Assembly (NCBI GenBank): GCA_041661865.1
Contig: JBAZTO010000004.1
Coordinates: forward strand, 614-64,613
Direction of reading: 5' to 3'
DNA length: 64,000 nt
Origin: Phycisphaerae bacterium
GTDB lineage: Bacteria > Planctomycetota > Phycisphaerae > SM23-33
Shown: positions 1-64,000 of the stretch, in pieces
How positions within the stretch are numbered: the first letter of the stretch is position 1
How the letters are laid out: the number at the start of each line of letters is the position of its first letter
Notes under the pieces: generated by a model
Told to the model about the DNA's origin: nothing
What the model saw: the letters and a program-made list of their open reading frames with translations, nothing else
Databases searched by the model: none
Translations under genes and position numbers: made by a program

Positions 1-343
1 TCGGCCGTTCGATCACGCCCGCCTGCTGGCGGCTACGCTGGCCGGCGCCTTGGACCTGCCCCTGGGCGATGAGCTGGTGCGCACCCGACACACCCCGCCG
101 CAGGTGCACCTGGCCCGCAGCCGACGGATCGAAAACGTCCGCGGCGCCTTCGGCCTGGTCAGGCCCGCGTCGCTGGCCGGCGCGCATGTGCTGCTGGTGG
201 ACGACGTCACCACCACCGGCGCCACAGCCAACGAGGCCACCCGGACGCTGCTGGAGGGCGGAGTCTCAGCCGTGACGCTGACCGTCATCGCCAAGAGCGA
301 ACCGCCCACCGCGTATGCCGATCACTGGCGAACGACTCCTTGA
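1..343 (+). CDS. ComF-family phosphoribosyltransferase, C-terminal part (5' end lies upstream of window)
   Basis: Frame of ORF 50..343 stays open to position 1; PRTase motif HVLLVDDVTTTGAT typical of ComFC. Confidence 0.7.
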   Translation, partial: RPFDHARLLAATLAGALDLPLGDELVRTRHTPPQVHLARSRRIENVRGAFGLVRPASLAGAHVLLVDDVTTTGATANEATRTLLEGGVSAVTLTVIAKSEPPTAYADHWRTTP

Positions 344-402
344 GACAAGTGCGAAGATCGAAGTGCGAAGTAACATCAAGAGGCCAAGCCGGCCCCTTCG
401 CA

Positions 403-864
403 CTACGCACTACGCACTTTTTTTCCAAGGAACCCCTCCAGCAGTTCTTCCTCTCTCGCGTGCATCTTGGCGGCGCCGCGGATGGAGCTGTCTTCGTAGC
501 CCATCAGGTGCAGCAGGCCGTGAGTGACGTAGAGCAGCAGCTCGCGCTGGGCGGGCAGGCGGCGGGCGCGGGCCTGCTGGGCGGCGACGTCCCCGCAGAC
601 GACCAACTGGGCGCTGATGCCGCCCCGGCCGCTCTCGGAAATGTCGAAGCTGAGCACGTCCGTCGGCCCGGCGTGGCTGAGGAAGCGGCGGTTAAGCGAT
701 GAGATTTCGCTCGAGGCCACCACGGCCAGGTCGATCTCCGCGATGCGGGCGCCCTCAGCTCTGGCGACGAAGGCCACCAGCTCGGCGATCTTCTTACGCG
801 GCACGCGAATGGCCTTCTGGGAGGAGGAAATCGCCACTTTCGGTTTCATTGCTCTGGCTGTCAT
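403..864 (-). CDS. ybeY: endoribonuclease YbeY (rRNA maturation factor)
   Basis: 153-aa ORF with zinc motif THGLLHLMGYED (HGxLHLxGYDH) characteristic of YbeY. Confidence 0.85.
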   Translation of the reverse strand: MTARAMKPKVAISSSQKAIRVPRKKIAELVAFVARAEGARIAEIDLAVVASSEISSLNRRFLSHAGPTDVLSFDISESGRGGISAQLVVCGDVAAQQARARRLPAQRELLLYVTHGLLHLMGYEDSSIRGAAKMHAREEELLEGFLGKKVRSA

Positions 865-1012
865 TATCGATGACCTTTGTCTTGGGGGTTGTGACAGGTT
901 AGAGGTTAGAGAACCTCACTCAGCGGCCCGCTCCCGCCTGCCTGTAGCCTTTTCACTCTTCGCAACCTGCTATTCTCAAGATCGAAGATTGGAATATCGA
1001 CGGTAAGCCAAC

Positions 1013-1441
1013 CTACTTCTCTGGGCCTCTTGCTGCACCAGGCAGGTCTATCTTCCAGCCTCGCAGCAATCTCCTTCGTCCATACGGCTTGGTGCTGCCA
1101 TCCGGCATGAATTGCGAAAGTATCGTGTCCTCGATCATCAACCTGTGGCCGCAACGACATTTGCCAACAAATGAGTTAGCCTGTCCCGGTGACCATTCAA
1201 TATCGTCATGCCGACATCTTCCCGAGGGGCAAGTCAAAGGTGACGCCATGTATATCACGATCCAGTACATTCCCTTTAGCAGCAATATGGCCCCCACAGC
1301 TCCAACAACGGCTCCAGCGATTGCCCCAGCCCAGCCAAAACGCGAATACCCGGCCCGCCCCAAGGCAATACCAGCTGCCACCCACAGGAAAAAGGCGAAT
1401 AGCTCGATTAGCGTGAATCCTTTTTTCTGAGTTTCCGGCAT
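1013..1441 (-). CDS. hypothetical membrane protein with Cys-rich C-terminal region
   Basis: 142-aa ORF, two predicted TM helices (WVAAGIALG..., AVVGAVGAILLL), CxxC pairs; no recognisable family. Confidence 0.4.
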   Translation of the reverse strand: MPETQKKGFTLIELFAFFLWVAAGIALGRAGYSRFGWAGAIAGAVVGAVGAILLLKGMYWIVIYMASPLTCPSGRCRHDDIEWSPGQANSFVGKCRCGHRLMIEDTILSQFMPDGSTKPYGRRRLLRGWKIDLPGAARGPEK

Positions 1442-1457
1442 TTATTTCCCTTCCTAC

Positions 1458-3212
1458 TCATTGCTCTGTTGTGACCACATCTGATTTACGACTCTTATTG
1501 TTTTCATCCCCGCCGGGTATTGTCGTTGGAATCAGCGACTGCCCATCCAGACCCGGCGGGACGGGCCGGCCCAGCAGTTCCAGCAGCGTGGGCATCAGGT
1601 CCACCGTTCGGGCGATGGTCTGCTGTGTGTGCGGCACGCCAGGCCCGGCCAGCAGCATCGGCACGTACATGTCCTGCGGGAACGTGCCGCCGTGGCCGGC
1701 GCGGTGGGTTCGGTTGAAGTCCCAGCCGGGGGCGGCAAAGGCCACCAGGTCGCCCGCGCGCGGCGAACGGAAATACGCCAGGATCTGCGCGGGCAGGTCC
1801 GGGTAAGCTGTGCCCGCCGTCGCCTCCAGCCATTGGCGTGGCGTGGCGGGCTGGCCGGCTAACAGTTCGGCGGGCACCTTGCCGCTCCAGCCCAGCACGT
1901 CGGTCCCGGAGATCGCGCGGAAGGTGATGGGCTTGCCCCTGCCGCCGTCCTGGCGGAACTCCACCAGGCCGTTCTTGCGGATCACGCGGATGCAGTCGGT
2001 ATCGGTCTGGTAGGCCACCGAGTCGATGGCCTCCTGCCGGACCAGGCGATCGGGCAGGTCCACGCCGCCATCGCGGGCGGGATACTTGCGGAGATCCTCC
2101 GCCGAGGGGCGAACCGGCCAGGGCTCCCAACCGGCGGGTTGACTGGCCTTGAGGAGAGGCTTTCGCATGCACAGGGCGAAATACCGGTCGCCGCTGCCGT
2201 AGGAGACGACGGTGATCTTACGGTGGTCAGCCAGCCGCCGCTCGAAGGGAATGTCCTCCGCCCATTCCTTGTCGTTGACCGCCAGGCCGATCTGCTCGCG
2301 GAGAAATTCCTTGAACTCAAAGTGCCGCGTCACGTCGCTCATGCCGTGATCGCTGACAAGAGCAATGACCACCTTGTCCAACTCTCCGGCGCGATCCAGG
2401 TCGCCCAGCACGCGCCCGATCTGGCGATCGCTGTGGAGCAGGGCCTCGCGATACTGCGGGCTGCTGACGCCGCACTGGTAGGCCCGCATGTCCGGGGCGA
2501 GCAGGTAGACGAACGTGACGGCTGGGAATTGGTGGTACTCGCGGGCGATGTCCATGGCTGCACCCAGCCGGTGAAGGCTGATGCGGTCGACGAATTCATA
2601 CCAGCCGAAGAAAAACGGCGGGCCCGCGGAGGTCCAGTTCTCATAGAACTTGGTGGTCCCGCGGTGCGGCTGAAAGAACAGCGAGAAGGTCAGCGCGTCG
2701 GGGAATTGCTCGTAGAGGTTGGCGGCACGGTAATCGCTGTCCAGCTCGTTCTTCTGCGCGATGGTGTCGTAGTCGCGCCAGATGAGCTGGTTGCGGTCGA
2801 ACCAGTTCACGCCGGTGATGTTGTGGTGCCCGGGGAAAAGCCCCGTCACGACGCTGGTCTCGTTGGCCAGTGTGACCGAGGGAATGTTGGCAATGGCGTG
2901 GGGGGCATAAAGCCCGCGGTCCACGAAGTATTTCTGGATGGCTGGCAGTTGCCCGGCGGCGAGCATCTGCTGGAAGGTTTCGGTATCGACGCCGTCGACG
3001 AAGAATACGATCGCGCCCTTCTGGACTGACTGGGGCGGAAGCGAAAAATCCACGCCGAAGCTGTCGGCTTTGCCCTGGGCGGCTGGGACGCCGCAGCCGC
3101 AGGCGGACATCAGGACCAGGGCGCACCAGGCCGCCGCCCCGACCAGGGAACGCAGCCGTGTCTGGGAACACGCCCAAACGCCGCCGGATGTCCGATGCCT
3201 GCTGCCGATCAT
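1458..3212 (-). CDS. alkaline-phosphatase-superfamily nucleotide pyrophosphatase/phosphodiesterase, probable lipoprotein
   Basis: Motifs GLFPGHHNITG, LVSDHGMSDV typical of type I phosphodiesterase/NPP; lipobox LMSAC after internal Met; ORF extends to 3290 so start is uncertain. Confidence 0.75.
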   Translation of the reverse strand: MIGSRHRTSGGVWACSQTRLRSLVGAAAWCALVLMSACGCGVPAAQGKADSFGVDFSLPPQSVQKGAIVFFVDGVDTETFQQMLAAGQLPAIQKYFVDRGLYAPHAIANIPSVTLANETSVVTGLFPGHHNITGVNWFDRNQLIWRDYDTIAQKNELDSDYRAANLYEQFPDALTFSLFFQPHRGTTKFYENWTSAGPPFFFGWYEFVDRISLHRLGAAMDIAREYHQFPAVTFVYLLAPDMRAYQCGVSSPQYREALLHSDRQIGRVLGDLDRAGELDKVVIALVSDHGMSDVTRHFEFKEFLREQIGLAVNDKEWAEDIPFERRLADHRKITVVSYGSGDRYFALCMRKPLLKASQPAGWEPWPVRPSAEDLRKYPARDGGVDLPDRLVRQEAIDSVAYQTDTDCIRVIRKNGLVEFRQDGGRGKPITFRAISGTDVLGWSGKVPAELLAGQPATPRQWLEATAGTAYPDLPAQILAYFRSPRAGDLVAFAAPGWDFNRTHRAGHGGTFPQDMYVPMLLAGPGVPHTQQTIARTVDLMPTLLELLGRPVPPGLDGQSLIPTTIPGGDENNKSRKSDVVTTEQ

Positions 3213-3320
3213 CTTCCTCGCCGCCGTGAGAACGCGAAACCGCACGAAGTGGGGAAGTCTACCGGGGCCTTGCCCGTGCGGCCAACTCAAAAACGGACGA
3301 CCACGGATGCCTCCGGGCTG

Positions 3321-4184
3321 CTACTTGGGCATCTTCATATCGTTGGCGGTGGGCAGGAAGTCGCTGGGGGTCAGGCCCATGTTGAACTTGATGTTGCGGA
3401 AGATGTACCGCGAGGAAAGCTTCTGCTCCCAGTCGTATCCTTCGATGGCGATGGGAACGAGGTATTCCATGTCGATGAAGGTGACGGTCTTGCAGGAGGG
3501 GTATTGGTCCCTGGGCGGCAGGTGGCGGACCAGGACGATGCTCTTGCGCCCGTCCACTTCGGCATAGCCGCCGAAATCTTCCTTGAGTTCCCCGGCGGCC
3601 TGGGCCTGCCGGTAAACCGTCAGCAGCGCCTCCAGCGAGTTCTTGAAGCCGAACTTGTTGACCGGGCGAAGCGTGTTCTTCATGGCCTCGGCGCCGTCAG
3701 GCTGGCGCATGACCGTGCCGACCAGTTGCCCCAGCATGCCCTTGGGCCGCACGAGCATCTGGTTGCCGTATTTGCCCTCGACGTAGACCACGCGGTCGCC
3801 GACGGGGGCCGTCTCAGGCGTCCATTTCATCGCCACGCTGAAGGGGGCGTCCAGGAACTTCACGTCCATCTGCTGTTCCTTGCCGACGACGTGATTGATC
3901 TGCTCCTGCTTGATCAGCGTGCAGGTGTAGTCGTGATAGCGGCCTTCGTAGTTCTTCAGGCAGTATTCCAGCAGGGCGACGTGGTCGGTCCTGGCCAGTT
4001 TTTCGACGGTGGCCTGGACGCTCAGGGCGTTCTCGCCGACGGCCTGCCCCGCGACAGCCACCAGCAGGTGCGACTGGCGGAAGGCTTCGGTTCGGGAGCA
4101 CAGGATGCAGAAGAGGGAGGCGACCAGAACCCCCACGAGGACGCGAACATGGCGGTTCGTCGGGCGGAATAAGCGCTTTGTCAT
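3321..4184 (-). CDS. hypothetical exported protein
   Basis: ORF 3321..4223; start taken at Met14 (MTKRLF) before a hydrophobic signal-like segment VLVGVLVASLFCIL; co-oriented upstream of the phosphodiesterase gene. Confidence 0.5.
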   Translation of the reverse strand: MTKRLFRPTNRHVRVLVGVLVASLFCILCSRTEAFRQSHLLVAVAGQAVGENALSVQATVEKLARTDHVALLEYCLKNYEGRYHDYTCTLIKQEQINHVVGKEQQMDVKFLDAPFSVAMKWTPETAPVGDRVVYVEGKYGNQMLVRPKGMLGQLVGTVMRQPDGAEAMKNTLRPVNKFGFKNSLEALLTVYRQAQAAGELKEDFGGYAEVDGRKSIVLVRHLPPRDQYPSCKTVTFIDMEYLVPIAIEGYDWEQKLSSRYIFRNIKFNMGLTPSDFLPTANDMKMPK

Positions 4185-4430
4185 ACGGCACCTCGTCTCA
4201 GCGAACTTCGCGGGCCTGCACATACTTACGTCGGCCAGGGGGCAAAACCAACTTTAATTTTTTCGTCAAGTCGGCGTGAGACTGGGGTCAGTGTAGGGAT
4301 GTAGGGGGGGGCAATCAAGAAAAAAACAGACCGAAGCCCTTGGCAGCGAGACAGCCAGCCTTTGGCTCCGGCTCTCAATCGTAGCCTAACAACATATCTT
4401 GCAAAGTGTTACATCCACGACCCGGACGGA

Positions 4431-4661
4431 TCAGGCCGGCCGGACATGCGGGGTTTCGTGGAGGAATGTCGGTGCCCGCACAATCAGGTATACTCCTGCC
4501 AGTCCGACAATTGTGTAAATCACCCTGGCGAGGGCCTCGTAGGGGCCGCAGAGGGTCGAAACCAGGTTAAAGTTGGCTATCCCCAACAATCCCCAGTTCA
4601 GCCCGCCAATACACAATAACGCCAATACCACCAAATCCAGAATGTGCAGTTTGGATGACAT
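4431..4661 (-). CDS. DUF378-family small membrane protein
   Basis: 76-aa, two TM helices, GLNWGLLG motif typical of DUF378. Confidence 0.65.
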   Translation of the reverse strand: MSSKLHILDLVVLALLCIGGLNWGLLGIANFNLVSTLCGPYEALARVIYTIVGLAGVYLIVRAPTFLHETPHVRPA

Positions 4662-4796
4662 GGTTTTTTATCTCCTTGCATCAGTTAGTCTTGCTTCTTG
4701 CCCGGCAGCTTACATAGCTGGGCGTTTCTCCCCTGTCAGGACATTATAGCGCGCCGCAAGGCTGGGTAGGGCCCGCGTCCGGTTCTGCCAACGCTC

Positions 4797-7589
4797 TTGC
4801 CCTCGCAGCGGCGGTGGCCTATGATCGCCGGCGTGAATACAGAGGGCAGCGAGCAACTCGATACCCCCGCGATGCGCCAGTACCGCGGCTTCAAGGAGCA
4901 GTACGGCGACTACCTTCTGCTGTTCCGCATGGGCGACTTCTATGAGATGTTCTACGAGGACGCCAAGACCGCCTCGCGCGTGCTGGGACTGACGCTGACT
5001 TCCCGCTCCAAGGGCCCCACGGCTGTGCCGCTGGCGGGCATTCCCTATCACGCCCTCGACGGCTATCTCGCCCGCATGGTCAAGGCCGGACTGAGGGTGG
5101 CCATCTGCGAACAGGTCGAAGACCCCAAGCAGGCCAGCGGCGTGGTGCGTCGCGACGTGACGCGCCTGGTCACCCCCGGCACGCTGACGGACCAGGCCCT
5201 GCTCGACCAGCGCGAGGGCAATTACCTTGCGGCGATTTTCGCGTTGGGTGGAGGGAAATCCCCCAGCAATGCTGGGGGCTTGAACAACCGCATGCCCTCG
5301 GCGTCGACGGAACAAACCCATGCTCTGAAGCCCCCGGCATCGTCGGGGGATTCTGGGAGCGTTTCGTCACGAATTGCCGGCCGCGATTCGCGCGCTGCCG
5401 AGCCGGCCGGACTGGCATGGGTGGAGCTTTCCAGCGGGACTTTCTGGGCGATGAAGCTCTCCAGCGAGCACCTGCTGGACGAGCTGGTCCGCATCGGCCC
5501 CTCGGAGGTGATCCTGGCTGAGGGCAGCAGCCTGGACGGTCCCACCTTCCGCGCCGCCCTGGGCCAGAGCACTTCCACCGCAGTCACCAGCCGCCCGCCG
5601 TGGGCCTTCGACGCCCGCGCCGCCACCGAGGCCCTCAATCAGCATTTCGGCACAGCCACGCTGGAGGGCTTTGGCTTTGACGGCTGGGATGAATCGCTCT
5701 CGGCGGCCGGGGCGGTCATCGAGTACCTCCGCGAGACGCAGAAAACCGCCCTGGGCCACATCCGTGCCCTGCGGCGTTTCGAGCGGGCCGACCACATGAT
5801 TATCGACGGCAACACGCTCCGCTGCCTGGAGGTCCACCGCACGCTTCGCACCGGCCAGCGGGCCGGCTCGCTGCTGGCCTGCATCGACTGCACCGCCACC
5901 GGCATGGGCGCGCGCCTGCTGGAGCGTTGGCTGACCTTCCCGCTCAACGGCTACAGCGCGATTTTAGCCCGCCAGGACGCCATCGAGGAACTGACCCTTG
6001 ACCGGCCGCGGCTGGGGGAGATCCGCGCGACCCTGGCGGAGATGGCCCAGGTGGACCGCATCGCCTCGGCCATCGCCCTGGCGCGCGTGCGCCCGCGCGA
6101 ACTGCTGGCCCTGGGCGACAGCCTGGCCCTGCTGCCCCGGCTGGCTGCTGCCGTCGCGCCCTGCCAGAGCGATCTCGTGGCGGCGTTGGCCCCCAGGTTG
6201 ACCGGGTTGGAAGAGCCCGCCGCCCGTATCGCCGCCGCCATCGACCGCGACTGCTCGCACGCCATCCGCGACGGCGGGGTCATCGCCAACGGCTTCCACG
6301 AGGAACTCGACCGCCTCCGCCGCATCGGCAGCGACGGGGCGAGCTGGCTGGCGGACTACCAGGCCGCCCAGGCGGCGCGGGTGGGAATCCCCAACCTCAA
6401 GGTCGGCTACAACCGCGTCTTCGGCTACTACATCGAGATCACCAACGCTCACGCCGCAAAGGTTCCCGGCGACTACGTCCGCAAGCAGACGCTCAAGAAC
6501 GCCGAGCGATACATCACCGACGATCTGAAGCGATACGAGTCGGAGGTGCTCTCCGCCGGCGAGCGGGCCAAGGCGCTGGAGGCCCAGCTTTTCGAGCAGC
6601 TCCGCAACGAGTTGTGCGCGCACATCCCGGCCCTGCAAGCCGCCGCCGAGGCCATCGCCACGCTGGACGTGCTGGCGGGGCTGGCGCAACTGGCCGTCGA
6701 ACGCGACTACCGCCGCCCGACCCTCACGCAGGACAACGTGCTGCACATCGTCGATGGGCGGCACCCGGGCCTGGCCCTCCAACTCCGCGAGCAGTTCGTG
6801 CCCAACGACGTCCACATGGACGCCAGGGACAACCGCCTGCTCATCATCACCGGACCCAACATGGCCGGCAAGAGCACCTACATCCGCCAGACCGCCTTGC
6901 TGACGCTGCTGGCCCAGATCGGTAGCTTCATCCCCGCCTCCGAGGCGACCATCGGCCTGGTGGACCGCATCTTCACCCGCGTGGGCGCCGCCGACGAACT
7001 GGCCCGCGGGCTGTCGACCTTCATGCTGGAGATGGTCGAGACGGCCAACATCCTCAACAACGCCACCTCGCGCTCGCTGGTGATTCTCGACGAGGTGGGG
7101 CGCGGCACCAGCACCACCGACGGCCTGGCCCTGGCCTGGGCCATCTGCGAGTACATCGCCCTCCACGCCCGCTGCCGCGCGCTGTTCGCCACCCACTACC
7201 ACGAACTGACCGAACTGGAGAGCCTGCTGGACGGCACGACCAACCTCAACGTGGCTGTCCGCGAATGGGCCGACGAGGTCATCTTCCTCCATAAGATCGT
7301 CCCCGGCGGCACCGACCGCAGCTACGGCGTCCACGTGGCCCGCCTGGCGGGAGTGCCCAAGGAAGTCATCGACCGCGCCCGCGCCATCCTGCCGCAGATC
7401 CAGGCCCACCTGGCCGAGGGGCTGGACATGCCGGCACTGGCGGAGCGGGCACGGGCTGCCGCCGCCCAGATGGAACTCTTCGCCGACCCCGCCACCCGCG
7501 TTGCACGCGAAATCAAGGCCGTCGATCTGGACAACCTGACCCCCCTGGCCGCCCTGGACCTCCTCCGCAAGCTCAAGTCAGATCTGTAA
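4797..7589 (+). CDS. mutS: DNA mismatch repair protein MutS
   Basis: 930-aa ORF; N-terminal mismatch-binding motif LLFRMGDFYEMF; Walker A GPNMAGKST; C-terminal HTH; alternative start at 4821. Confidence 0.95.
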   Translation: MPSQRRWPMIAGVNTEGSEQLDTPAMRQYRGFKEQYGDYLLLFRMGDFYEMFYEDAKTASRVLGLTLTSRSKGPTAVPLAGIPYHALDGYLARMVKAGLRVAICEQVEDPKQASGVVRRDVTRLVTPGTLTDQALLDQREGNYLAAIFALGGGKSPSNAGGLNNRMPSASTEQTHALKPPASSGDSGSVSSRIAGRDSRAAEPAGLAWVELSSGTFWAMKLSSEHLLDELVRIGPSEVILAEGSSLDGPTFRAALGQSTSTAVTSRPPWAFDARAATEALNQHFGTATLEGFGFDGWDESLSAAGAVIEYLRETQKTALGHIRALRRFERADHMIIDGNTLRCLEVHRTLRTGQRAGSLLACIDCTATGMGARLLERWLTFPLNGYSAILARQDAIEELTLDRPRLGEIRATLAEMAQVDRIASAIALARVRPRELLALGDSLALLPRLAAAVAPCQSDLVAALAPRLTGLEEPAARIAAAIDRDCSHAIRDGGVIANGFHEELDRLRRIGSDGASWLADYQAAQAARVGIPNLKVGYNRVFGYYIEITNAHAAKVPGDYVRKQTLKNAERYITDDLKRYESEVLSAGERAKALEAQLFEQLRNELCAHIPALQAAAEAIATLDVLAGLAQLAVERDYRRPTLTQDNVLHIVDGRHPGLALQLREQFVPNDVHMDARDNRLLIITGPNMAGKSTYIRQTALLTLLAQIGSFIPASEATIGLVDRIFTRVGAADELARGLSTFMLEMVETANILNNATSRSLVILDEVGRGTSTTDGLALAWAICEYIALHARCRALFATHYHELTELESLLDGTTNLNVAVREWADEVIFLHKIVPGGTDRSYGVHVARLAGVPKEVIDRARAILPQIQAHLAEGLDMPALAERARAAAAQMELFADPATRVAREIKAVDLDNLTPLAALDLLRKLKSDL

Positions 7590-7970
7590 CGGGCTTCGGA
7601 GGATGTTTTGACAGAGCCTATGACATAATACTTTGTAAATAAGAGTGTTATGTTTATGTTTCTTCTTGGGCACACGTTGCGTAACGTCAACATTCAAGCC
7701 CCCTAGGCCATGAATCAGGGAATTCCTGAGCCTCATTTCCAAGTCAGCCGCTGTGCGGCCGCCTTCCATGTTTCTCATATGCAACATGCCCACACATCCG
7801 GACCAGCTAGCCCGTGTTAATAATCGAGTTTTACGATTGTAACCACCTATAAAAAAATCACTTATAATGTGCTAAATCGCTTACATTTTTCCGCCGCTAT
7901 TGGCATTGTCGTTGCCTATAGTGGAATAGGGAAGTCACCGAGAAGGTCTACATAGTTGAGGGAGGCTGCC

Positions 7971-8246
7971 ATGAACGAGGCGGCGCTTAAGAAGAGGATC
8001 GATGAGTTGAACGAAGCCTTGGCCCATGCCCCGGTCGAGCCCGGAAAGCTCGCATCCGAGGATGTTTTGCTGCATTCATCCGGCAAAGGCAAGGAGAGTG
8101 TGGATGACCTTTTGGACTACCTGCGGTTGCAGGTGAAGTATCTGATGTTCGACCTGGAGGCCACCAAACGCGAGAACAGCTACCTTCGGCGGATGCTGGA
8201 AGCCCGGCAAAAGCCCGGCGACGACGGCGACGGATCCAAATGGTAG
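7971..8246 (+). CDS. small coiled-coil protein, hypothetical (91 aa)
   Basis: ATG 7971 preceded by GAGGGAGG SD; upstream 350-bp AT-rich region; downstream hairpin + T-tract terminator (8340-8383); coding-like GC3. Confidence 0.5.
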   Translation: MNEAALKKRIDELNEALAHAPVEPGKLASEDVLLHSSGKGKESVDDLLDYLRLQVKYLMFDLEATKRENSYLRRMLEARQKPGDDGDGSKW

Positions 8247-8339
8247 CCCAAGCACGATAGAGCAGTTGCCAGGAGCCCTTGGAGCGCTGCGCCCGAGCGA
8301 CCTGCCCGGTAGTGTTCGGACGCCAGCGCAGTTAGTGAG

Positions 8340-8383
8340 AGCACGGCCTCTTACTCCCCCCTGAGAGTGCCGTGCTTTTTTAT
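8340..8383 (+). terminator. rho-independent terminator of the small 7971-8246 gene
   Basis: stem AGCACGGC/GCCGTGCT followed by TTTTTTATTT. Confidence 0.5.
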
Positions 8384-8710
8384 TTCTTTGTCTTCGCGGG
8401 GGTTGCAGCCGGTGGCCAGAACACCTCAAGCCCGCTCCGTCAGGCAGTCGATAATCAAGTTGTTGGGATGATCGACGTGCGATGCCCCAACCTATGGTGT
8501 GTGGCCTCATTCCTGGGTGTGATGCGGTGCCGCCTAGGAAGGAGTGCGAGGCGACCGGAAAAGTTCAGAAAAACGTTCATGTTCGGCTTGACGTTCGGCC
8601 GATGTTAGGCTACCATGCGACAAACAAAGACCAAACAGTTATTGTCGGGCCTGCTCTCAAGGACGCTGAGCAAGGCAAAGAAATGCGGGCCTGTGCAGGG
8701 AGGTGGGATT

Positions 8711-9343
8711 ATGGCGACAGTGGCAGCGGCTTGCCAGTTCGGCCCCGGCGGCGACTTCGTCCGAACCTGGCCGAAGGGATCGCTGGCGCGGTGCGGTCAG
8801 GTGGCCATTGACCTGGTCAAGCTGGCGCGGTTCAGAGGCTTGGAATCGCCGGTGACCAGCTTTGGCCCGGCGGGGATCGCCTGGCAGCGCTCGGCCGTCG
8901 AAGGCGGCGCAACCGCTTCGCCGGTCTCAGCCGACGGAGTCCTGGCCAGCGGCGCGATGCCGGTCTCGGCCTTGAGCGTCCCCGGCAGGAAAGATACGAC
9001 ACTGCCCTCGCTGGAGTCGGTGACTTCCAGCCTGGCTAACCTGCTTGAGCCCGATCTGGCCAGGCAAAACTTCAAGGCCCCCAGCGGCCTGTACGTCTCC
9101 CAGGAGACGGCGGAGGAGCATGATGCGCACACAAGCTACTGTCACGCCGAGGCAACTGGAGATTCTTCGCTTCATCGGAGACTTTCGCAGGCAGAACGGC
9201 TTTTCCCCGACGATGCAGGAAATTGGCGACCACTTGCACCTGACGAAGGTCACCGCCTTCGAGCACGTCGAGGCCCTCGTCGAAAAGTCGCTGCTCATCC
9301 GTGGCCCCAAGCACAGGGCTCGCTCTTTACGGGTAGCCTCTGA
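8711..9343 (+). CDS. hypothetical Ala/Ser/Gly-rich protein with no stop codon before lexA (possible frameshifted gene/pseudogene)
   Basis: ATG 8711 with strong SD GGGAGGTGGG; high GC3 from 8711 to about 9120, then GC3 collapses where frame overlaps lexA (9120-9343); true 3' end unresolved. Confidence 0.25.
   Translation: MATVAAACQFGPGGDFVRTWPKGSLARCGQVAIDLVKLARFRGLESPVTSFGPAGIAWQRSAVEGGATASPVSADGVLASGAMPVSALSVPGRKDTTLPSLESVTSSLANLLEPDLARQNFKAPSGLYVSQETAEEHDAHTSYCHAEATGDSSLHRRLSQAERLFPDDAGNWRPLAPDEGHRLRARRGPRRKVAAHPWPQAQGSLFTGSL
9094..9109 (+). promoter_or_regulatory. inverted repeat CGTCTCC-CA-GGAGACG overlapping the lexA ribosome-binding region; candidate LexA autoregulatory operator
   Basis: Perfect 7-bp arms, 11-26 nt upstream of lexA ATG; motif identity for this phylum unknown. 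Confidence 0.3.
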
Positions 9344-9737
9344 TTTTGAGCTTCCCGACGAGCGGCCGACCAAGATGCCGCTGGTGGGCAAGGTCGCAGC
9401 CGGCCTGCCCATCGAGGCGATGGAGGACCGCCAGACCTTTGACATGGAAGAACTGTTCGAGGGCAGCGGCGAATCGTTCGTGCTCCAGGTGACCGGCAAC
9501 AGCATGATCGACGAGCACATCCAGAACGGCGACTACGTCATCTGCCGCCGCGGGCGCGAACCGCGAAATGGCGAGACGGTGGTGGCCCTGCTCGAAGAGG
9601 GCCAGGCCACGCTGAAGAAGTTCTACCGCGAGAAAGGCCGCATCCGCCTCCAGCCGGCCAACCCCGCCTTCAAACCCATCTACGCCCAGCAGGTGGACGT
9701 CCAGGGCGTCGTCGTCGGAGTGGTGAGGAAAGTCTGA
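9120..9737 (+). CDS. lexA: LexA repressor (SOS regulator, S24 peptidase)
   Basis: N-terminal winged HTH (TPRQLEILRFI...), Ala-Gly cleavage site VAAGLP, S24 catalytic Ser (GNSMID) and Lys (ATLKKF); start at MMRTQ; ORF track begins at 9045. Confidence 0.9.
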   Translation: MMRTQATVTPRQLEILRFIGDFRRQNGFSPTMQEIGDHLHLTKVTAFEHVEALVEKSLLIRGPKHRARSLRVASDFELPDERPTKMPLVGKVAAGLPIEAMEDRQTFDMEELFEGSGESFVLQVTGNSMIDEHIQNGDYVICRRGREPRNGETVVALLEEGQATLKKFYREKGRIRLQPANPAFKPIYAQQVDVQGVVVGVVRKV

Positions 9738-9740
9738 AGC

Positions 9741-9790
9741 CAATGACGAATGACGAAGTGCGAATGACGAATCAATGACGAAACGTCACG
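9741..9790. repeat. GAATGACGAA-family repeat arm (forward orientation) directly after lexA stop
   Basis: caatgacgaatgacgaagtgcgaatgacgaatcaatgacgaaacg; inverted partner at 11368-11420; complete IR copies at 30786-30909 and 34249-34380. Confidence 0.7.
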
Positions 9791-9977
9791 TGCCACATCC
9801 AAGCGAGGCAACGCGCAAGTTGGGGGTGTTCATCTTCGCCCCAAGCACACAACGCTTCTTGGGACGCCCAATCGAACATTTGCCCAGGCCACCTGCCGCC
9901 GTGCTGGCCGTGCATAACGACGGACCGGTTCTGGGCATGGAACTGCCATAGATACTGAACAAGAGGGGTGCAAAATC

Positions 9978-11168
9978 GTGAGATCAGAGAATGTAACGAT
10001 ATGGAAGAGAATACAGATCACCCTTCCTCACGCTTTTTGCATCGTGGTTCTGACGGCTACTGTCTTGCCCGCGCTTCATACTGTCGCCGGTTGGCTGCCC
10101 CAAGGTGTAGATGAAGACGGCGATAGAATTGATCCTTCCGTTGCCGTGGCCTTCTTTTCGCTGATTTTTTCGGTTTTGGTCTATTGGTGGCTGATTAGTC
10201 GGCTGCGAAAAGACGCAAAGCAAATTCGCGACCTGCGAACAGCCATTCAAATTGTGGCGTGCGACCAGCATGTCGATTGGCAGTCAGTGCCAGACCTCGA
10301 CACTTACCGCGAATCCCGAAATTTGCCGTTGGCAATGGCACTCGAAACGGCTGGAATCATACGGCCCAAACTCGAACTCGACGAACGCGAACGAGTGATC
10401 GCGTCTTGGCGTGCTCAACTCGATGAACCAGATCACGTGCGGGCTGTCAAAGAGGCACTCGAACACGGTCCATACAGCGGCATGTACTGGTCCTTCCAGA
10501 TTGTCAGCAGCGAATTCCGTAAGCTCATTCATCGTGAAACGCGGGAGCGATTTCCAAGAGAGTGCTACTTTGCAGAGCTTCACATTCTAATAGCGTACCG
10601 CGCAAGCGTGTTCCGGAAAGTGGCGTTTGCTGAAATGGCCAAAGATGTCGGGAATCCTTGTCTTGCGACCTTGATACATGCCATTGCCGAAATGGTGGAC
10701 AAGCCAGGCAATCCAAAGGAGATTGAAGAATCGACGCGTCGCGAACTCAATGAAGCCTTTGCCAGAGAAATAGAGCTTGAGTTACTCGAAGACGAAATCA
10801 AGAACTACGTGAAACTCCACCTAGAAGAAGCTGTGGTTCGCTGGCTAGCGAGATACAAGGATGATGCGGGTACGGTGGCCATATTCGACCGTTGGAAGCG
10901 ACTTCGCGACGGAGTTTCCAAGATGGCCGAATACCTTGGGCAAGCTAGGGGTTTCGCCACCGAAAGGCACGACATGGAGATGAACCTAAAGATTGACCGA
11001 TACGAATGGCTCAAGAATATGCAGGTTGGCAATGGAGCCAGACCTCGGAGTATCACCTGGGAGATGTACGAGGCGGCTAATAGGGGACTTGCCGCCTTCG
11101 CCAAGAGCGAGGCTGCTTTACCGGTCGACGAACCGAACAAGCCGACGTTGCCGCAAGAGCAGGATTAG
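9978..11168 (+). CDS. hypothetical membrane-anchored protein (low-GC cargo gene downstream of lexA)
   Basis: GTG start with AAGAGGGG SD; two N-terminal TM helices then about 300-aa soluble acidic/helical domain; GC clearly lower than neighbours; no recognisable family. Confidence 0.6.
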   Translation: MRSENVTIWKRIQITLPHAFCIVVLTATVLPALHTVAGWLPQGVDEDGDRIDPSVAVAFFSLIFSVLVYWWLISRLRKDAKQIRDLRTAIQIVACDQHVDWQSVPDLDTYRESRNLPLAMALETAGIIRPKLELDERERVIASWRAQLDEPDHVRAVKEALEHGPYSGMYWSFQIVSSEFRKLIHRETRERFPRECYFAELHILIAYRASVFRKVAFAEMAKDVGNPCLATLIHAIAEMVDKPGNPKEIEESTRRELNEAFAREIELELLEDEIKNYVKLHLEEAVVRWLARYKDDAGTVAIFDRWKRLRDGVSKMAEYLGQARGFATERHDMEMNLKIDRYEWLKNMQVGNGARPRSITWEMYEAANRGLAAFAKSEAALPVDEPNKPTLPQEQD

Positions 11169-11169
11169 T

Positions 11170-11420
11170 CCGTTTGCGGAAGGGCATGTTGATCGTGATG
11201 CCGTGGGCGGGTGCCGTGGTCGCGGCGTTTGCGACCACGAGCAGAAACGACGATACCCGCTCGCTTCGCGCTCGCGGCTAGTGCGCCAAGGCGCGGGCCT
11301 TGGTGCCTGCCTGCCGGTAGGCAGGTTGCGCGCCCTACATTCCGCTTAGTTCGTCCCCGCTGTCTTGGTCATTTGTGCTTCGTCATTGATTTGTCATTCG
11401 AGTTTCGTCATTCGTCATTC
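11170..11420. repeat. mosaic cluster of REP-like modules (BIME-like)
   Basis: Contains GGGTGCCGTGGTCGCGGCGTTTGCGACCACG (11210-11240, identical 31-mer at 56963), right half of CTAGCCGCGAGCGC element (11265-11295), CTGCCKGTAGGCAGGTTGCRCGCCCT module (11315-11345, also at 36519-36547) and inverted GAATGACGAA arm (11368-11420). Confidence 0.7.
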
Positions 11421-12277
11421 AAGACGGCGAGTCTTTCCGCCGTACGTTCGATCATCGTCACGCTGACGCGGGGGTGGCCCAGTTGGACGGCGGGCTTGCC
11501 CAGGCCGTGGAAGTCCGAGCCGCCGCTGGGCAGCAGGTTCAGCTTTGTCGCCAGCTCCAGGCACAGCCGCGTCTGCTGCGGCGAGTGATCGGGATGGTAC
11601 ACCTCGATGCCGTCCAGGCCCGCATGGGCCAGATCCCGCAGGACTCGCTCCAGTTGGAGGCGGTTGGCGCAGCGCAGTTGCGAGGGGTGGGCCAGCATCG
11701 CGATCCCGCCGCCGCCGTGAATGGCGTCGATCACCTGTCTCGGCCGCCAGCGATCCTTGGGCACAGCCGCCGGCCCGCCGTCGCCGAGGTAACGGTCGAA
11801 GGCCTCGGCAGGGCAGCGGACATGCCCCTTGGCCGCCAGGGTCTGGGCGATGTGCAGGCGTCCCAGGATTCGTTGGTCGCCGCCGCCGGCCTGGGCCAGC
11901 ACGTCGGCCAGGTCGATCGCCAGTCCCAGCGCCTGGAGCTTGGCGATGATCCTGGGGTTTCGCCCAGCCCGCGCCGCCTGCATCTCCCGCGTCAAGGCCT
12001 GCAGGCTCGGGGCATTCTCATCGATGCCCAAGCCAAGGATGTGCATGGTCCCGCCGGCAAAGGCGGCTGAGACCTCGATGCCGCTGACCAGGCGAAGCTG
12101 GGGAAACTCCGCCGCCGCCTGGCGCGCGGGGGCCAGTCCCTCGGTGGTGTCGTGGTCGGTCAGCGCGATAACGGCCAGCCCCGCGGCGTCGGCCTCGGCC
12201 AGCAGACGCTGGGGGCTGACCGAGCCGTCGGAGGCGGTGCTGTGGGTATGCAGATCGACCCAGCGACGGGCGCTCAT
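11408..12277 (-). CDS. PHP-domain metal-dependent phosphoesterase (TrpH/YciV-like)
   Basis: [12 protein letters not shown]-terminal PHP motif; start ATG overlaps cysK stop as ATGA (12274-12277); last codons and stop codon lie inside the GAATGACGAA repeat arm. Confidence 0.8.
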
Positions 12278-13218
12278 CGCAGGTGCTCGAACAATGGCGT
12301 GGACAGGTAGCGCTCGCCGAAACTGGGCACAATGACGACGATGCACTTGCCGGCGGACTCGGGGCGATGGGCGACCTGGTGGGCCGCGGCCAGGGCGGCG
12401 CCCGAAGAAATGCCGACGAACAGGCCCGCGTCCTTGCAGGCGCGGCGGGCCCAGTCGATGGCCTCATCCTGGTCGATCGCGACCACCTCGTCGATGGCCT
12501 GGAGGTTGAGAACCTTGGGCACGAAGCCGGCCCCGATGCCCTGGATCTTGTGGGGCCCGGGCGTGAGGGCCTGTCCCGCCAGCGTCTGGGTGAGCACGGG
12601 GCTTTGTTTGGGTTCCACGGCGACGGCCCTGAAGCCCGCCCGCCGCTGCCGGATCACCTCGCTGATGCCTGTGATGGTGCCCCCGGTCCCGACGGCGGAG
12701 ACGACGACGTCCACCTTGCCATCGGTTCCGGTCCATATTTCCTCAGCCGTGGTGCGGCGGTGAATCTCGGGGTTGGCGGGGTTCTCGAATTGCTGCGGCA
12801 CGAAGCTGTTGGGCACGACGGAGGCCAATTCCCGGGCCTTCTCGATGGCCCCGGCCATGCCGCTGGCTGCGGGGGTCAGCGAAACCTCGGCCCCCAGGGC
12901 GCGGAGCACCTTGCGCCGCTCGATGCTCATGGAGTCGGGCATGGTGACGATGCAGCGGTAGCCGCGCACGGCGCAGACGAAGGCCAGCGCGATGCCCGTG
13001 TTGCCGCTGGTGGGCTCGATAATGGTCGAGCCTTCCTTGATCGCTCCGCTCCGCTCGCCCGCATCGATCATCGCCAGGCCGATGCGGTCCTTCACCGAGG
13101 CCATGGGGTTGAGGCTTTCCATCTTGGCCAGCACGGTGGCCTTGGAGCCGATGAGCTTGTGGATGCGAACCAGCGGGGTGTTGCCGATGGTCTGCGAGAT
13201 ATCGTCGAAGATGGGCAT
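12274..13218 (-). CDS. cysK: cysteine synthase A (O-acetylserine sulfhydrylase)
   Basis: 314-aa; PLP lysine motif SVKDR, GNTG, GTGGT loops typical of CysK. Confidence 0.92.
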
Positions 13219-13351
13219 GTCCGATCCTTTCGTGACCCCGCTCTTGAAGATCGACGCGACAGCCGATCCTGCCGGGGTCCGCTGCCAGGTAATGATACAC
13301 CGTCATCGACGGGCCGTCACCAGGCTCTGTCACTCTTCAACCGACGGATCG

Positions 13352-13422
13352 GGTGCCACTGCTGCGGTGTTTGCAGCAGTGTTGAAGCTATGCACGGCTG
13401 CACACGACGCAGCCGTGGCACC
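13352..13422. repeat. 71-bp structured repeat: GGTGCCAC - hairpin - hairpin - GTGGCACC
   Basis: ggtgccactgctgcggtgtttgcagcagtg...cggctgcacacgacgcagccgtggcacc; near-identical copy at 32419-32489 and architectural variant at 32640-32712. Confidence 0.65.
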
Positions 13423-13454
13423 AGGTCAGATCAAGAGAGGGTGGAAAGCTGGAG

Positions 13455-14114
13455 TTATCGAGGCACGGGCTGGTTGGCGCTTCGGAAGGGGGCGGCGGGT
13501 TTGGTGCGAGCCGGGAGGATGATTTTCTCGGTGGGGGCGAAGATGACGCCCTTGGCCTCCATCCGCCGGAAGGCCATCTCGATCTTCTCGCCCGGCAGCG
13601 CCAGGACCGCGTCAGAGGCCAGGATCACGCCGAAGCCGCGGCTGCGGAGCCCGACGGCTGCCTCCACGATGCCGTGTGCCAGGCCCGCGCCGCAGATCAC
13701 AAAGGTGCCGCCGCCCAGTTCGGTAATCATCCGCTCAGCCCGGCTGTGGGCGAAGATGTCGGTGACTCGCTTTTCAAAGATCACCTGGCGATATTGACTG
13801 AACAGATCCCTGGGCAGGTCCGTCACGTTCCGAAGGCCAAAGTCGATGTGACGCGGCAGGATCGTCCTAGCCAACCTGAGTTCGCCCCGCGTGCCCTCGA
13901 CACAGTGGGGCGTTGCGCCCAATGGCCCAGGCCGGTTGGGCTGCACGCGCAAGACAGTGCTCACCACCGGGATGTGACCGGCGCGCGACCAGGCAAAGAG
14001 TCGCCTGATCTGCCTGGCTATCGCGGGAGAGAGTTCGGGGGAGTAAAAACTCCCACCCGATTCAAAGAAGTCGCATTGAACTTCAACGTCCAACAGGATT
14101 CGCTCGTATACCAT
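13455..14114 (-). CDS. isochorismatase-family (cysteine) hydrolase
   Basis: N-terminal LLDVEVQCDFF (DxQxDF) motif, catalytic Cys region FVICGAGLAHG. Confidence 0.8.
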   Translation of the reverse strand: MVYERILLDVEVQCDFFESGGSFYSPELSPAIARQIRRLFAWSRAGHIPVVSTVLRVQPNRPGPLGATPHCVEGTRGELRLARTILPRHIDFGLRNVTDLPRDLFSQYRQVIFEKRVTDIFAHSRAERMITELGGGTFVICGAGLAHGIVEAAVGLRSRGFGVILASDAVLALPGEKIEMAFRRMEAKGVIFAPTEKIILPARTKPAAPFRSANQPVPR

Positions 14115-14263
14115 GCCGCGCCTTCCCTTACGGCGTTACTTGGGGGCCGCTACTTCATTCTATGCTACGAGCAGGGAGCGTCCTTGGATTGACCTGGCGC
14201 GAGGAAGAAACGCTAAAAAGTCATAAGGGTTTGTCAGAAAAGCAATTAGAGGCAAGGCCCGGT

Positions 14264-14485
14264 TCAGGCCAGGCAGCGGGTGACCAGCCAAAGCCCCACG
14301 CCGACCCCCAGAAGCCCCAGGAGGATGTAGCCGAACAGGGCCAGGATCTCCAGCGGCAGGCGCGAGAGGTTGGTGGTTCGAATGGTCTTATAGATGATGG
14401 CCAGCGACGCGCAGAGCGGAAGCAGCAACCAGAGGAGTTGCTGTGAGCCAAGGGGCATCGGGTGGTGGAAAAGTGTCGCCAGCAT
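14264..14485 (-). CDS. small membrane protein, hypothetical
   Basis: start at internal Met (MLATLF...), two TM helices; stop of upstream gene 3 nt away. Confidence 0.35.
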   Translation of the reverse strand: MLATLFHHPMPLGSQQLLWLLLPLCASLAIIYKTIRTTNLSRLPLEILALFGYILLGLLGVGVGLWLVTRCLA

Positions 14486-14487
14486 CG

Positions 14488-15009
14488 TTAGGGCTTCGTC
14501 TCCTTGGCGGCAGCAGGGCGGGGTTCGCCCCTCAGGCCCATCATGCCCAGCATCAGGGCGTCGAAGATGCACATCAGGTTCATCAGGCCCGCCACGCCGG
14601 CATAGGCCCGGGCGATGGTGTCGGTCGGGCTGACCAGGGCCAGGCCGGCCTGGTCATACTTCTGGTCCATGATGACTTGCTGGCCGAAGTCCAGCCCGCC
14701 CGGGTTGCTGAGGGGGATGTTGGCCTCGGCGGCCAGGCGGGAAGTGACCTTCTCCGACAGGCGCCAGGCGGCCAGGCCATGAACGCCCGTGAACATCTCG
14801 GCGATGTACCACCATCGCTCATTGCGGCTGTCGACGGTCATCACTCCGCCCATGGCCATGCCGGCCCAGAAGGTCGCGCCGATGGTCAGGAAAATGATGG
14901 CGGCGCGGACGGGCCGGCCGACGCAGAGATGCCCGGCCCCGGGAATCAGCCACGCCAACGCCATGGCCAGCAGCGCCACGAGTCGAAAGTGAGCGTTCTT
15001 TTTTGTCAT
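14488..15009 (-). CDS. membrane protein, hypothetical
   Basis: 173-aa ORF with 4 predicted TM helices; no motif recognised. Confidence 0.5.
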   Translation of the reverse strand: MTKKNAHFRLVALLAMALAWLIPGAGHLCVGRPVRAAIIFLTIGATFWAGMAMGGVMTVDSRNERWWYIAEMFTGVHGLAAWRLSEKVTSRLAAEANIPLSNPGGLDFGQQVIMDQKYDQAGLALVSPTDTIARAYAGVAGLMNLMCIFDALMLGMMGLRGEPRPAAAKETKP

Positions 15010-15085
15010 AGACTCTCGCGGCGAATCGCACGCGAAGGGGCAATTTCGCCGACATCGCGCGGACTGTCAAGCTTTATCGCCTTTT

Positions 15086-15128
15086 GGTGGCACAGGCGCC
15101 TCGGGTAGCACAGGCGTCTCGCCTGTGC
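15086..15128. repeat. CACAGGCG-nGA-CGCCTGTG palindromic REP (two adjacent copies) upstream of prfB
   Basis: ggtggcacaggcgcctcgg + gtagcacaggcgtctcgcctgtgc; same palindrome at 19131-19156, 62947-62972 and in the 63018-63158 tandem. Confidence 0.6.
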
Positions 15129-15209
15129 ATGGGCCGGCGCTCCATTCGTCCGCCGGGCCTTGCTTTGGTCGCACGGATAGTGTTACGATGGCCGGCCAGG
15201 AGACGTCTA

Positions 15210-16335
15210 ATGCCACAAGAGCTTAATCTCAAGGATACCATCGAAGCCCTTCGCACCCGGATTCACGCCATCCGGGACTCTCTTTGACGTCCCTGCACGC
15301 CAGCAGAAAATCTCCGAACTTGAGCTGAAGATGGCCGTCCCGGGCTTCTGGAACAACAACGAAGCCGCCCAGCCGATCATCGGCGAGCTCAAGGCCCTCA
15401 AGGCCATCGTCGTTCCCATGGGCGAGCTGATCCGGCGGATCGACGACCTGGAGGCTCTCCACGGCCTGGCCGTCGAGGAAAACAGCGACGAGACGATCGC
15501 CGAGGCCGCCGCCGAGGCTGAGAGCATCCGCGCCGACGTGGAGCAACTGGAACTCCGCACGCTGCTGTCGGGGACTCACGACGCGGGCAACGCCTATTTC
15601 TCCATCCATGCCGGGGCCGGCGGCACCGAGAGCTGCGACTGGGCCCAGATGCTCCTGCGGATGTACGTGCGCTACTTTGAACGCGCCGGCTACAACGTCG
15701 AGGAAATCGACCGCCTCGACGGCGAGGAGGCCGGCATCCGCTCGGTGTCGCTGCGGGTCCGCGGGCCCTACGCCTACGGCTATCTCGCCTGCGAGCGCGG
15801 CGTGCACCGCCTGGTGCGGATCAGCCCGTATGATTCGCAAAGCCGCCGGCATACCAGCTTCGCCTCCGTCGACGTGCTGCCGGAGCTGGAGGAAGTGGAG
15901 ATCGACATCGACTTCGCCAAGGACGTTCGCGAGGATGTCTTCCGTGCCAGCGGCGCCGGCGGCCAGCACGTCAACAAGACCTCCTCCGCCGTCCGGCTGA
16001 CGCACCTTCCCACCGGCATGGTTGTCCAGTGCCAGAACGAGCGCAGCCAGCACAAGAACCGCGCCGAGTGCCACAAGCTCCTGGCGGCCAAGCTCTACCA
16101 GCTCGAACAGTCCAAGCGCGACGCCGAACTGGCCAAGATGTACGGCAACAAGGGCGAGATCGCCTTCGGCTACCAGATCCGCTCCTACGTGCTGTATCCC
16201 TACCAGTTGGTTCGCGACGAACGCACCGAACTCAAGAGTTCCCACACCGACAACGTGCTCGACGGCGAAATCCAGCCGTTCATCGATTCCTACCTGCGCT
16301 TCCGCGCAGCCCAGGAACGCGCGGCGAAGACCTAA
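15210..16335 (+). CDS. prfB: peptide chain release factor 2, translated via programmed +1 frameshift (join 15210..15284,15286..16335)
   Basis: ORF0 MPQELNLKDTIEALRTRIHAIRDSL ends at in-frame TGA within CTT TGA C; +1 frame continues DVPARQQKISELELKMAVPGFWNN...; SPF and GGQ motifs present; SD AGGAGA before ATG 15210. Confidence 0.93.
15279..15288 (+). other. prfB: prfB programmed +1 ribosomal frameshift site (CTT TGA C)
   Basis: tct CTT TGA Cgt; UGA at 15285-15287, shift onto GAC 15286-15288. Confidence 0.9.
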
Positions 16336-16351
16336 CAGGTATCTCGACGCA

Positions 16352-16429
16352 CTAGCCGCGAGCGCAAAGCGAGCGGACTATTTCCTCTTCTGAACCGACA
16401 ATCCCCGCTCGCTTTGCGCTCGCGGCTAG
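16352..16429. repeat. 78-bp inverted-repeat element CTAGCCGCGAGCGCAAAGCGAGCGG - loop - CCGCTCGCTTTGCGCTCGCGGCTAG, 17 nt after prfB stop
   Basis: perfect 25-bp arms, loop ACTATTTCCTCTTCTGAACCGACAATCC; second full copy 21712-21779 after trpB; partial copies at 11265-11295 and 62836-62862. Confidence 0.7.
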
Positions 16430-16545
16430 TGCGTCAATGGCGGGCGATGCGGTGTGCGCGATCAAGAACCAGCGAGCCGTCTGAGGGGCTTGGGATCGCA
16501 TTGATGCGTTGACCCTGTCGGAATGTGCGGTTAAGCTGGCCGGCC

Positions 16546-17412
16546 ATGGCGAAGACAGGAGTTTCATTCAGGCATATCACGATCGTCGGCGTGGGGCTGC
16601 TGGGCGGCTCAGCCGGGCTGGCCCTCAAGCGCGCCTGGCCGGGCGCAGTCGTCGCCGGCGTGGGGCGCTCGCAGGCCAATCTCGACCAGGCCCTCAAGAT
16701 GGGCGCGATCGACGCCGCCTATTCCGATGTGGCTGAGCCGGCCGGCCAAAGCGATCTGATTATCCTCGCCACGCCCGTCTGCTCGTTCGCCCAACACATT
16801 GCCGCCATTGCGCCGGTGCTGCGGCGCGGCGTGCTGGTGACGGATGTCGGCTCGACCAAGGCCGCCGTCGTCCGCCAGGCCCAGCGGATCCTGACGCGCG
16901 GCGGGCCCTTCGTGGGCAGCCACCCGATGGCCGGCAGCGAACGCAAAGGCGCCGCCCACGCCCAGGTGGACCTGTTTGAAGGGGCCACCTGCATCCTGAC
17001 GCCCACGCCGTCCACCCCGCCGGCACTGCTGGCCAGGACGCGCGGGCTCTGGCAGAGCCTGGGCATGAGAACCGTCGAAATGTCGCCGGCTGCCCATGAT
17101 CGCGCCGTGGCGGCGGTTTCGCACCTGCCGCACGTGCTGGCCGCGATGCTGATGCTGCTGCCGCGCGAGGCTGAACTACAGGTCAGTGCCCGCGGCTTTG
17201 CGGACATGACGCGGCTGGCCGGCGGGGACGTGGAAATGTGGCGGGACATCCTGCTGACCAACCGCTCAGCCATCCTCGGCCGCATCGACGACTTCGACGA
17301 GCGGCTGATGCTCCTCCGCGACCTGGTGGAACTGGGCGACGCCGGGCAGATCACTCGCTTCCTCCGGGCGGCCAAGAAACGCCGTGACGGGCTGAAGAAC
17401 AACAGGTCGTAG
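16546..17412 (+). CDS. tyrA: prephenate dehydrogenase
   Basis: Rossmann motif IVGVGLLGGS, conserved SHPMAG and HD(R/H)AVAAVSHLPH motifs of TyrA. Confidence 0.85.
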   Translation: MAKTGVSFRHITIVGVGLLGGSAGLALKRAWPGAVVAGVGRSQANLDQALKMGAIDAAYSDVAEPAGQSDLIILATPVCSFAQHIAAIAPVLRRGVLVTDVGSTKAAVVRQAQRILTRGGPFVGSHPMAGSERKGAAHAQVDLFEGATCILTPTPSTPPALLARTRGLWQSLGMRTVEMSPAAHDRAVAAVSHLPHVLAAMLMLLPREAELQVSARGFADMTRLAGGDVEMWRDILLTNRSAILGRIDDFDERLMLLRDLVELGDAGQITRFLRAAKKRRDGLKNNRS

Positions 17413-17444
17413 TTCGCAGGGGAAGAGACCGGAATACCGAATTT

Positions 17445-17474
17445 GTAGGGCGTGCAACTTGTTGCACGCGGAAT
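17445..17474. repeat. GCGTGCAAC-TT-GTTGCACGC palindromic REP
   Basis: gtagggcgtgcaacttgttgcacgcggaat; copies at 35286-35313, 36487-36512 (inverted), variant 19086-19112. Confidence 0.6.
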
Positions 17475-17603
17475 ATTGGGACGTTATCGTTTGGGGCGCG
17501 ACCAGCCATCGGCGGAACTGCATTGGAGAGATGTTCTTCTTCGCGCGGGTGGCGCAGGGCGGCAAACGGAGCCCAGGCCGGCAACGCCTATCGGAAACGT
17601 GAA

Positions 17604-19052
17604 ATGGATACTCCAAACGAGGACGCCAAACTGAACGCCTCCCCCAACGGTCCCGCTTCCAATGCGGGGTTCCTCGAAAAACGCTTTGCCATACGAGCGC
17701 GAGGCAGCACGGTAGGTCGCGAGGTTGTCGGCGGCCTGGCCACATTCCTGACGCTCTCGTACATCCTGTTCGTCCAGCCGGCGGTGATGGGGGCGGCTGC
17801 GCGGGACGAAACCCCGGCCTTTCATGCCTCGGTCCTGACGGCCGTCTGTTTGGCCAGCGCCCTGGCGTGCCTGTTGATGGGCCTTCTGGCGAACTTTCCG
17901 GTGGCGCTGGCCCCGGCCATGGGGCACAATTTTTTCTTCGCCTATATCGTCTGCCTGGGCATGGGCTTCACGTGGCAGCAGGCGCTGACAGCCAACCTTA
18001 TCGCGGGCGTCATGTTCCTGGCCCTGAGCCTGCTGGGCCGGCTGTCCTCGCGGCTGGACGTGCGGACGTTGCTGTTCTACGCAATTCCCGCGAGCCTGCG
18101 GAACGCCATCGGCGTGGGCATCGGCCTGCTGATTGCCGTGGTCGGCCTGAAGTACGCGGGCGTCGTGCTCGCCGCGCCGGGGGTGGGGCTGGCGCTGGGG
18201 ATCGGCAAGGTTCCCTGGACGCCGGTGATCGTGACGGCCGTTGGCCTGGCGGTCTTCGGAGTGCTCTGGGCCCGCAAGATCATGGGCGCCCCGCTGTGGG
18301 CGATCCTGGCTTCGGCCCTGACCGGTGCGGCGCTGGGCATCGTGCGAATGCCCGAGCAGGTGACGGCGGCGCCGACGCTCTGGGCCACCGCGTTCCATCT
18401 CGATTTTTCCGGACTGTTTCAGCTCAAGGCCGAGGCGGTGTTGGTCGTGATCGCCACGTTCCTGTTCCTGGTTGTTTTCGACACGGTAGGGACACTGGCG
18501 GCTGTCTGCCAGCGGGCCCACCTGGTCTCGCCGGACGGCAAGATCGACAAGGGCATCGTCCCGGCCTTCATCGCCGACGCCGGCGGCACGGTGGCCGGGG
18601 CCCTGTTGGGAACCTCCACGATCACAAGCTATGTCGAGAGTCTCTCGGGCATCCAGGCCGGCGCGCGGACCGGGCTGGCGGCCGTCGTTGTGGCGGGCCT
18701 GTTCGTGCTGGCGGTCTTCTTCTCGCCGCTCTTTGCCGTGGTGGCGGCGCCCTACATGCTGCCGGGCGAAGCGGCCCCGGTCTATCCATGCCTGGCCGCG
18801 GTGCTGATCGGGATCGGGGCCCTGATGATGTCGGTGGTCAGGCAAATCGAATGGGACGATGCGACGGAGGCGCTGCCGGCCTTCCTATGCATGATTATGA
18901 TGCCCCTGACGCTGTCCATCACGGACGGCATCGCGGTTGGCTTCATCTCCCACGTGGTGCTGAAGGTTCTCTCGGGCCGATGGCGCGAGGTGCATCTGTT
19001 CATCGCGGTCTGCGCGGTGCTGCTGGCGGCGCGATACGTGTATCTGATGTGA
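17604..19052 (+). CDS. NCS2-family nucleobase (purine) permease, AzgA-like
   Basis: about 12 TM segments; N-terminal FLEKRF...GLATFLTLSYILFVQP typical of adenine/guanine/hypoxanthine permeases. Confidence 0.85.
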   Translation: MDTPNEDAKLNASPNGPASNAGFLEKRFAIRARGSTVGREVVGGLATFLTLSYILFVQPAVMGAAARDETPAFHASVLTAVCLASALACLLMGLLANFPVALAPAMGHNFFFAYIVCLGMGFTWQQALTANLIAGVMFLALSLLGRLSSRLDVRTLLFYAIPASLRNAIGVGIGLLIAVVGLKYAGVVLAAPGVGLALGIGKVPWTPVIVTAVGLAVFGVLWARKIMGAPLWAILASALTGAALGIVRMPEQVTAAPTLWATAFHLDFSGLFQLKAEAVLVVIATFLFLVVFDTVGTLAAVCQRAHLVSPDGKIDKGIVPAFIADAGGTVAGALLGTSTITSYVESLSGIQAGARTGLAAVVVAGLFVLAVFFSPLFAVVAAPYMLPGEAAPVYPCLAAVLIGIGALMMSVVRQIEWDDATEALPAFLCMIMMPLTLSITDGIAVGFISHVVLKVLSGRWREVHLFIAVCAVLLAARYVYLM

Positions 19053-19085
19053 GGCGTGGCAGCGGTGCGTGCGACAATAAGTCAG

Positions 19086-19156
19086 TAGGGCGTGCTTACC
19101 AGCACGCGGAATGCGGTTGTGCCAGGACAGCCACAGGCGGGACGCCTGTGGTACCC
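19086..19156. repeat. two REP palindromes (GCGTGC-TTACCA-GCACGC variant and CCACAGGCG-GGA-CGCCTGTGG)
   Basis: tagggcgtgcttaccagcacgcggaat ... ccacaggcgggacgcctgtggtaccc between convergent permease and NRDE genes. Confidence 0.6.
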
Positions 19157-19182
19157 GCGCGTGCGGCCACGAGAACGCCATC

Positions 19183-19932
19183 CTACTTGCCCAGCATGCC
19201 TGAGAGGTCGTGGTATTCGCGCTGGCAGGGGTTGCCGTCGGCGAAGAAGTAGAGGCTGCGGGCGAACAGGCCGTCGCGGAGGGCGATGATCGTCGAGGAC
19301 ACCGTGCCGTGTCGCTCGCCGTGGACACAGAGGGCGTCGGGGCCGGTCGTCGTGCCGGCGTCCCGATCATTCCCGCTGCCGTGGTCTCGGCAGGCGGCCA
19401 TCAGCGTCCCCAGGGCCTCGTGAATGTCCAGCGGCGGGTGGATAAGCTTGCCCGCCCGCTGCACCTTGGGGTCGGAGTGTTCCTCCGGCAGGCCGTTGCC
19501 GACGAAGTGGATGCCGCTGGAGAGTTCGGCGATCCCCAGTTCCCCGCCGTTATAGGTGGCCACCCAGGCGGCCCCCTCCTCGGCCAGCAGCAGGTTGAAC
19601 TCGCTGTAGCGATGTTCCAGCACATAGGATTCCAGCACGCCCTGGCAGTCACGGTGGGGGGGCAGTTTGAGCAGGTCCAGGCAGAGCAGGCCTCGGGAGC
19701 GGGCGCCAGGAACCGGCGCGGGCCGGGACAGGATGTTGGTGATGGCGACCACCCGCCCGCCGGCGCCGACGCCCAGCCAGGTGCCCCCGGCCCGGGCGTC
19801 CTGCCCGCCCCAGACGCCCTCGCCCAGCCGATGCGGCGGCAGGCTGGGGCGGTCGAGGAACTCGTCGCGATTGGCCGCCAGGACCACCGCGTGGCCGGGC
19901 ACCACCTTGTACATCAGGGTGATAAAGCACAT
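19183..19932 (-). CDS. NRDE-family protein (TANGO2-like)
   Basis: canonical MCF N-terminus at internal Met20, NRDE motif (VLAANRDEF); longer ORF to 19989 runs into repeat region. Confidence 0.75.
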   Translation of the reverse strand: MCFITLMYKVVPGHAVVLAANRDEFLDRPSLPPHRLGEGVWGGQDARAGGTWLGVGAGGRVVAITNILSRPAPVPGARSRGLLCLDLLKLPPHRDCQGVLESYVLEHRYSEFNLLLAEEGAAWVATYNGGELGIAELSSGIHFVGNGLPEEHSDPKVQRAGKLIHPPLDIHEALGTLMAACRDHGSGNDRDAGTTTGPDALCVHGERHGTVSSTIIALRDGLFARSLYFFADGNPCQREYHDLSGMLGK

Positions 19933-19952
19933 CGCCGCTCTCCAAACAGAAT

Positions 19953-20065
19953 CACCAAGACCACAGAGAGCACAAAGATCACAAAGCACGCCAAATCAGG
20001 AACAGAAAGGCTGAGGTTCGTGCGGTTGCCTTTCTTTGAGGTCTTTGTGGCCTTCGTGGTTGTTC
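19953..20065. repeat. 9-bp-periodic inverted-repeat element (CACRRAGNN)x4 / spacer / (NNCTYYGTG)x3
   Basis: caccaagac cacagagag cacaaagat cacaaagca ... gtctttgtggccttcgtggttg; spacer contains AAAGGC/GCCTTT hairpin; lies in divergent NRDE/trpB promoter region. Confidence 0.65.
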
Positions 20066-20213
20066 AAACGAAAAAAAGCCCTGCAAAATCCGCGTCAGCC
20101 ATTATCATAGCAGGGACGTTCGTATCTTGCGACGGTCCCCGGCCTGGCGGGATGCGGGCAAGACGTGAAATTGCCGTGTGCCTCAGCCGGTCAGATCGGA
20201 CTTGGAGATTGTA

Positions 20214-21605
20214 ATGGAACAGATCAAGGTTCAGTTGGATGAGAAGGACATGCCCCATGAGTGGTACAACCTGGCCGCCGATTTGCCGACGGCCATGCTG
20301 CCGCCCCTGGGGCCCGACGGCCAGCCGGTCACGGCCGAGCAACTGGCGCCGGTCTTCCCGATGAACCTCATCGAGCAGGAAGTCTCCACCGAGCGATGGA
20401 TCAAGATTCCCGACGAGATTCAGCAGTTGCTGGCCCTGTGGCGTCCGGCGCCGCTGTACCGTGCCCGCCGGCTGGAGGCGGCCCTCAAGACCCCCGCCCG
20501 CATCTACTACAAGCACGAAGGCTTCTCGCCGGCCGGCAGTCACAAGCCCAACACGGCCATCCCGCAGGCTTGGTACAACAAGCAGTTCGGCATCAAGCGC
20601 CTGGTCACCGAGACCGGCGCGGGGCAGTGGGGCTGCGCGCTGGCCTTTGCCACCTCGCTGATCGGCCTGGAGTGCAAGGTGTACATGGTGCGGATCAGCT
20701 TCGAGCACAAGCCCTTCCGCCGCCTGATGATGGAGACCTGGGGCGCCAAGTGCGTGCCCAGCCCGTCGCCTACGACCAAGGCTGGGCGCGACGTGCTGGC
20801 CAAGTTCCCCGACACGCCCGGCTCGCTGGGCATTGCCATCAGCGAGGCCATCGAGGAGGCGGTCAGCGACCCAACCGGCCAGACGCGCTACAGCCTGGGC
20901 AGCGTGCTCAACCACGTGCTGCTGCACCAGACCGTCATCGGCCTGGAGGCCAAGAAGCAGTTGGCCAAGATCGGCGAGAACAAGGTGGACGTCGTCATCG
21001 GCTGCGCCGGCGGCGGCTCGAACTTCGCGGGCCTGGCCTTCCCGTTCGTGGCCGACAAGATCCACGGCGCCAAGATCGACATCTACCCCGTCGAGCCGAT
21101 GAGCTGCCCGAAGATGACGCGCGGGCCATTCTCCTACGACCACGGCGACGTGGCCGGCATGACCCCGCTGCTGCCGATGCACTCGCTGGGACACGCCTTC
21201 GTGCCCGCGCCCATCCACGCCGGCGGGCTGCGCTACCACGGCATGGCCCCGCTGGTCAGCCAGGCCTGCGTCGAGGGGCTGCTGACGCCCAGGGCCTACC
21301 ACCAGATCAAGTGCTACGAGTCAGCCGTCACGTGGGCGCGGACCGAAGGGTTCATCCCGGCCCCCGAGACCTCCCACGCCATCGCGTGTACCATCGACGA
21401 GGCCGTCAAGGCCCGCGAGGAAGGCAAGGAAAAGGTCATCCTGTTCAACTGGTCGGGCCACGGGCTGATGGACCTGACCGGCTACGACAACTACTTCCAA
21501 GGTAAACTGACCGACCATGCCCTGCCGGAAGAAGAACTGCAAAAGAGCCTGGCCGCCATCAAGCACCAGCCCAAGGCCCCGGTCCGCAAGAGCGGAAAGT
21601 GGTGA
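20214..21605 (+). CDS. trpB: tryptophan synthase beta chain, TrpB2 type
   Basis: 464-aa, long TrpB2-type N-terminus (WYNLAADLP), PLP lysine region [18 protein letters not shown] motif. Confidence 0.9.
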
Positions 21606-21711
21606 TTGAACAACAGTGCGAAGTGCGTGGTGCGTAGTGCGAAGAACAACAACAGTGCGAAGTGCGTGGTGCGAAGAACAGCGGCGCCGCGCCAAGACGA
21701 ACTAGCCGCGA

Positions 21712-21779
21712 GCGCAAAGCGAGCGGATTATTTCCTCTTTTGAAACGACCACACCCGCTCGCTTTGCGCTCGCGGCTAG
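21712..21779. repeat. second full copy of the CTAGCCGCGAGCGCAAAGCGAGCGG inverted-repeat element, downstream of trpB
   Basis: same 25-bp arms and similar loop (ATTATTTCCTCTTTTGAAACGACCACAC); preceded by 24-bp direct repeat caacagtgcgaagtgcgtggtgcg x2 (21611-21671). Confidence 0.7.
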
Positions 21780-21863
21780 TTTGCCTTGGCACAGATCATG
21801 GTCGCAAACGCCGCGGGCCAGGGCACTCAGCCCTCTTCCCGGCTACTGACCACAGACTACCGG

Positions 21864-22082
21864 CTACTTCATTTCCTGGTTGAACTGGAAGACATCCTCG
21901 ACCGTCGTGCTGAAGAACCGCGCGATGCGGAAGGCCAGCGTCAGCGAGGGGGCGTACTTGCCGGCCTCGATGGCGAGGATCGTCTGTCGCGTCACACCCA
22001 CACGGTTGGCCAACTCCTGTTGGGTAATCTCCCCGGCGTCAAACCTCAGCCGCCGGATTCGATTGGTCAGTTCATCGGACAT
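21864..22082 (-). CDS. XRE-family helix-turn-helix transcriptional regulator
   Basis: ITQQELANRVGVTRQTILAIEAGK HTH_3 signature; start at MSDEL with SD AGAGGGA; low-GC, AT-rich upstream region. Confidence 0.75.
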   Translation of the reverse strand: MSDELTNRIRRLRFDAGEITQQELANRVGVTRQTILAIEAGKYAPSLTLAFRIARFFSTTVEDVFQFNQEMK

Positions 22083-22497
22083 GCTGTTCCCTCTCGCCTC
22101 GGCCATAGAGGACCAGCAGGATGATCGCCCGCGAGACGAACAGCACGATAAAGCCGCTAAACGTGATCAGCGGAAGGATTTCAATCGACACCGTCGTCTG
22201 CCCGCGGTGGTAGAGAATGTACCACGGGACGAAACTGGTCAGGACAAAGGTCAGGTACGACAGCATTCCGCCGCCAACGGTGGCCCGGCGGGCGATGTCC
22301 ACATCCCGCTCGTCGGCGGACACAATATCGGCCGAGGTTCTGCGAAAGAGGATTGGCCCCAGCCCGGCCAGACCGCACAGCCCAAATGCGCCCGTGGCGC
22401 CTTTCGGACCGACAAAAAGAAGAAGCGTTAGGAATCCCGTTAGAGCCAACGCGAATGCTCCCACAATTAGCCACGCCATCTTCTGCTCTCTGTTCAT
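22072..22497 (-). CDS. DUF2178-like membrane protein co-transcribed with the XRE regulator
   Basis: 4 TM helices; start at Met10 with SD AAGGGG; 3' end overlaps XRE start by 11 nt; a membrane protein paired with a short HTH protein is a common two-gene arrangement. Confidence 0.55.
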   Translation of the reverse strand: MNREQKMAWLIVGAFALALTGFLTLLLFVGPKGATGAFGLCGLAGLGPILFRRTSADIVSADERDVDIARRATVGGGMLSYLTFVLTSFVPWYILYHRGQTTVSIEILPLITFSGFIVLFVSRAIILLVLYGRGEREQHVR

Positions 22498-22800
22498 GTC
22501 GTACCCCTTCTGGCGATAAAACAATGATCTCTTTTGGAATGCTTAATACGGCAAAATAGTATACTATTACATACTTTATGTCAAGTATATAGTACATTTA
22601 TACGAATAAAATTGTTTGTGAATATAACTTGTTCCCAAGATAGGAGTTACAACCTAGAATCCCCCGACTAAGGACTACGGATTACCAAGAGATGCAACCC
22701 AATTGAGGATTGATAGTAGTTTCGCATGTCCGCAAACCTGCCGCAGTCATCGGACACAAGTTGCCACCTTGCCTGTGTCTGCTTACACAACGAGATGTTG

Positions 22801-22844
22801 CTGTTCTTTGTGGTCTCTGTGGCCTTCGTGATCTTCGTGATTTC
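22801..22844. repeat. 9-bp-periodic repeat arm (CTYYGTG orientation) overlapping rmuC stop codon
   Basis: ctgttctttgtggtctctgtggccttcgtgatcttcgtgatttc. Confidence 0.55.
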
Positions 22845-23890
22845 TATTGGTCTTTGCTGATGCGGAGTTGCTCGATGCGGTCGAGGGGTTTTTCGAGCTG
22901 ATTGCTGCGGGTGCCGCGGAGGGCGGCGAACTGGGCGGCGGTCTGGTCGATCTTTTGCCCCAGCTTGTCCATCTCCTCTTTGTACTTCTGCCACTGCTTG
23001 TTGAACTCTTCGAGGAACGCGGCGATCTGGTCGGCGCGGGCGGTGACGTTGGCGTTCTCGGCCGCCTGGCGGATGACCGCGAGCATGGCGTAGAGCGTCA
23101 GCGGGCTGGCCAGCACGATCCGCTTGGCCAGGGCCTCGTCGATCAGGTCGCGCTGGCTCTCCATGACCAGGGAGAATAGCTGCTCGCTGGGCATGAACAG
23201 GATGACGTAGTTGACGGTGGAGGCCTTGGGGTCGATGTAGCCGCGCCTGGCCACCGCGGCGATGTGGGTCCGCACGGCGGTGGTCAGTTGGCCCAGCTCC
23301 GCGGCCCGGGTGGCCTCATCGGCGGCGTCGAGGTAGCTCTTGTAGCGTTCGAGGGGAAACTTCACATCCATGTTGGCCTTGAGCCCGTTGGGCAGCAGGA
23401 AGGTGAAGTCAGGCCGCCCGTCGGCGACGCTCTCGGAGGACTGCTTGATGTAGTTGACCCCCTCCTGCATGCCCACCAGGCGGAGCACGTCCTCGGCCAT
23501 CCGCTCGCCCCAGGCCCCGCGGCGCTGCGTGCTGGCGAGCATCTTGTGCAGCTCGCCGGCGGTGGCCGACAGAGAGGCCACGCTCGAGCCGAGCGTTCCG
23601 AAGTCCTGCCGCCGCGACGACTCGATCTGCGCCAGCAGCGTGCGGACCTTTTCCAGTTCCTCGCCCATCCTGGCCTGGGACTGGTCGATCAGGGCCTTGC
23701 GGCCGTCCAGTGCGGCGGCGGCTGAGTCGCCCAGGCGTCGCGCGTTGGCGTCGAGGGCCTCGCCGGCCAAGGCCGCGAAGGTCTCGCGCAGACGCTGGTC
23801 AGCCACGCGGCTGCGAAGCTGGTAGATCACGACGGCCAACACCGCGCCGATGACTGCCCCGATGACCAGGCCAATTGCGAATTCCATCAT
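22844..23890 (-). CDS. rmuC: DNA recombination protein RmuC
   Basis: N-terminal TM helix, long coiled coil, C-terminal RmuC nuclease-like region (NYVILFMPSEQLF, LASPLTLYAML); start MMEF. Confidence 0.85.
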   Translation of the reverse strand: MMEFAIGLVIGAVIGAVLAVVIYQLRSRVADQRLRETFAALAGEALDANARRLGDSAAAALDGRKALIDQSQARMGEELEKVRTLLAQIESSRRQDFGTLGSSVASLSATAGELHKMLASTQRRGAWGERMAEDVLRLVGMQEGVNYIKQSSESVADGRPDFTFLLPNGLKANMDVKFPLERYKSYLDAADEATRAAELGQLTTAVRTHIAAVARRGYIDPKASTVNYVILFMPSEQLFSLVMESQRDLIDEALAKRIVLASPLTLYAMLAVIRQAAENANVTARADQIAAFLEEFNKQWQKYKEEMDKLGQKIDQTAAQFAALRGTRSNQLEKPLDRIEQLRISKDQ

Positions 23891-23937
23891 GATAGTGCTC
23901 TCCCGTACTGGGGGCATTGTAAACGCAACGAGGCGGC

Positions 23938-24099
23938 AAAGCACGGAGAACACGGAGACCGCAGAGAGCACGGAGCAAACCATCGTCGAGAAAAAGAAAC
24001 ACCCCGCGAAAGGCGGGGTGCTGGATTGCTCTTTGGGTCTTGTTCAGACTCTTGGACTGTTCTCTGTGGCCTTTGTGTTCTCTGTGATCTTTGTGATGG
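23938..24099. repeat. 9-bp-periodic inverted-repeat element flanking the rpoD terminator
   Basis: cacggagaa cacggagac cgcagagag cacggagca [spacer with terminator] ctgttctctgtggcctttgtgttctctgtgatctttgtgatgg. Confidence 0.65.
23986..24020 (-). terminator. rho-independent terminator of rpoD
   Basis: hairpin CACCCCGC-GAAAG-GCGGGGTG followed on minus strand by TTTCTTTTTCTC. Confidence 0.6.
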
Positions 24100-24108
24100 A
24101 TGTTTCTT

Positions 24109-25770
<1,662 letters not shown>

Positions 25771-25904
25771 TCATAAACTCCCGGAGATCGCTCAAAGGGA
25801 AGAGTTCCTTCAACCTAAGGTACGAAATCGTGTCATTATAACCATGAGCATTGGGTTGTCAATGCGATGCGACGGCCACATTTCGCGAGCAGCACAATCC
25901 TTTA

Positions 25905-27698
25905 TTACGTTATGTTAGGCCGCTTTCGCGCATCATCCTGACGAAATCGCTGCCCCAGGGCCCGCAGGGAATCATCATTAAGTTCTGACGATCTAAGGTC
26001 TTGTAGCTCACGGCGGTGCCGCCAATAAAGCAGATTTTTTACTGCATCTTCCAGCGTGGCCTCGAAATTACCCCTTTTTTCGCCCGTCCGGGACAATTCG
26101 ACCACCAGCGGCCCGGCAGAGGACATTTCCTCCCGGGCCAGTAATTCGTCGATGGTCAACCTGCCGGCCTGCCCGAGTTTCCAGACGGTCGCGGCGATGG
26201 CAGCCAGGAAGCTGTCGGTGAAATCGCCGGCGTCGATCTTCTCCGCCACGTGGTCGAAAAGGTCGGGGCGATTGAGTAGGACCTCGAGGATATGGCGTTG
26301 CGGGTCGCCCAAGGCGCCGCCCTGGCCGGCCGGGGCGCCTTGCGGTGCCGCGGCCGTGACGGCGGGGCGCTGAATGTTGCGCGCCAGCCGCCGCATCTGC
26401 TGCTGGAGTTCGCCGGAGGAGATATTGAGCAGGTGCCCGATGTGCTGGGCCAGTTGGCCGCGGCGGACTTCATCGATGGCGCCGTAGGCCTGCGAGGAGG
26501 CGACCAGGCGAAGGAAGTCCTCGATGGCCCGCCGTCTGCCGGCCAGATCTCCGCCGGCCGACTGCACCGCCTGGTATCGCCGCGCCCAGATGTACTCCAG
26601 CGCGTCGGGGGCCTGCTTGACCAGTTCGGCAAAGGCCGGCCCGCCGTGGGCGAGGCAGTAATCGCAGGGGTCCTTGCCGTCGGGAATGCTCACCACGCGG
26701 ACGTGAATCTGCTGGGCCAGGAACAGTTCCAGCGCCCTCTCCGCGGCGGCGGCGCCGGCTACGTCGGCGTCGAAGACCAGCACGATCTCCCGGGCATAGC
26801 GCGAGAGGAGGCGCACGTGGCGGTCGGTCAAGGCCGTGCCCAGCGTGGCCACCACGTTGCCCACGCCGCACTGGATGGGCATCAGTGCGTCGAAGTAGCC
26901 CTCGACGACGATGGCCTGGTCGCTGGAGGAAATGGGCTCGCGGGCCCAGTTGAGGGCGTAAAGCTGGTTGGACTTGTCGAACAGCGGCGTATCGGGGCTG
27001 TTGAGATACTTGGCCCGCTCGTTTTCCGCCAGCGCCCGCCCGCCGAAGCCCACGACCTCGGCTGCGGGGCTGAGGATGGGGAACATCAGGCGGTTGCGGA
27101 AGCGGTCATAGCAGCCGGCCCGCTCTTCGCGCCGGGCCACCAGCCCAGCCGCCACCAACTGGTTCTCGCCGATGCGGTCCCGCATGGCCGAGCGCAGGAG
27201 GGCGTCCCACGAGTCCGGCGCATAGCCGAGCCCAAAGCGTGCGATGGACTCGTCGCTCAGGCCGCGCTTGCGGACGTAGGCCAGCGCTTCCGCCCCGGCC
27301 GGCGTGTGGAGCTGGCTGCGGAAGAAACGCGCGGCGTAGGTGGTCACGGCGATCAGGTCGCTGCGCGACAGGCCCCCTTCGGGAGGCGGGGCGGTGACCG
27401 ATTCCCGCGGCAGGGGGATGTTGGCCCGCTCGGCCAGCGTCTGCACGGCCTCGGGGAAGGAGAATTTTTCGTAGAGCTGGAGGAACTGGAAGACCCCGCC
27501 GCCGGCCCCGCACGCAAAGCACTTGAAGATCTGCTTGGTCGGCGAGACGTTCATCGATGGCTTCTTGTCGTCGTGGAAGGGGCAGAGGCCCAGGAACTCC
27601 TTGCCGCGCTTCTTCAAGGCGACGTACTGGCCGATCAGGTCGACGATGTCCGTCGCCTGGGCCACCTGCTGAATGAACTGTTCGGTAAACCGGGCCAT
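25905..27698 (-). CDS. dnaG: DNA primase
   Basis: Zn-finger CPFHDDKKPS...FKCFACGAGG, TOPRIM region EGYFD; upstream of rpoD in classical dnaG-rpoD arrangement. Confidence 0.93.
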   Translation of the reverse strand: MARFTEQFIQQVAQATDIVDLIGQYVALKKRGKEFLGLCPFHDDKKPSMNVSPTKQIFKCFACGAGGGVFQFLQLYEKFSFPEAVQTLAERANIPLPRESVTAPPPEGGLSRSDLIAVTTYAARFFRSQLHTPAGAEALAYVRKRGLSDESIARFGLGYAPDSWDALLRSAMRDRIGENQLVAAGLVARREERAGCYDRFRNRLMFPILSPAAEVVGFGGRALAENERAKYLNSPDTPLFDKSNQLYALNWAREPISSSDQAIVVEGYFDALMPIQCGVGNVVATLGTALTDRHVRLLSRYAREIVLVFDADVAGAAAAERALELFLAQQIHVRVVSIPDGKDPCDYCLAHGGPAFAELVKQAPDALEYIWARRYQAVQSAGGDLAGRRRAIEDFLRLVASSQAYGAIDEVRRGQLAQHIGHLLNISSGELQQQMRRLARNIQRPAVTAAAPQGAPAGQGGALGDPQRHILEVLLNRPDLFDHVAEKIDAGDFTDSFLAAIAATVWKLGQAGRLTIDELLAREEMSSAGPLVVELSRTGEKRGNFEATLEDAVKNLLYWRHRRELQDLRSSELNDDSLRALGQRFRQDDARKRPNIT

Positions 27699-27715
27699 AG
27701 CACGAGATGAATCTT

Positions 27716-27935
27716 ATCACAGAGGGCACGGAGATCACAAAGATCACGGAGAATGGCAAACAGGGAAAGCACGAAGCCAAGGTACGACGAATCGTGCAAA
27801 GGTCAGGAACCGGACACTGCAAAGCCACCAGGCTCGTTGTTCTTTTTTCTGGTTTTTTCTGGCTTTCCGATAGGCACTATTCTCTCTTCAGCTTCTCTTT
27901 GTGATCTCTGTGTCCTTCGTGAGCTTTGTGATAGC
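27716..27935. repeat. 9-bp-periodic inverted-repeat element between dnaG start and rnhA end
   Basis: cacagaggg cacggagat cacaaagat cacggagaa [130-bp spacer with T-rich run] ctctttgtgatctctgtgtccttcgtgagctttgtgatagc. Confidence 0.65.
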
Positions 27936-27941
27936 TGTTGT

Positions 27942-28358
27942 CTATTCCGCCGCGTCGCCGACGGAGCGTTTACTGTCCAGGGCCTGGTTGACCAGGGCGT
28001 CGGCATCGACGTTTTCCTCGCGGCGCACGTGGCGGTAGGTGCAGCGGGCAAAGCCGCGGGCCAGTTGCTGCGCCTCCTGGTAGAGCGGCTGGAGGCCGGC
28101 GTTCTTGACCCGGTATCGCCCGGTCATCTGGCGCACCAGCAGCTCCGAATCGCTGACGACCTCGACCTCGCGGGCGCCGAGCTTGCCGGCCGCCTTCAGG
28201 CCGCCCAGCAGCCCGCTGTACTCGGCAACGTTATTGGTGGCCTGGCCGAGAAAAAGGCCGGCCTCGTGAATGACCGTGCCGTCGTCGGCCGTGATGACGA
28301 TGCCCGCAGCCGCCGGCCCTGGATTTCCCCTGCTGCCTCCGTCGATATGGATGGTCAC
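27942..28358 (-). CDS. rnhA: ribonuclease HI
   Basis: TIHIDGGSRGNPGPAAAG...NNVAEYSGLL...VVSDSELLVRQM RNase H fold motifs (DEDD); start taken at GTG (VTIHID); ORF track extends to 28403. Confidence 0.8.
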   Translation of the reverse strand: MTIHIDGGSRGNPGPAAAGIVITADDGTVIHEAGLFLGQATNNVAEYSGLLGGLKAAGKLGAREVEVVSDSELLVRQMTGRYRVKNAGLQPLYQEAQQLARGFARCTYRHVRREENVDADALVNQALDSKRSVGDAAE

Positions 28359-28568
28359 ATGCAAGATACTTCTCCGCTGAATAACTGACTTAAGAATAGC
28401 CACGAATTGCGAAAATTACGCAAGTCCTTCGTAGTTCGAAGAAGGCCTATCCGCCCTGTCTCCTCGCCCAACTATAGGGGATGATGGTAGCGGGAGCAAC
28501 CCTGGCCGCAGTAGAATTGAAAGTATTCATACAATTCGCGTAATTCGCGTCTAAGGCTTTCTTGGCGG

Positions 28569-29321
28569 CTACTGGGTCCGCGACCCCTCAACCTGTGGCT
28601 GGAGATACAGGATTTTTCCGCAGTTGTCGCAGGTGCGAAGCTCGTCTCGCGTTTGCAGGACGTTGGCATGTTCGGCATTGAGGCTCATGTAGCAGCCGCC
28701 GCAGATGTACTCGTGTGGAGGCTTGCGGCCGTGGATTTCAATCACGGCCATTCCTTCGCCGTCGTTGCTCTCGGCGATGCGGTCAAAGATGCTCAATGCC
28801 GTCCGCGGCACGACCTTGGCGGCCTCGTCGCGCTTGGCCTGAAGGTCGGCCATCAGGGCCTCGAGCTTGGTCACTTCGGCGGCGCTGGCCTGCTCGATTT
28901 CCGCCAGGCGGCCCTTTTCGACCTCCGTCAGTGCGGCGGCCTTTTCCACCTCGGCCTTGAGGGTGTCGCAGTCTCCCATGACCCGCAGGGCTTCCTCTTC
29001 GGTCTTGGCGTTGTCGGCCTTGTAGGTGTTGATCTGCGTGAGGATGGCCGCGTATTCCTTGTTGGTCTTGGCCGAGTTGAGGGACGTGCGGAGCTTGACG
29101 ACCTGCTCTTCCTTGACCTTGAGATCCAGGGAGAAGCGGTCCCCATCCTTGCGGCGGTTCATGAGCTTTTCGTTGAGGGCGGCGTGGTTGGCGGCCAGTT
29201 GCTCCAGGCGATTCTTCTGGGCGGTGACCGCGTTCTTCCGGCTCGAAAGCCTTGACCGCACGGTCGCCAGTTGGCGTTCAATGGATTGCAGATGGAGTAA
29301 AGCCTCAAGCATCTTGGCCAT
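28569..29321 (-). CDS. zinc-ribbon / coiled-coil protein (COG1579 family)
   Basis: long coiled coil followed by C-terminal CGGC...CDNCGK zinc ribbon. Confidence 0.75.
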   Translation of the reverse strand: MAKMLEALLHLQSIERQLATVRSRLSSRKNAVTAQKNRLEQLAANHAALNEKLMNRRKDGDRFSLDLKVKEEQVVKLRTSLNSAKTNKEYAAILTQINTYKADNAKTEEEALRVMGDCDTLKAEVEKAAALTEVEKGRLAEIEQASAAEVTKLEALMADLQAKRDEAAKVVPRTALSIFDRIAESNDGEGMAVIEIHGRKPPHEYICGGCYMSLNAEHANVLQTRDELRTCDNCGKILYLQPQVEGSRTQ

Positions 29322-29550
29322 GCAATTGCCCTCTTTACTTGTGATGGTTGTCCAAACAGTGCATTATCAGTCTTGTGAGGATGAAATTCAAGGTCTTTTC
29401 TCCAGAGAGGCTAAAGTCGCAAAACTCCGCGAGAGAAAGACCGGCGTGCGATCCGTCCGCCGCATGAATTGCGGCCTTGGCCTTGTATGTGACGGTCCGG
29501 GGCCGTTATCATCGCAAACTCACAGGTATCAGGGCCAAGGAGTTCACCAG

Positions 29551-30780
29551 ATGGTTCGCGTGGCGTTGGTCGGTTTCACAGGATACGGGCACAGCCTGGC
29601 GCGGCAGGTCATAACGGCCTCGGCGGAGGTGGATTGTCGCCTGGTCGCAGCCGCCGACAACCAGATGCACCTCGCCCCTCGTCGCGCAGCAGAACTGAAG
29701 GCTGCGGGCGTGGAGCTGTTCGACGATGCCCTCAAGATGTTTGCCGACCTCCGCGGCAAATGTGAAGCGGTCTGCATCGCCACGGGCATCAACTCTCACG
29801 CGCCGTTGACCATCGCCGCCCTCAAGGCGGGCTACTTCGTACACCTGGAAAAACCTCCCGCAGCCACCGTCCAGGAAGTCGACCAGATGCTGGAGGTATT
29901 GGAAACGACGGGCCTGTTCTGCCAGGTGGGATTCCAGGCGGTGCATGGCATCGACCTGGCGTGGGTGAAGGACAAGCTCGTCGCCGGCGCGCTGGGGAAG
30001 GTTAGGACCATCGTCTGTCGCGCCGGCTGGCCGCGCGACGCGAAGTATTACGCCCGAACTGACTGGGCCGGCAAGCTCCGCAGCGGCCGAAGCTGGGTGC
30101 TCGACGGCCCGGCCATGAACGCCCTGGCCCACCAGACCAACAACATGATGTGGATGGCATCGAGCGAGCCGCTGGGCTACGGGACGCCCGTGCAGGTTCG
30201 GGCCGAGCTTTACGCCGCCGGTCCGGTAGAGTCGCACAACACCGCCGCCATCGAGATTCGCACGGCGGAGGGGCCGACGGCCTACTTCCTGGGCAGCCAC
30301 ACCACCGCCGGCAGGTTCGGACCGATCATCGAGGTTCAGGGCGAACGGGCGCGGCTGAGATGGGAGTATGACATCGGCGCGACGATTCATCATTCCGACG
30401 GCAGGAGCGAACGCTCGCCGGAGGGGTCCGACAAGGCCCGAGAGCGAATGATCGCCAACTTCATCCAGGCCGTTCGCACGCGCGACGGGTCGATCCTGCG
30501 CTGCCCGCTGGCCAAGGCCCGGAGCTTTGTCCTGGCCCTCAACGGCGCGCACGAATCCAGCGGCGAGATTCTCCGCATCGACGAGAAGTTCGTCAGCACT
30601 CATAAGCCCGGCACACCTGAGGCCTGGACGGTCGTGGACGGAATGGACGAACTGCTCATCGCCGCGGCCGCACAGCCGGGCCTCCTGAGCGACCTGCCCA
30701 ACGCGCCATCCTGGGCGCGGAAGACTCAGGCCTTCGACCTGGCCGGGTACAAGAGCTTCCCGCAACGGTTCAAGGGCTGA
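29551..30780 (+). CDS. Gfo/Idh/MocA-family NAD(P)-dependent oxidoreductase
   Basis: ATG 29551 with AAGGAG SD; N-terminal Rossmann VRVALVGFTGYGH and EKP motif; ORF track extends upstream to 29026. Confidence 0.8.
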   Translation: MVRVALVGFTGYGHSLARQVITASAEVDCRLVAAADNQMHLAPRRAAELKAAGVELFDDALKMFADLRGKCEAVCIATGINSHAPLTIAALKAGYFVHLEKPPAATVQEVDQMLEVLETTGLFCQVGFQAVHGIDLAWVKDKLVAGALGKVRTIVCRAGWPRDAKYYARTDWAGKLRSGRSWVLDGPAMNALAHQTNNMMWMASSEPLGYGTPVQVRAELYAAGPVESHNTAAIEIRTAEGPTAYFLGSHTTAGRFGPIIEVQGERARLRWEYDIGATIHHSDGRSERSPEGSDKARERMIANFIQAVRTRDGSILRCPLAKARSFVLALNGAHESSGEILRIDEKFVSTHKPGTPEAWTVVDGMDELLIAAAAQPGLLSDLPNAPSWARKTQAFDLAGYKSFPQRFKG

Positions 30781-30785
30781 TAGAA

Positions 30786-30909
30786 ACAATGACGAATGAC
30801 GAAATGCAAATGACGAATCAATACTCGAATGCTCGAATATCCCAAACAGAATCCCGTGGACCCTGTTGGGTTATTCGTCATTGACTCGTCATTCGAGTTT
30901 CGTCATTTG
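30786..30909. repeat. complete about 125-bp inverted-repeat element of the GAATGACGAA family between gfo and mnmE
   Basis: acaatgacgaatgacgaaatgcaaatgacgaatcaatactcgaatgctcgaatat [central cccaaacagaatcccgtggaccctgttggg] ttattcgtcattgactcgtcattcgagtttcgtcatttg. Confidence 0.7.
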
Positions 30910-30926
30910 TATTGGGTGGTCTCTTC

Positions 30927-32345
30927 ATGTTCGACTCCAGCGACACTATCGTGGCGATTTCTTCCGCTGCCGGCCTGGCGGCCCGGGCGATCGTGCGGCT
31001 GAGCGGCCCGGCGGCGCTGAGCCTGGCCTGCCAGGTCTTTCACCCCAGCGGTGCGAGCCTGCTCGATAGTCCCGGGTTTCGCCGACGGGAGGGTGTCATT
31101 GACCTGGGCTCTCGCGACATTTCGTTGCCCGCCCGCGCGTATGTCTTTCGCGCCCCGCGAAGCTACACGCGGCAGGACCTGGTGGAGTTTCACATCCCCG
31201 GTTCGCCCATCGCGGCCTCGGCATTGACGGCCGCCCTGATCGAGCTTGGCGCCCGAGCGGCGGGTGCGGGGGAGTTCACCGCGCGGGCCTTCTTCTCCGG
31301 GCGGATCGACCTGTCGCAGGCCGAGGCGGTGGCCGACGTGATCGACGCCGCCGATGAGGCGCAGCTTCGCTCGGCGGTCTGGGCCCTGGGCGGGCAGGTG
31401 CGCCGACTTTGCAGCCAGGCCGCTGCCAAGCTGACCGACGCACTGGCCACCGTGGAGGCGTCGATCGATCTGGAGGAAGAGGGCATCGTGCTGGAGTCTC
31501 CCGCGGCGCTGGCGGGCCGGTTGAAGGCCCAGGCCGGGCATCTGCGGCAGATCGCCCAGCAGGCCGGCGACATGCCCGACAGGGCATCCTGTCCGCACGT
31601 CACCATCGTCGGGCGGCCTAACGTGGGCAAGAGTTCGCTGCTCAACGCCTTGAGCGGCACGGACCGGGCCATTGTCTCGGCGCTGGCCGGCACGACGCGC
31701 GATGTGCTCAGCGCGCCGCTGCACCTGCAAGGCGGCTCGGTCACGCTCCAGGACGCCGCCGGCTTCGGCCAGGTGACCGACAGCATCGCGCGGGCCGCCG
31801 ATCGCGCGGCGCGGGCCGCCATTGCCGCCTCCGACGCCATCATCTTTCTCTGCGACATTTCCGCCGACAGCTTCGGGCCTGATGCATCCCTGCTGGCAGA
31901 GGTGCGAACGCACAACGGACGCTGCCCGCTGATCGCCGCCGCCAACAAGTGCGACCTGCTGGACGCCGAGGCGCTGCGGCAACGCGTGGCGCAGTTGGCG
32001 GCGCTGCCGGGCAACGGCGACGCGGTCCTGGCCGTCTCTGCCGCCAGCGGTCAGGGTTTGGCGGAACTGAAGGCCGCCCTGGCCGAGCGATTGAGGCTCT
32101 CTGCCGAGCGGAGCGGGTCGGCGCTGGGGCTCCCCCAGCGGCAGAAGCGGTGCCTGCGCGAGGCGGCCGCCGTGGTCGATGCCGCCGCGGACTCCCTGGC
32201 CGCTGTCGCCAGCCTGGCCCAGCGGGCCGAACTGGTGGCCATCGACCTGCGGAGCGCGCTGGCCCAACTGGGCCTCATCAGCGGGCAGGTCGTCACCGAG
32301 GATGTCCTGGGCCGGATTTTCGAGCGATTCTGCGTGGGCAAGTAG
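30927..32345 (+). CDS. mnmE: tRNA modification GTPase MnmE (TrmE)
   Basis: G-domain [15 protein letters not shown]-terminal FCVGK; start at MFDSS. Confidence 0.92.
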
Positions 32346-32418
32346 AAGTCAGCCTCTTGGAGTGTGCGATTCGATGCGGTACTCTCAACCGGTCGAAGAA
32401 CGATGCAGACAATGGATC

Positions 32419-32489
32419 GGTGCCACTGCCGCGGTGTTTGCAGCGGTGTCGGCCCCAAGCACGGCTGCACACGACGCAGCCGTGGCACC
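32419..32489. repeat. second copy of 71-bp GGTGCCAC-hairpin-hairpin-GTGGCACC element
   Basis: ggtgccactgccgcggtgtttgcagcggtg...cggctgcacacgacgcagccgtggcacc. Confidence 0.65.
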
Positions 32490-32639
32490 CATCGGATCAG
32501 ATGTTTGCTGATATGCAGGTGAACCCTTGAAACATCATCGAGCGGCGTTGATCGTCGCAGCCATCCTGGTCCTGGCCGGCGCAGCCTGCCTGGCGGTGCG
32601 GCTGCATCACTGCGGCGCTGGCAGGCCGAGTGCTTGCAG

Positions 32640-32712
32640 GGTGCCACCCCCAAACTCCGTTTGGGGGTGTGAAACGTTGGAACACCCCCAAGACAAACTT
32701 GGGGGTGGCACC
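32640..32712. repeat. architectural variant of the GGTGCCAC...GTGGCACC element with two different internal hairpins
   Basis: ggtgccac CCCCAAAC-tccg-GTTTGGGGG ... CACCCCCAAG-acaaa-CTTGGGGGTG gcacc; lies inside the predicted N-terminal extension of ORF 32527..33354. Confidence 0.55.
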
Positions 32713-32745
32713 TCCGAATTGCCGGCTGCCACATCAAATTGCGCC

Positions 32746-33354
32746 GTGGCCTGGCTGCTGATCCTGCCCCTGGGCGCGCTGGTCACCTCGATCATCCGCA
32801 ACGTCGTCGGTGTGCAGACCTATGGCACGCTGACGCCCAGCCTGCTGGCCATCAGCTTTCTCCAGGCCGATTGGCTCAGCGGCGGGCTCGTCTTTGGCCT
32901 GGTGATGGGCCTGGGCCTCGGCGGCCGGGCGTTGCTGGGCAGGCTCAAGCTCCTGATGGGCCCGCGCCTGGGCCTGGTGCTGACCTTCGTCGTGCTGGGC
33001 CTGGCCGGTGCGCTGAACCTGGCCGGCCGGCGCGGTTACCATACCGACCCGGCGGCCCTCATCCTGCCGCTGGTGGTGCTGACGATGATCGTCGAGCGTT
33101 TCTATATTTCCATCGAGGAAAACGGCCTGGGCCTCTCGCTGCGGCTGCTGGCGGGCACGCTGGGCGTCGGCGCCCTGTGCCTGGCCCTGCTGCGGTGGCG
33201 ATGGCTGGGACAATTGGCTGTGAGCTATCCCGAGGCGCAGCTCTTCGTGGCCGCGGCGCTGGTCTGCGTGGGCCGCTACAGCGGCTACCGGCTGACCGAG
33301 CTGTGGCGATTCCGCGAACTGGCTGCGCCGAAGCAACTGGGAGAAGACCGGTGA
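32746..33354 (+). CDS. polytopic membrane protein (6-7 TM) partnered with the ATP-grasp ligase
   Basis: ORF track starts at 32527 but 32527-32745 is occupied by REP hairpins; in-frame GTG at 32746 (VAWLLILPLG...) is the preferred start; stop overlaps next gene as GTGA. Confidence 0.6.
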   Translation: MAWLLILPLGALVTSIIRNVVGVQTYGTLTPSLLAISFLQADWLSGGLVFGLVMGLGLGGRALLGRLKLLMGPRLGLVLTFVVLGLAGALNLAGRRGYHTDPAALILPLVVLTMIVERFYISIEENGLGLSLRLLAGTLGVGALCLALLRWRWLGQLAVSYPEAQLFVAAALVCVGRYSGYRLTELWRFRELAAPKQLGEDR

Positions 33355-34289
33355 GCGCGCCCGCGCGTAACGGCTGGCTGCCCGCCTGGCCGGGGCATCT
33401 GCGGCGGGCTGGCGTGCTGGGCATGAACGCCCGCAACACCCAACTGCTCGTGGCGCTGAACCCCAGGCGGCTCTACGACCTGGTCAACGACAAGATCCAG
33501 ACCAAGGAACTGTGCCTCCGCGAGGCGATCCCCACGCCGCGAACCTACGCGATCCTCGACCACCCCGCGCAGGTGCCCGCGGCGGCGGAGATCATGCGGC
33601 AGGCCGGCCAGTTCGTGGTCAAGCCCTCGCGCGGCAGCGGGGGCCGCGGTGTGCTGGTCATCGCCGGCAGCGAAGAGGGCGACTTCCGCACCTCCAGCGG
33701 CGTCGCGATGAGCTGGGACGAGATGCGGTACCACCTGCTGATGACGCTGGCCGGCGCGTTCTCCATCGGCGGCCGGGCCGACCGCGTGATCATCGAGCAG
33801 CGCGTCAGCCGCCACGCCGCCTTTGAAGGCCTGGCCGTCAACGGCACGCCGGATGTGCGACTGATCGTCTATCGTGGCAGCGCCATCATGGGCATGCTTC
33901 GCCTGCCGACGCTGGCCTCGGGCGGCCGGGCCAACCTCCACCAGGGCGCGCTGGGGCTGGGCCTGGACATCGCCACGGGCGTGTCCACCGGCGGCTTCTG
34001 CCGCGACCGCAGCGTGGAAGTTCATCCCGACACCGGGGCGGCCCTGACCGGCGTGGCTGTGCCGCGATGGAAGGAAATGCTGGCCGTGTCGGAGAAACTG
34101 TCAGCCGCGGTGGGCCTGGGCTACCTGGGCGTGGACATCGTGCTGGGCGAGGAGGGCCCGCTGGTCCTGGAGGCCAACGGCCGGCCGGGACTGTCCATCC
34201 AGATCGCCAACCGCTGCGGATTGATGACGCGGATCGCCGAAGCCGAGAATCGAATGACGAATGACGAAACTCGAATGATAAATCAATGA
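33351..34289 (+). CDS. ATP-grasp alpha-L-glutamate ligase-like protein (RimK-related)
   Basis: ATP-grasp motifs VVKPSRGSGGRGV, LGYLGVDIVL, LEANGRPG; GTG start overlapping upstream stop; last 13 codons ([13 protein letters not shown]) are encoded by the GAATGACGAA repeat arm. Confidence 0.8.
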   Translation: MSAPARNGWLPAWPGHLRRAGVLGMNARNTQLLVALNPRRLYDLVNDKIQTKELCLREAIPTPRTYAILDHPAQVPAAAEIMRQAGQFVVKPSRGSGGRGVLVIAGSEEGDFRTSSGVAMSWDEMRYHLLMTLAGAFSIGGRADRVIIEQRVSRHAAFEGLAVNGTPDVRLIVYRGSAIMGMLRLPTLASGGRANLHQGALGLGLDIATGVSTGGFCRDRSVEVHPDTGAALTGVAVPRWKEMLAVSEKLSAAVGLGYLGVDIVLGEEGPLVLEANGRPGLSIQIANRCGLMTRIAEAENRMTNDETRMINQ

Positions 34290-34380
34290 CGAATAACCCC
34301 ATACGTTTCGCGTGTTTCTGTTTGGGGCATTCGAGCATTCGAGTATTGATTCGTCATTCGAGTTTCGTCATTCGTCATTA
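34249..34380. repeat. complete inverted-repeat element of the GAATGACGAA family overlapping the 3' end of the ATP-grasp gene
   Basis: atcgaatgacgaatgacgaaactcgaatgataaatcaatgacgaataacc ... cattcgagcattcgagtattgattcgtcattcgagtttcgtcattcgtcatta. Confidence 0.7.
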
Positions 34381-34400
34381 TTGAGCGAAGGACTTACAGG

Positions 34401-35252
34401 ATGCACATTCTGGCCACCATCGTTCCCGCCGAGATCAACAACGTCTACGTCTTCCTGATCCTGGGCAGCCTGTCGGCCATGCTGGTGGCCGTCGCCAAGG
34501 CCGGCTTTGGCGGCAGCATCGGCATGCTGGCCTACCCGGTGATGTTGTACGCCTTCGGCGGCGACGCGTTCCTGGCCGCCGGCACGCAGTTGCCGCTGCT
34601 GATCGCCAGCGACATCCCAGCCCTGGTGCGGTGGTGGCGCAAGTGGAACGGCCACGCCGTGCGAATGCTGCTGCCCGGGGCGCTGGCCGGCATCGGCCTG
34701 GCGTGGTGGGCGCTGTGGATGCTCATCGGCGATGGCCGCACCGCCGAGCAGGTCAAGGTCGCCAAGGCCCAGGCCAACGGCGTGCTCCTGCTGCTGGTGG
34801 GCGTGATCGCGCTGGCCTTCGTCAGCCTGCAGGTGATCCGCTACCTTCGCCGGCGGGCGCTGGCCTTTCGCCCGGTCCCCTGGCAGGGCGCGGTCGCCGG
34901 CGGCCTGACGGGCGTCTGCTCCATGCTGGCCAATGCCGGCGGGCCCATTACCACCATGTTCCTGCTGCCCCAGGAAATGCCCAAGGGCATGTATGTGGCC
35001 ACCACCGTCCTGCTCTACGCCGTCATCAACGAGGTCAAGATCGCGCCCTTCTGGCATCTGGGGATGATGACGCCGCACACGCTGTGGGCCGGACTGCTCC
35101 TGCTGCCCGCGGCGGTGGCCGGCACGTTCCTGGGCCTCTACCTCCACGACCGCGTCGGCCAGAAACAATTCAACGGCATCGCCTACTCGCTGCTGTTCCT
35201 GGCCGGCATCGACATGGTGCACAAGGGCGTCAGGATCCTTTGGTTCTCATAG
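34401..35252 (+). CDS. TSUP (TauE/SafE) family anion exporter
   Basis: 283-aa, 7-8 TM, duplicated 4-TM halves with GGxxG/PLL motifs typical of TauE/SafE. Confidence 0.85.
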   Translation: MHILATIVPAEINNVYVFLILGSLSAMLVAVAKAGFGGSIGMLAYPVMLYAFGGDAFLAAGTQLPLLIASDIPALVRWWRKWNGHAVRMLLPGALAGIGLAWWALWMLIGDGRTAEQVKVAKAQANGVLLLLVGVIALAFVSLQVIRYLRRRALAFRPVPWQGAVAGGLTGVCSMLANAGGPITTMFLLPQEMPKGMYVATTVLLYAVINEVKIAPFWHLGMMTPHTLWAGLLLLPAAVAGTFLGLYLHDRVGQKQFNGIAYSLLFLAGIDMVHKGVRILWFS

Positions 35253-35313
35253 TGCGAAAGTGCGAAGCGGCAGGTCGTAGCGAAGTAGGGCGTGCAACTT
35301 GTTGCACGCAGGA
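35253..35313. repeat. composite REP: GTGCGAAAGTGCGAAG module + GTAGGGCGTGCAACTTGTTGCACGC palindrome
   Basis: immediately after TSUP stop; inverted counterparts at 36487-36575 on the other side of the methyltransferase gene. Confidence 0.6.
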
Positions 35314-35341
35314 GAGACTGCAAGAAGCAAGGAATCCGGTG

Positions 35342-36382
35342 TTACTCCCGCACCAAGTCCGCAACAAATCGCCGTCCCATCTGGTCTGGCTCGCGAGAGG
35401 TCGTGACGACCTTCTTGACGCAGAACCCGCTCTTCACCGCAAGGTGGAGCATATGGGTCTTGTCCACGAATATGTCCGCTTTCCGGGCAATTCGCCGGTA
35501 ATTATTTGCGGATACATTTGGAACTAGCCAGGGCTTTTCGCTATGGCATAACAGGAAGTGCCCACCGGGGCGGAGAACACGATGAGCTTCCTGAAACATA
35601 GTCGATATGCCGGCAAGTTCGCCGAAGGCATTAGAACAGGTCGCCACATCAAACGCTTCCGTCATGAGCGGCAACGCGCGAACATCACCACCGACGGCGT
35701 CGGCTCGTTGTTCTGCTTTTGCAACCCTGAACTTGTACTGCAACGTCCACAGGCATCGCAAGTCGCGCTCCACAGATATAGTTCTTTGAATGCTCCGGCA
35801 GTTGTGCAGCAGCCTGCTGATGAACCATCCACCGCCCGAGGCCAGATCGACGACAGAATGCGGCGACAGGTTACGAACTTGGCACACCATTTCCTCTACT
35901 TCGGAGCGCAAGCTTTGCTTCGTCGCTATCGGCCTTGAGATTGTTGCGACTCCGGAGATTGGCTTGCTCTTCGCGGCCCAACCGAGTAACCGGCTGCGAG
36001 CCTCACGAACTTGGCTAGGTGTGATCCGCCAAAGCCTCCGGCCCGACCGAAGATTCTCCCAAGGCCGTCGGAGATCTAGCTTGGAGCCGCGGCATACAGC
36101 TTGAACCAGTTCAGCGACGCGAGAATCTGTACAAGAGCCGGGCTGGTCGCTCAACACCTCGGCTAATGCGCATGACCATGTATTGCGGGCGCCTGGCGGT
36201 AGCAGGACCGGCCGCCCCAGCACTATGGGGTATCGTGTTCTGCATTCCTCGCATCGCAGGTGTCGGCCTCTTGTCTGCGGGCCAGACATACTCGCGATGC
36301 GCAGCGATCCCATACAGGCTGGACAGGCTAGGTAAGCGATGCTTTCTCTTCTCATAAGGCCACCCCGTTTCTGTTCGCTCAT
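35342..36382 (-). CDS. Trm112-like zinc ribbon fused to class I SAM-dependent methyltransferase
   Basis: N-terminal CPAC...CEECRTRYPI ribbon; MTase motif I VVDLASGGGWF and post-I VLRPGGHFLL; GC lower than flanks. Confidence 0.8.
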   Translation of the reverse strand: MSEQKRGGLMRRESIAYLACPACMGSLRIASMSGPQTRGRHLRCEECRTRYPIVLGRPVLLPPGARNTWSCALAEVLSDQPGSCTDSRVAELVQAVCRGSKLDLRRPWENLRSGRRLWRITPSQVREARSRLLGWAAKSKPISGVATISRPIATKQSLRSEVEEMVCQVRNLSPHSVVDLASGGGWFISRLLHNCRSIQRTISVERDLRCLWTLQYKFRVAKAEQRADAVGGDVRALPLMTEAFDVATCSNAFGELAGISTMFQEAHRVLRPGGHFLLCHSEKPWLVPNVSANNYRRIARKADIFVDKTHMLHLAVKSGFCVKKVVTTSREPDQMGRRFVADLVRE

Positions 36383-36426
36383 TCTACATGGATTGGCCGG
36401 AATTGAACAGTGGGATCAGACTTGGT

Positions 36427-36575
36427 AAGGCGTGCAACGAGTCTGCCACGGCGGCCAGGGTTCTGCACGCGGAAGAAACAATTCCCCGCGTGCAACGAGT
36501 TGCACGCCCTACTACCAACTGCCTGTAGGCAGGTTGCACGCCCTGCCAATTTCGCACTTCGCACTTTCGCACTGC
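36427..36575. repeat. cluster of REP modules inverted relative to 35253-35313
   Basis: aaggcgtgcaac[insert]gcacgcggaag; cgcgtgcaacgagttgcacgccctac; ctgcctgtaggcaggttgcacgccctgcc; aatttcgcacttcgcactttcgcactgc. Confidence 0.6.
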
Positions 36576-36585
36576 ATCCTCGGCA

Positions 36586-38640
36586 CTACGCCTTGAAGAT
36601 TCTTCCTTCCCGGTACTCCGTCCAGGCCGGCTCGAAGGCGATATTGCGGTCGGGGATCGGCCGGGGCGGGGCGTCGGCCAGATCGAACAGGTCTGCCGCC
36701 GCCGGGTTGTACCGCAGGCTCAGGATGCTGTTGCGGAGAGCGGTGTTCTCGGGGCGGAAGCGGTAGGGTTTGCCGGTGTCGGGGTCGATCAGGGCGGGGT
36801 GCATCGCGATGCCGTCCGAAGCCAGGATGCAGTGACTGCCGCGGCTGCCCACGCCGCGGCCGAACATGCCGCAGATGGCCTTGAGCATCGCCACGTGCGT
36901 CAGGCACTGCTGGACGGTGACCAGGTAAGCGTGAAGCTGCCTGGGATTGGCGACCTTCAGGCCTTCCTCCAGGCAGCGGCGGTACTGCGCCTTGGCCTCG
37001 GCGAGCGCCGCGGCGGCGCCGGCCTGGCTGCGAAGGTGCGCGCCGTGGCGGGTCATGCGTGCGGCGATATCGGCCATCGCGTCGTTGGGGCTGACCTTGG
37101 CGCGGGCGCCGCTCTCCATCGCCCGTCGCAATTCCTTGACGATCCGGCCCAGGCCCGCCTGTACCAGGCCGGTCCGCGCCGCAAAGTCCGGCCCGTCGCT
37201 GCTGTAGACGTGCGCGATGAACTCCGCCGCCCGCATCGCCCCGACCTGCCCGGCATTGAGCGCCGAACCGCCGGGACGCTTGACGCCGTGCGTGCCGGCC
37301 ATCTCGCCGATGACGAACGTGTGGGCGACCGAACTCTCCCACCACTTGTTGACCGCAAATCCGCCGTTGTGGTGCTGGGCGCACACGGCGATCTCCAGGG
37401 GCTCGCGATGGAGGTCGATGCCGTTTTCCTTGTAGATGTCGATGGCCGGCCCGTTCATGTGCAGCAGGCGGTCGATGGGCAACGCCTGCGTCGCTCCGGT
37501 CTTGTCGAGGTAGTCCAGCGCCTCGGGCCGCAATTTGCGGAGGTCGAACTTCTCCCACCCGCTCTTGCCGACGGGGTTGGACAGGAAGTCCATCCACACG
37601 CGCCGTCCGCGGACGACGGTTTCCATGTGGACGGCCATGTCGATCAGCGAGGACTGGGCATCGGTGATCCGCTGGGCGTCGAAGGGCCACTGGTAGCCCT
37701 TGAGGAAGATATTGGTGGCCAGGGTGGCCATGTCGTCGAAATACTCGGTGAGGAATTCGCGCGGGTCGTTGCCGTCGGCGTCGGTGGAGAAGATGCGCGG
37801 CACCACCTGCATGTAGGTGCCCGAGACGTTCCAGCGGAACTTGATGGAGGCCAGGCCGTACTGCGACTCGGTCATGTTGCAGGCTTCCAGTCCAGCCTTC
37901 AGCGCCGGGCTGTGGATGCCGTACTGCCCGCGCGGGTAGACGGTGTCGGCGTAGATTTCTCCGGGCCCGCCGGCCGCCAGCACCCAGTTCTCGGCCACGA
38001 AGGCCGACAGCCCCATCTCGCTGTCGCTGGTGCGGGCCATGTCCAGGCACACCATCGCGACGATGCGTTTGTCGGCCCCGCTGCCGTCGGTGAGAAAATC
38101 GACGACGACGTGCTTGTCGACGATCTCGACGCCCTCGCGCTGGGCCTGGGCCTGGAGCGACTGGGCCATGAACCTGCTGGTCTTTGGGCCGGCGGAGGTG
38201 GCGCGCTCGTAGGGGTCGTGGTCGGTCTTGTAGCCGATGAAGGCGCCCTGCGGATCGTGCGGGAACGGCACGCCCACTTCCACCAGGTGGTAAAAGCCGC
38301 GGAGCGAGCCGATGCCCTCGGCCAGAGCGTTGTCGCCGTTGCAGCAGCCGAAGGCCGTCAGCGTCCGGGCGAAGTCCTCAGCCGTGTCGGACACGCGCGG
38401 GCTGGTGCCCATCTTGTAGTAGGTCTGCTTGTCCGAGCCGCTCATGCGCGACGCGCCCAGGCCCAGCCCGCCGGTGACCACCCGCAGGTGCGAGGCCGGG
38501 TCGGCCACGCCGCGAACGCGCCAGAACTCCACCAGCTTGACCGCGCAGTTCATCGCCGCCGCTCCAGCCCCGACGATCACGGTGTTGACGCAGGTGACGG
38601 GTATCGAAAGGCCGTCAATGGTGAGAGTATTCTTCAACAT
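36586..38640 (-). CDS. FAD-binding oxidoreductase (fumarate reductase/succinate dehydrogenase flavoprotein-like)
   Basis: N-terminal VIVGAGAAAMNCA dinucleotide-binding motif; 684 aa with FAD-binding 2-like regions. Confidence 0.8.
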   Translation of the reverse strand: MLKNTLTIDGLSIPVTCVNTVIVGAGAAAMNCAVKLVEFWRVRGVADPASHLRVVTGGLGLGASRMSGSDKQTYYKMGTSPRVSDTAEDFARTLTAFGCCNGDNALAEGIGSLRGFYHLVEVGVPFPHDPQGAFIGYKTDHDPYERATSAGPKTSRFMAQSLQAQAQREGVEIVDKHVVVDFLTDGSGADKRIVAMVCLDMARTSDSEMGLSAFVAENWVLAAGGPGEIYADTVYPRGQYGIHSPALKAGLEACNMTESQYGLASIKFRWNVSGTYMQVVPRIFSTDADGNDPREFLTEYFDDMATLATNIFLKGYQWPFDAQRITDAQSSLIDMAVHMETVVRGRRVWMDFLSNPVGKSGWEKFDLRKLRPEALDYLDKTGATQALPIDRLLHMNGPAIDIYKENGIDLHREPLEIAVCAQHHNGGFAVNKWWESSVAHTFVIGEMAGTHGVKRPGGSALNAGQVGAMRAAEFIAHVYSSDGPDFAARTGLVQAGLGRIVKELRRAMESGARAKVSPNDAMADIAARMTRHGAHLRSQAGAAAALAEAKAQYRRCLEEGLKVANPRQLHAYLVTVQQCLTHVAMLKAICGMFGRGVGSRGSHCILASDGIAMHPALIDPDTGKPYRFRPENTALRNSILSLRYNPAAADLFDLADAPPRPIPDRNIAFEPAWTEYREGRIFKA

Positions 38641-38720
38641 TCTTCGTCCCTATGAATCGTGAACCACGAATCGCGAGCCACCAGCTACTGCCGATAGGGA
38701 TGTCTGGAACACCCGTAACC

Positions 38721-38808
38721 CAACACAGAGGTCACAGAGCGACAGAGCAGAACACCCTTGTATTCAAAATATGTTGTCTCTGTTTCTCTGCGACTCTGTG
38801 TCGCGTAG
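38721..38808. repeat. 9-bp-periodic inverted-repeat element with 16-bp spacer
   Basis: cacagaggt cacagagcg acagagcag aacaccc ttgtattcaaaatatg ttgtctctgtttctctgcgactctgtgtcgcgtag + TGTTTTTCGG. Confidence 0.6.
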
Positions 38809-38868
38809 TGTTTTTCGGAAGTCTTGGTTTCAAATCGCCAATTCAACTGCCAAGGAACGCTGGCGGCG

Positions 38869-38908
38869 GATCAATCTGCAATCTGCAATTGGCAATCTTC
38901 AATCTACA
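38869..38908. repeat. tandem heptamers CAATCTG x5 in the promoter region of the FAD-oxidoreductase gene
   Basis: gatCAATCTGCAATCTGCAATTGGCAATCTTCAATCTACagg; coordinates +/-2 nt. Confidence 0.45.
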
Positions 38909-39671
38909 GGATTCTCAGGTGGTAGCCGCCATCGACGTTGATAACCTCGCCGGTGGAGAACTTCAGGTCGCCGCGGGCGGCCGCCGCCACCGCGCAGGCG
39001 ATATCCGCCGGCTGGCCCCAGCGCTTGATGGGGGTGATGCCCTCGGCGATCAGCTTGTCGTACTTGTCCTTGACCGTCGAGGTCATGTCCGTGGCAATGA
39101 TGCCCGGGCGAATCTCGTAGACGCCGATGCCAAACTCCGCCAGGCGGGCCGCCCACAACTTGGTGGCCATCGAAACCCCGGCCTTGGAGATACAGTACTC
39201 GCCCCGGCCGGTGCTGGCCGTGTAGGCGCTCATCGAGGAAATGTTCACCACGCACATCCAACTCTCGGGCCGCTGCCGGCGCTGGCGAACCATCCAGTTG
39301 GCCGCCGCCTGGGTCAGGAAGTAGGGGCCCTTGAGGTTGATGGTCATCACCCGGTCGTAGCTCTCTTCGGTGGCCTCCAGAATGTCGGCCCGCACCTTGG
39401 GCGCCACCCCGGCGTTGTTCACCAGCACGTCCAGCCGCCCGAAGGTCCGCTCGATTCGCTCCAGGGCCCCGGCCCGGTCAGTCGCGGAGGTGACGTCGCC
39501 GGTAATGGCCAAGCCGCGCCGGCCGATCGATTCGATCTGGGCCACGGTCTCGTCGGCAGCGATGACGTCAAAGACCGCCACGTCCATGCCGTTGCGGGCC
39601 AGTTCGGCGGCAATGGCTGCCCCGATACCGCGGGCGGCCCCCGTCACCAGTGCCACAGGTTGATCGCTCAT
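38904..39671 (-). CDS. SDR-family oxidoreductase (3-oxoacyl-ACP reductase-like)
   Basis: TGAARGIG cofactor motif, NNAG, catalytic YxxxK (YCISK). Confidence 0.9.
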
Positions 39672-39967
39672 TGCATCTCCATTTTTGTCTGCCTGGGGAA
39701 GCCGAAAGTATGACTGTCCCCGCCGAGGCTGTCAAATCCATTGTGGTTGGAGTATGGGATGGGCCGCCAGCAAACCCCCTTCGCAGCCGCCTCCCCTGCC
39801 CCAGTCGCTTGGCGGCAGAAACAAGTCCGTCGGCCCGTATTACCCTCGCAATAATCATTGAGAAAAATACACAAGATTTCGCTTAACATATCGCGGGGTC
39901 TCCCTGATAATGAGATTCGGTACTGGTTACAGTGGCTTGTTCAATCCTGAATGTAACCGCCAAAACC

Positions 39968-40534
39968 ATGAAAGATAATCTATCTACCTTCGCCATCGCC
40001 GAATTGTTGCACGTGGATCCCGGTTCCATAGCCAATTGGATTGACCAGGATATCCTCAAGGCCTACAGGACGCCCGGCGGTCACCGGCGGGTACAGGTCG
40101 GCGACTTGCTCAATTTCCTGCACCAGCACAAGATGCCTGTCCCGCCCGAGTTGAACTGTCATCCGCATCGAGTCCTGATCGTCGATGACGAGCCCGGCAT
40201 TACCCAACTGGTCGCCAAGACGATCAAGACATCTTATCCCGAAGTCGAGGTTCTGGAAGCCAACGACGGATTCCTCGCCGGCGCCTTGGTCGCAACGCTC
40301 AAGCCCAATGTGGTGATCCTCGACCTGCGGATGCCCGGCATGGACGGTTTTGAGGTCTGCCGCCTTATCAAGTCACAGGACCAGACCAAAAATATCGATG
40401 TGGTGGCCATGACGGCCTTTCCCTCGCCTGACAGCGAGAAGAGCATCCTGTCCTGCGGGGCGAGGGTCTGCCTGAGCAAGCCTCTGGACATGGGGGTACT
40501 CTTGAAGGAACTGCGCACGTCCTTCTCGGCCTGA
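39968..40534 (+). CDS. response regulator: N-terminal MerR/excisionase-type HTH fused to REC receiver domain
   Basis: FAIAELLHVDPGSIANWI HTH; receiver with VLIVDDEP, phospho-acceptor Asp in VVILDLRMPGMDG, conserved K in LSKP. Confidence 0.8.
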   Translation: MKDNLSTFAIAELLHVDPGSIANWIDQDILKAYRTPGGHRRVQVGDLLNFLHQHKMPVPPELNCHPHRVLIVDDEPGITQLVAKTIKTSYPEVEVLEANDGFLAGALVATLKPNVVILDLRMPGMDGFEVCRLIKSQDQTKNIDVVAMTAFPSPDSEKSILSCGARVCLSKPLDMGVLLKELRTSFSA

Positions 40535-40564
40535 AGATCCGCCGATACGCATCATATTTCCGGT

Positions 40565-41569
40565 TCAGCAGGCGTTGTTATCCAGGCACCACTTGACCGA
40601 CCGGGCGATGCCCTCGTCGTATCCCACCGTCGGCTGCCAGCCCAGCTCGCGACGGGCCTTGTCGCAGGAGAAGAAGCACCTCCGCCCCATCAGCCAGACG
40701 GCGTAGCGGGTGACCAGCGGGGGCTTTTTCGTCGCGAGCAGGTGCCCGAAGAGTTCCATCAGAAAGGCGGCGTTGTAGGCGACCTTGTAAGGGACTTTGC
40801 GGGTGACGGGCTTGGCCCCGATGCACTGGGCGATCTTATTGAAATACTCCGCCTGCGTGATGACGCCGTCGTTGGACAGGTTGTAGGTTTCTCCGACGGC
40901 CTTGTCGCTGGTGGCGGCCAGGATGCAGCCCTCGGCCTCGTTGCCGGCGTAGGTGAGGTTGAGGCGGTTGCCGCCGTCGCCCAGGAGCTTGCACTTGCCG
41001 GCGCGGATGGCGCGGATGAGCCGGGGCATCGAGGCCCGGTCGCGCGGCCCGTAGAGCCAACTGGGCTTGACGATCGTGACGGGGAAGTCCCCGCGGGCGG
41101 AGGCCTCGCGGATGAGATTCTCGGCTTCCACCTTGGCCCGGCTGTAGTAGCTCCAGCGATGCAGGTTGACTCCCAGGGGGGCCGTCTCGTCCAGCACCAG
41201 GCCCGCCCCGTCGGGATGGCCGTAGCTGGAGATACTGCTGATATGCAGGAAGCGCCCCACGCCGGCGGCGCGGGCGGCCTGGATCATGTTCCGCGTGCCT
41301 TCGATGGTGACGGCCACGAAACGCTCCCACGGGCCCCAGTCGCCCACCTGGGCGGCGGCGTGGTAGACGGTCTTGACGCCCTTCATGGCCGCCTGGAGAC
41401 TGGCTGGGTCCGTCACGTCGCCGGGGGCTTTTTCAACGCCCCAGGAGTCCAGCAGCGCCGTATCGCTGCCGGGGCGGCACAGCACGCGAACGTCCTGGCC
41501 CGAGGCGCGAAGCTTCTCGACAATGTGGCTGCCCAGCAATCCGGTTCCGCCAGTAACCAAGTTCATCAT
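40565..41569 (-). CDS. NAD-dependent epimerase/dehydratase family protein
   Basis: N-terminal VTGGTGLLGSHIV Rossmann motif; YxxxK region (YSRAK). Confidence 0.85.
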   Translation of the reverse strand: MMNLVTGGTGLLGSHIVEKLRASGQDVRVLCRPGSDTALLDSWGVEKAPGDVTDPASLQAAMKGVKTVYHAAAQVGDWGPWERFVAVTIEGTRNMIQAARAAGVGRFLHISSISSYGHPDGAGLVLDETAPLGVNLHRWSYYSRAKVEAENLIREASARGDFPVTIVKPSWLYGPRDRASMPRLIRAIRAGKCKLLGDGGNRLNLTYAGNEAEGCILAATSDKAVGETYNLSNDGVITQAEYFNKIAQCIGAKPVTRKVPYKVAYNAAFLMELFGHLLATKKPPLVTRYAVWLMGRRCFFSCDKARRELGWQPTVGYDEGIARSVKWCLDNNAC

Positions 41570-41894
41570 TCACCTGCCGTCGATGTAAAAGGCCAGTGCG
41601 TCGTTCAAATCCCCCCGGGGAGGCCCGAATCCTACGCACGGGCCGCCGGGCCGTCAAGGGATTGTCTTGGGCAAGGTCTTGGGCAAGGGACTTCCCATTG
41701 CTTCCTGCCCCCGAAATTCATTGACAGCCCCGGCAGGCCTTCCTACACTGCAACCTCGTTTTTCGCCAAAAAGGCGAATAGGACGGATGTATCTCCGCCA
41801 GAAGCGCCCCGCCCGAGTGAGACCTTCTCTACGATCCACTGGGCGGAGTTCTCCCGGCGAAGCGGAAATCCCTTAATCCATGGAGATTGATTCA

Positions 41895-44603
<2,709 letters not shown>

Positions 44604-44626
44604 GCTGAAAACCCGCTGCATTTTCA

Positions 44627-44664
44627 AGAGCCCCGGTGGCCCAGAGCCATCGGGGCTCTTTTGT
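44627..44664 (+). terminator. rho-independent terminator after ppdK
   Basis: AGAGCCCCG...CGGGGCTCT stem followed by TTTGT. Confidence 0.55.
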
Positions 44665-44926
44665 ATGCGCAGATCCCAGCCGGACCCATGCTTGACAGGG
44701 AGGTGGAGTTCCTACTCCACCTCCTGCTTGCCTCTCCTCTTACCGCGGCGGGGTATGCAACCCTGTTTTGGCCTTGGCTTGCCCGGCTAAACAGCAGTTT
44801 TGTGTCGCCAAAAGGCGTTCGCGGCGGTACAATACATGCAGATCGGAAGTTCATTTCGCGCAGGGAATTGACCGTCGATTCAGGCTGCGAACATGTCTTT
44901 TTGCGGGTTCGGCGAGGTGGTGGCTT

Positions 44927-46051
44927 ATGCGCTTGCGCCAGGTGCTATGCCCGAGCTGTGGGACGATCCTCGAAGTGCCGCCAGGGAAGGCGGACTGTTT
45001 CGTCCGGTGCGGCAAGTGTCACACCCGATTCCGCCTGCCCAAGCGGATCGCTGTCACCGACGACGCGGTCACCGACTGGCTGAGCGAAGAGCACGACGAG
45101 GAGGCGAAGGAGCACGCCGTCGCCGCGGCCCTGCGTCCGCATGAGGAGGCGGCCTCTGGAACAGGCACGTTCGTCCTGCCGGCGGTGCATGAGCCGATCC
45201 GCCTGGTCAAGAGCGACGCCAGCGGCGTACTGTTGGAATTCGCCGCCTCGCGCCTGACCGATCCGGCCTTCCGCTGCTGCATGCCTCGCAAGTGCCTCCG
45301 CTGCGGCGGCCAGTCGAACCTGGGGGCCCACGCCATCATCTATTCAACGACGCTGGTCGATGAGTCGTCCCTGGAGGCTGAGCATTCCGACGGGGCGTTG
45401 TCGCTGAAAGGGCCGGGAATCGCCGACCTCAGCGACGAGGAATTGCTCAATCGCATGCCCAAGGTTCCCAACGTGCCGCCGCCGGCCAACCTGCCCATGC
45501 CGTACTGGCTGTGCGACATGTGTACCTCCCGTGATATCCTCTCGGGGCAGATCCGCATGACTACCCAGGGACTGGGGCTCTGTCGCCTGTGGATCGGCAA
45601 TTTGCGGCGGGCCGAGGAGTTCCTGGTCGCCGCCGGCGGCAAAGACACCGCCGCGTACACCGAGATTCATCGCCGCATCCACGCGATGGCCGAGAACCCC
45701 TGGAGCAGCCTGCCCCCGGTCGTGCAGAACCGGCTTCAGCAGTGGTTCCGCCCGCAAAACGGCGAACACTTCATCGCCTATGTGGCCGACCGCGACCGTG
45801 CCCGCTCCGAGCAGGGCCTGGCCGGCATCGTCGTGACCAGCAAGCGTTTGATCTGTCACACCCTGTCGCGGCACAAAGAGACCGCGGCCACGGATAAAGT
45901 GGAGTTCGATGAGGTTCTGGCCTACGGAAAGCAGTGCCTGCTTATCCGCTGCCCGGCCTGGGAATTCAAGTACATGACCGTCGACCGCGAAGGACTGGCC
46001 ATCCTGCGTCACGCCTTGACCAAGGCCAAGATCCCGGCGGCATGGCACTAA
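44927..46051 (+). CDS. zinc-ribbon domain protein, hypothetical
   Basis: ATG 44927 with GAGGTGG SD; N-terminal CPSCG...CGKCH ribbon and second Cys cluster CCMPRKCLRCGG; high GC3. Confidence 0.6.
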   Translation: MRLRQVLCPSCGTILEVPPGKADCFVRCGKCHTRFRLPKRIAVTDDAVTDWLSEEHDEEAKEHAVAAALRPHEEAASGTGTFVLPAVHEPIRLVKSDASGVLLEFAASRLTDPAFRCCMPRKCLRCGGQSNLGAHAIIYSTTLVDESSLEAEHSDGALSLKGPGIADLSDEELLNRMPKVPNVPPPANLPMPYWLCDMCTSRDILSGQIRMTTQGLGLCRLWIGNLRRAEEFLVAAGGKDTAAYTEIHRRIHAMAENPWSSLPPVVQNRLQQWFRPQNGEHFIAYVADRDRARSEQGLAGIVVTSKRLICHTLSRHKETAATDKVEFDEVLAYGKQCLLIRCPAWEFKYMTVDREGLAILRHALTKAKIPAAWH

Positions 46052-46053
46052 GC

Positions 46054-46081
46054 TGGCTGCAATGAAGCTTGCAGCCAGCCA
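46054..46081. terminator. bidirectional hairpin between convergent genes
   Basis: GCTGGCTGCAA-tgaagc-TTGCAGCCAGC. Confidence 0.45.
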
Positions 46082-46235
46082 GAGCAGGAGAGCAGTAGAA
46101 AGTGGATAGGAGAGAAGACCAAGATGCACCTTTGATGAGTGGCGGCCCTTACAGGTGAGCTATTCGCTCTCCTGCGGTCTTCTTCCTCCTCTCAACTCTC
46201 TGATAACGCACTGCGCAAACAGGGGCGAAAGCAAT

Positions 46236-47489
46236 TCAGCCATTGGCTCGGCGGCGCCGTCCCGCCAGCACCATCGCCCCGATGGCCAGTAGTGACGCGC
46301 TGAGCGGTTCAGGCGTCAGCACCACGTCCCACGCCACGGATTCCTGTAAGAGGTTTCGCTGAGAGCGAACCCAGTCGGTCGGGTCATACGCCAACGCCAT
46401 GACGTTGTAGCTGCCGGCTGTATAGCCCCAGTCGGCTGGGTCGAACGTCTCGCCCGTCGCCCCGACGACCCGTCGCCCGTTGACGTACCACTTGACCGAG
46501 AGGACGTTGGGGTCGACCAGGTCCACCCAGAGGTTGTTGGGGTCCGTCAGCGGTTCGGAATCGTCGAGGAAAGAATCTATGGGCCGGACGATCCGATAGA
46601 TGTCCTGGATGATCTTCTCGCGGCAGACGGCGTTGAACGCATAGCCCAGCGATCGCATCTTGGAGTTGGCCGTGGGGCGGTAGATCCCGGTGTCATAGGT
46701 GCCGCCGCCCTCGTAGGCCCCGACCACGCCCAGATTGCCGTCCTCGTATCCCAGCCAGGACGACCATTGCTCTCCGCTGGCCGAGGTGGTGATGTTGGCC
46801 TGCCACGTCGGTCCGTAGGGGTACGCGCCGCCTCCGCCGTACTCGTCGGCCAGGTCGCTGAACTGGTGGCCCAGTTCGTGCAGCGCCAGTTCCCCCGTCC
46901 AGGTGTTGCTGCCGGCAAAGGCTGCGTACCGGGCGCCGCCGCCGCCGTAGGTGGATGCGTTGACGGTGATCAGGCGCATGTCTGCGTTGATGTCGGCCTG
47001 GCCGAAGTTGGCCGACATGGCGGCATTGGCCTTGGTTTCATCGATGTACAGCAGGCGCTGCGGCCCGCCGCCGTAGGCGTAGGAGGCATCCAGGGCCGTG
47101 TCGCGATAGATGCCCTGGTTGGGGTCATCAGCGCCGCTCTGATTGGACACCACATTGATGCGATAGGCGTTGAAGAAGTTGTGGTAGCGGGCGAAGGGGT
47201 CTTCTCCCTGATCGAACATGTGGGTCAGGACGGTGTCGATGTCGTGGGTGTAGGTGGTCTCGATCTGATCGGCGGTGTAGCCGTCGCCCATGAAGACGAT
47301 GTTGACGCGGTTGCCCGGATCGCCGGTTTGGCTGAAAACGGAGTAGTCCGCCCTGGCCGATCCAGCCAGCAAGACAGCGGCCACCGCGCAACCTGCCGCA
47401 GCCAAACCCAGGCCCCGTCGCAGCCGGCCCAGGGCGGCCCTTGCCGCCCGCAGCCAGAGGCCCGCAATTCCTCCGATACCATCGAACAT
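46236..47489 (-). CDS. M64-family (IgA-peptidase-like) zinc metallopeptidase with PEP-CTERM sorting signal
   Basis: signal peptide, HELGHQF zinc motif, C-terminal TPEPLSASLLAIGAMVLAGRRRRANG (PEP + TM + Arg cluster). Confidence 0.8.
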   Translation of the reverse strand: MFDGIGGIAGLWLRAARAALGRLRRGLGLAAAGCAVAAVLLAGSARADYSVFSQTGDPGNRVNIVFMGDGYTADQIETTYTHDIDTVLTHMFDQGEDPFARYHNFFNAYRINVVSNQSGADDPNQGIYRDTALDASYAYGGGPQRLLYIDETKANAAMSANFGQADINADMRLITVNASTYGGGGARYAAFAGSNTWTGELALHELGHQFSDLADEYGGGGAYPYGPTWQANITTSASGEQWSSWLGYEDGNLGVVGAYEGGGTYDTGIYRPTANSKMRSLGYAFNAVCREKIIQDIYRIVRPIDSFLDDSEPLTDPNNLWVDLVDPNVLSVKWYVNGRRVVGATGETFDPADWGYTAGSYNVMALAYDPTDWVRSQRNLLQESVAWDVVLTPEPLSASLLAIGAMVLAGRRRRANG

Positions 47490-47653
47490 GTGCCTGATCC
47501 TCTCTTGGATCGGCTCCCTCCGCCGGCAGCGTCGTCCTACCTCGTTGAGGCCGCCTCTGCTGCATCTGCCGGACCAGCCTTCATAAACTGATCCGGACCG
47601 CCAAAGAACCCTCTGGTCCTTCCTGGCCCATAGGCCATGTTACCTATTATACA

Positions 47654-49303
47654 TCAATGTCGCCTTCTGCGCCTTCGGCGTCTTCCGCCGCCCTGACCGC
47701 CCTGACCCTGCCCGTCGCTTGGGCCCTGGCCGGCTGGCGGGCCGCCGGCTTGTCCGGTGGCGCCGAGAGGGCTGCTCTGCGGCGAGGTGGGGTTGGGCGC
47801 TGCCGTGCGAGCCGGCTGCGATGGGGCGGCGTTGCCGCCCTGGCCGTCGCGACGCTCCCCGCCGCGCCGCCTGCGACCCCTGCGATGCCGCCGTCTCTGA
47901 GAGTCCTCCTGTCCCGGAGATGCGGGCGTCGAGGCACGCTGCACCTCTGAGGGCACCGCGGGCTGCCCCTCGCTCGGAAGGGCTGGCTGGTCGTCGTTCT
48001 CTGCCGCGACGTCCCCGTCGGCCGTTGGCGGCGTTTGGGTTTTCGGCGCCGCCTCGGGCAGGTCGGCCAGGCGCACATGCACCTTGGGCGGTTCGGCGGG
48101 CCGAGGCGCAGCCGGCGGCTGGATGGATACCGGCGGCACGTCGCGTTGCACGATCTCGTCGTTGCCGATGACCACCTGCGTGCCGTCCTGGAGTAGCAGG
48201 CGGACCAGTTGGGTGAGAATCTGGCCGTCGATGACCTTGCCCACGGCCGTGGCCGTCCGGACAAAGGTGTTCTTGCGGGGCAGGCGGGCGCGAAGCTCCT
48301 CGTAGCCGGCATCCTCGTAGCGCAGGCAGCACATCAGCCGGCCGCAGCGGCCGGAAATCTTGGCCGGGTCCAGCGTGGCCTTCTGCGTCTTGGCCATTCG
48401 CATCGAGATGGGCTTGAGATCCTTGAGAAAACCCTGGCAGCAGCACGGGCGGCCGCAACGCTCGAAGTCGCCCACCAGACGGGCCTCGTCGCGGGCGCCG
48501 ACCTGTCGCATCTCGATCCGCGTGCGGTACTGGGCGGCCAGGCGGCGGACCAGGTCGCGGAAGTCCACCCGTGTTTCGGAGGAGAAGTAGAAGATGATCC
48601 GCTCGCCGCCCAGCAGGTGCTCGACGGTCACAAGCTTCATCGACAGCTTCATCGCGCGGATTTCCTTGCGGCAGTAGGTGGCCTCTTCGTGGGCGTTGCC
48701 GTCCAGGTGCCGCTGGTCCAGCAGGTCCTGCGAGTTGGCCAGGCGGAGGAACTTGCCGTCGCGCATGAAGGGGTAGTCCGGGCCGCAGGAGCGGATGAAG
48801 TCCATCAGCTTGGCCGGCGTGACCAGGCCCGGCCCGCCTTGTTCGGACACGATCGCCACGACCTCGGCCAGTTCCACGCCGCGCTCGGTCCTGGCCACCA
48901 CCTTGGCCCCCGGCAGCAGCCGGCGTTCCAGGTTGTGGCTGAACCCCCCCAACGCCCGCATCACGCCGTAGCGTGCGACGACCTTGCCTACCAGGGCGGC
49001 AAGCTCCGGCGGCAGCGAGGCCTTCTCGGCAGATGCCTCTTCCTGCTCGGCAAGTTGGTCAGCATGGCACTGGGAGCAGCCGCACAGGCCCAGGGCCTGG
49101 CCTGGACAGGCCTCGGCGACATCCTCGCCGGCGGGGGGGGCAGACGGGGAAAAGCCGTTCGGCTCGGCCATGGGCTGGCCCTCAGGCATGGAGGCGGCGG
49201 GGGATTGGGCAGCGCCGATGGGCGCGGATTCTGCCGGGTCGGTCGGGAGCGATGAATCCGACATGCGGGTTCCGTTCTGTAAGCCGCGGCGGCCCGCGGG
49301 CAC
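47654..49303 (-). CDS. PSP1 C-terminal domain protein (RicT/YaaT-like) with long Pro-rich/Arg-Gly-rich tail
   Basis: CGRPCCCQGF and GRCGRLMCCLRYED motifs of PSP1/YaaT; about 170-aa low-complexity C-terminus ending RRRRRRRRH. Confidence 0.8.
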   Translation of the reverse strand: MPAGRRGLQNGTRMSDSSLPTDPAESAPIGAAQSPAASMPEGQPMAEPNGFSPSAPPAGEDVAEACPGQALGLCGCSQCHADQLAEQEEASAEKASLPPELAALVGKVVARYGVMRALGGFSHNLERRLLPGAKVVARTERGVELAEVVAIVSEQGGPGLVTPAKLMDFIRSCGPDYPFMRDGKFLRLANSQDLLDQRHLDGNAHEEATYCRKEIRAMKLSMKLVTVEHLLGGERIIFYFSSETRVDFRDLVRRLAAQYRTRIEMRQVGARDEARLVGDFERCGRPCCCQGFLKDLKPISMRMAKTQKATLDPAKISGRCGRLMCCLRYEDAGYEELRARLPRKNTFVRTATAVGKVIDGQILTQLVRLLLQDGTQVVIGNDEIVQRDVPPVSIQPPAAPRPAEPPKVHVRLADLPEAAPKTQTPPTADGDVAAENDDQPALPSEGQPAVPSEVQRASTPASPGQEDSQRRRHRRGRRRRGGERRDGQGGNAAPSQPARTAAPNPTSPQSSPLGATGQAGGPPAGQGPSDGQGQGGQGGGRRRRRRRRH

Positions 49304-49550
49304 ACGTGCGTTTCCGGTCCTCGGTCCGTCGCCGAGGCTCTAGACGCCCCGAAGGGCCGGCCGGCCTTACGCTCGTCGATGGAGGCCAACCGTCGACCGC
49401 CACACCCGCAAACCCTTTGCCAGCGGAAAGCGGCAGCAGCGGTACCCACGAATTATACGGTATTTCGCCTTCCGCGTTAAGTCCTTTTCCGCAGACCCCG
49501 TCCGGGGCGAGGCATTGTATAATGAAGCAGTGGAGGTAACGAAGTAGCGA

Positions 49551-50870
49551 ATGGAAACTGGCGAAAGAACTGAACTGTCGGTGCAGGCCGAGAAGGCCCT
49601 GCTCGTGACGGTCATGCTGCCGGGTTCGACGGCTGACCCCATGGACCCGGTGGGGGAACTGCGGAGTCTGGTCAAGACGGCAGGGGCGGCGGTGGTTGAC
49701 GAGATGCTCGTCAGGCGCCAGGCGGTAAGTCCCTGCCTTTACGTCGGTTCGGGCAAGGCCGAAGAGATTGCCAACCGCGCCGACATGAACGAAGCCAACG
49801 TGGTGATCTTCGACAACGACCTGTCCCCCGGTCAAATCCGCGAGCTTGAGACCATCGTTCGCCGCAAGGTGATCGACCGCAGCGAGCTGATCCTGGATAT
49901 CTTCGCCGCCCACGCCCGCACGGCAGAGAGCAGCCTCCAGGTCGAATTGGCCCAACTGGAATACACCTATCCACGCCTGACGCACATGTGGAGCCACCTG
50001 GAGCGCATGGCCGGCGGCGCCGCCGGCGCGGGCCAGAGCGGCGGCGTCGGCACGCGCGGCCCGGGCGAGAAGCAGATCGAAATCGACCGCCGCCTGGTCC
50101 AGAAGCGCGTCAGCTCGCTCAAACGCCAGATCGCCGAGATCGACCAGCGGAAGATGCGCCAGGTCAGGAGCCGACAGGAAACCTTCGGCGCCTGCCTGGT
50201 CGGCTACACCAACGCCGGCAAGAGCACGCTGATGAACCTGCTGACCGGCGCGGACACCTACGTGGCCGACAAGCTCTTTGCCACGCTGGACACCAAGACG
50301 CGGCGCTGGGACCTGGGCGAGGGGCAGTCGGTGCTGTTGTCGGACACCGTCGGTTTCGTCCGCGACCTGCCGCACCACCTGGTGGCCAGCTTCCGCGCCA
50401 CGCTGGAAGAGGCCATCAACGCCCAACTGCTCATCCACGTCGCCGACGCCTCGCACGACCGCGTCGAGCAGCAGATCCGCGCCGTCGAGGGCGTGCTGGA
50501 TGAACTCCATTGCGACCGCCAGCGCGTCCTGCTGGTGCTCAACAAGATCGACCGCATCAACGACCCGACCGTCCGCACGATCCTGGCCGGCAAGTATCCG
50601 CGAGCGATGTTTGTCTCTGCCGCCACCGGGGCGGGGGCCGCGGAATTGGCTGCCCAGGTCGCCCTTCGCTCCGCCGGCGCGCCCGTCCGCGTGACGCTCA
50701 AGGCCAACTGCGCCAATGGCCGGCTCATGCAGTACATCGCCCAGCACGCCCAGGTGCTCAGCCAGAGCTTCAGCGACTCCACCGCGCTGATCGAGGCCAC
50801 CATTCCCGCCAAACGCCTCGCGCAACTGACGACCTTCGGCAACGACGTGGAGATCCTCGTGAGGTCGTAG
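49551..50870 (+). CDS. hflX: GTPase HflX
   Basis: HflX N-terminal domain, G-domain GYTNAGKSTLMNLLT, DTVGF, NKID. Confidence 0.92.
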   Translation: METGERTELSVQAEKALLVTVMLPGSTADPMDPVGELRSLVKTAGAAVVDEMLVRRQAVSPCLYVGSGKAEEIANRADMNEANVVIFDNDLSPGQIRELETIVRRKVIDRSELILDIFAAHARTAESSLQVELAQLEYTYPRLTHMWSHLERMAGGAAGAGQSGGVGTRGPGEKQIEIDRRLVQKRVSSLKRQIAEIDQRKMRQVRSRQETFGACLVGYTNAGKSTLMNLLTGADTYVADKLFATLDTKTRRWDLGEGQSVLLSDTVGFVRDLPHHLVASFRATLEEAINAQLLIHVADASHDRVEQQIRAVEGVLDELHCDRQRVLLVLNKIDRINDPTVRTILAGKYPRAMFVSAATGAGAAELAAQVALRSAGAPVRVTLKANCANGRLMQYIAQHAQVLSQSFSDSTALIEATIPAKRLAQLTTFGNDVEILVRS

Positions 50871-50885
50871 GCTGATGAAAAAAGC

Positions 50886-50913
50886 TTGGCAAACGACGAA
50901 GTTGCCCTATAAT
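50886..50913 (+). promoter_or_regulatory. near-consensus sigma-70 promoter TTGGCA-N16-TATAAT driving the low-GC two-gene module
   Basis: aagcTTGGCAaacgacgaagttgcccTATAATacg, about 90 nt upstream of ATG 51006. Confidence 0.55.
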
Positions 50914-51005
50914 ACGAAAGGGTAGGTAGGTGTTCGTCAACAAATAGGCCGGTTTTCCCTCGGTGTTCGGCCCGAGTTTGCCGATGACAAAAAGGGAAAA
51001 GAGCG

Positions 51006-51479
51006 ATGATGGACCCGATCAAGGACAAGCCGAGAACAATCCAACTCGACTATTATAGCGAGCATGAGTGTAAGGTTGTGGTCAAGCCGAAGGACCATGA
51101 CGTATTCATGGACAGTCTCCAGAATGTGACTACCGCTTGTCAACTTGGGAACAAGAGCATAAAGTTTTTTGAGCAATTTCGTCTGCTCCTGCAGAAGTTA
51201 GCACAGTGGTTGAGTCAGCGGCGCGGCCTTGCGCGGCACGCCTATATCACACTCAAAGAAGGTGGGTTTCTATTCATCGTGGTCAGATTGACTGCTGAGT
51301 ACAACCGTCAGTTTGAAGACGATTTGACGAAGCTGGACATCGAAGTGGCAACTGATCCCGAACTGGATTTGGTGAACTTGGAGGTTCTGGCGCTCCCCAA
51401 CGGTTCCACGGACTCACTAAGATCGTTTCTTGATCCTGATACCACTATGGAGTTTTCTCCGCGTGCCGAGCAAGACTGA
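51006..51479 (+). CDS. hypothetical protein (gene 1 of low-GC two-gene module)
   Basis: 157-aa, GC about 47% versus about 65% in flanks; no family recognised. Confidence 0.5.
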   Translation: MMDPIKDKPRTIQLDYYSEHECKVVVKPKDHDVFMDSLQNVTTACQLGNKSIKFFEQFRLLLQKLAQWLSQRRGLARHAYITLKEGGFLFIVVRLTAEYNRQFEDDLTKLDIEVATDPELDLVNLEVLALPNGSTDSLRSFLDPDTTMEFSPRAEQD

Positions 51480-51888
51480 CCACCTTACGCTGGCTCAGCA
51501 CAATCAGGACACCATCGAGTTTCTCGGGGCATCGCACTCTGACTTTTCAGACTGGGTGGCAACCATTGCCTTTTACCGGGCGCTGCACCTAGTAGAATCG
51601 CTCTTCTATCAAGATCCGTCGATCGTGCATGGGTGTGACCATAAGACAAGAGAAGCAATTCTGAAAAGACGTTACAGTATGATTTATGTGCATTACAGGC
51701 CGTTGAAGTCAGCATCGATGATTGCGAGATACCTGATGGATAGTGGTGGCACCGCATACAGGAGATTCAGTGACTACCTCAAGCCGACGGAGGTAAAGAG
51801 CGAACTCTTGGAGTTTCGGCTGAAGGAACTCGAAAAACTCGTGCAAATGCTCCTAGTTGTTAAGCCATCTGGTAGCACCGGTGTCTAA
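51463..51888 (+). CDS. hypothetical protein, possible HEPN-like (gene 2 of low-GC module)
   Basis: overlaps gene 1 by 17 nt in another frame (GTG 51463; ORF track starts TTG 51430); contains R-x6-H-Y stretch (RYSMIYVHY) loosely resembling HEPN Rx4-6H motif. Confidence 0.45.
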   Translation: MPSKTDHLTLAQHNQDTIEFLGASHSDFSDWVATIAFYRALHLVESLFYQDPSIVHGCDHKTREAILKRRYSMIYVHYRPLKSASMIARYLMDSGGTAYRRFSDYLKPTEVKSELLEFRLKELEKLVQMLLVVKPSGSTGV

Positions 51889-52139
51889 CGCAGTCGTGCT
51901 GCATCGCCATCTCCGCCGCGGAAGCCACTCACCCGCCACCAGCAGGGGGAAGTTGTACAAGCCGGCAAGGATCCTGCTAGCACGCCCGGCCGATCACGCC
52001 CTGGAACCGGAAGGACAGGTCGTTCATCTACCGCCAGAACGCGCATGCCGCGCGGGCATTTTGCAGGCTCGGCCATGTCGTCGCGGCGGGGGCGGCGATA
52101 TAATCGCCCGTGCGTGGCGCATCCTTAAAGGAACCCTTC

Positions 52140-53168
52140 ATGGCCGACAACACTTACAGTGATCTTCTGCGGCGACTGCTGGCCGGCGAGAGCCTGTCGC
52201 GCGAGCAGTCGCACTGGGCCTTTTCGCAGATCATGGACGGGCAGTGGACCACCGCCCAGGTGGCCGGGCTGCTGGTGGGCCTGGCGGCCAAGGGCGAGAC
52301 CAGCGACGAAATCGCCGGCGCCGCCTCGGCCATGCGAGAGCACGTGGTGCCCATCGACACCGGCGGGGCGGACGTGATCGACACCTGCGGCACGGGCGGC
52401 ACGGGCCTGGCGACTTTCAACATTTCCACGGCCGCCGCGATGGTCTGCGCGGGCGCGGGCGTGAAGGTGGCCAAGCACGGCAACCGCACCCACACGCGGA
52501 CCTCGGGCTCCGCTGACGTGCTGGCGGCGCTGGGCGTGAACATCGACGCCGCGCCGGAAGTGGCCTCGGCCTGCCTGGCGCGGGCGGGCGTGTGCTTCTG
52601 CTTCGCCGTCCGCTGCCACCCGGCCATGAAGCACGCAATGCCCGTCCGCCGCGAGCTGGCTGTGCGGACGATCTTCAACCTGCTGGGCCCGCTGACCAAC
52701 CCCGCCGGGGCCCGGCGGCAGATGATGGGCATCTTCCGCGCGGACCTGACCGAAACGATCGCGAAGGTGCTGGCATCCCTGGGCGCCCTTCACGCCATGG
52801 TCATGCACGCCGAGGACGGCCTGGACGAGTTTTCGACGACCTGTGGCACCAAGGTCACCGAGTTGCGCGGGCCGAGCATCTCCACGCGGACGGTGCATCC
52901 GCATGATTTCGGCCTCCCCACCGCGCGAATGGCCGACCTGCTGGTCAGCAGCCCGCAGCAGTCGGCGGAGGTGATCCGCGGCGTGTTGGCCGGCAAGAAG
53001 GGCCCGGCGCGCGACATCGTGGTCCTCAACGCCGCCGCCGCCATCGCGGTGGCTGACCGAGTTGAGTCCATCGCCGCCGCCATTCCGCTGGCCCAGGAGG
53101 CCATCGACTCCGCCGCCGCCGCCGCCGCTTTGGACAAGCTCATCGGCGTGAGCAACGGAAGAGGATAG
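52140..53168 (+). CDS. trpD: anthranilate phosphoribosyltransferase
   Basis: GTGGDG-like motif CGTGGTGLATFNIST, KHGNR, NPAG motifs; TATAAT at 52099-52104 upstream. Confidence 0.92.
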   Translation: MADNTYSDLLRRLLAGESLSREQSHWAFSQIMDGQWTTAQVAGLLVGLAAKGETSDEIAGAASAMREHVVPIDTGGADVIDTCGTGGTGLATFNISTAAAMVCAGAGVKVAKHGNRTHTRTSGSADVLAALGVNIDAAPEVASACLARAGVCFCFAVRCHPAMKHAMPVRRELAVRTIFNLLGPLTNPAGARRQMMGIFRADLTETIAKVLASLGALHAMVMHAEDGLDEFSTTCGTKVTELRGPSISTRTVHPHDFGLPTARMADLLVSSPQQSAEVIRGVLAGKKGPARDIVVLNAAAAIAVADRVESIAAAIPLAQEAIDSAAAAAALDKLIGVSNGRG

Positions 53169-53191
53169 GAGACGCGACGATCGAAAAAGAA

Positions 53192-53212
53192 ACGCCCCCT
53201 TAGAGGGGGCGT
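53192..53212 (+). terminator. GC hairpin after trpD (no clear U-tract)
   Basis: ACGCCCCC-ttaga-GGGGGCGT. Confidence 0.4.
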
Positions 53213-53322
53213 CGGCCCAGAGATCCTATCCCTGGGGGGGTTCTTCAATGAATTATATCGGAGCCCGCGAGGCAAGAAACAAGAAAAAAGAAGAAAAAGC
53301 GAACCCCAGGGAATAACACTAA

Positions 53323-53973
53323 ACCATACAAAGAGTTATCGCGTACATTGACGGGTTTAACTTGTACTTCGGCCTACGCGAAAACAAGTGGCGAAGGTAT
53401 TACTGGCTCAACTTATGGGCCTTGGTACTCAGTCTACTGAAGCCTGACCAGAAGCTCGTCCTCACGAAGTATTTTACTGCCCGAATCGCTGGTGCTCGGC
53501 AAGGGGATCCTCCGATGCTAGCGCGTGAACTCGATGCCAAAGTCAAGCGGCAAGGCCTGTTTCTGGATGCCCTGAGTACTCTGCGAAACTTACAAGTCTT
53601 TGAAGGACACTATCTTGGGAAAACCGTGGAATGCTTCCGCTGTGGGGGGACGTGGCGAACCCACGAAGAAAAGATGACAGATGTGAACATCGCCACCGAG
53701 ATCTTGACGGATGCATTCAATGATCACTTTGACACGGCGATTCTGATCTCCGGGGATAGCGATCTTGTTCCTCCAGTACTGGCCGTAAGGCAGTATTTTC
53801 CCGGGAAGAAGATTGTTGCGGCCTTCCCACCGTCACGGACCTCCGAACAATTGAAGCGAGCGGTCAATGCCTATTTCGTCATCGGTGAAGCGAAGCTTCG
53901 GCAAAGTCAGTTCCCGGATTACGTCAAGAAATCAGATGGTTTCACTCTTGTTAGGCCACAGGAATGGCGATAG
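53323..53973 (+). CDS. NYN-domain (PIN-like nuclease fold) protein
   Basis: Frame opens at 53323 (stop at 53320); translation ..RVIAYIDGFNLYFGLR matches NYN N-terminal motif; no ATG/GTG before TTG 53362, so start codon is non-canonical or unresolved; low GC. Confidence 0.65.
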   Translation, partial: TIQRVIAYIDGFNLYFGLRENKWRRYYWLNLWALVLSLLKPDQKLVLTKYFTARIAGARQGDPPMLARELDAKVKRQGLFLDALSTLRNLQVFEGHYLGKTVECFRCGGTWRTHEEKMTDVNIATEILTDAFNDHFDTAILISGDSDLVPPVLAVRQYFPGKKIVAAFPPSRTSEQLKRAVNAYFVIGEAKLRQSQFPDYVKKSDGFTLVRPQEWR

Positions 53974-54024
53974 ACGGACCGCGGCCGGCGCTATGAACAA
54001 AGCGTACTTGACGCGACCGAACCG

Positions 54025-54777
54025 TTACTCTTCCCAGTATTTCGGGCGGCCGTAGTAGTCGTACAGACGAATCTCGTACTCGCGGTTGATCGGCGTCGAG
54101 GGATCAAAATGAGTACTGTGGCGGATCTGCTCGCGTGTCAGATCGACGCGCACTTCCCGGTCGGGCCAGTCCACCGATGTCACCCACGCCGGCGAGACCA
54201 GGACCTTCCGGCCGGGAATCCAGTTCCGCGTGTCGACGATCATGTAGCGGAGTACCCAGCCGTCGGTCTGGACCAGGAAGTCGGTGACGTGACCGACCTC
54301 CCCGTCGGTGGCGTGGATGTGATAGCCGGTCACCTCCTTGATGCTGCGAAGGTGCGGGTCGCCGGTCGTCGGCTTGGCCACCTCGGTGCCTGTCCGCGGC
54401 ACCGTTCCAATCGGAAGGATCATGCCCGTCATCGGCACGCCCAAGGGTGAAATCCAGTAGGGGGCCCAGTCGTAATAAATGGCCAACTGCTCCTCGTGCT
54501 GGCGTGAGACGGGCTGATGCGACTCGATGCCGGGACTGTTGGCCACCTTTTCCCTGGTCAACGCGACGGGAAGGATCGCCTGCGACCACTGGGGCTGGCT
54601 GATCACCAGCGGCGAGAGCAACACCTGCCGGCCGGTCAGCCACCCGCCGGACTCGACCGTCAGATAGCGAATGGCCCACGAATGATCGTCAAACAGGAAG
54701 TCCCTGGCGTGGCCCAGCGGGCCGTCGGTGGCCTCGATTCGATACCCGATGATTTCCTTGACGCTGCGAAGCATCAT
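54025..54777 (-). CDS. tandem PRC-barrel domain protein
   Basis: two repeats of KEIIGYRIEATDG.LGHARDFL / KEVTGYHIHATDGEVGHVTDFL PRC-barrel signatures. Confidence 0.8.
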   Translation of the reverse strand: MMLRSVKEIIGYRIEATDGPLGHARDFLFDDHSWAIRYLTVESGGWLTGRQVLLSPLVISQPQWSQAILPVALTREKVANSPGIESHQPVSRQHEEQLAIYYDWAPYWISPLGVPMTGMILPIGTVPRTGTEVAKPTTGDPHLRSIKEVTGYHIHATDGEVGHVTDFLVQTDGWVLRYMIVDTRNWIPGRKVLVSPAWVTSVDWPDREVRVDLTREQIRHSTHFDPSTPINREYEIRLYDYYGRPKYWEE

Positions 54778-54999
54778 AGTCTCCTGACCGGCGGGGTTGC
54801 CCTATGGACCTCTCGCCTCTAAACAATGGTAGGGGGCCTGATCGCCAGTGGCGAATCGCCGACGACGAATTCAGCAATCGCCGATTTTTCGATGCGGTGG
54901 AAGATGTGGCCGCCGGGCTGGTTGCCGCTTTCCCGTTACCTCTTCCTTTTCCCTTTTTTCGGGGCCTTGGGGTATAATCCGGTCTCGCAGGAGAACGCC

Positions 55000-56259
55000 A
55001 TGGATGCCGTCGCATACATCAACACGATTGCCCGCTCTGCCCGCAAGGCTGCCGCCGAACTGGCCCGCACCGCCGGGGCCGAGCGCAACGCCGCCCTGGC
55101 CGCCTGTGCCAAGGCCTTGCGCGAAGGGGCCGAGGCGATCGTTCAGGCCAACGCCAAAGACCTGGCCGCCGCGCAGGAGGCCAAGCTGCCCGCCGCCATG
55201 GTCGATCGTCTGCGCCTCAGCCCGGCGGGGATAGAGTCCATGGCCGCCGCCGTCGAACAGATCGCCGCCCAGAGCGACCCGGTAGGGCAGGCCATCGCCG
55301 CTTACAATCGGCCTAACGGCCTGCGGATCGAGAAGCGCCGCGTGCCCATCGGCGTCATCGGCATCATCTACGAGTCCCGTCCCAACGTGACGGCCGACGC
55401 GGCGGCCCTGTGCCTCAAGAGCGGCAACGCGTGCATTCTGCGCGGCGGCAAGGAAGCCCTGCACTCCAACGTGGCCATTGGCAAGATCCTCGCCCAGACC
55501 CTGGCCGCCACGGGCCTGCCCGCCGGCGCCGTCACCGTCATCGAGACAACCGACCGCGCCGTGGTGCCCGCGATGGCCACGGCTGAGGGGCTGATCGACC
55601 TGATTATTCCGCGCGGCGGCGAGCAGCTCATCCGCGCCGTCGTCCAGGCGGCCACCATTCCGGTCATCAAGCACTACGCGGGCAATTGCCACGTTTACGT
55701 CCACAGCCAGGCCGACCTGGAGATGGCCCAGCGCATCACCGTCAACGCCAAGTGCCAGCGGCCCGGCGTCTGCAACGCCGCCGAGACGCTGCTGGTCGAT
55801 GCCGCGGTGGCCGAGAAGTTCCTGCCCCTCGTGGCAGCCAGGCTGACCGCCGCCGGCGTGGAACTCCGCGGCTGCGAGCGGTCGCGCAGGATCGTGCCCT
55901 CGATGAAGGCCGCCTGCGAGGAAGACTGGCGGACGGAGTACCTGGACCTGATCCTGGCCGTCCGCGTGGTCGATGGCCTGGACCAGGCCGTCGAGCACAT
56001 CAACGCACATGGCTCGGGCCACACCGACGCCATTGTCACCGAGTCGCTCTCGGCGGCTGAGCGGTTCGTGGCCGCGGTGGACTCCTCCAGCGTGATGGTC
56101 AACGTCTCGACGCGTTTCAGCGACGGCGGGGAGTATGGCCTGGGGGCCGAGGTGGGCATCAGCACCGACAAACTCCACGCCCGCGGCCCGATGGGCGCCG
56201 AGGACCTGACCACCTACAAGTGGATCGTCACCGGCCACGGTCACCTTCGCGGACAATAG
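55000..56259 (+). CDS. proA: gamma-glutamyl phosphate reductase
   Basis: ATG 55000 with AGGAGA SD; catalytic Cys in NAKCQRPGVCNAAET; TATAAT at 54973-54978. Confidence 0.92.
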   Translation: MDAVAYINTIARSARKAAAELARTAGAERNAALAACAKALREGAEAIVQANAKDLAAAQEAKLPAAMVDRLRLSPAGIESMAAAVEQIAAQSDPVGQAIAAYNRPNGLRIEKRRVPIGVIGIIYESRPNVTADAAALCLKSGNACILRGGKEALHSNVAIGKILAQTLAATGLPAGAVTVIETTDRAVVPAMATAEGLIDLIIPRGGEQLIRAVVQAATIPVIKHYAGNCHVYVHSQADLEMAQRITVNAKCQRPGVCNAAETLLVDAAVAEKFLPLVAARLTAAGVELRGCERSRRIVPSMKAACEEDWRTEYLDLILAVRVVDGLDQAVEHINAHGSGHTDAIVTESLSAAERFVAAVDSSSVMVNVSTRFSDGGEYGLGAEVGISTDKLHARGPMGAEDLTTYKWIVTGHGHLRGQ

Positions 56260-56355
56260 CCCCGCCCTGCCTATCCGTCCTGCCTAGAATGTCGCACCAG
56301 CGAATCGGCCGCCACGGCATTGGGGCGGGGGTGCGGCTGGCCAGGGAGCACAAAA

Positions 56356-56631
56356 ATGACCATCTGGAGCGACTTGTTCCTGGGGCTTGTGGAGGTGGGT
56401 AAGGCCCACTACTGCCAGGCCGTCCACAAGGTCCGAAGCGTCGGGCCGGCGATCCTGCTGACCGTGATGGCGGCCATCGTGACGCTGTGGGGCCTGGGCC
56501 TGCTGGTGGCGTCGGTGTTCATCGGCGTCGCAAGTTGCATGGGATGCGTCTGGGCCGCGGTCATTTCGGCGATGCTCGCCTTTGCCATCGCCTCGGTCCT
56601 GGCCCTGATCGCCGTGCGAGTCCGCCGGTAA
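56356..56631 (+). CDS. small membrane protein, holin-like
   Basis: 91-aa from internal Met, two TM helices. Confidence 0.4.
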   Translation: MTIWSDLFLGLVEVGKAHYCQAVHKVRSVGPAILLTVMAAIVTLWGLGLLVASVFIGVASCMGCVWAAVISAMLAFAIASVLALIAVRVRR

Positions 56632-56725
56632 GCCGCCGCGGCAAGGCTTTCACTTCCCGCGACCCTATAATGGAGTGACCGCACGGGAGACGCATCTCCG
56701 TGCTTTGGGTCCAGGAGTGTGAACC

Positions 56726-56908
56726 ATGTTGTACTGGGCCGTTGTATTCTTCGTTGTGTCGATCATCGCAGCGATATTCGGATTCACGGGGTTCGCTATG
56801 GGCGCCGCCATGGTTGCTCAGGTTCTGTTCTTCGTATTCCTGGCCATGTTCCTGGCGACCCTTATCATGGGGCTCAGCGGACGCCATACGCCGCATCCTC
56901 GTATGTGA
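56726..56908 (+). CDS. DUF1328 small membrane protein
   Basis: MLYWAVVFFVVSIIAAIFGFTGFA...VLFFVFLAMFL typical of DUF1328/YtjA. Confidence 0.65.
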   Translation: MLYWAVVFFVVSIIAAIFGFTGFAMGAAMVAQVLFFVFLAMFLATLIMGLSGRHTPHPRM

Positions 56909-56962
56909 GCATCCGTGCCCCCAGGACGCGACCAAGACCAGGTTCTAGCCTGGCGCAAGGGC

Positions 56963-56993
56963 GGGTGCCGTGGTCGCGGCGTTTGCGACCACG
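56963..56993. repeat. GGGTGCC-GTGGTCGC-ggcgttt-GCGACCAC palindromic REP (identical 31-mer to 11210-11240)
   Basis: followed by GGCCCTGTTT...AAACAGGGCC hairpin (57000-57045). Confidence 0.55.
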
Positions 56994-57198
56994 TGGCTGG
57001 CCCTGTTTATTGGCGGCGTGGGGCAAGTCCAAACAGGGCCGATTGCGAGGAATATAGGCGCACACGTCAATGAGAGCTATATTTCCACCTCTTGGGTTTT
57101 TCGCTGCCGCCGTGTGCCTAGAATTCGACAAAAGGGAACAGGCCTGGGATAGGTGCGGGCCCTGGATCTTGGTTCCCGGAAAGAAGACAAGGTGACAC

Positions 57199-57774
57199 AT
57201 GGCGACGACTTTGGGGAAGTTTCGATGGGCGTCAGCCTTACGCGGACTGGCCGCAATTGCGTTCGGCATACTGGCACTCACCTGGCCGGCTATCACCGTG
57301 ATAGTGCTGCTGGCCCTGTTCGGGGCTTATGCCATTCTGGACGGTCTTTTTGCCCTGGTGGCTTCGTTTCAAAGACGCACGCGAGTGTTTCGTGAAGGAT
57401 GGCTGGTGCCGCTGGTGGGCATATTGAGCATCGCGATCGGCGTGCTCGCGTTCGCCCGGCCGGGGATCACCGCGATCGTGCTGCTGCTGGTGATTGCGGC
57501 TCGCGCCATCTTCGCGGGAGTGCTGGAGATTGCCGCAGCCATCCACTACCACAAGAGGATTCGGGGCGAGTGGCTCCTGGCGCTGGGCGGGGGGCTGTCG
57601 GTGGCCTTCGGCCTGCTGGTGTTCGCCTACCCGCTGGAAGGCGCCCTGGCGGCCCTGTGGCTGATCGGCGTGTATGCGATCCTGGTCGGGTCGGCGCAGA
57701 TCGTTTTCGCCCTGTCGGCCAAGACGTTGGTCGAAGAGATCGAGCGGCCCACCAGCCCACCGCTGCCGGCATAA
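57199..57774 (+). CDS. HdeD-family (DUF308) acid-resistance membrane protein
   Basis: repeated GxxxIxxGxxxI helices, 191 aa, 6 TM. Confidence 0.8.
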   Translation: MATTLGKFRWASALRGLAAIAFGILALTWPAITVIVLLALFGAYAILDGLFALVASFQRRTRVFREGWLVPLVGILSIAIGVLAFARPGITAIVLLLVIAARAIFAGVLEIAAAIHYHKRIRGEWLLALGGGLSVAFGLLVFAYPLEGALAALWLIGVYAILVGSAQIVFALSAKTLVEEIERPTSPPLPA

Positions 57775-57916
57775 GCGGCGCGGGCGGGCTGCGAGAGTGT
57801 GTGTTTGCGCCCTGGGCTACAGGGATCGGAGCCTTGTAGCCCAGGGCAGCGTCGCTGAGTAATGGCGGCGCGCAAAATCGATCTGGCGGGCGGGGGCAGC
57901 GGGGGGTGCGAGTGGT

Positions 57917-58111
57917 TTACTCGACGATTTCCAGCAGACGCTGGGCCAGGCGGACGTGGCGCTGCTTGTCAGCCAGGAGTTGCTCCAGCTCTTGCGCGGC
58001 GTGGGGGTCTCGGACACCTGCATGGATTAGCCCGGCGTAGGCCTGCTCGGCTTCCTGCGCCTTGGCCAGGAGTTGCGAGAACTGCTCGCGAAGCAAGGCC
58101 TGCTCAAGCAT
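57917..58111 (-). CDS. hypothetical small helical protein
   Basis: 64-aa ORF overlapping the upstream small gene by 8 nt. Confidence 0.3.
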   Translation of the reverse strand: MLEQALLREQFSQLLAKAQEAEQAYAGLIHAGVRDPHAAQELEQLLADKQRHVRLAQRLLEIVE

Positions 58112-58346
58112 CGCCGATCCCGCCTTTCAGCCGCCGCGACAGCAGGTCCACGGCACTGCGGTGGGCCTCGTTGTCCAGACGCAGGGCCTGGAGAATGGCG
58201 AAAACCTCCGCCCGCTGCTCGTCATCGAAACATTCAACGTGCTGGACTTCATCGGTGGTCTCGGCGAGTTTCTGGGCCAGTTGCTGTTCCAGGCCAGCCA
58301 GAAGCGATACGGAGGGATTGATGATTTCCGCGGCCGCCATGTCCAT
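58104..58346 (-). CDS. hypothetical small helical protein
   Basis: 80-aa from MDMAAAEI; ORF track extends to 58460 into tRNA-flanking DNA. Confidence 0.3.
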   Translation of the reverse strand: MDMAAAEIINPSVSLLAGLEQQLAQKLAETTDEVQHVECFDDEQRAEVFAILQALRLDNEAHRSAVDLLSRRLKGGIGDA

Positions 58347-58482
58347 GGTTCCATCCACAATGTTCAAGAGGTGCATACCCCTCGTCCAAATGGGCATTAT
58401 CACGCAAAATGGCCGAAAATTCAAGGAAAATCCGAAAAAACGCCATGTAAATCCAGCCAAACAACCTCACAAAAGACCTGAC

Positions 58483-58567
58483 TGCCCGGGACAGGAGTTG
58501 AACCTGCATGGGACAAAGTCCCACCAGCCCCTCAAGCTGGCGCGTCTGCCAATTCCGCCACCCGGGC
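58483..58567 (-). tRNA. tRNA-Leu (anticodon GAG)
   Basis: 85-nt cloverleaf: acceptor GCCCGGG/CCCGGGC, D-arm GCGGAATTGGCAGACGC, anticodon stem CCAGC/GCTGG with loop TTGAGGG, long variable arm GGGAC-TTT-GTCCC, T-loop TTCAACT, discriminator A; close to E. coli tRNA-Leu D-arm. Confidence 0.85.
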
Positions 58568-58644
58568 CTTGGGTGAACCCGCTAAACTATTCTACTTGCC
58601 GGCCAAAGTCAAGTCGCTCAATTCGGGCTTTGGCCTGGGCTGCC

Positions 58645-60402
58645 TCAGGCGGGCTTGTCCTCGCTGGGCGGAGGAGTGGCGTCCTGGGGCGCGGGGCTCT
58701 GCGCGGGCGGATTGCCCTGCTCAGTGGCGGAGGAAGCGTCAGACGGAGCGGCCTGCTGGATATCTTCCTCGATGTAGACCTCGTTCATCTCCGTCGCGTC
58801 GACTTTGCGGCGAAGCAGGCAGTAGATGATCGTCGTGCTGCTGGCGATGTAGGACAGCAGGAAGGCGCCCAGCAGGGCACTGACCAGGTAGACCCAGAAG
58901 GCCACCAGGAAGGCGCCGGCCTTCTCGCCGCCGCTCATGATCGCCCAGTTGAACGGGCCGTGAAGGTCCATCAGCGTGGGGGCGCTCCAGAGTACGTCCA
59001 GGCGTGTGGCGCCCTCGCCCAGGCCCTTGCCGCCGGTGAAGACGCCCCAGTTGGCGAAGTAGTGGGCCGAGGCCAGGGCCAGCCAGGCGAACACGCGGAC
59101 GACCAGGTACCAGACCGAGCCGAAGACCACCGCCACCAGGCCGTACCACGCGGCCCGCCACGGGCGATCGAAAACGTAGCTGAAGCCGCGGCTGATGGCG
59201 TCGAAGTTGTCCGAGCCCTCCACCGCGATGGCGGGGTACATCAGGCTCGATCCGCAGACCAGGCCCACGATCAGGAACGCGATGGCGAAGCCGGCGATGA
59301 TGGCCAGGAAGAACAGCAGCCCTGCGATGAAGGCCCCTACGCCCCAGAGGTTCAGGACCAGCCCGCCGATGGCCAGCAGCAGACCCAGCAGCAGGATCAG
59401 GCCCAGCGGAATCAGCGGGGCACTGAAGAAGCTGATGAACTTGCCGGAGGAGAATCTCAGCGCCTGGGACATGGACATCTTCTCATCGCGGGCGAACTGG
59501 AGCGCGGCGATGCGGTGAATGGCTCCGCCGAACAGGGCCCACGCGGCCAGTGCGACGGCCAGGAAGATGATTCCGAACACACAATGCTGCGAGAGCATCC
59601 AGGCGGCGCCTTTGACGCCGCGAATGACCCAGTAGAGGAAGCCGCCGGCTTCGCCTTCGACGATCAGGCCGCCCAGCAGATTGGCATGCCAGACCGACGA
59701 AATGGCATTATTGATGCACGTGGCTTCGTGGATCAGCAGCGACTGGAAGATCCCGTTGCCCCGGATGGCCTGGGCCTGCTCGGTGAAGGCCTTCTCGCGG
59801 GCGGTCAGCAGTTGCATGCCCTTGTTGTAGTCGGCGTCGTATTCCTTCTTCTCTTTGCGGGTCTGGGCCAGCAGGTCGCTGATCCTGTCGGCCTCGTCGT
59901 CGGCATCTCTCCTCGCCGCGACGTACACCTTCCGCCAGCTCTTCCTGGCGTCTTCGAGATAGAAGGACGCGCTGCGGCTCTCGTACTGCCCGGCCTTTTC
60001 GTCGGCGTTGGCCTTGGCCAGTTTTTCGCGGAAAGCATCGCTGAACGGGCCATAGGGGAGGCTCTGGGTGAAGGCCGTCAGGTCATGCGCCTCGCGGTGG
60101 GCGTCGGCGGCCAGGCGCGCGACGGCCTCGATTCGTCCGTTCTTCCAGTCGGCCTTGGCCGCGGAAAACTCGCCGGCGGGCACGGCCAGGTATTTGTCGA
60201 TCTCGCCGCGCATCGCCCGGCTGCCGGCGGCGCCCCACATTCCGTCCATCACCCGCCCGCAGAAGTACACCAGCACGACGGCCGCCAAGGCCAGCATCAG
60301 CTTGCTGGGGTGCATGGCGATGCGGAAGCTCTTGAAGATGTGCGTGAAGGGAAAGACCTCATTCCAGTTGATGCCGCGTAGCTCATGGGGGTCATTGGCC
60401 AT
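58645..60402 (-). CDS. large polytopic membrane protein, hypothetical
   Basis: 585-aa, N-terminal helical domain then about 8 TM segments, acidic Pro-rich C-terminus. Confidence 0.65.
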   Translation of the reverse strand: MANDPHELRGINWNEVFPFTHIFKSFRIAMHPSKLMLALAAVVLVYFCGRVMDGMWGAAGSRAMRGEIDKYLAVPAGEFSAAKADWKNGRIEAVARLAADAHREAHDLTAFTQSLPYGPFSDAFREKLAKANADEKAGQYESRSASFYLEDARKSWRKVYVAARRDADDEADRISDLLAQTRKEKKEYDADYNKGMQLLTAREKAFTEQAQAIRGNGIFQSLLIHEATCINNAISSVWHANLLGGLIVEGEAGGFLYWVIRGVKGAAWMLSQHCVFGIIFLAVALAAWALFGGAIHRIAALQFARDEKMSMSQALRFSSGKFISFFSAPLIPLGLILLLGLLLAIGGLVLNLWGVGAFIAGLLFFLAIIAGFAIAFLIVGLVCGSSLMYPAIAVEGSDNFDAISRGFSYVFDRPWRAAWYGLVAVVFGSVWYLVVRVFAWLALASAHYFANWGVFTGGKGLGEGATRLDVLWSAPTLMDLHGPFNWAIMSGGEKAGAFLVAFWVYLVSALLGAFLLSYIASSTTIIYCLLRRKVDATEMNEVYIEEDIQQAAPSDASSATEQGNPPAQSPAPQDATPPPSEDKPA

Positions 60403-60573
60403 GGTCTGTCCTTTCTTTTCTGTTCCCGCCTCGGATCCTGAGTCGCCCGCGACGCGAGCTTCCCGGACGCCGCCGCGCCCGATCAGCGCCGACAGCGACC
60501 CGTTGACAAAGGATTATAGGTGAGCCAACCCTTGTTGCAACGCTTTTTGGCAGCCCAGCCTATGAAAGCGGGC

Positions 60574-60897
60574 CTACTTGTCCTTCTTCTTGGGCTTGGC
60601 GGGGGTGGAGTCCTTGGCCTTGGAATCGCCCGTCGAGGCGGCGGAGGAGGAGGACGAGGAGGACGAGCCGGAAGAATCGCTCTTCTCCTTCTCGGCGCCC
60701 TTGCGGTAGGAATCGCTGCGATAGTCGGTCTGGTAGAAGCCGCTGCCCTTGAAGATGATGCCCGCCCCCGTGCCGATCAGGCGGCGGACCTTGTTCTTCT
60801 TGCAGGCGGGGCACTTGCGGATAGGCAGTGCGACGATCGATTGAAACTGTTCAAACTTCTCGCCGCAGGCCTGGCACTCGTAGTCGTATGTCGGCAT
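60574..60897 (-). CDS. FmdB-family zinc-ribbon regulatory protein
   Basis: MPTYDYECQACGEKF...CPACKK (CxxC-x-CxxC) followed by Ser-rich tail; start at internal Met with GGATGGAG SD. Confidence 0.75.
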   Translation of the reverse strand: MPTYDYECQACGEKFEQFQSIVALPIRKCPACKKNKVRRLIGTGAGIIFKGSGFYQTDYRSDSYRKGAEKEKSDSSGSSSSSSSSAASTGDSKAKDSTPAKPKKKDK

Positions 60898-60904
60898 AGA
60901 CAAC

Positions 60905-61000
60905 TCCATCCGATTGCAAATTGTTGAACTGCAAATCGCCCATTGCTCAACGCTGAGGAGAGAACTCTTTAACTTGCAATTTGCGATCGGCAAATACCCA
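60905..61000. promoter_or_regulatory. TTGCAAAT-type repeats/palindromes upstream of fmdB
   Basis: gaTTGCAAATtgttgaacTGCAAATcgcc ... aacTTGCAATTTGCgatcgGCAAATacc. Confidence 0.3.
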
Positions 61001-61011
61001 ATCGTCTTGTA

Positions 61012-61599
61012 TCACTTCTCGCCGGACTCCTGGGCCGTTTCCCCGGCCTCATCGGGCAGCTTGGAAACCACCACCGCTGCCGGGCGGATGGTCCGGCCCT
61101 TGAGTTGGAAGCCCCGCTGAAGCTCGGTCAGCACCGTGTTGGGCGGGCACTTGTCCGACGGCTGCTGCATCAGGGCCGAGTGTTTCTCCGGGTCGAAATG
61201 CTCGCCCTCAGCCTTGATGACGCTCAGGCCGTAGCGGCCGAGGATCTCGAAGGCCTTGTTGTAGACCAGTTCCATGCCCACCAGCAGCGGATCGTCGGCG
61301 GCGTGGTTGACCATCGCGGCCTTGAGGCCCCGGTCCATGTCGTCCAGCACGACCAGGAAACTCTTGATCAGGTCGGCGTTGGCGTATTCGCGGGCCTCGG
61401 TGATGTCCCGCTGGACGCGCTTCTGGTAGTTCATGAACTCCGCCGAGACGCGTTGGAGGCGCGCTAGCAGGTCGTCCCGCTCGGCCTGGAGTTTGTCCAG
61501 ATCGCCGGCCGGTTCCCGCGGCGCGGCGGCTGCGGGCTGGTCGGGGCTGGGTTGAGAGGCCGGCTCAGCCGAATCGTCCTGTTTGTGTTTCTTGTTCAT
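61012..61599 (-). CDS. grpE: nucleotide exchange factor GrpE
   Basis: coiled-coil N-terminus, FMNYQKR... GrpE signature. Confidence 0.92.
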   Translation of the reverse strand: MNKKHKQDDSAEPASQPSPDQPAAAAPREPAGDLDKLQAERDDLLARLQRVSAEFMNYQKRVQRDITEAREYANADLIKSFLVVLDDMDRGLKAAMVNHAADDPLLVGMELVYNKAFEILGRYGLSVIKAEGEHFDPEKHSALMQQPSDKCPPNTVLTELQRGFQLKGRTIRPAAVVVSKLPDEAGETAQESGEK

Positions 61600-61632
61600 G
61601 TCGCACCGATTCGTGATGTCCCCATGACCATG

Positions 61633-62775
61633 CTAGGGCTTGTCAGGGGCGAAATAATCTTTCAGCTTGTCCAGGAAGCCCTTCCGCTGCGGCGTCACGT
61701 GGGCCTCTTCGGTCTTGGCGTAGGCGTCGAGCAGCTCGCGCTGCTTGCCGGTGAGCTTTTTGGGCACCTCGATGAGCACCTGCACGTGCTGGTCGCCGAC
61801 CCTGCCGCTTCGGCCGATGGAGGGCAGCCCGCGCTTCTTGAGCATGTACACGTCGCCATGCTGCGTGCCGGGGGCGATGTCGATCTCTTCGGGCTGGTGG
61901 CCCAGCGTGGGCACGGCGATCCGTCCGCCCAGTGCCGCCTGGGAAAAACTGATGGGCACCTGGCAGTACAAATCGTCGTCCTGGCGGACCAGCAGCGGGT
62001 GGGGCTTGAGGCGGATATAGCAGTGCATGTCGCCGCGGCTGGTGCCGTTGGCGCTGGGCTCGCCCTCGCCGCGAACGCGAATGACCTGGCCTTCCTGCAC
62101 GCCGGGAGGCACGTGGACGCTGAGGATGCGCTTCTTGCGCTTGCGGCCGCTGCCGCGGCAATCGGTGCAGGGGTCGCTCACCAGCGTGCCCTTGCCCTTG
62201 CACTTGGGACAGGGAACGATCCGCACCGACATGCCGAAAAAGCCCTGCATCTGCTGCTGCATCTGGCCGTAGCCGCCGCAGTTGGCGCATCGCTGGGGCG
62301 ACGTCCCAGGCCGGGCGCCCTTGCCCGAGCAGGTCTCGCAGAAGTCCATCCGCTCAAACTCCAGCGTCTGGTCGACCCCGGTGGCCACCTGTTCGAGGGT
62401 CAGGACGACCTCGGTCTCCAGGTCGTAGCCGCGGTCCATGGCGGATCGCGCGCCGCCCCCGCCGAAGCCTCCGCCCAGGATGTCCTGGAACATCGAGAAA
62501 ATGTCCCCGAAACCCATGCTGGAGAAATCGTGCACGCCCGCGCCGCGCAGCCCCTCGTGGCCGAAGCGGTCGTACTGCTCCCGCTTGCCCGGGTCGGACA
62601 AGACTTCGTAGGCCTCGGCCAGCTCCTTGAACTTGGACTCGGCTTCGCTCTTGTCGCCCTTGCAGTTGTCAGGGTGGAACTTCAGCGCGCCGCGGCGGTA
62701 GGCCCGCTTGATCTCGTCGGCGCCGGCCGAGCGCTCCAGCCCCAACACTTCGTAATAGTCACGCTTCTGAGACAT
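61633..62775 (-). CDS. dnaJ: molecular chaperone DnaJ
   Basis: J-domain with HPD, G/F region, four CxxCxGxG zinc repeats. Confidence 0.95.
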
Positions 62776-62946
62776 TACCTGGTTATCGACTTCCGGTTTC
62801 TTGATTTTTCGATTTCAGCCGCCGCGGGTGCCCAGATCAAACCAGCCGTGAGCGCAAAGCGAGCGGAAATCCTGGCGACACTTTCCGGCCTCGCGAGCAA
62901 AACAGTCTACAACGTCGCCCGGCGGTTTGCACTCTCATTGCGTTCT

Positions 62947-62972
62947 GGTAGCACAGGCGTCCCGCCTGTGCT
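62947..62972. repeat. inverted single copy of the CACAGGCG palindromic unit
   Basis: ggtagcacaggcgtcccgcctgtgct. Confidence 0.6.
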
Positions 62973-63017
62973 CTGGAACCCTATCGGCGATTGTTTGTAG
63001 TCTTACGGCCTTACACC

Positions 63018-63158
63018 CACAGGCGAGACGCCTGTGCTACCACACTCACAGGCGAGACGCCTGTGCTACCACACTCACAGGCGAGACGCCTGTGCTACCA
63101 CACTCACAGGCGAGACGCCTGTGCTACCACACTCACAGGCGAGACGCCTGTGCTACCC
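63018..63158. repeat. tandem array of five 29-bp units CACAGGCGAGACGCCTGTGCTACCACACT (no spacers)
   Basis: exact 29-nt period at 63018, 63047, 63076, 63105, 63134 (last unit truncated); each unit contains the CACAGGCG-AGA-CGCCTGTG palindrome. Confidence 0.8.
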
Positions 63159-63224
63159 ATGACGTTTCAGGGGCGCCGCGGCCTTGGCCACAGCGCCCCT
63201 GAGTTTCTTCGCTAATTGCTGTTC

Positions 63225-63256
63225 ACGTGGTCGCAAACGCCGCGACCACGGCACCT
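63225..63256. repeat. CGTGGTCGC-aaacgcc-GCGACCACG palindromic REP
   Basis: cacgtggtcgcaaacgccgcgaccacggcacc; preceded by CAGGGGCGC...GCGCCCCTG hairpin (63169-63202). Confidence 0.5.
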
Positions 63257-63296
63257 GCGGCCATCCGATCGATGGCCACGGGAGTTGGCAATCGCT

Positions 63297-64000
63297 TTAA
63301 TGCACTGCGGCGGCGTTCTGCACGTCGGCCTTTTCGTCGTACTCGGCCACCATCAGGTCGGTCGTCAGCATCATGGAGGCCACCGACGCGGCGTTCTGCA
63401 AGGCCGTGCGGGAAACCTTCGCCGGGTCGATGATGCCCGCGGCGATCATGTCCACGTACTCGCCGGTGGCGGCGTTGTAGCCGATGTTGTTGCCGCGTTC
63501 GAGGATCTCGGCCACGATCACGTCGCCGTCCTCGCCGGTGTTGGCGACGATCTGCTCGGTGGGGGCCGTCAGGGCCCGGGCCACGATGTCCACGCCGATC
63601 TTCTCGTCGCCCTTGGCCTTGTCACGGGACTTCTTGACCGCCGCGATGGCGTGCAGCATCACCACGCCGCCGCCGGGGACGATGCCTTCCTGGCTGGCAG
63701 CGCGGGTCGCATGCACCGCGTCGTCGATGAGGTCCTTGCGTTCCTTCATCTCCGCCTCGGTGGCAGCGCCGGCATAGATCACCGCCACGCCGCCGGTCAA
63801 CTTGGCCAGGCGCTCGTTGAGCTTTTCCTTGTCATAGTCGCTGGTGGTCTTGGCGATCTGGCCGCGAAGGGTCTCGCAACGGGCCTGGATTTCCTTCTTC
63901 GTGCCCGCGCCCTCGATGAGGGTGGTGGTTTCCTTGTCCACGACCACTCGCTTGGCCGTGCCGAGCATGTTCAGTTCCACGCTCTCGAGCTTGAGGCCCA
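63297..64000 (-). CDS. groEL: chaperonin GroEL, C-terminal part (5' end beyond window)
   Basis: ORF open to window end; GroEL apical/equatorial motifs (GGGVAVIYAGAATE, VEEGIVPGGGV, IIDPAKVSRTALQNAAS). Confidence 0.93.
   Translation of the reverse strand, partial: GLKLESVELNMLGTAKRVVVDKETTTLIEGAGTKKEIQARCETLRGQIAKTTSDYDKEKLNERLAKLTGGVAVIYAGAATEAEMKERKDLIDDAVHATRAASQEGIVPGGGVVMLHAIAAVKKSRDKAKGDEKIGVDIVARALTAPTEQIVANTGEDGDVIVAEILERGNNIGYNAATGEYVDMIAAGIIDPAKVSRTALQNAASVASMMLTTDLMVAEYDEKADVQNAAAVH

Follow-up and report, generated by a model that had tools for sequence, protein, structure and literature searches.

In a 64-kb stretch of Phycisphaerae DNA (referred to here as the window), a low-GC gene, orf396, lies between lexA and a PHP-domain phosphoesterase gene and is bracketed by two inverted arms of one repeat family. 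The explanation we favor, with somewhat better than even confidence, is that a foreign gene was inserted into a repeat-filled hotspot spacer, and that the arms were pried apart by this insertion rather than being the ends of a vehicle that delivered it.

The lexA/PHP junction

The segment from 9741 to 11420 is the spacer separating two convergent operon ends, those of the rightward upstream-ORF/lexA operon and the leftward cysK-PHP operon. The final gene of the rightward operon is lexA (9123–9737, + strand), whose 204-aa product matches the Pfam families Peptidase_S24 (6e-30) and LexA_DNA_bind (1e-9) and has an identical 204-aa twin (P0005) in an independent assembly. As an earlier note on this DNA had read it, lexA stops at 9737 (its TGA occupies 9735–9737) and repeat units begin at 9741. 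The left arm (9741–9784, + strand, 44 nt) is of the kind we call type-1, reading ...TCAATGACGAA, and contains four GAATGACGAA-type units within 9741–9782, two of them exact and two with one mismatch. These units had been described as tandem; they are present, but they overlap or are spaced and so are not strictly tandem. The arm is followed by a unique leader of 193 nt (9785–9977, + strand, GC 0.585), for which the sole sequence match was a contig from the same organism (L140), and then by the inserted gene itself (9978–11168, + strand, 396 aa).

Before the right arm, palindromes of three further REP-like families form a mosaic (11205–11336, GC 0.72), which bears out the REP cluster proposed for this position. 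Family X occupies 11205–11239, Y 11244–11285 and Z ~11305–11336, and further X, Y or Z copies lie elsewhere in the window (16348–16433, 21701–21780, 36519, 56959, 62844 and 63226). REP copies were also found in three relatives (L143, L014 and L141), and X and Z at least are native to this clade of Phycisphaerae, in which the spacers of such convergent ends hold hairpin-forming repeats. The right arm (11365–11420, − strand, 56 nt) is again type-1, read inward, and reaches ~11365 via degenerate units. It overlaps the end of the PHP gene (11408–12277, − strand; Pfam PHP, TrpH/YciV-like), which is the final gene of its operon and whose ATG overlaps the stop of cysK. The PHP protein matched the NCBIfam models for 3',5'-nucleoside bisphosphate phosphatase (8e-58) and RNase RNM (6e-53), both under the curated cutoffs. 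Its ORF ends at 11408, inside the arm, the outer 13 nt of which encode the last residues, N-D-E, and the stop codon. The arm thus does supply the PHP stop, as had been suggested, and comparison with relatives showed that the C-terminus with this arm-coded end is of normal length.

The lexA→ ←PHP frame is conserved among related Phycisphaerae, five relatives retaining it, and the content between the two genes varies. One relative (L142, LexA 74% identical) has an empty site in which 72 nt separate lexA from the PHP gene; the synteny comparison proposed in the earlier note therefore came out in support of insertion. Elsewhere the site carries a YaaC-like gene (L003), an OLD nuclease gene with REPs and then the PHP 3' end behind it (L141; PADLOC Old, 1e-44), two genes of no assigned family (L143) or three genes (L014), and in L144 a SocA_Panacea-domain gene follows lexA on a contig where no PHP gene was called. 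Cargo other than the OLD and Panacea genes has no assigned function or is not defense-related. No flanking arms were found around the cargo in the four relatives examined for them (L003, L141, L143 and L014), none of the relatives examined has orf396 at this locus, and no compact element allele was found at lexA/PHP. With the frame conserved, its content variable and one site empty, orf396 is an insertion at a hotspot. On these sequence comparisons the junction is a hotspot at which insertions have recurred in this Phycisphaerae group, and its spacer could be annotated as such in their genomes.

The inserted gene and its family

The gene starts with GTG, with AAGAGGGG 8 nt upstream. We regard it as a real gene because a homologue with 56% identity exists elsewhere and because an independent Logan assembly (contig L140) is 100% identical across 7189–11234. 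The lower GC reported for it was confirmed: its GC is 0.52 and its GC3 0.56, compared with GC3 values of 0.77–0.90 in neighboring genes, and the tract is the longest low-GC tract in the window. The composition of orf396 is foreign, and the gene was horizontally acquired.

The product had also been described as a membrane-anchored protein of no recognized family, and this description stood. Two hydrophobic segments (~residues 12–40 and 50–76) correspond to two N-terminal TM helices that would form a membrane hairpin, and the positive-inside rule predicts a cytoplasmic location for the all-helical part of ~320 aa. A helical domain of ~190 aa is conserved and is followed by a variable C-terminal tail; across the family, conservation extends over the N-terminal ~270 aa and the C-termini differ, that of one member (P0003) carrying ankyrin repeats. 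An exhaustive HMMER search of 1.84 billion representative proteins placed the family in four clusters, and a word-indexed search of 5.8 billion returned only orf396 itself and one homologue. A by-product of the analysis is therefore a very rare membrane-protein family with a modular C-terminus. The homologue P0002 has no flanking arms; the gene adjoining it showed weak matches to pAgo-associated models.

Searches of Pfam and NCBIfam (at E <= 0.1 or 0.001), PADLOC and PHROGs assigned orf396 to no family, and the PADLOC models gave 0 families at E <= 1. The family profile matched nothing in the PDB, nor did Foldseek find a PDB match at E <= 0.001 for an AlphaFold2 model built from a 4-sequence alignment (pLDDT 54.7). 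A tblastn search against phages and plasmids gave no match, and a prophage or plasmid origin was set aside. By hhalign, the family showed no relationship to cargo of the relatives (the YaaC-like protein, a 225-aa protein of L143 and a 216-aa protein of L144). We also looked for a shared promoter, but the upstream regions of orf396 and of the homologue in L001 show no conservation. Our best guess is that orf396 encodes an accessory, dispensable membrane effector of a stress or defense type, since other cargo at or next to the site includes an OLD-family nuclease and an antitoxin-like Panacea-domain protein; the defense part of this guess comes from the cargo of other genomes, orf396 itself being without a PADLOC match.

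The arm repeat and the origin of the bracket

Over 41 nt (9742–9782 and 11379–11419) the two arms are complementary in register at 90% of positions. Allowing up to one mismatch, the GAATGACGAA motif occurs 23 times in the window, compared with 3.2 ± 1.7 times in shuffled sequence (0/100 shuffles reach 23), and 20 of the 23 matches fall into four clusters, at 9741–9782, 11379–11420, 30787–30908 and 34252–34380. The last two correspond to intact compact copies: copy A (30786–30909) between the GFO_IDH_MocA and MnmE genes, and copy B (34249–34380), in the opposite orientation, between the genes for ATPgrasp_ST and TauE. The ORF 5' of copy B (32739–34289, as listed) terminates within its left arm. 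The claim that the bracket arms belong to the same repeat family as these copies was borne out, and the two copies mark the arms as native repeats of this genome. Copies A and B fold as hairpins (−50.4 and −63.1 kcal/mol, z = −6.8 and −9.4). The left arm by itself is unfolded (z = −0.26); the duplex of left and right arms has an energy of −62.7 kcal/mol versus −21.7 ± 4.3 for shuffles, and the MFE fold of 9700–11450 has the two arms paired. Each of the two intact copies combines a type-1 arm with a type-2 arm, whereas both bracket arms are type-1. The earlier note had proposed looking for target-site duplications at 9741 and 11420; the only candidate, an AAG of 3 nt present on either outer flank, we judged unconvincing, and none was found at copies A and B.

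A 16-nt arm core occurs in at least 120 metagenome stretches, where the arms mostly form compact hairpins with a median loop of 38 nt. In 120 metagenome loci there were 69 facing arm pairs and 55 internal solo arms, and nested arm mosaics also occur (for example in L065 and L035). No member of the arm family turned up in a sample of ~100 kb from seven relatives, and the interior junction sequences of the bracket did not match the loops of other elements. Rfam gave no match in the region even at E <= 1, its sole match in the window being a tRNA-Leu. Literature searches on REP/MITE, STRR and PF05635, and on the arm sequence itself, found no description of this widespread repeat, which is thus apparently undescribed in the literature searched. 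Two other kinds of element were rejected. The arm ends (...CGTCATTC / GAATGACG...) show by inspection no GTTRRRY attC core and no intI was found among the scanned ORFs, as an integron cassette would have; a 29-nt array at 63013 is without spacers and is not a CRISPR.

The same arm units bracket PF05635 genes, which encode 23S-IVS-type four-helix-bundle proteins, in three metagenome loci (L127, L064 and L147), and the bracket arms align with those of L127 and L064. Elsewhere, the one ORF observed between such arms encodes a four-helix-bundle protein and not a transposase. The arms of the PF05635 loci lie ~0.5 kb apart, whereas those of the bracket lie 1.6 kb apart. A tblastn search with 120 members of the four-helix-bundle family matched only arm-encoded ends in the bracket, with no gene remnant. 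A further by-product is that the repeat arms both bracket these proteins and are translated into their ends.

In the reconstruction that we favor, the spacer of this lineage holds outer GAATGACGAA-unit arms together with the three native REP families, and has received a foreign segment of ~1.4 kb (~9785–11200) containing a single gene. The arms are most likely the remnant of a compact palindromic element, or of an arm-bounded repeat mosaic, that the insertion pried apart. Insertion into a repeat-filled spacer is the most likely origin, in preference to capture and transport by a MITE, because the bracket encloses native REPs, its two arms share one type and no target-site duplication is convincing. 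The earlier note had pictured a cargo gene captured between the two halves of a MITE-like element. Of this, the insertion and the relatedness of the arms stand, while the mobile unit is doubtful: the same-type arms, the armless P0002 and the unbracketed cargo of relatives all speak against it, and the native REPs within the bracket appear to contradict MITE capture. A simple split of one canonical copy is likewise not established, because the bracket arms are both type-1 and the intact copies, of which there are two, are type-1 plus type-2; solo arms are common enough (55 in the 120 metagenome loci) that the two arms could have come independently.

We consider it unlikely that the bracket is a composite mobile cassette, in which the arms would be the terminal inverted repeats of an IVS- or MITE-like element and orf396 its cargo, all moving as one unit. 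Such a cassette would fit the PF05635 ORF found between the same arm sequence in L127, L064 and L147, the fact that an arm encodes the N-terminus of 108 among the 120 best homologues of this ORF, and the way in which the arms directly adjoin both flanking genes; the absence of the arm family from the ~100 kb of relatives also suggests a patchy or mobile spread. It fits poorly, however, with the clade-native REP families within the bracket, with the armless homologue and the fact that no second copy of the composite turned up, and with an AAG trinucleotide as the sole duplication candidate. Furthermore, the three four-helix-bundle cassettes inspected share one orthologous mlaE-mlaF site, which points to a single insertion event and so does not demonstrate mobility. 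Beyond the four-helix-bundle family a protein gene may lie within only one of the 69 facing pairs, that of L120, which has weak arms of two units each, and no transposase was identified in the part of the window's ORFs scanned against Pfam.

Coincidence is an improbable origin too: orf396 would have been inserted between lexA and the PHP gene, and two independent solo arms would happen to flank it. Solo arms are indeed frequent (55 internal solo arms versus 69 pairs), both bracket arms are of the same type, and the family generally colonizes short spacers at gene ends. But arms occur at just four sites in 64 kb, those of the bracket are complementary in register, and the chance that facing arms abut conserved genes around the most foreign gene is ~1/100 or less by a rough estimate that assumes independence. 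It is scarcely credible that the bracket is a chimeric join made by the assembler through the repeated arms. The arms and REPs are repeated sequences, and the independent contig L140 ends inside REP-X at 11234, so that only one assembly covers the right-hand junction; yet the left junction, from lexA through the arm into the gene, is identical in that independent assembly, the right arm overlaps the PHP frame to give a normal C-terminus, and an arm is only ~45–55 nt long. Altogether, the lesson of the bracket is that paired inverted arms around a gene should not be taken to indicate a mobile cassette.

Possible transcription from lexA and comparison with known systems

A promoter scan placed a sigma-70-type promoter, TTGACG-17-TACCAT, upstream of the upstream-ORF/lexA operon (8588–8616, + strand), and this block is highly conserved in a six-genome alignment. 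Overlapping the promoter is a candidate LexA operator, whose sequence in the window is degenerate; L003, L004, L141, L142 and L143 each have a single copy of the dyad TGTTAG-N13-CTAACA. The LexA box of the clade, a candidate operator that is another by-product of this work, was derived from the alignment of operon promoters; naive dyad enumeration gave GC-rich noise only. We found no candidate operator in 9738–9977, upstream of orf396, when searching with this box, which is itself inferred, and no terminator-like site between lexA and orf396, which lies on the lexA strand 240 nt downstream. Because no terminator-like site intervenes and the left arm alone is unfolded, read-through from lexA is possible, and SOS coupling of orf396 by this route is plausible on sequence grounds. 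With the arms split, the hairpin that would end the lexA transcript could no longer form locally; at least part of the transcription of orf396 would then probably come from the promoter of the lexA operon by read-through, so that DNA damage could derepress the gene along with lexA. In the read-through transcript the arms may pair across 1.6 kb into a ~40-bp stem, a plausible RNase III substrate. If read-through occurs, the insertion destroyed the hairpin that terminates lexA and in this way brought a foreign gene under SOS control, which would be a simple route for accessory genes to gain stress regulation.

Two more specific proposals for the lexA neighborhood carry little probability. We think it very unlikely that the arms, instead of being passive debris, act at the RNA level as IVS-related holders that carry ORFs in a host transcript, here that of lexA, such that any ORF between them may ride that LexA-controlled transcript and be released or stabilized by cleavage of the 40-bp stem. 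The outcome would be a new kind of membrane-anchored effector induced by DNA damage, which in a planctomycete without FtsZ may be, for example, a protein of growth arrest or abortive infection. We give hardly more than a slight chance to an SOS-induced growth or division inhibitor resembling SulA, as the earlier note had speculated, or YneA or ChiZ. Such inhibitors are often encoded beside lexA, as are sulA in Pseudomonas, yneA in Bacillus and chiZ in Mycobacterium, and orf396 is membrane-anchored and follows lexA on the same strand at 240 nt with no terminator-like site between. Against this, it is absent from the locus in all relatives examined, five of which have the lexA...PHP frame, so that it is not conserved with the SOS regulon among them, and relatives' cargo at the site is often on the opposite strand. 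Its composition is foreign, it lacks a candidate operator upstream, and at 396 aa it is far larger than known inhibitors. It has no similarity to SulA or any LysM-type inhibitor, and Pfam, NCBIfam, PDB and fold comparisons place it in no known SOS inhibitor family. With a family of four clusters in addition, the inhibitor claim is unsupported.

Several known systems resemble parts of the bracket. REPs, which include families tagged with GTAG or CGTC, have a stem of 5–13 bp (8–9 bp for those tagged with CGTC), and insertions of DNA between dimer partners are known (PMC3733652). With REP, BIME and REPIN sequences the repeats described here share their multi-copy, extragenic and hairpin-forming nature, their location at gene ends and between convergent genes, mosaics of several families and common solo units. 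The bracket arms differ from REPs and REPINs, which are stem-loops of 20–40 nt with an unpaired GTAG/CGTC tag, in being untagged stretches of 40–55 nt made of repeated 7–10-nt GAATGAC(GAA) units that are unfolded alone; no RAYT gene was seen in the part of the window's ORFs that was scanned. Intervening sequences in 23S rRNA encode an S23p/four-helix-bundle protein, as in the Coxiella IVS (PF05635; PMC4990558). Like the bracket, with its arm duplex of −62.7 kcal/mol that pairs in the MFE fold, they hold an ORF between inverted repeats that could pair into a long stem. The bracket differs in that it is not in an rRNA gene and contains neither a PF05635 ORF, orf396 having no Pfam match, nor a remnant of one.

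In MITEs of the Correia, ERIC and RUP types, terminal inverted repeats bound a sequence of ~125–135 nt that forms long transcript hairpins; these elements abut or overlap gene ends, may give an adjacent gene its stop codon, and are patchily distributed among related genomes. The arm element shares the inverted repeats and the hairpin, as seen in the 41-nt complementary arms and the folding of the intact copies, as well as the length, the supply of a stop codon, dispersed copies (three loci in the window) and a patchy spread. It differs in its internally repetitive arms, in having no parent IS or transposase identified, and in showing no consistent target-site duplication, a fixed-length one being found neither at the bracket nor at copies A and B. 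Mazel and colleagues reportedly described in 1990 the STRR heptanucleotide repeats of cyanobacteria, with STRR2 as TTGGTCA. STRRs are often arranged as facing hairpin arms in intergenic DNA, and the arm units are nearly the same tandem heptamers (TTCGTCA, TTTGTCA, TTGGTCA); the STRRs belong to a different phylum and are not known to have been described as bracketing genes.

The SOS inhibitors SulA, YneA, ChiZ and SidA have in common with orf396 the lexA neighborhood, the strand and membrane anchoring. They differ from it in that orf396 is not homologous to them, is much larger, is foreign in composition, sits at a locus that is not conserved and has no operator found. A parallel to the site as a whole may be drawn from variable accessory and defense islets, which are known at fixed hotspots between conserved core genes. 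No integrase or tRNA was found at lexA/PHP, and orf396 differs from such islets in being a single gene without a recognizable defense domain, with 0 PADLOC families at E <= 1. The site resembles them in its conserved frame, its unrelated, low-GC and strain-specific cargo, its OLD nuclease and its one empty allele, and the bracket is an ordinary genomic islet rather than a demonstrated SOS division inhibitor.

Content of the lexA/PHP spacer

lexA (Peptidase_S24 and LexA DNA-binding domains, plus strand) ends with a TGA at 9735-9737, and four GAATGACGAA-type units beginning at 9741 form a left arm whose mirror set finishes at 11420. The longest ungapped inverted match joins 9742-9782 to 11379-11419 (41 nt, 90% complementary), and Tandem Repeats Finder takes the right arm back to about 11368. 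The minus-strand PHP phosphoesterase ORF terminates at 11408, where the right arm supplies its final residues N-D-E and the stop; the length of its C-terminus matches that of relatives (...RLAVLNDE* in the window vs ...RLLGPIR*). Between the arms lie a low-GC gene, orf396, and fragments of three further repeat families (11205-11336) with copies at other window positions. The sequence thus confirms the layout described in the earlier note: lexA, arms, low-GC gene, REPs and a PHP stop within an arm.

orf396 (9978-11168, plus strand) starts with GTG, has AAGAGGGG 8 nt upstream, encodes 396 aa and is a real gene. Its product shares 56% identity over residues 21-268 with a 269-aa metagenomic protein, and window 7189-11234 is matched at 100% identity by an independent Logan assembly of the same organism (L140), in which the same 396-aa product is called. 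Its GC is 0.52 and its GC3 0.56, compared with a GC3 of 0.77-0.90 in lexA, PHP, cysK and other neighbours, and it is the longest low-GC tract of the window. Further low-GC tracts (0.50-0.53) at 50800-51900 (ORFs 51006-51479 and 51430-51888, both without Pfam match) and 53200-53970 (NYN-domain protein, 53362-53973) may be other islets.

Two hydrophobic segments (residues ~12-40 and ~50-76) are separated by a short acidic loop, and a basic stretch follows them; by the positive-inside rule, this charge pattern suggests that the protein forms a membrane hairpin and that its helical body lies in the cytoplasm. Exhaustive HMMER search of 1.84 billion representative proteins found just four members, which makes the family extremely small. 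All four have the N-terminal ~270 residues in common, while their C-termini differ: none in one metagenomic homologue (P0002), ankyrin repeats in another (P0003), a 125-aa helical tail in orf396. A distant family member (L138:10001-11188, 25% identity) ends in ankyrin repeats, showing that the conserved N-terminal membrane module is joined to different C-terminal domains. orf396 had no match in Pfam, PADLOC, PHROGs, NCBIfam or a PDB profile search, and tblastn against phages and plasmids returned nothing, nor did Foldseek with an AlphaFold model of low confidence (pLDDT 54.7). Together with its 193-nt leader, it matches only the L140 contig. The P0002 gene sits in an unrelated context, adjoining a SLFN_AlbA_2/HATPase_c_4 protein and a ParA-like ATPase, with arms absent.

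The nearest LexA proteins, 70-77% identical, belong to Phycisphaerae/Planctomycetota MAGs, several of which keep lexA and PHP facing each other with different content every time. The earlier note had proposed that a relative in which PHP directly follows lexA would show insertion, and one relative (L142) has this arrangement, with only 72 nt of REP-like hairpins at the empty site. Elsewhere lexA is followed by an oppositely oriented, low-GC YaaC-like gene and then PHP (L003), by an OLD-family nuclease (8729-10708; PADLOC Old 1e-44, AriA 4e-40), a REP cluster and the PHP 3' end (L141), by two unknown genes and PHP (L143), by unknown, SprT-like and LRR genes and PHP (L014), or by a SocA_Panacea-domain gene (8783-9340) on a contig with no PHP gene called (L144). 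The OLD nuclease and SocA_Panacea protein are defence- or toxin-antitoxin-type cargo. Inverted repeats around the cargo were absent in L003, L141, L143 and L014, as was the GAATGACGAA arm from seven relatives (10-20 kb sampled in each). The empty site and variable content support the insertion reading and point to the spacer as a hotspot. The finding is nothing out of the ordinary: an islet specific to this strain, sitting in a repeat-rich hotspot, with an uncharacterised, very rare gene as its cargo.

Origin of the bracket

The window has 23 matches to the decamer GAATGACGAA (at most one mismatch) where 3.2 are expected, a count reached by none of 100 shuffles. All but three matches (20 of 23) are grouped at four places: the arms of the bracket and two intact palindromic elements, copies A (30786-30909) and B (34249-34380). 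Both copies form long hairpins (A, -50.4 kcal/mol, z = -6.8; B, -63.1 kcal/mol, z = -9.4). Each bracket arm folded singly is unstructured. The six window arms have ~40 nt in common, and past ...TCAAT they continue as type-1 (GACGAA...) or type-2 (ACTCGAATGCTCGAAT...). Copies A and B each combine a type-1 with a type-2 arm; the bracket has type-1 on both sides.

The genome is rich in palindromes and arrays built of short tandem units. Several other families lie at 347-419, 21691-21790, 23942-24086 and 27717-27932, and at 19951-19986, 36551-36573 and 38872-38905, with units AAGTGCG, CACGGAGAA/ATCACAAAG and CAATCTG, plus a 36-nt REP-Y hairpin pair. At 63013-63157, the 29-nt unit ACACTCACAGGCGAGACGCCTGTGCTACC is repeated five times head-to-tail (99% matches), with a small palindrome in each; a CRISPR array was rejected because spacers are absent.

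That the gene was captured by a MITE-like element, as the earlier note proposed, is doubtful. Arrival of arms and gene as one mobile piece would be at odds with two type-1 arms, unlike copies A and B, and with REP-X and REP-Z inside the bracket, two repeat families that recur in L143, L014 and L141 and are native to the clade. The sole candidate target-site duplication is AAG, with none at copies A and B. We consider such a composite vehicle unlikely, and rate chance placement of two solo arms on either side of the gene just as low: arms occur at just four sites in 64 kb, which makes coincidence improbable (roughly 1 in 100 or less). The same arm types, native REPs, lone AAG and a gene and leader matched only by L140 fit a spacer that gathers nested insertions, one of them foreign DNA. 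We therefore favour a third origin over both alternatives: the gene was probably inserted into a repeat structure that already had arms at its ends.

Promoter, candidate operator and possible read-through

lexA is the last gene in an operon with a conserved upstream ORF, and the operon promoter TTGACG-17-TACCAT (8588-8616) hardly varies across six genomes. A dyad, TGTTAG-N13-CTAACA, overlaps the promoter once per locus in five related loci (L003:9473-9497, L004:3509-3532, L141:7564-7588, L142:7507-7531, L143:7421-7445) and is a plausible candidate for the LexA operator of this Phycisphaerae clade. In the window, where promoter and dyad lie within 8575-8640, the dyad has a degenerate right half, CAAACA, and spacing 12; 9738-9977 holds no similar dyad. 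Upstream of a small conserved gene at 7956-8246 (window 7660-7950), relatives share repeated TGTTGCC-N6-GGCAACA dyads and a TGGCAC-N5-TTGC element resembling a sigma-54 promoter, where the window has TTGGCATTGTCGTTGCC.

Since no terminator-like site lies between lexA and orf396 and the left arm is unable to form a hairpin locally, read-through from the lexA operon into orf396 is plausible. The insertion would then have brought orf396 into the SOS response incidentally. On a read-through RNA the arms could pair: their pairing energy is -62.7 kcal/mol (shuffles, -21.7 ± 4.3), and the MFE fold of 9700-11450 joins them. The suggestion of an SOS division inhibitor is unsupported because orf396 is not conserved at the locus, is foreign in composition, is much larger than known inhibitors and lacks homology to them. 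More interesting leads are the candidate operator, the hotspot, and the arm family with its four-helix-bundle link.

The arm family beyond the window

At least 120 metagenome stretches (GC 0.39 to 0.68) contain the 16-nt core AATGACGAATGACGAA; they hold 69 facing arm pairs (gap median 38 nt, 90th percentile 104 nt, maximum 1048 nt) and 55 internal solo arms. The compact hairpin is therefore the usual form, as at copies A and B. The 1.6 kb separating the bracket arms is beyond the range of these pairs, the wider of which enclose, in L065, nested repeats from a different family and, in L035, REP mosaics. No Rfam family matches the arm repeat, and no paper containing the motif was found in the literature searched.

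L142 has the gene order of the window (GFO_IDH_MocA, MnmE, ..., ATPgrasp_ST, TauE). Its MnmE junction (5112-5172, 61 nt) holds a lone TTCGTCATTC unit where the window has copy A, and its TauE junction (1673-1909) a ~190-nt palindrome of different units (GAAATCCGAAATACGAAGCACGAAATTCGAAAC) in place of copy B, which suggests that these hairpins grow, decay or turn over their units where they stand. Immediately 3' of the lexA stop in L143 (8631-8679) is a compact palindrome of TGACCAA/TTGGTCA-type units, a unit style shared with the window arms.

At L127:2977-3538, L064:699-1257 and L147:10004-10585, GAATGACGAA-unit arms that line up unit for unit with those of the window enclose a four-helix-bundle ORF (PF05635, the 23S-rRNA-intervening-sequence protein family). 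The window contains neither such a gene nor a remnant of one, within the bracket or outside it. Homologues of the ORF at 70-90% identity number in the thousands; of the best 120, 108 have an N-terminus of the form MNDEARMTNDEGMTK... and some have read-through C-termini, both being translations of arms. The literature searched held no description of arm-encoded or arm-bracketed PF05635 genes. All three loci whose DNA was inspected have mlaE on one side and the mla ATPase gene on the other, which amounts to one ancient insertion in a widespread lineage and is not proof of mobility. The arm unit itself resembles the cyanobacterial STRR2 heptamer, from which it differs by one base.

Follow-up and report, generated by a model that had tools for sequence, protein, structure and literature searches.

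Our data indicate, with a probability that we put at roughly 87%, that the repeats described here belong to a REP/REPIN family of a RAYT clade of Planctomycetota and that this family has the non-canonical tag GGTGCC. They were found in the 64-kb stretch of DNA that was analyzed in full (hereafter, the window), which belongs to a Phycisphaerae metagenome-assembled genome (100% identity to its protein P0001). Each REP unit consists of the 5' tag (G)GGTGCC followed directly by a stem of 8-14 bp, and the 71-73 bp forms are head-to-head REP doublets of the REPIN/BIME-like kind. Instead of the GT[AG]G motif located 0-2 nt 5' of the hairpin foot, by which REPs are usually recognized (PMC6006769, PMC3733652), these units carry (G)GGTGCC. 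The other hallmarks of REPs that we looked for were found, i.e., a short hairpin palindrome, dispersed and mostly extragenic copies, singletons together with inverted doublets, and repeats that flank RAYT genes.

A search for GGTGCCAC-N55/57-GTGGCACC returned exactly three matches in the window, at 13352-13422, 32419-32489, and 32640-32712, all on the plus strand. This recovers the exact coordinates of the three copies listed in the earlier note, and 100 dinucleotide-preserving shuffles gave 0 matches to the pattern GGTGCCAC-N(40-70)-GTGGCACC. Copy 1 (13352..13422, plus strand) is an intergenic doublet with its tags outside. Its unit a (13352-13381, plus strand) reads GGTGCC-ACTGCTGC-GGTGTTT-GCAGCAGT-G and its unit b (13393-13422, minus strand) reads GGTGCC-ACGGCTGC-GTCGTGT-GCAGCCGT-G, with a spacer of 13 nt when the last stem base is counted as the end of each unit. 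The element sits between two minus-strand genes, 33 nt past the stop of an isochorismatase-family gene (13455-14114) and 134 nt ahead of the start of a gene for a PLP-dependent enzyme (12274-13218). Copy 2 (32419..32489, plus strand) lies past the mnmE stop (32345) and ahead of the probable TTG start (32527) of a 7TM gene, and its unit a (32419-32448, plus strand) has one C-A mismatch and one G-T pair. These two copies had been called near-identical, and they do share 89% identity over 71 nt; beyond the element borders their flanks are dissimilar, except for GGATC(G) at the left. Copy 3 (32640..32712, plus strand) is a doublet of a different body type and lies in frame inside the 7TM gene. Its first unit (32640-32669, plus strand) is GGTGCC-ACCCCCAAAC-TCC-GTTTGGGGGT-G, and its second unit (32683-32712, minus strand) is GGTGCC-ACCCCCAAG-TTTGT-CTTGGGGGT-G. 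As had been observed before, it keeps GGTGCCAC/GTGGCACC and differs in its hairpins: only these termini are common to copy 3 and copies 1 and 2, and the hairpins CACCCCCAAAC/GTTTGGGGGTG and CACCCCCAAG/CTTGGGGGTG are its own.

The anatomy of the doublets alters how these elements should be read. The earlier note had described a closing inverted repeat around two internal hairpins and, hence, a Y-shaped architecture. Both the repeat and the hairpins are present, but the "closing stem" is two facing copies of the 5' tag and no separately evolving helix. Indeed, hairpin 2 of the 71-bp elements, when read on the opposite strand, follows the same GGTGCC plan as hairpin 1, and therefore each "Y" is composed of two inverted tagged hairpin units with their tags outside. 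Nor did folding predict a Y. For each of the three copies, the minimum-energy structure was one long, imperfect hairpin (-28.3, -24.4, and -27.4 kcal/mol as DNA for copies 1, 2, and 3, with z-scores of -5.5, -2.9, and -5.3, respectively), since the two units of an element have near-equal arms in inverted order.

The commonest unit type has a conserved 7-nt loop, GGYGTTT. One plan is common to three single palindromes and to hairpin 1 of copies 1 and 2: GGTGCC is followed by an 8-bp stem, the GGYGTTT loop, the return arm, and a G that comes after the hairpin and pairs with the final C of the tag. Units in the window measure 30 nt with a 9-bp stem. The singles depart from these hairpins in the stem (GTGGTCGC versus ACTGCTGC) and agree with them in the tag and the loop. 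The first single unit (11210..11239, plus strand; GGTGCC-GTGGTCGC-GGCGTTT-GCGACCAC-G) starts 42 nt past the end of a candidate ORF (9978-11168, plus strand); the second (56964..56993, plus strand) is intergenic between 56320-56631 and 57199-57774 (both plus strand); the third (63226..63255, minus strand) lies 42 nt past the groEL stop (63297) and upstream of dnaJ. All three are identical over 30 nt (GGTGCCGTGGTCGCGGCGTTTGCGACCACG). The palindromes at 11210 and 56963 (here 56964) had been suspected to be related to the larger elements, which is borne out by their shared unit plan. The single at 63226-63255 was not on the earlier list, and neither was a decayed unit at 21797..21827 (minus strand; GAGTGCC-CTGGCCCGC-GGCGTTT-GCGACCATG; 21.7 bits, E 0.015), which retains the loop and has a degraded tag and stem. 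Collectively, the 64-kb window contains 10 units, arranged as 3 doublets and 4 singletons; 8 units are intergenic and 2, both in copy 3, intragenic. A covariance model built from the unit alignment scored the 7 GGYGTTT-type window units at 45-51 bits and gave the two halves of copy 3 weak scores of about 16.6 bits; it was also this model that detected the decayed unit.

The host of copy 3 is a 7TM_transglut (PF14402) gene at 32527..33354 (plus strand). TTG 32527 is most likely its start, since the N-terminal transmembrane helix of the homologues aligns with residues 1-27 of the ORF that begins there; R5, L14, G18, R25, and LP at 65-66 are conserved or invariant among the homologues. The public annotation gives a protein of 202 aa that starts at GTG 32746. 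It appears to be 73 N-terminal codons short (32527-32745) and to omit the first transmembrane helix, likely because the REP doublet sits in between. Copy 3 encodes residues 38-62 (RVPPPNSVWGCETLEHPQDKLGGGT), within a variable linker between the first two transmembrane helices, and the linkers of relatives are 10-25 residues shorter. Judging from frame and homology, translation would proceed through copy 3 for about 24-25 residues. Intragenic REP dimers that encode 20-30 aa have been documented (PMC3733652).

The GGTGCC unit family is present in many Planctomycetota genome bins and metagenome contigs. When one genome per species was scanned with the pattern GGTGCC-N6-GCGGYGTTTGC, in which the stem is left free, at least 114 stretches matched. 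Among those listed, matches with a full 9-bp stem came almost entirely from Planctomycetota and were spread over at least 12 bins with labels such as Phycisphaerae, Planctomycetales, and Planctomycetaceae. Most listed matches outside this phylum had short stems of 2-5 bp; a few of them reached a greater length once G-T pairing was tolerated. The window and 28 Planctomycetota loci together yielded 66 units made of GGTGCC and a hairpin, with at least 7 unrelated hairpin bodies behind the same tag. Those with the GGYGTTT loop are ACACCTGC, ACGGCTGC, and GTGGYYGC; a 14-bp body (ATAGGTTGAGCCGC) has a conserved T-T mismatch, an 11-bp body (ATGGTCAGCCC) was found behind the tag as well, and bin CAYQJH also has a doublet of the copy-3 body (ACCCCCAAG; CCCCCAAG type). 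When metagenome contigs were scanned in turn with a stricter unit pattern, 120 loci (545 kb in total) with 192 further units were obtained, which brings the total to 258. In these metagenome loci we counted 35 head-to-head doublets, no tail-to-tail doublets, and 110 singles; single-tag half-elements outnumber doublets, which are most often 71 bp long with 13 nt between their units. Every unit of both sets has GGTGCC, with GTGC adjoining the stem, and a G precedes the tag in 141 of the 192 units from metagenome loci.

The earlier note had suggested looking for compensatory changes, and these do occur. Across an aligned set of 23 distinct 30-nt units, 97.6% of the cells are paired and both sides change in 6 of the 9 stem pairs, a covariation score that was reached by 0 of 500 shuffles; sliding the 3' partner by 1-3 columns lowers pairing to 16-54%. 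The conservation of tag and loop in this alignment is partly imposed by the search pattern, whereas the complementarity of the free positions is not. This covariation reflects differences between REP subfamilies and does not tell RNA hairpins from DNA hairpins. Similarly, families of tagged REPs, which consist of an unpaired 5' tag and a hairpin, differ from one another by complementary stem changes (Di Nocera et al. 2013, PMC3733652).

Compensatory stem changes and strong folds would also fit small structured RNAs or cis-regulatory RNA motifs that function as a Y-shaped three-way junction; the earlier note had considered a small structured RNA family with a Y-shaped architecture. Most copies are intergenic and probably transcribed, and the singletons at 11210 and 63255 both lie 42 nt past an upstream co-oriented ORF. 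Yet folding predicts one long hairpin, what is conserved is a 5' tag present in both orientations, the units flank RAYT genes, and copy 3 falls within coding sequence. No Rfam family was matched: at gathering thresholds, Rfam 15 yielded only a tRNA in the window, and the best sub-threshold match on an element (32416-32492) covers part of Salmonella isrG at 20.8 bits against a gathering threshold of 100, probably owing to a REP-dimer-like double hairpin in the isrG model. In addition, single units show no orientation bias relative to neighboring genes (13 co-oriented versus 15 opposed, from crude gene calls), which argues for selection on DNA and against a strand-specific RNA. Near-identical copies within a genome, with stems that differ between genomes, are the pattern left by amplification. 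We therefore regard an RNA family as very improbable. Hammerhead and other ribozymes, tRNA-like structures, integron attC sites, CRISPR repeats, and intrinsic terminators were also considered and rejected, as no conserved cores, Rfam matches, or T-runs were found.

The reading as a REP family is supported by an association with RAYT genes. The earlier note had proposed to look for these elsewhere in the genome; the association was found in five loci of related Planctomycetota and not in the window itself. Using tblastn, phmmer, and a Y1-transposase profile, we detected no RAYT or other Y1 transposase in the 64-kb window or in the first 35 Planctomycetota loci, so that the source genome is linked to a RAYT by sequence family only. 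One weak transposase match among the loci examined (L077) proved to be a spurious antisense frame, and a gene flanked by REP clusters in another (L088) is sugar-isomerase-like and not a RAYT. Among the 120 metagenome loci, 3 have a Y1 transposase adjoining the repeats. The one in L162 is a 186-aa protein that matches Pfam Y1_Tnp and scores 100.6 bits against the NCBIfam model NF047646, "REP-associated tyrosine transposase" (cut-off 80), compared with 16.7 bits against the IS200 model (cut-off 55). One GGTGCC unit lies 8 nt past the stop of this gene and four tandem units lie upstream of it, with the tags distal to the gene. The upstream stretch (6050-6280 of that locus) is made of four tandem 55-nt repeats, each with a unit and a truncated ACGGCACC tag remnant. 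L125 and L200 have a similar layout, in which inverted GGTGCC units flank the RAYT, and it is probably shared by L003, a contig that starts with a frameshifted RAYT N-terminus and has three tagged units ahead of it, one of the copy-3 body type.

The three RAYT loci that were found through the REP pattern are subject to ascertainment bias, which is offset by two loci found from the protein. The L162 protein has more than 4,000 homologues; among the 120 matches listed, all those whose source names an organism are from Planctomycetota, and the lineages listed comprise Phycisphaerae, Pirellulales, Thermoguttaceae, and Rubinisphaera italica. Two of these homologues, P0159 from bin DAOVZK (L242) and P0209 from the isolate Rubinisphaera italica (L244), both have the REPtron layout. 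In the former, GGTGCC-GTGGTTGC-GGTTTTT-GCAACCAC-G is located 24 nt upstream of the RAYT and its inverse 10 nt downstream; in the latter, the hairpin GGTGCC-ATGCTTGC-(13-nt loop)-GCAAGCAT-G stands on one side of the RAYT and its inverse on the other. Stems and loops thus differ between L242 and L244 while the tag is unchanged, which makes the tag the feature that is tied to the RAYT clade. In total, five independent loci (L162, L125, L200, L242, and L244) have a RAYT flanked by inverted GGTGCC-tagged hairpins with the tags outward, which is the classical REPtron arrangement.

The planctomycete RAYTs keep the catalytic motifs, namely the HUH motif (PEHVH), RFWQ, and the tyrosine motif YIHxNPV. 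They share about 27% identity with E. coli RayT and have about 15 extra residues ahead of RFW. E. coli RayT reads GTAG through E100, H101, and R104 (PMC6006769); in place of its EHA-IRN segment, the planctomycete proteins have QRGGGYDRNLR. Such differences fit a changed tag, which falls short of proof.

A second Y1 family, of about 225 aa (P0120 and P0125, matched by a consensus sequence), was set aside as a different family of the "TIRYT" type with GGGGATAAGTYCA terminal inverted repeats. It is abundant in Phycisphaerae and Pirellulales (e.g., L119 4508-5194 and L121 6001-6678), and L121 has extra copies of the GGGGATAAGTYCA repeat downstream of the Y1 gene. A GGTGCC-tagged hairpin 70 nt downstream of the gene in L119 was treated as coincidental, since it lies outside the GGGGATAAGTYCA repeats.

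The distribution of the units, together with one empty-site comparison, suggests that they are mobile. Two relatives (L117 and L118), whose 7TM proteins share 58-69% identity with the one in the window, a distance that qualifies the comparison, keep the mnmE-7TM-ATPgrasp gene order and have no copy 2; their mnmE-7TM spacers measure 71 and 89 nt, versus 181 nt in the window. The DNA alignment with these relatives is informative only at the mnmE end and at a promoter-like box, and the linker is too diverged to give exact insertion boundaries. This box, of the TAYACTYTY type (TAYACTYTYRACC; window 32360-32385), lies 30-45 nt past the mnmE stop, is conserved in three genomes, and could represent the -10 element of the 7TM promoter; copy 2 falls between it and the 7TM start codon. 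Many near-identical 71-bp doublets with unrelated flanks were found in the metagenome loci, such as a dispersed doublet of the form GGTGCC-GTGGTTGC...GCAACCAC-GGCACC, whose spacer is conserved; the ACTGCTGC/ACGGCTGC doublet type of the window recurs in L167, L184, and L210.

Dispersed copies of 71-73 bp with inverted termini might also be taken for MITEs, with GGTGCCAC/GTGGCACC as terminal inverted repeats for a DDE transposase. This is hardly credible, as a search for target-site duplications at the 35 doublets of the metagenome loci found none, single-tag half-elements are commoner than doublets, different internal bodies stand under one tag, and the adjoining gene encodes a Y1/HUH RAYT and not a DDE transposase.

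Alternatively, the elements could be REPs by origin that are now kept for a role in the host, as RNA 3'-end stabilizers, terminators, or sites for nucleoid proteins or gyrase. REPs elsewhere in bacteria have such roles (PMC3733652, PMC6006769), the copies lie mostly between co-directional or convergent genes, and the GGYGTTT loop is conserved across many genomes. RAYT recognition would explain this loop conservation equally well, though; in addition, the operon is undisturbed in the relatives that lack copy 2, and the hairpins are not followed by a T-run. We consider retention for a host role unlikely as the main explanation, if somewhat less so than an RNA family, and return to a REP/REPIN family maintained by a RAYT.

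Under this preferred reading, the RAYT, an HUH/Y1 nuclease, would act at the replication fork, bind units that have folded on single-stranded DNA, and read the 5' tag GGTGCC as a guide, much as E. coli RayT does with GTAG. It would then cleave and rejoin nearby, whereby doublets could be copied to new sites and maintained without target-site duplications. Binding and cleavage of GGTGCC hairpins are postulated here by homology with E. coli RayT and IS200/IS605 TnpA (PMC6006769). Copies that are transcribed may secondarily serve as RNA hairpins, in 3'-end protection or termination. The several body types under one tag may be served by one RAYT or by several.

Other repeats accompany the GGTGCC units in the window. 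A classical GTAG REP family, GTAGG-GCGTGCAA-CTTG-TTGCACGC, occurs at 17450-17469, 35290-35309, and 36488-36507 (two on the plus strand and one inverted). A second GTAG-type family, GGTAG-CACAGGCG-TCT-CGCCTGTG, occurs at 15109-15127, 19132-19150, and 62952-62970, and the GGTAG-CACAGGCG family also forms a tandem array of five 29-nt units at 63013-63157 in the groEL-dnaJ interval, next to the GGTGCC unit at 63226-63255. Given that GTAG REPs are also found in the window, this genome can be called REP-rich. An 85-bp inverted-repeat element is present at 16346-16430 and 21696-21780 (92% identical), with 26-nt arms (ACTAGCCGCGAGCGCAAAGCGAGCGG and its complement) and a spacer of about 30 nt. Isolated ACTAGCCGCGAGCGCAAAGCGAGCGG arms make up half copies, one at 11257-11281 and one at 62842-62866, and the element perhaps represents a repeat type of its own with terminal inverted repeats. 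Short oligomer repeats that are richer in A/T, of the AATGACGAA type and the 9-nt CACAAAGAT / TTCGTGATC type, recur at the edges of genes, in many cases flanking an intergenic region on either side (9736-9782, 11354-11419, 30782-30910, and 34247-34379, and also 19951-20069, 22797-22841, 23940-24097, and 27707-27932).

We lean, by a small measure, toward the view that GGTGCC palindromes are a third class of REP tag beside GTAG and CGTC, served by a Planctomycetota-wide RAYT clade with a remodelled guide-reading segment. If so, they would provide a natural second specificity for how HUH/Y1 enzymes read a guide sequence, with one doublet tolerated in frame inside a membrane protein in the source genome. 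A RAYT clade with a different and longer tag offers a comparison for how REP-associated transposases choose their DNA, and the cultured Rubinisphaera italica carries the arrangement. For annotation, GGTGCC REPs account for unusual hairpins between genes in Planctomycetota bins and for the apparently misplaced start of at least one gene, the 7TM gene; a REP finder that depends on GT[AG]G will overlook them. A literature search of incomplete coverage found no description of GGTGCC palindromes in Planctomycetes, and a prior description is possible.

Several known systems resemble the one described here. IS200/IS605 elements likewise combine a Y1/HUH enzyme with subterminal hairpins, a guide 5' of the hairpin foot, single-stranded DNA, and no target duplication (PMC6006769). 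Their hairpins are direct, whereas those described here are inverted, and the transposase gene here is not carried within multiple copies. Rickettsia palindromic elements (RPE) and intragenic REPs recall copy 3 in that they lie in frame within a gene and in a variable loop, of which a single case, with predicted translation, was seen here.

The GTAG and CGTC super-families of tagged REPs (PMC3733652) share the tag-plus-hairpin plan, several families per tag, and a predominance of head-to-head dimers. In these, too, a genome may host several families, and the dimers may fold as one large stem-loop (PMC3733652). The GGTGCC tag falls outside the GTAG and CGTC consensus sequences and outside the degenerate forms listed in two surveys (GYAG, GYRG, GTRG, GTMG, and GTGG; PMC3733652, PMC6006769). 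As between CGTC REPs and GGTGCC, only the GGTGCC class has an associated tyrosine transposase.

The REPINs of Pseudomonas fluorescens (Bertels and Rainey 2011, PMC3116915; PMC3337134) match the doublets described here in having two inverted REPs, a short spacer, and one long hairpin. In both cases it is likely the doublet that replicates, single copies have the look of remnants, and there is an association with RAYTs; the two differ in phylum, tag, and RAYT clade. Finally, the REP/BIME elements of E. coli with their RayT (TnpA-REP) have the same short palindrome with a conserved unpaired 5' tag and the same combination of single units and inverted doublets, and inverted REPs flank one RAYT gene there as well. 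The two systems differ in the tag, which is GTAG in E. coli and GGTGCC here, and the planctomycete units have a conserved loop of 7 nt.

Follow-up and report, generated by a model that had tools for sequence, protein, structure and literature searches.

The window analyzed here, a 64,000-nt stretch of a Phycisphaerae genome, contains two copies of a 78-bp inverted-repeat element, both located downstream of genes on the + strand (Table 1). Copy 1 lies between prfB, which encodes release factor 2, and a prephenate dehydrogenase gene that starts at ~16525, while copy 2 follows a gene for a TrpB-like, pyridoxal phosphate (PLP)-dependent enzyme. The original prediction had named the upstream genes prfB and trpB; the former name was upheld by the protein family matches, and the latter gene encodes TrpB2, which is non-canonical. 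The predicted placement behind stop codons also stands, with the distances corrected from 17 nt to 16 nt for the prfB TAA stop (16335) and from ~105 nt to 96 nt for the trpB2 stop (21605). The base of the extended stem of copy 1 is 10 nt from the prfB stop. The prfB gene itself contains a +1 programmed frameshift site, CTT TGA C, at 15283-15289, and its true start is the ATG at 15211. Short tandem and interspersed repeats of cagtgcgaagtgcgtggtgcg occupy 21600-21680, between the trpB2 stop and copy 2, and a related inverted pair is present at 347-419.

Table 1. Positions of the repeat elements and of the genes upstream of the two doublets in the window
Feature	Coordinates	Strand	Details
prfB (release factor 2)	15211..16335	+	TIGR00020, E 2e-137; upstream neighbor of copy 1, outside the element
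REPIN copy 1, with extended stem	16346..16435	no strand	
Copy 1, left REP arm	16352-16376	+	exact 25-mer
Copy 1, spacer	16377-16404		28 nt
Copy 1, right REP arm	16405-16429	-	exact 25-mer
TrpB-like (TrpB2) PLP-dependent enzyme	20214..21605	+	463 aa; NF009057; upstream neighbor of copy 2, outside the element
REPIN copy 2, with extended stem	21691..21790	no strand	
Copy 2, left REP arm	21702-21726	+	exact 25-mer
Copy 2, spacer	21727-21754		28 nt
Copy 2, right REP arm	21755-21779	-	exact 25-mer
REP singlet with spacer remnant	11242..11281	-	arm 11257-11281, 1 mismatch
Degenerate REP singlet CCAGCCGTGAGCGCAAAGCGAGCGG	62842..62866	+	2 mismatches; groEL-dnaJ intergenic region

Searching the window with the 25-nt arm sequence CTAGCCGCGAGCGCAAAGCGAGCGG returned six matches (four exact, one with one mismatch and one with two), compared to 0.00 expected from 100 shuffles. 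The four exact matches are the arms of the two elements; the claim of two full copies with identical 25-bp arms and similar loops was thus confirmed. Copy 1 has the predicted ends, 16352-16429, whereas copy 2 begins at 21702 and not at 21712. The two remaining matches correspond to half-copies that had been placed a few bases away, at 11265-11295 and 62836-62862. All four sites in the window, two doublets and two singlets, are intergenic. Copies 1 and 2 are identical at 72 of 78 positions. Their arms are the same and all six differences fall within the spacer (22 of 28 positions identical), for which our own arithmetic gives a chance probability of (28/78)^6, or ~0.002. Complementarity extends beyond the arms, to 31 nt at 100% in copy 1 (16346-16376 with 16405-16435) and 36 nt at 94% in copy 2 (21691-21726 with 21755-21790), in each case around the 28-nt spacer. 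RNA folding of 110-nt regions gave energies of -71 to -86 kcal/mol with z-scores of -8.9 to -15, and the two doublets had values of -71 and -73 kcal/mol.

Each arm consists of a 5' foot, (A)CTAG, followed by a 21-nt mini-hairpin, CCGC-GA-GC-GCAAA-GC-GA-GCGG, in which a 4-bp stem, a tandem G.A/A.G mismatch and a 2-bp stem are capped by a G-N-N(-N)-A loop. The 78-bp element thus contains two such units in inverted orientation, with their feet outward and 28 nt apart. The lowest-energy DNA fold prediction consists of the same foot, 4 bp, GA/GA, 2 bp and loop. Because the predicted stability of the mini-hairpin does not exceed that of shuffled sequences (DNA fold, z -0.6 to -1.7), its support comes from covariation and not from energy. 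Among 12 hand-picked variants from different genomes, pairing was retained in 72 of 72 cells, with compensatory changes at two of the six pairs, 8-24 (GC/CG) and 12-20 (GC/CG/AT); the observed covariation score was reached in 0 of 500 shuffles and the signal was abolished when the partners were slid. Variants elsewhere also change paired positions jointly (CCCC...GGGG; CC-GTGA-GG; AC-GGAA-GT; loops GTAA, GCAA and GCGA), and when sites were anchored solely on the 5' half, most multi-copy variants closed the hairpin. An alternative description of the arm as a direct repeat, GCGAGCG...GCGAGCG, was ruled out by variants such as CCGCGACCGTGAGGGAGCGG, which drop the direct repeat and retain pairing.

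Upstream of the hairpin, a degenerate 5' extension, CCwwGrCrmACTAG, is common to all window and metagenome copies, singlets included. This shared extension is part of the unit and explains the extra pairing beyond 25 nt. Insertion into a pre-existing palindromic target, which could also have produced the longer stems, was ruled out because the extension is common to every arm. Taken together, the comparisons indicate that what is conserved is the individual arm, complete with foot and mini-hairpin, rather than the 78-bp palindrome, and this points to recognition as DNA rather than to an RNA role. Judged by their sequence, the arms are REPs, as they are short foldable units with a 5' foot in intergenic positions, although their foot departs from the canonical GT[AG]G. 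By the same standard the 78-bp elements are REPIN doublets, with two inverted REPs and a short spacer predicted to form one long hairpin.

Two convergent genes, 9978-11168 (+) and a PHP-family gene at 11408-12346 (-), enclose the singlet at 11257. Next to its arm it retains ~15 nt of REPIN spacer (CAGAAACGACGATAC compared to TTGAAACGACCACAC) and it is therefore half a REPIN, with the place of the missing left half taken by a GTGG-footed palindrome of another family (11216-11238). The singlet at 62842 adjoins an array of GTAG-type REPs. Several other repeats were evident in the window. A canonical GTAG-foot REP family, GTAGCACAGGCGTCTCGCCTGTG, is found at 15105-15127(+), 19132-19154(-), 62948-62970(+) and 63018-63156(-), where none is expected by chance; between groEL and dnaJ, five of its units form a head-to-tail array that repeats every 29 nt. 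The genome probably also encodes a class 2 RAYT. The GTGG-foot palindromic repeat, GTGGTCGCAAACGCCGCGACCAC, occurs at 11216-11238(-), 56970-56992(-) and 63227-63249(+), with a degenerate copy at ~21797-21822, and directly adjoins copies of the 25-nt REP at 11257 and 21779 to form BIME-like mosaics. A further inverted-repeat family (AATGACGAATGACGAAACTCGAATGA...) is represented by two copies, at 34253-34379 and 30792-30910, with arms of 31-35 nt and a 57-nt spacer, and an imperfect palindrome, GGTGCCACCCCCAAAC...GTTTGGGGGTGGCACC-like, at 32640-32712 has 31-nt arms that are 81% complementary across an 11-nt gap. Three ORFs on the + strand (9918-11168, 50988-51888 and 53323-53973) have a third-position GC of 0.56-0.60, compared to 0.8-0.9 in their neighbors, and may be foreign or not real genes; ORF 9918-11168 had no match in Pfam or NCBIfam.

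Representative genomes were scanned with a 19-mer core, which matched at least 100 stretches. About four-fifths of the 80 stretches listed derive from one Phycisphaeraceae MAG, CAYRHJ01, and the others from Phycisphaerae MAGs and a Krumholzibacteriia contig. Matches in a Myxococcales contig (L078) and single matches in other phyla (L006, L012, L023, L037, L041 and others) comprised the 19-mer without foot or stem and were set aside as chance; a scan of viral contigs gave 0 matches. In the sampled part of CAYRHJ01 we counted at least 169 copies with up to two mismatches, 145 of which lie outside long ORFs according to crude gene calls. The CAYRHJ01 motif, aCGAGCCGCGAGCGCAAAGCGAGCGGtc, stands singly or is tandemly repeated in direct orientation at periods of 47-66 nt. 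CRISPR arrays were ruled out, since the units come in pairs or short arrays and the spacers are repeated, with these same periods. With the same crude gene calls, 96 of 132 cases had a 3'-side gene oriented towards the motif; the units are thus situated at the 3' ends of genes, and the strand with the GA/G...A hairpin is in most cases antisense to the mRNA. Such placement fits strand-specific insertion of single-stranded DNA (ssDNA) at least as well as an RNA role. Beside its REP arrays (L002, L004, L013, L020, L045 and other loci), CAYRHJ01 has further repeat families, gtcattccggcgaacgccggaatccag, which forms a small hairpin, and gggtggcccacctcctttggaggtgggggagccgatga, and it also carries a sister REP variant, AGAGCCGCGACCGT(G/C)AGGGAGCGGTC.

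In metagenomes, the exact 25-mer was found on eight short contigs, seven of them from JGI metagenome Ga0172379. One of these, Ga0172379_10175952 (L104), is identical in sequence to copy 2, and the organism of the window is therefore present in that metagenome. Five of the Ga0172379 contigs carry singlets, while a contig from another metagenome (L105) carries a doublet with the same 28-nt spacing and an unrelated spacer sequence. Singlets and doublets thus number two and two in the window and five and one to two in the metagenome contigs. Given this frequency of singlets and the tandem arrays of CAYRHJ01, the doublet is not clearly the sole or main unit copied; the 22/28 spacer identity between copies 1 and 2 and the spacer remnant at singlet 11257 favor copying as a doublet.

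The position of the doublets raises the question of a host RNA element, in which a 3'-UTR stem-loop would end transcription, shield the mRNA from 3' exonucleases or lower prfB translation, and the repetition would be incidental. Both doublets follow + strand genes and would yield very stable transcribed hairpins, with the stem base of copy 1 only 10 nt behind the prfB stop, and the CAYRHJ01 units prefer gene 3' ends. Moreover, ribosomes are stalled by Escherichia coli REPs that lie no more than 15 nt from a stop codon, and REPs have been reported to stabilize mRNA and to cause termination, as summarized in PMC6006769 and PMC12306157; similar effects may be supposed here by analogy. GC-rich hairpins just after gene ends are likewise typical of Rho-independent terminators. 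However, the stems here are far longer than those of such terminators, the same sequence recurs at unrelated loci and around transposase genes (see below), and neither stem is followed by a T-run on either strand, the sequence after the stems being AATGGCGG or ACAGATCA. A search of both strands for terminator-like sites found none overlapping either element. In two relatives with 81-82% identical TrpB2, by contrast, ordinary hairpin-plus-T-run terminators and no REP follow that gene; insertion there is therefore specific to the lineage of the window. The description of the element as terminator-like thus finds no support in the sequence. The conserved unit, furthermore, is the footed single arm, and its tandem-GA, G...A-loop strand is mostly antisense to mRNA in CAYRHJ01 (crude gene calls). 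We therefore consider a host RNA element unlikely as the explanation of these repeats. RNA effects would be compatible with the REPIN reading, as a secondary consequence, and leave the origin of the repeats unexplained; from the precedent of E. coli REPs, stabilization of RNA or processing of the stems into small RNAs may be considered plausible.

A related proposal, that the stem is an RNase III substrate which yields small RNAs or destabilizes the upstream mRNA, and so serves as a source of sRNA or antisense RNA rather than as a stabilizer, appears very unlikely. Double-strand-specific RNases such as RNase III need roughly 20 bp, and the duplexes of 31-36 bp are nearly perfect. Against this, no promoter-like site lies nearby, Rfam at the gathering threshold matched a tRNA (58483-58567) and nothing else in the whole window, including at the elements, and most members of the family are singlets, which are unable to form a long duplex.

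The REPIN reading is favored by the association of the motif with a transposase gene. A search of the window and 108 loci for the class 2 RAYT motif (H.H plus Y..NP) gave no match. A looser transposase motif search pointed to a 156-aa ORF at locus L017, which matches Pfam Y1_Tnp (E 2e-8) and is bracketed by inward-facing copies of the motif. The other candidates from the loose search (L045, L072, L073, L100 and L028) had no recognizable transposase features and no tblastn match to RAYT homologs; indeed, tblastn with 120 such homologs found none in the window or in L001-L108 except L017. The L017 protein has 671 homologs, many of which bear the JGI name "REP element-mobilizing transposase RayT". 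In all six further contexts examined (L109/110/111, L112, L113, L114, L115 and L116), the gene has the foot-plus-hairpin motif on either side, no more than ~100 nt away, as in ACTAGCCGCGAGCGTAAGCGAGCGG and ACTAGCCCCGAGCGCAAGCGAGGGG. These flanked Y1_Tnp genes encode proteins of 150-158 aa and occupy seven loci, which represent six distinct gene contexts in Planctomycetota, from Phycisphaerales, Planctomycetaceae and Gemmataceae as well as unnamed MAGs. The arrangement of the flanks varies, with an inverted pair in some contexts and a doublet on each side in others, and in some related genomes the same inverted arrangement is found with a transposase gene in place of the short spacer. In the Gemmataceae contig L116, the RAYT gene is flanked on both sides by REP doublets (~1310-1382 and 1860-1926; ACCAGCCCGAAGCGTGAGCGAGGGCCGCCCTCGCTCACGCTTCGGGCTGGT) that are almost without a spacer, and doublet geometry therefore differs between lineages. 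The foot also varies with the transposase lineage and reads CTAG, CCAG or CGAG.

These loci also bear on whether the element could be a classical MITE, namely an internally deleted insertion sequence (IS) of the DDE family, such as an IS5-like element with CTAG duplication, whose terminal inverted repeats would be the arms. The element is 78 bp long, has perfect terminal inverted repeats and carries CTAG at both ends, and CTAG is a known IS5-type target. However, the singlets have CTAG on one side only, within the longer conserved 5' extension, and there is no direct duplication outside the arms. The foot varies with the transposase, as noted above. Moreover, at the loci fetched via homologs of the L017 transposase the gene between the arms is always Y1_Tnp, and no DDE transposase was noticed between copies in 118 loci, inspected without a systematic domain scan. 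A MITE origin is thus extremely improbable.

An alignment of 14 homologs showed N90, H91, V92, H93 and Y152 to be invariant, W114 to be present in 8 of 14 and T10-G15 to be conserved. The homologs, of ~155 aa, thus share NHVH, W[A/T] and C-terminal YVxx(x)Q motifs and a conserved N-terminus, and the transposase profile gave weak matches to the IS200-family TnpA structures 2f4f, 2ec2 and 2xm3. In these motifs the transposases agree with class 3 TnpA_Y1 as described by Quentin et al. 2018 (PMC6006769), whose profile in the published motif table, the sole basis of the comparison, comprises NHVH, W[TA], Y....Q, ~155 aa and a conserved N-terminus. According to that article, class 3 is found mainly in Planctomycetes, is associated with "atypical secondary structures", sometimes in hundreds of copies, and is regarded as intermediate between IS200 elements/insertion sequences and REPtrons. 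The systems described here resemble this account in their occurrence in Planctomycetes, in the presence, on the flanks of the gene, of several small, structured, 5'-footed repeats and in the high copy number that is possible. The class 3 foot is given there as CnGA, whereas the foot here is CTAG, CCAG or CGAG directly before the stem CC; the CAGA-GCC variants of CAYRHJ01 could fit CnGA. REPIN-type doublets, present here, are not described for class 3 in the portion of the article available to us.

In three lineages (L109 6874-8403, L112 8369-9904 and L114 720-2270), a comM/Mg-chelatase-like gene is the close upstream neighbor of the class 3 RAYT gene, which suggests that the comM-adjacent RAYT has been domesticated and is inherited vertically. 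About 170 nt upstream of the intact gene, at L109 9731-9838 (also in L110 and L111), is a fragment similar to the C-terminus of the RAYT (66% identity to aa 115-152), likely the remnant of a duplication. A candidate enzyme for the window's own repeats was also evident. The window TrpB2 is 100% identical to MFA6132906.1 (P0121), from a 107-kb contig labeled "MAG: Phycisphaerae bacterium", and a RAYT homolog with 59% identity to the L017 protein, MFA6132694.1 (P0002), comes from a 133-kb contig with the same label. As the two accessions are 212 apart under one label, they almost certainly belong to one genome, and the MAG of the window thus very probably encodes the Y1 transposase MFA6132694.1. 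By analogy with the loci of its relatives, this gene would be flanked in its source MAG by the same REP.

The family can be compared with the REPINs/BIMEs and RAYTs (TnpA-REP) of Pseudomonas and Enterobacteria (Bertels & Rainey 2011, PMC3116915; Nunvar et al. 2010; Ton-Hoang/Corneloup et al., PMC8266576), with which it shares a short intergenic unit with a 5' tetranucleotide foot and hairpin. In both, two inverted units around a short spacer make up a long hairpin, singlets resemble decayed doublets, units flank a Y1 HUH transposase gene and the family can be highly repeated in a genome. The differences are the foot (CTAG, CCAG or CGAG versus GT[AG]G), the unusual hairpin of 4 bp, tandem GA and 2 bp, the planctomycete host, and singlets, together with tandem arrays in one MAG, that are as common as doublets. 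The transposase, unlike class 2 RAYTs, is without a YxxxNP-type motif and ends in YVxx(x)Q like IS200 TnpA. Indeed, the IS200/IS605 elements IS608 and ISDra2 likewise combine a Y1 HUH transposase, whose C-terminal tyrosine motif ends in Q, with subterminal ssDNA hairpins and a 5' guide tetranucleotide, and comparable recognition may be proposed here by analogy. Unlike in IS200/IS605, hundreds of hairpin units are scattered without the gene, and in place of hopping, the gene keeps its position beside the comM-like gene in three lineages and looks domesticated.

Our data make it highly probable that the two 78-bp elements are REPINs, that the half-copies are REP singlets, and that the family goes with a small Y1 HUH transposase of Planctomycetota. 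The claim that the element is a mobile module gains support accordingly: its arms appear to be REP units of a family that flanks Y1 transposase genes, is highly repeated intergenically in CAYRHJ01 and is absent after trpB2 in two relatives. Most likely, the REPIN or REP was moved in trans as single-stranded DNA, for which the biochemistry of IS200/IS605 and E. coli TnpA-REP (PMC8266576, PMC6006769) provides the template. On that analogy, a single-copy transposase encoded elsewhere in the genome would bind the folded single-stranded hairpin and read the foot. It would then cut and rejoin single-stranded DNA, for example at the replication fork, such that REPs and REPINs are copied into intergenic sites. 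Only copies with intact arms would remain mobilizable, which would account for the identity of the arms alongside drift in the spacers and outer flanks. Once transcribed, the 31-36-bp stem after a gene might stop 3' exonucleases, undergo cleavage by RNase III or, at prfB, impede ribosomes during termination.

A broader possibility, which we put forward tentatively and as the less likely outcome, is that the class 3 Y1 transposases of Planctomycetota constitute a third, independently domesticated REP/REPIN-RAYT system, with a vertically inherited gene often beside comM, a tandem-G.A/G...A-loop ssDNA hairpin signal and a near-unchanged core, CCGCGAGCG-loop-GCGAGCGG. This core is almost unchanged across Phycisphaerae, Planctomycetaceae and Gemmataceae, whose transposases are ~45-55% identical. 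If true, such a system would imply unusually tight protein-DNA coevolution or a host-level function of the repeat.

The element adds a Phycisphaerae case to a class of bacterial repeat that was already known. What is new is modest: a foot other than GTAG, a mini-hairpin with tandem GA and a core that is strongly conserved across planctomycete lineages. To our knowledge, work on REPIN-RAYT systems has dealt almost exclusively with Gammaproteobacteria. Since 2018, when the class 3 Y1 transposases were singled out as possibly intermediate between insertion sequences and domesticated RAYTs, little further work on them has appeared. The window supplies a sequence definition of a class 3-associated repeat in Phycisphaerae, comprising its foot, mini-hairpin and doublet architecture, and with a candidate cognate enzyme in the same MAG this defined repeat opens the way to straightforward biochemical tests and genome-wide censuses. 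For annotation, the conspicuous hairpins after prfB and trpB2 can be explained without a new regulatory RNA.

Follow-up and report, generated by a model that had tools for sequence, protein, structure and literature searches.

Inverted pairs of tandem CACRRAG nonamer arrays at gene ends of a Phycisphaerae chromosome and in other bacterial phyla

Paired arrays of short tandem units have been described in Geobacter metallireducens as putative "class 2 global regulator binding sites" (Aklujkar et al. 2009, PMC2700814). These comprise 21 intergenic pairs of sites, placed on opposite strands at variable distance, with each site composed of three tandem TCTCCGTS[Y] units (Aklujkar et al. 2009, PMC2700814). 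[quoted passage not shown] Among the pairs taken here from the gene-context table of that paper, 10 are of 3'/5' type, 3 of 3'/3' type and 0 of 5'/5' type, and pdhA-pdhB and ntrY-ntrX are among the pairs within operons (PMC2700814). Two further Geobacter classes, class 1 (GTTGCTYN x4) and class 3 (MTYCTGA x5), are also paired (Aklujkar et al. 2009, PMC2700814). Xanthomonas carries ~70 convergent pairs of GGGAATC heptamer arrays of up to 14 units, whose position is kept between species (Rehm et al. 2015, PMC4692102). The REP/BIME superfamilies (GTAG- and CGTC-tagged) form high-copy extragenic palindromes in several phyla and have been proposed to stabilise mRNA, to terminate transcription and to affect DNA topology (Di Nocera et al. 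2013, PMC3733652).

The elements described here were identified in a 64,000-nucleotide stretch of DNA (the window; GC content 63.7%) from a Phycisphaerae metagenome-assembled genome; its DnaG is 100% identical to a protein assigned to such a genome at NCBI. Judged by their sequence, they are of the same family as the class 2 paired sites of G. metallireducens.

Anatomy and setting of the window elements

CACRRAG-NN arrays are interspersed among housekeeping genes of this Planctomycetota chromosome, with five loci in 19 kb (19.9-38.8 kb of the window) forming four inverted pairs and one single arm. The features are as follows.

19951-19988, plus strand: Element A 5' arm, units CACCAAG, CACAGAG, CACAAAG, CACAAAG (array 19953-19986); inverted pair I7
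20032-20060, minus strand: Element A 3' arm, three units, one degenerate (array 20034-20058)
22804-22841, minus strand: lone arm, four exact units, minus strand CACGAAGAT CACGAAGGC CACAGAGAC CACAAAGAA
23940-23977, plus strand: Element C 5' arm, units CACGGAG, CACGGAG, CGCAGAG, CACGGAG (array 23942-23975)
23998-24022, minus strand: rpoD terminator, a canonical GC-rich hairpin with a T-run, within the Element C loop
24060-24097, minus strand: Element C 3' arm, four exact units (array 24062-24095); inverted pair I17
27716-27753, plus strand: Element D 5' arm, four nonamers, ATCACAGAG GGCACGGAG ATCACAAAG ATCACGGAG
27754-27894, no strand: Element D loop, ~141 bp (145 bp array to array)
27895-27932, minus strand: Element D 3' arm, minus strand CACAAAGCT CACGAAGGA CACAGAGAT CACAAAGAG; inverted pair I16
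38724-38747, plus strand: Element E 5' arm, degenerate, CACAGAG GT CACAGAG CG ACAGAG
38778-38800, minus strand: Element E 3' arm, degenerate, plus strand CTCTGTT T CTCTGCG A CTCTGTG, 8-bp spacing

A previous sequence-only reading had reported the arrays, and they stand where it placed them, as judged by the sequence itself, by repeat finders and by shuffle statistics. Both arms, which it gave to each of the five loci, are present at four; 22801-22844 holds a single arm, with no partner arm inside 300 bp. Its spacers of 16 to 130 bp are replaced by measured distances of ~30-145 bp between arrays. Tandem Repeats Finder and an inverted-repeat finder each recover the window arrays, the latter as inverted pairs I7, I16 and I17; a generic tandem-array detector is too stringent for the degenerate CAC arrays. 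The single heptamer CACRRAG is barely enriched in the window (47 matches vs 35 +/- 5.6). Two adjacent units with up to two mismatches occur 25 times vs 5.6 +/- 2.6, a count equalled by 0 of 100 shuffles, and the genuine two-unit matches all lie at the five loci.

Element D occupies the spacer between the RNase H and dnaG genes. Its 5' arm (27718-27751: CACAGAG-GG, CACGGAG-AT, CACAAAG-AT, CACGGAG) is composed entirely of exact CACRRAG units at 9-bp spacing, stops 18 nt short of the ATG of dnaG (27698, minus strand) and touches a -10-like TAAGAT box. The 3' arm, with four exact reverse-complement units (27897-27930), begins ~10 nt past the RNase H stop codon (27942). The loop shows no kinship to the loops of other copies and contains a single stray CACGAAG at 27770-27776. 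In the minus-strand direction of the genes, the RNase H stop codon is followed by a four-unit arm, the 141-bp loop, the second four-unit arm, 18 nt and the dnaG ATG.

Element C is arranged in the same order, with the rpoD stop codon followed by an arm, an 82-bp loop (86 bp array to array), the second arm and, after ~50 nt, the rmuC ATG. Its 3' arm starts ~12 nt beyond the rpoD stop codon (24109), and directly downstream of its 5' arm lie a conserved TACAAT box and then the rmuC start (~23890, minus strand). On the same strand the rmuC stop codon (22844) is followed after 2 nt by the lone arm, beyond which comes a 42%-GC island. Element A (~45 bp array to array, one degenerate unit in each arm) is the sole window copy in a divergent spacer, between a TANGO2-like gene (minus) and a PALP enzyme gene (plus). 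Element E, with 30 bp array to array, has a unit spacing of 8-9 bp. In the window pairs the purine-rich CACRRAG arm is always 5' and the CTYYGTG arm always 3', a polarity that is valid on both strands because the element is an inverted repeat. The window arms carry four units, and unit types are mixed within an arm (CACAGAG, CACGGAG, CACAAAG, CACGAAG).

Neighbours of the elements encode RNase H, DnaG, RpoD, RmuC, the TANGO2-like protein, a PLP enzyme and an SDR protein; farther out lie MutS, GrpE, DnaJ, a release factor and MnmE. No transposase is apparent among the window proteins. Four syntenic relatives (DnaG 68-74% identical) share the order CT398-RNase H-dnaG-rpoD-rmuC and retain TACAAT/TAGAAT-like boxes ahead of dnaG and rmuC. 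By their sequence, these TACAAT-type boxes are presumed -10 elements. No nonamer arrays were found in the orthologous spacers of the four relatives, nor anywhere in their whole 87 kb, and the window elements are thus lineage-specific additions, wedged between the upstream stop codon and the conserved -10-like boxes.

The window also contains heptamer hairpins of AATGACG and AGTGCGA type, and the relatives have other units. Two window copies of a heptamer-type element are 86% identical and lie in opposite orientations. The heptamer units are lineage-specific; the CAC nonamer is the one common to many phyla. The 9-bp unit periodicity, which had been considered unusual, therefore has company in the heptamer hairpins of this genome, in the octamer and heptamer classes of Geobacter and in the GGGAATC pairs of Xanthomonas.

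Distribution, unit grammar and arm pairing

The three-unit pattern, searched in one genome per species, is present at at least 120 loci, against a calculated chance expectation of ~17 matches in the whole collection, and the matches listed span at least 12 phyla. Among these listed matches are Planctomycetota, Acidobacteriota, Chloroflexota (including Herpetosiphon aurantiacus and Oscillochloris), alpha-, beta-, gamma- and delta-proteobacteria, Bacteroidota, Verrucomicrobiota/Lentisphaerae/Kiritimatiellae, Gemmatimonadota, Cloacimonadota and others; scanned in the same way, a collection of viral contigs likewise gave numerous matches, of which those listed are a lower bound. BLAST returned copies in Bacteroides, Gemmatirosa and Pseudoalteromonas replicons, plasmids and chromids included. 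The expectation of a REP-like inverted-repeat family is thereby borne out, with units recurring massively outside the window in bacterial genomes and viral contigs. BLAST found the nonamer element in 0 of 5,426 E. coli genomes, and the absence of copies there is probably why the element has been overlooked. A literature search on the literal nonamer sequence returned no bacterial report, and searches of the general REP and MITE literature likewise found nothing on it. The sole Rfam match in the window at the gathering threshold is a tRNA elsewhere, and nothing overlaps the elements at E <= 1.

Alignment of 148 arms on the outer unit gives a consensus composed of an A-rich flank, TT(A/C)AC and then three CAC RRAG RR units, with the NN positions ~80% purine. 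Flanks reading AAC...GTT make up only about one third. Unit number is exactly three in 140 of 152 index arms, and partner arms, on which no number was imposed, have a mode of three; four is the number in this genome. This uniformity runs against the suggestion that the arrays form a slipped-strand-prone stem with unit-number polymorphism. L001, examined for polymorphism, is 100% identical to the window; a Logan contig matches part of the window without a difference. A contingency locus, in which slippage would alter unit number to switch neighbouring genes, could draw on the short tandem units near start codons, within 18 nt of the dnaG ATG. It is set against the essentially fixed unit number (three or, in this genome, four), the differences among units within window arms, which would hinder slippage, the housekeeping nature of the neighbours and the position of the arrays upstream of the -10-like boxes. 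We consider it hardly credible, and slippage or phase variation is not supported.

That arms are maintained as inverted pairs elsewhere was also borne out, with a complementary partner arm downstream, within 320 nt, of 56% of bacterial arrays and upstream of 2%. Among short pairs, 60 are in purine-arm-first order vs 3 reversed. Loops of the family have a median length of 52 bp (IQR 27-113), with some up to 300 nt. Lone arms are common, and many have degenerate partners. In viral contigs 19% of arms are paired; lone arms in phage contigs keep the same outer flank, and in some phage contigs an arm with its flank lies ahead of several genes. A role of phage arrays as sense-strand leader elements, hinted at by four contigs, was rejected, as the overall count is balanced (39 sense vs 33 antisense).

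The variable positions of the two arms covary. At 12 such positions, true partners are Watson-Crick paired in 61% of cases (plus 13% G.T) vs 44 +/- 2% for shuffled partners. Across 57 elements, paired cells reach 86.8% vs 81.6 +/- 0.5% shuffled and double-sided changes number 190 vs 97 +/- 12, a value reached in 0 of 500 shuffles. The RR positions of the two arms switch jointly between A.U and G.C with few mismatches. In 30-55% of elements the NN spacers do not pair, and the stem is consequently best described as three 7-bp helices with small interruptions. Outer flanks are complementary rather than direct (71% vs 59% for shuffled partners), and the folding of loops is more stable than that of their shuffles (median z -1.4), with pairing carrying on inward. 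The window elements have folding z-scores of -3.4 to -6.4.

Arm-to-arm differences in the window are G.U-compatible on the plus strand only, which is antisense to the flanking genes, and folding energies for that strand come to -89.9 and -87.1 kcal/mol, as against -70.8 and -67.7 kcal/mol for the minus strand, ~19 kcal/mol in favour of the plus strand. Strand-specific RNA selection, suggested by this one-strand compatibility, was rejected, with the bias absent across other genomes: 38 co-directional elements show no sense/antisense preference (81 vs 72). The plus strand of the window is G-rich and its cumulative GC skew climbs throughout; given this composition and the lack of bias in other genomes, we attribute the asymmetry to replication-strand mutation bias (C to T and A to G on the plus strand). 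An antisense small-RNA gene on the plus strand would account for the better folding and the G.U compatibility of that strand. We rate it highly improbable and not supported, given the absence of bias elsewhere, the G-rich plus strand, on which a replication-strand bias would probably yield the same pattern, and the prediction of no promoter.

The main alternative to the hairpin reading set out below, though one on the doubtful side, is that the arms are paired arrays of three or four 9-bp double-stranded DNA sites for a nucleoid-associated or global regulator, with the bound proteins bridging or looping the spacer. The CAC..AG core, purine spacers and TT(A/C)AC flank are conserved across phyla beyond the needs of pairing, unit number is fixed at three, pairing is poor at the NN positions, phage contigs retain lone arms with an unchanged flank, and such binding has already been proposed in print for the Geobacter copies (Aklujkar et al. 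2009, PMC2700814). Against it, joint changes at RR from A.U to G.C would be needless for independent double-stranded sites. Placement after genes and depletion from divergent promoter regions are the opposite of typical operators, and the distribution is very patchy among close relatives although distant phyla share one sequence. The 92 neighbouring proteins include no candidate linked to the elements, and we know of no universally conserved protein with specificity for nonamer arrays.

Placement, mobility and proposed action

With approximate gene calls, 38 elements lie in co-directional, 15 in convergent and 4 in divergent contexts, frequently 2-40 bp past a stop codon. The Geobacter contexts (10 3'/5', 3 3'/3', no 5'/5'), counted on the tabulated pairs considered here, independently reproduce this placement rule. 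The neighbouring proteins are unrelated, with 161 Pfam families over 92 proteins; among the top 25 families listed, mobility enzymes and transposases are not enriched, and no RAYT was seen there or among the window proteins; nor is a nuclease associated with the elements.

Behind the stem, a T-rich tail (5 or more T within 8 nt) occurs in 39% of cases on the sense strand and 53% on the antisense strand, vs 8% at random positions. As a class, the elements are not classical terminators, because T-tails are not preferential on the strand of the upstream gene. The stem of ~30 bp is also interrupted, unlike that of an intrinsic terminator, and copies within operons lack a T-run. This 20-kb stretch has 18 terminator candidates vs 14.7 expected, and a single one that is canonical and convincing, in the Element C loop; the main rpoD transcript would consequently carry one arm only. 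Bracketing of canonical terminators by the arms, true in Element C, was rejected as a family trait, being found in only 1 of 64 long loops.

A reading of the elements as bidirectional intrinsic terminators of unusual length, arisen where they now lie, would fit the location after stop codons, the enrichment between convergent genes, the A-rich 5' and T-rich 3' flanks, the excess of T-tails over random positions and the scarcity of other canonical terminators in the 20-kb stretch. We judge this very unlikely, and classical termination is not supported: T-tails are found on the antisense strand as well as the sense strand, loops reach 300 nt, the Element C loop holds a canonical terminator of its own, and in-operon copies occur without a T-run at gmd-fcl and, in Geobacter, at pdhA-pdhB and ntrY-ntrX also. 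Evolution in place, moreover, cannot give an identical nonamer in many phyla.

The copy inside the gmd-fcl operon of Bacteroides ovatus, which has no T-run, reads TTCAC-(CACAGAGGA CACGGAGGG CACAGAGGA)-AAAAATAAGA-(TCCTCCGTG TCCTCTGCG TCCTCTGTG)-GTGAA. B. finegoldii carries an element at the same junction, 70/74 identical to that of B. ovatus when inverted and 59/75 in direct orientation, between flanks that are 56/60 and 63/66 identical. Since the match requires the reverse complement while the flanks remain collinear, the entire hairpin has been inverted where it stands. At the gmd-fcl junction of Phocaeicola massiliensis the element is absent. No direct repeat indicative of a target-site duplication is obvious around the elements, and no clean empty site was available for comparison. 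Whole-element copies are present within some genomes (L077, L031); simple whole-element copy-paste is insufficient for the window, because the loops of its copies are mutually unrelated.

These dynamics bear on a purely selfish reading, a non-autonomous MITE/foldback-like element whose arms would serve as terminal inverted repeats for a trans-acting transposase and which would have no host function. Presence varies between syntenic relatives, plasmids, chromids and viral contigs carry copies, the termini are conserved, and both the whole-element copies (L077, L031) and the 86% identical, oppositely oriented heptamer copies of the window count in its favour. This reading is nonetheless unlikely in our view, considering that no target-site duplication is obvious, pairing frequently runs into the flanks, no transposase occurs in the window or is enriched among the 92 neighbouring proteins, and the window loops are unrelated. 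At gene-sized distances, 13 arm pairs are in inverted order vs 18 in reverse order; there is accordingly no sign of an autonomous, gene-carrying version. A gene-cassette reading, prompted by an arm directly preceding a GxxExxY (TIGR04256) ORF at L071, was rejected as a general explanation: the arrangement is not recurrent, tblastn found no further GxxExxY in 248 loci, ORFs generally do not start after arms, and gene-sized arm pairs are not commoner than the reverse order.

We favour, with moderate confidence, the reading that the elements are REP-like extragenic palindromes acting through hairpin formation at gene ends. In its support stand the covariation and strict polarity of the arms, the location past genes and within operons, the inversion at gmd-fcl and the patchy pattern of gain and loss. 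The functional module would be an arm of ~32-40 nt, composed of an outer TT(A/C)AC-type flank and three CAC-RRAG-RR units (four in this genome), with the second arm, its reverse complement, 10-300 bp downstream. The two arms would pair within one strand into three or four 7-bp CACRRAG:CTYYGTG helices, with the 2-nt spacers partly paired, and such pairing could take place in single-stranded DNA, in cruciforms or in transcripts that read past the gene end. Given its position after a stop codon and ahead of the following promoter or start codon, the element may work in a REP/BIME-like manner, blocking or directing processing at the 3' ends of mRNAs and insulating adjacent transcription units, rather than as a classical terminator. 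Likely consequences, as far as sequence can indicate, would concern mRNA 3'-end stability or processing and the insulation of transcription units. From rapid gain and loss, and from copies on plasmids and in phage contigs, we infer that the elements probably spread by horizontal transfer together with some copying mechanism; arm similarity may be maintained by recombination or template switching inside the element.

Several observations count against the hairpin reading. Among them are the terminator within the Element C loop, the T-tails that favour no sense strand, the unrelated window loops and the lack of an associated transposase, RAYT or nuclease and of an apparent target-site duplication. 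Unit sequence is kept across phyla far more strictly than a hairpin alone needs, which, together with the unpaired NN spacers, suggests recognition by some factor; and lone arms are a difficulty because a single arm cannot act by pairing. With the fixed unit number, these points favour recognition by a factor. Hence a more speculative proposal, to which we give tentative and rather low credence, is that a horizontally spreading system uses the CAC-nonamer arm as its recognition module, a putative conserved protein or enzyme reading the three 9-nt units in double-stranded DNA, hairpin DNA or RNA. Such a reader could be a new hairpin-directed mobility enzyme, or an RNA- or DNA-binding regulator encoded on phages and plasmids. 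It would explain why a 32-nt grammar is kept among Bacteroides, Geobacter, Planctomycetes and phage while loops and positions vary.

One 9-base grammar is thus shared by intergenic hairpins of at least 12 phyla, from gut Bacteroides to Geobacter and phage contigs. A conserved factor that read the arms would be new biology, and arms that worked as RNA or DNA hairpins would amount to a widespread unannotated control layer at gene ends, with effects on operon stoichiometry, for example at gmd-fcl, at pdhA-pdhB and in the dnaG-rpoD neighbourhood. The consensus provides a simple annotation rule for places where DNA inverts locally and where foreign DNA possibly inserts, and nonamer elements are worth masking in promoter or sRNA searches.

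Comparison with known systems

Several motif classes were compared with the elements and rejected. Integron attC sites (RYYYAAC...GTTRRRY, flanking promoterless cassettes beside intI) do not fit the minority of AAC...GTT flanks or the housekeeping neighbours with promoters of their own. The DnaA box (TTATCCACA vs TTAACCACA) is mismatched at conserved positions, with A rather than T at box position 4. Split parS (TTTCAC|GTGAAA), the attC core, sigma-54 and RuvC sites disagree in conserved positions or in genomic context.

MITEs such as Correia/NEMIS and ERIC resemble the window elements in having terminal inverted repeats, a variable middle and an intergenic location. Unlike MITEs, the window copies have only the arm grammar in common, with no shared internal sequence and no related autonomous element. 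In eukaryotic foldback elements the inverted arms are themselves made of short tandem subrepeats. Chloroplast non-coding DNA undergoes hairpin-associated minute inversions, in which a loop and the asymmetric positions of its arms turn over from one related species to another within collinear flanks; the flip of the gmd-fcl element between B. ovatus and B. finegoldii is of this kind, although the minute inversions are a general property of inverted repeats and constitute no element family.

REP/BIME sequences are likewise high-copy and extragenic; most are found at the 3' ends of genes and within operons, as the nonamer elements are. The malE-malF REP provides a precedent for a REP within an operon, and REPINs are inverted doublets that make one long hairpin. 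The REP unit, however, is by itself a short imperfect palindrome headed by GTAG or CGTC, whereas the nonamer arm is a non-palindromic array with a TT(A/C)AC flank.

Closer still are Geobacter classes 1 and 3, the Xanthomonas GGGAATC pairs and the cyanobacterial STRR heptamers, all of them intergenic, convergent arrays of 7-9-nt units capable of forming stem-loops, with tens to hundreds of paired sites per genome in Geobacter, Xanthomonas and STRR. The AATGACG and AGTGCGA hairpins of the window belong with these paired short-tandem-repeat sites. Their unit sequences differ from the CAC nonamer and are lineage-specific, whereas the nonamer occurs in many phyla, and in Xanthomonas unit number varies widely rather than being fixed.

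The nearest counterpart is Geobacter class 2, whose TCTCCGTS[Y] corresponds, read on the opposite strand, to the CACGGAGA-type nonamer. The window arms read CTYYGTG-NN in three to four units at 9-bp spacing, with CTCCGTG itself in Elements C and D; four of the five loci are paired over the array-to-array distances given above, and the elements are multicopy, intergenic and flanked by unrelated genes. In both sets, pairs lie 3' of at least one gene, some within operons, and distribution is patchy between close relatives. The window arms differ in having four units, mixed within an arm, and the Geobacter account described protein-binding DNA sites, with no hairpin, covariation or cross-phylum range. 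The paired tandem-nonamer family had thus already been noticed in Geobacter, and the window elements are members of it.

Heptamer hairpins and arrays in the window

The AATGACG/CGTCATT hairpins have the architecture of the CAC nonamer elements (intergenic hairpins with tandem CACRRAG-NN units in each arm), paired inverted arms made of short tandem units, but are built of heptamers. Arrays of two further heptamers, AGTGCGA and CAATCTG, adjoin stop codons.

Heptamer hairpins and arrays
30788-30910: AATGACG/CGTCATT hairpin
34251-34379: AATGACG/CGTCATT hairpin
9740-9782 and 11368-11420: AATGACG/CGTCATT arms, wide pair
347-419: AGTGCGA/TCGCACT, tight inverted pair directly 3' of a stop codon
21615-21676: AGTGCGA/TCGCACT, two direct arrays 3' of the PALP gene stop
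38872-38905: five tandem CAATCTG units adjoining the SDR gene stop codon, near a degenerate CAC pair (element E)

The AATGACG hairpins occupy the whole spacer, from the stop codon to the following start codon. The two short copies (30788-30910 and 34251-34379) share 86% identity across 127 nt, loop included. The genes of both are on the plus strand, and with respect to those genes the two copies point in opposite directions. Essentially no AATGACG units occur among the diverse comparison loci; a hairpin of this type stands upstream of rmuC in one relative (L122 14870-14960). The AGTGCGA arrays at 21615-21676 lack an inverted partner, and none was seen for the CAATCTG array.

Lower-GC DNA beside and between arms

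Wide heptamer-arm pairs flank segments of lower GC content, and a further segment lies between lone arrays.

Features of the three segments
35251-35266 and 36550-36573: second wide heptamer-arm pair
35289-35312 and 36500-36545: second inverted repeat, GGGCGTGCAA, nested within that pair
21864-22106, minus strand: Xre-type HTH gene
22072-22524: uncharacterised ORF
22400-22800: 42%-GC stretch with several promoter-like sites

Against a background of ~66% GC, the 9740-9782/11368-11420 pair encloses a 396-aa ORF (9978-11168, ~52% GC) with no Pfam match, and the 35251-35266/36550-36573 pair encloses a methyltransferase gene (35342-36382, ~57% GC). These segments may represent foreign DNA inserted into hairpin loops, or arms and segments may be adjacent by chance. 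The island at 21700-22800, which carries the last three listed features and is bounded by the lone AGTGCGA arrays and a lone CAC arm, looks like acquired DNA.

CAC nonamer copies in other genomes

At the gmd-fcl junction, the CAC hairpins of Bacteroides ovatus (L246 2500-2574) and B. finegoldii (L248) are orthologous and flipped in place, with 70/74 positions identical in inverted alignment versus 59/75 in direct alignment; the same junction of Phocaeicola massiliensis (L249) has no CAC hairpin. A Pseudoalteromonas shioyasakiensis megaplasmid (L247 2380-2700) carries a tandemly duplicated unit of ~240 bp that includes a CAC nonamer element. In an Opitutaceae MAG (L071 62-359), a GxxExxY (TIGR04256) gene begins directly after a three-unit CAC arm, with GGAGGA of the preceding CAC unit at Shine-Dalgarno distance from its start, an arrangement found once in 248 loci.

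Four IMG/VR contigs (L135, L170, L178 and L188) each contain several lone CAC arms in a single orientation per contig, 4-30 nt upstream of start codons and sharing the TTCAC/TTTAC/TTAGC flank. These may serve as a repeated leader or boundary element of those phages.

Other palindromes and likeness to REP and BIME

Extragenic palindromes are unusually abundant in this Phycisphaerae genome.

Other palindromes, repeats and promoter
16346-16435 and 21691-21790: long palindromic intergenic family, core GCCGCGAGCGCAAAGCGAGCGG, arms 31-36 nt, loop 28 nt
13347-13427, 32415-32493 and 32640-32712: long palindromic intergenic family, GGTGCCAC...GTGGCACC type
25835-25862, minus strand: perfect sigma-70 consensus promoter (TTGACA-16-TATAAT, 12/12) between dnaG and rpoD
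63013-63157: five perfect tandem copies of the 29-bp unit ACACTCACAGGCGAGACGCCTGTGCTACC
62946-62970: inverted copy of that unit
L125 (a relative) 5907-5995: AGTACCC/TGTAGCC heptamer hairpin between trmE and oxidoreductase genes

The 29-bp unit includes a palindrome, and the whole cluster (62946-63157) looks BIME-like, built of a repeat other than the CAC nonamer. The AGTACCC/TGTAGCC heptamers of the relative contain GTAG, the REP-type tag.
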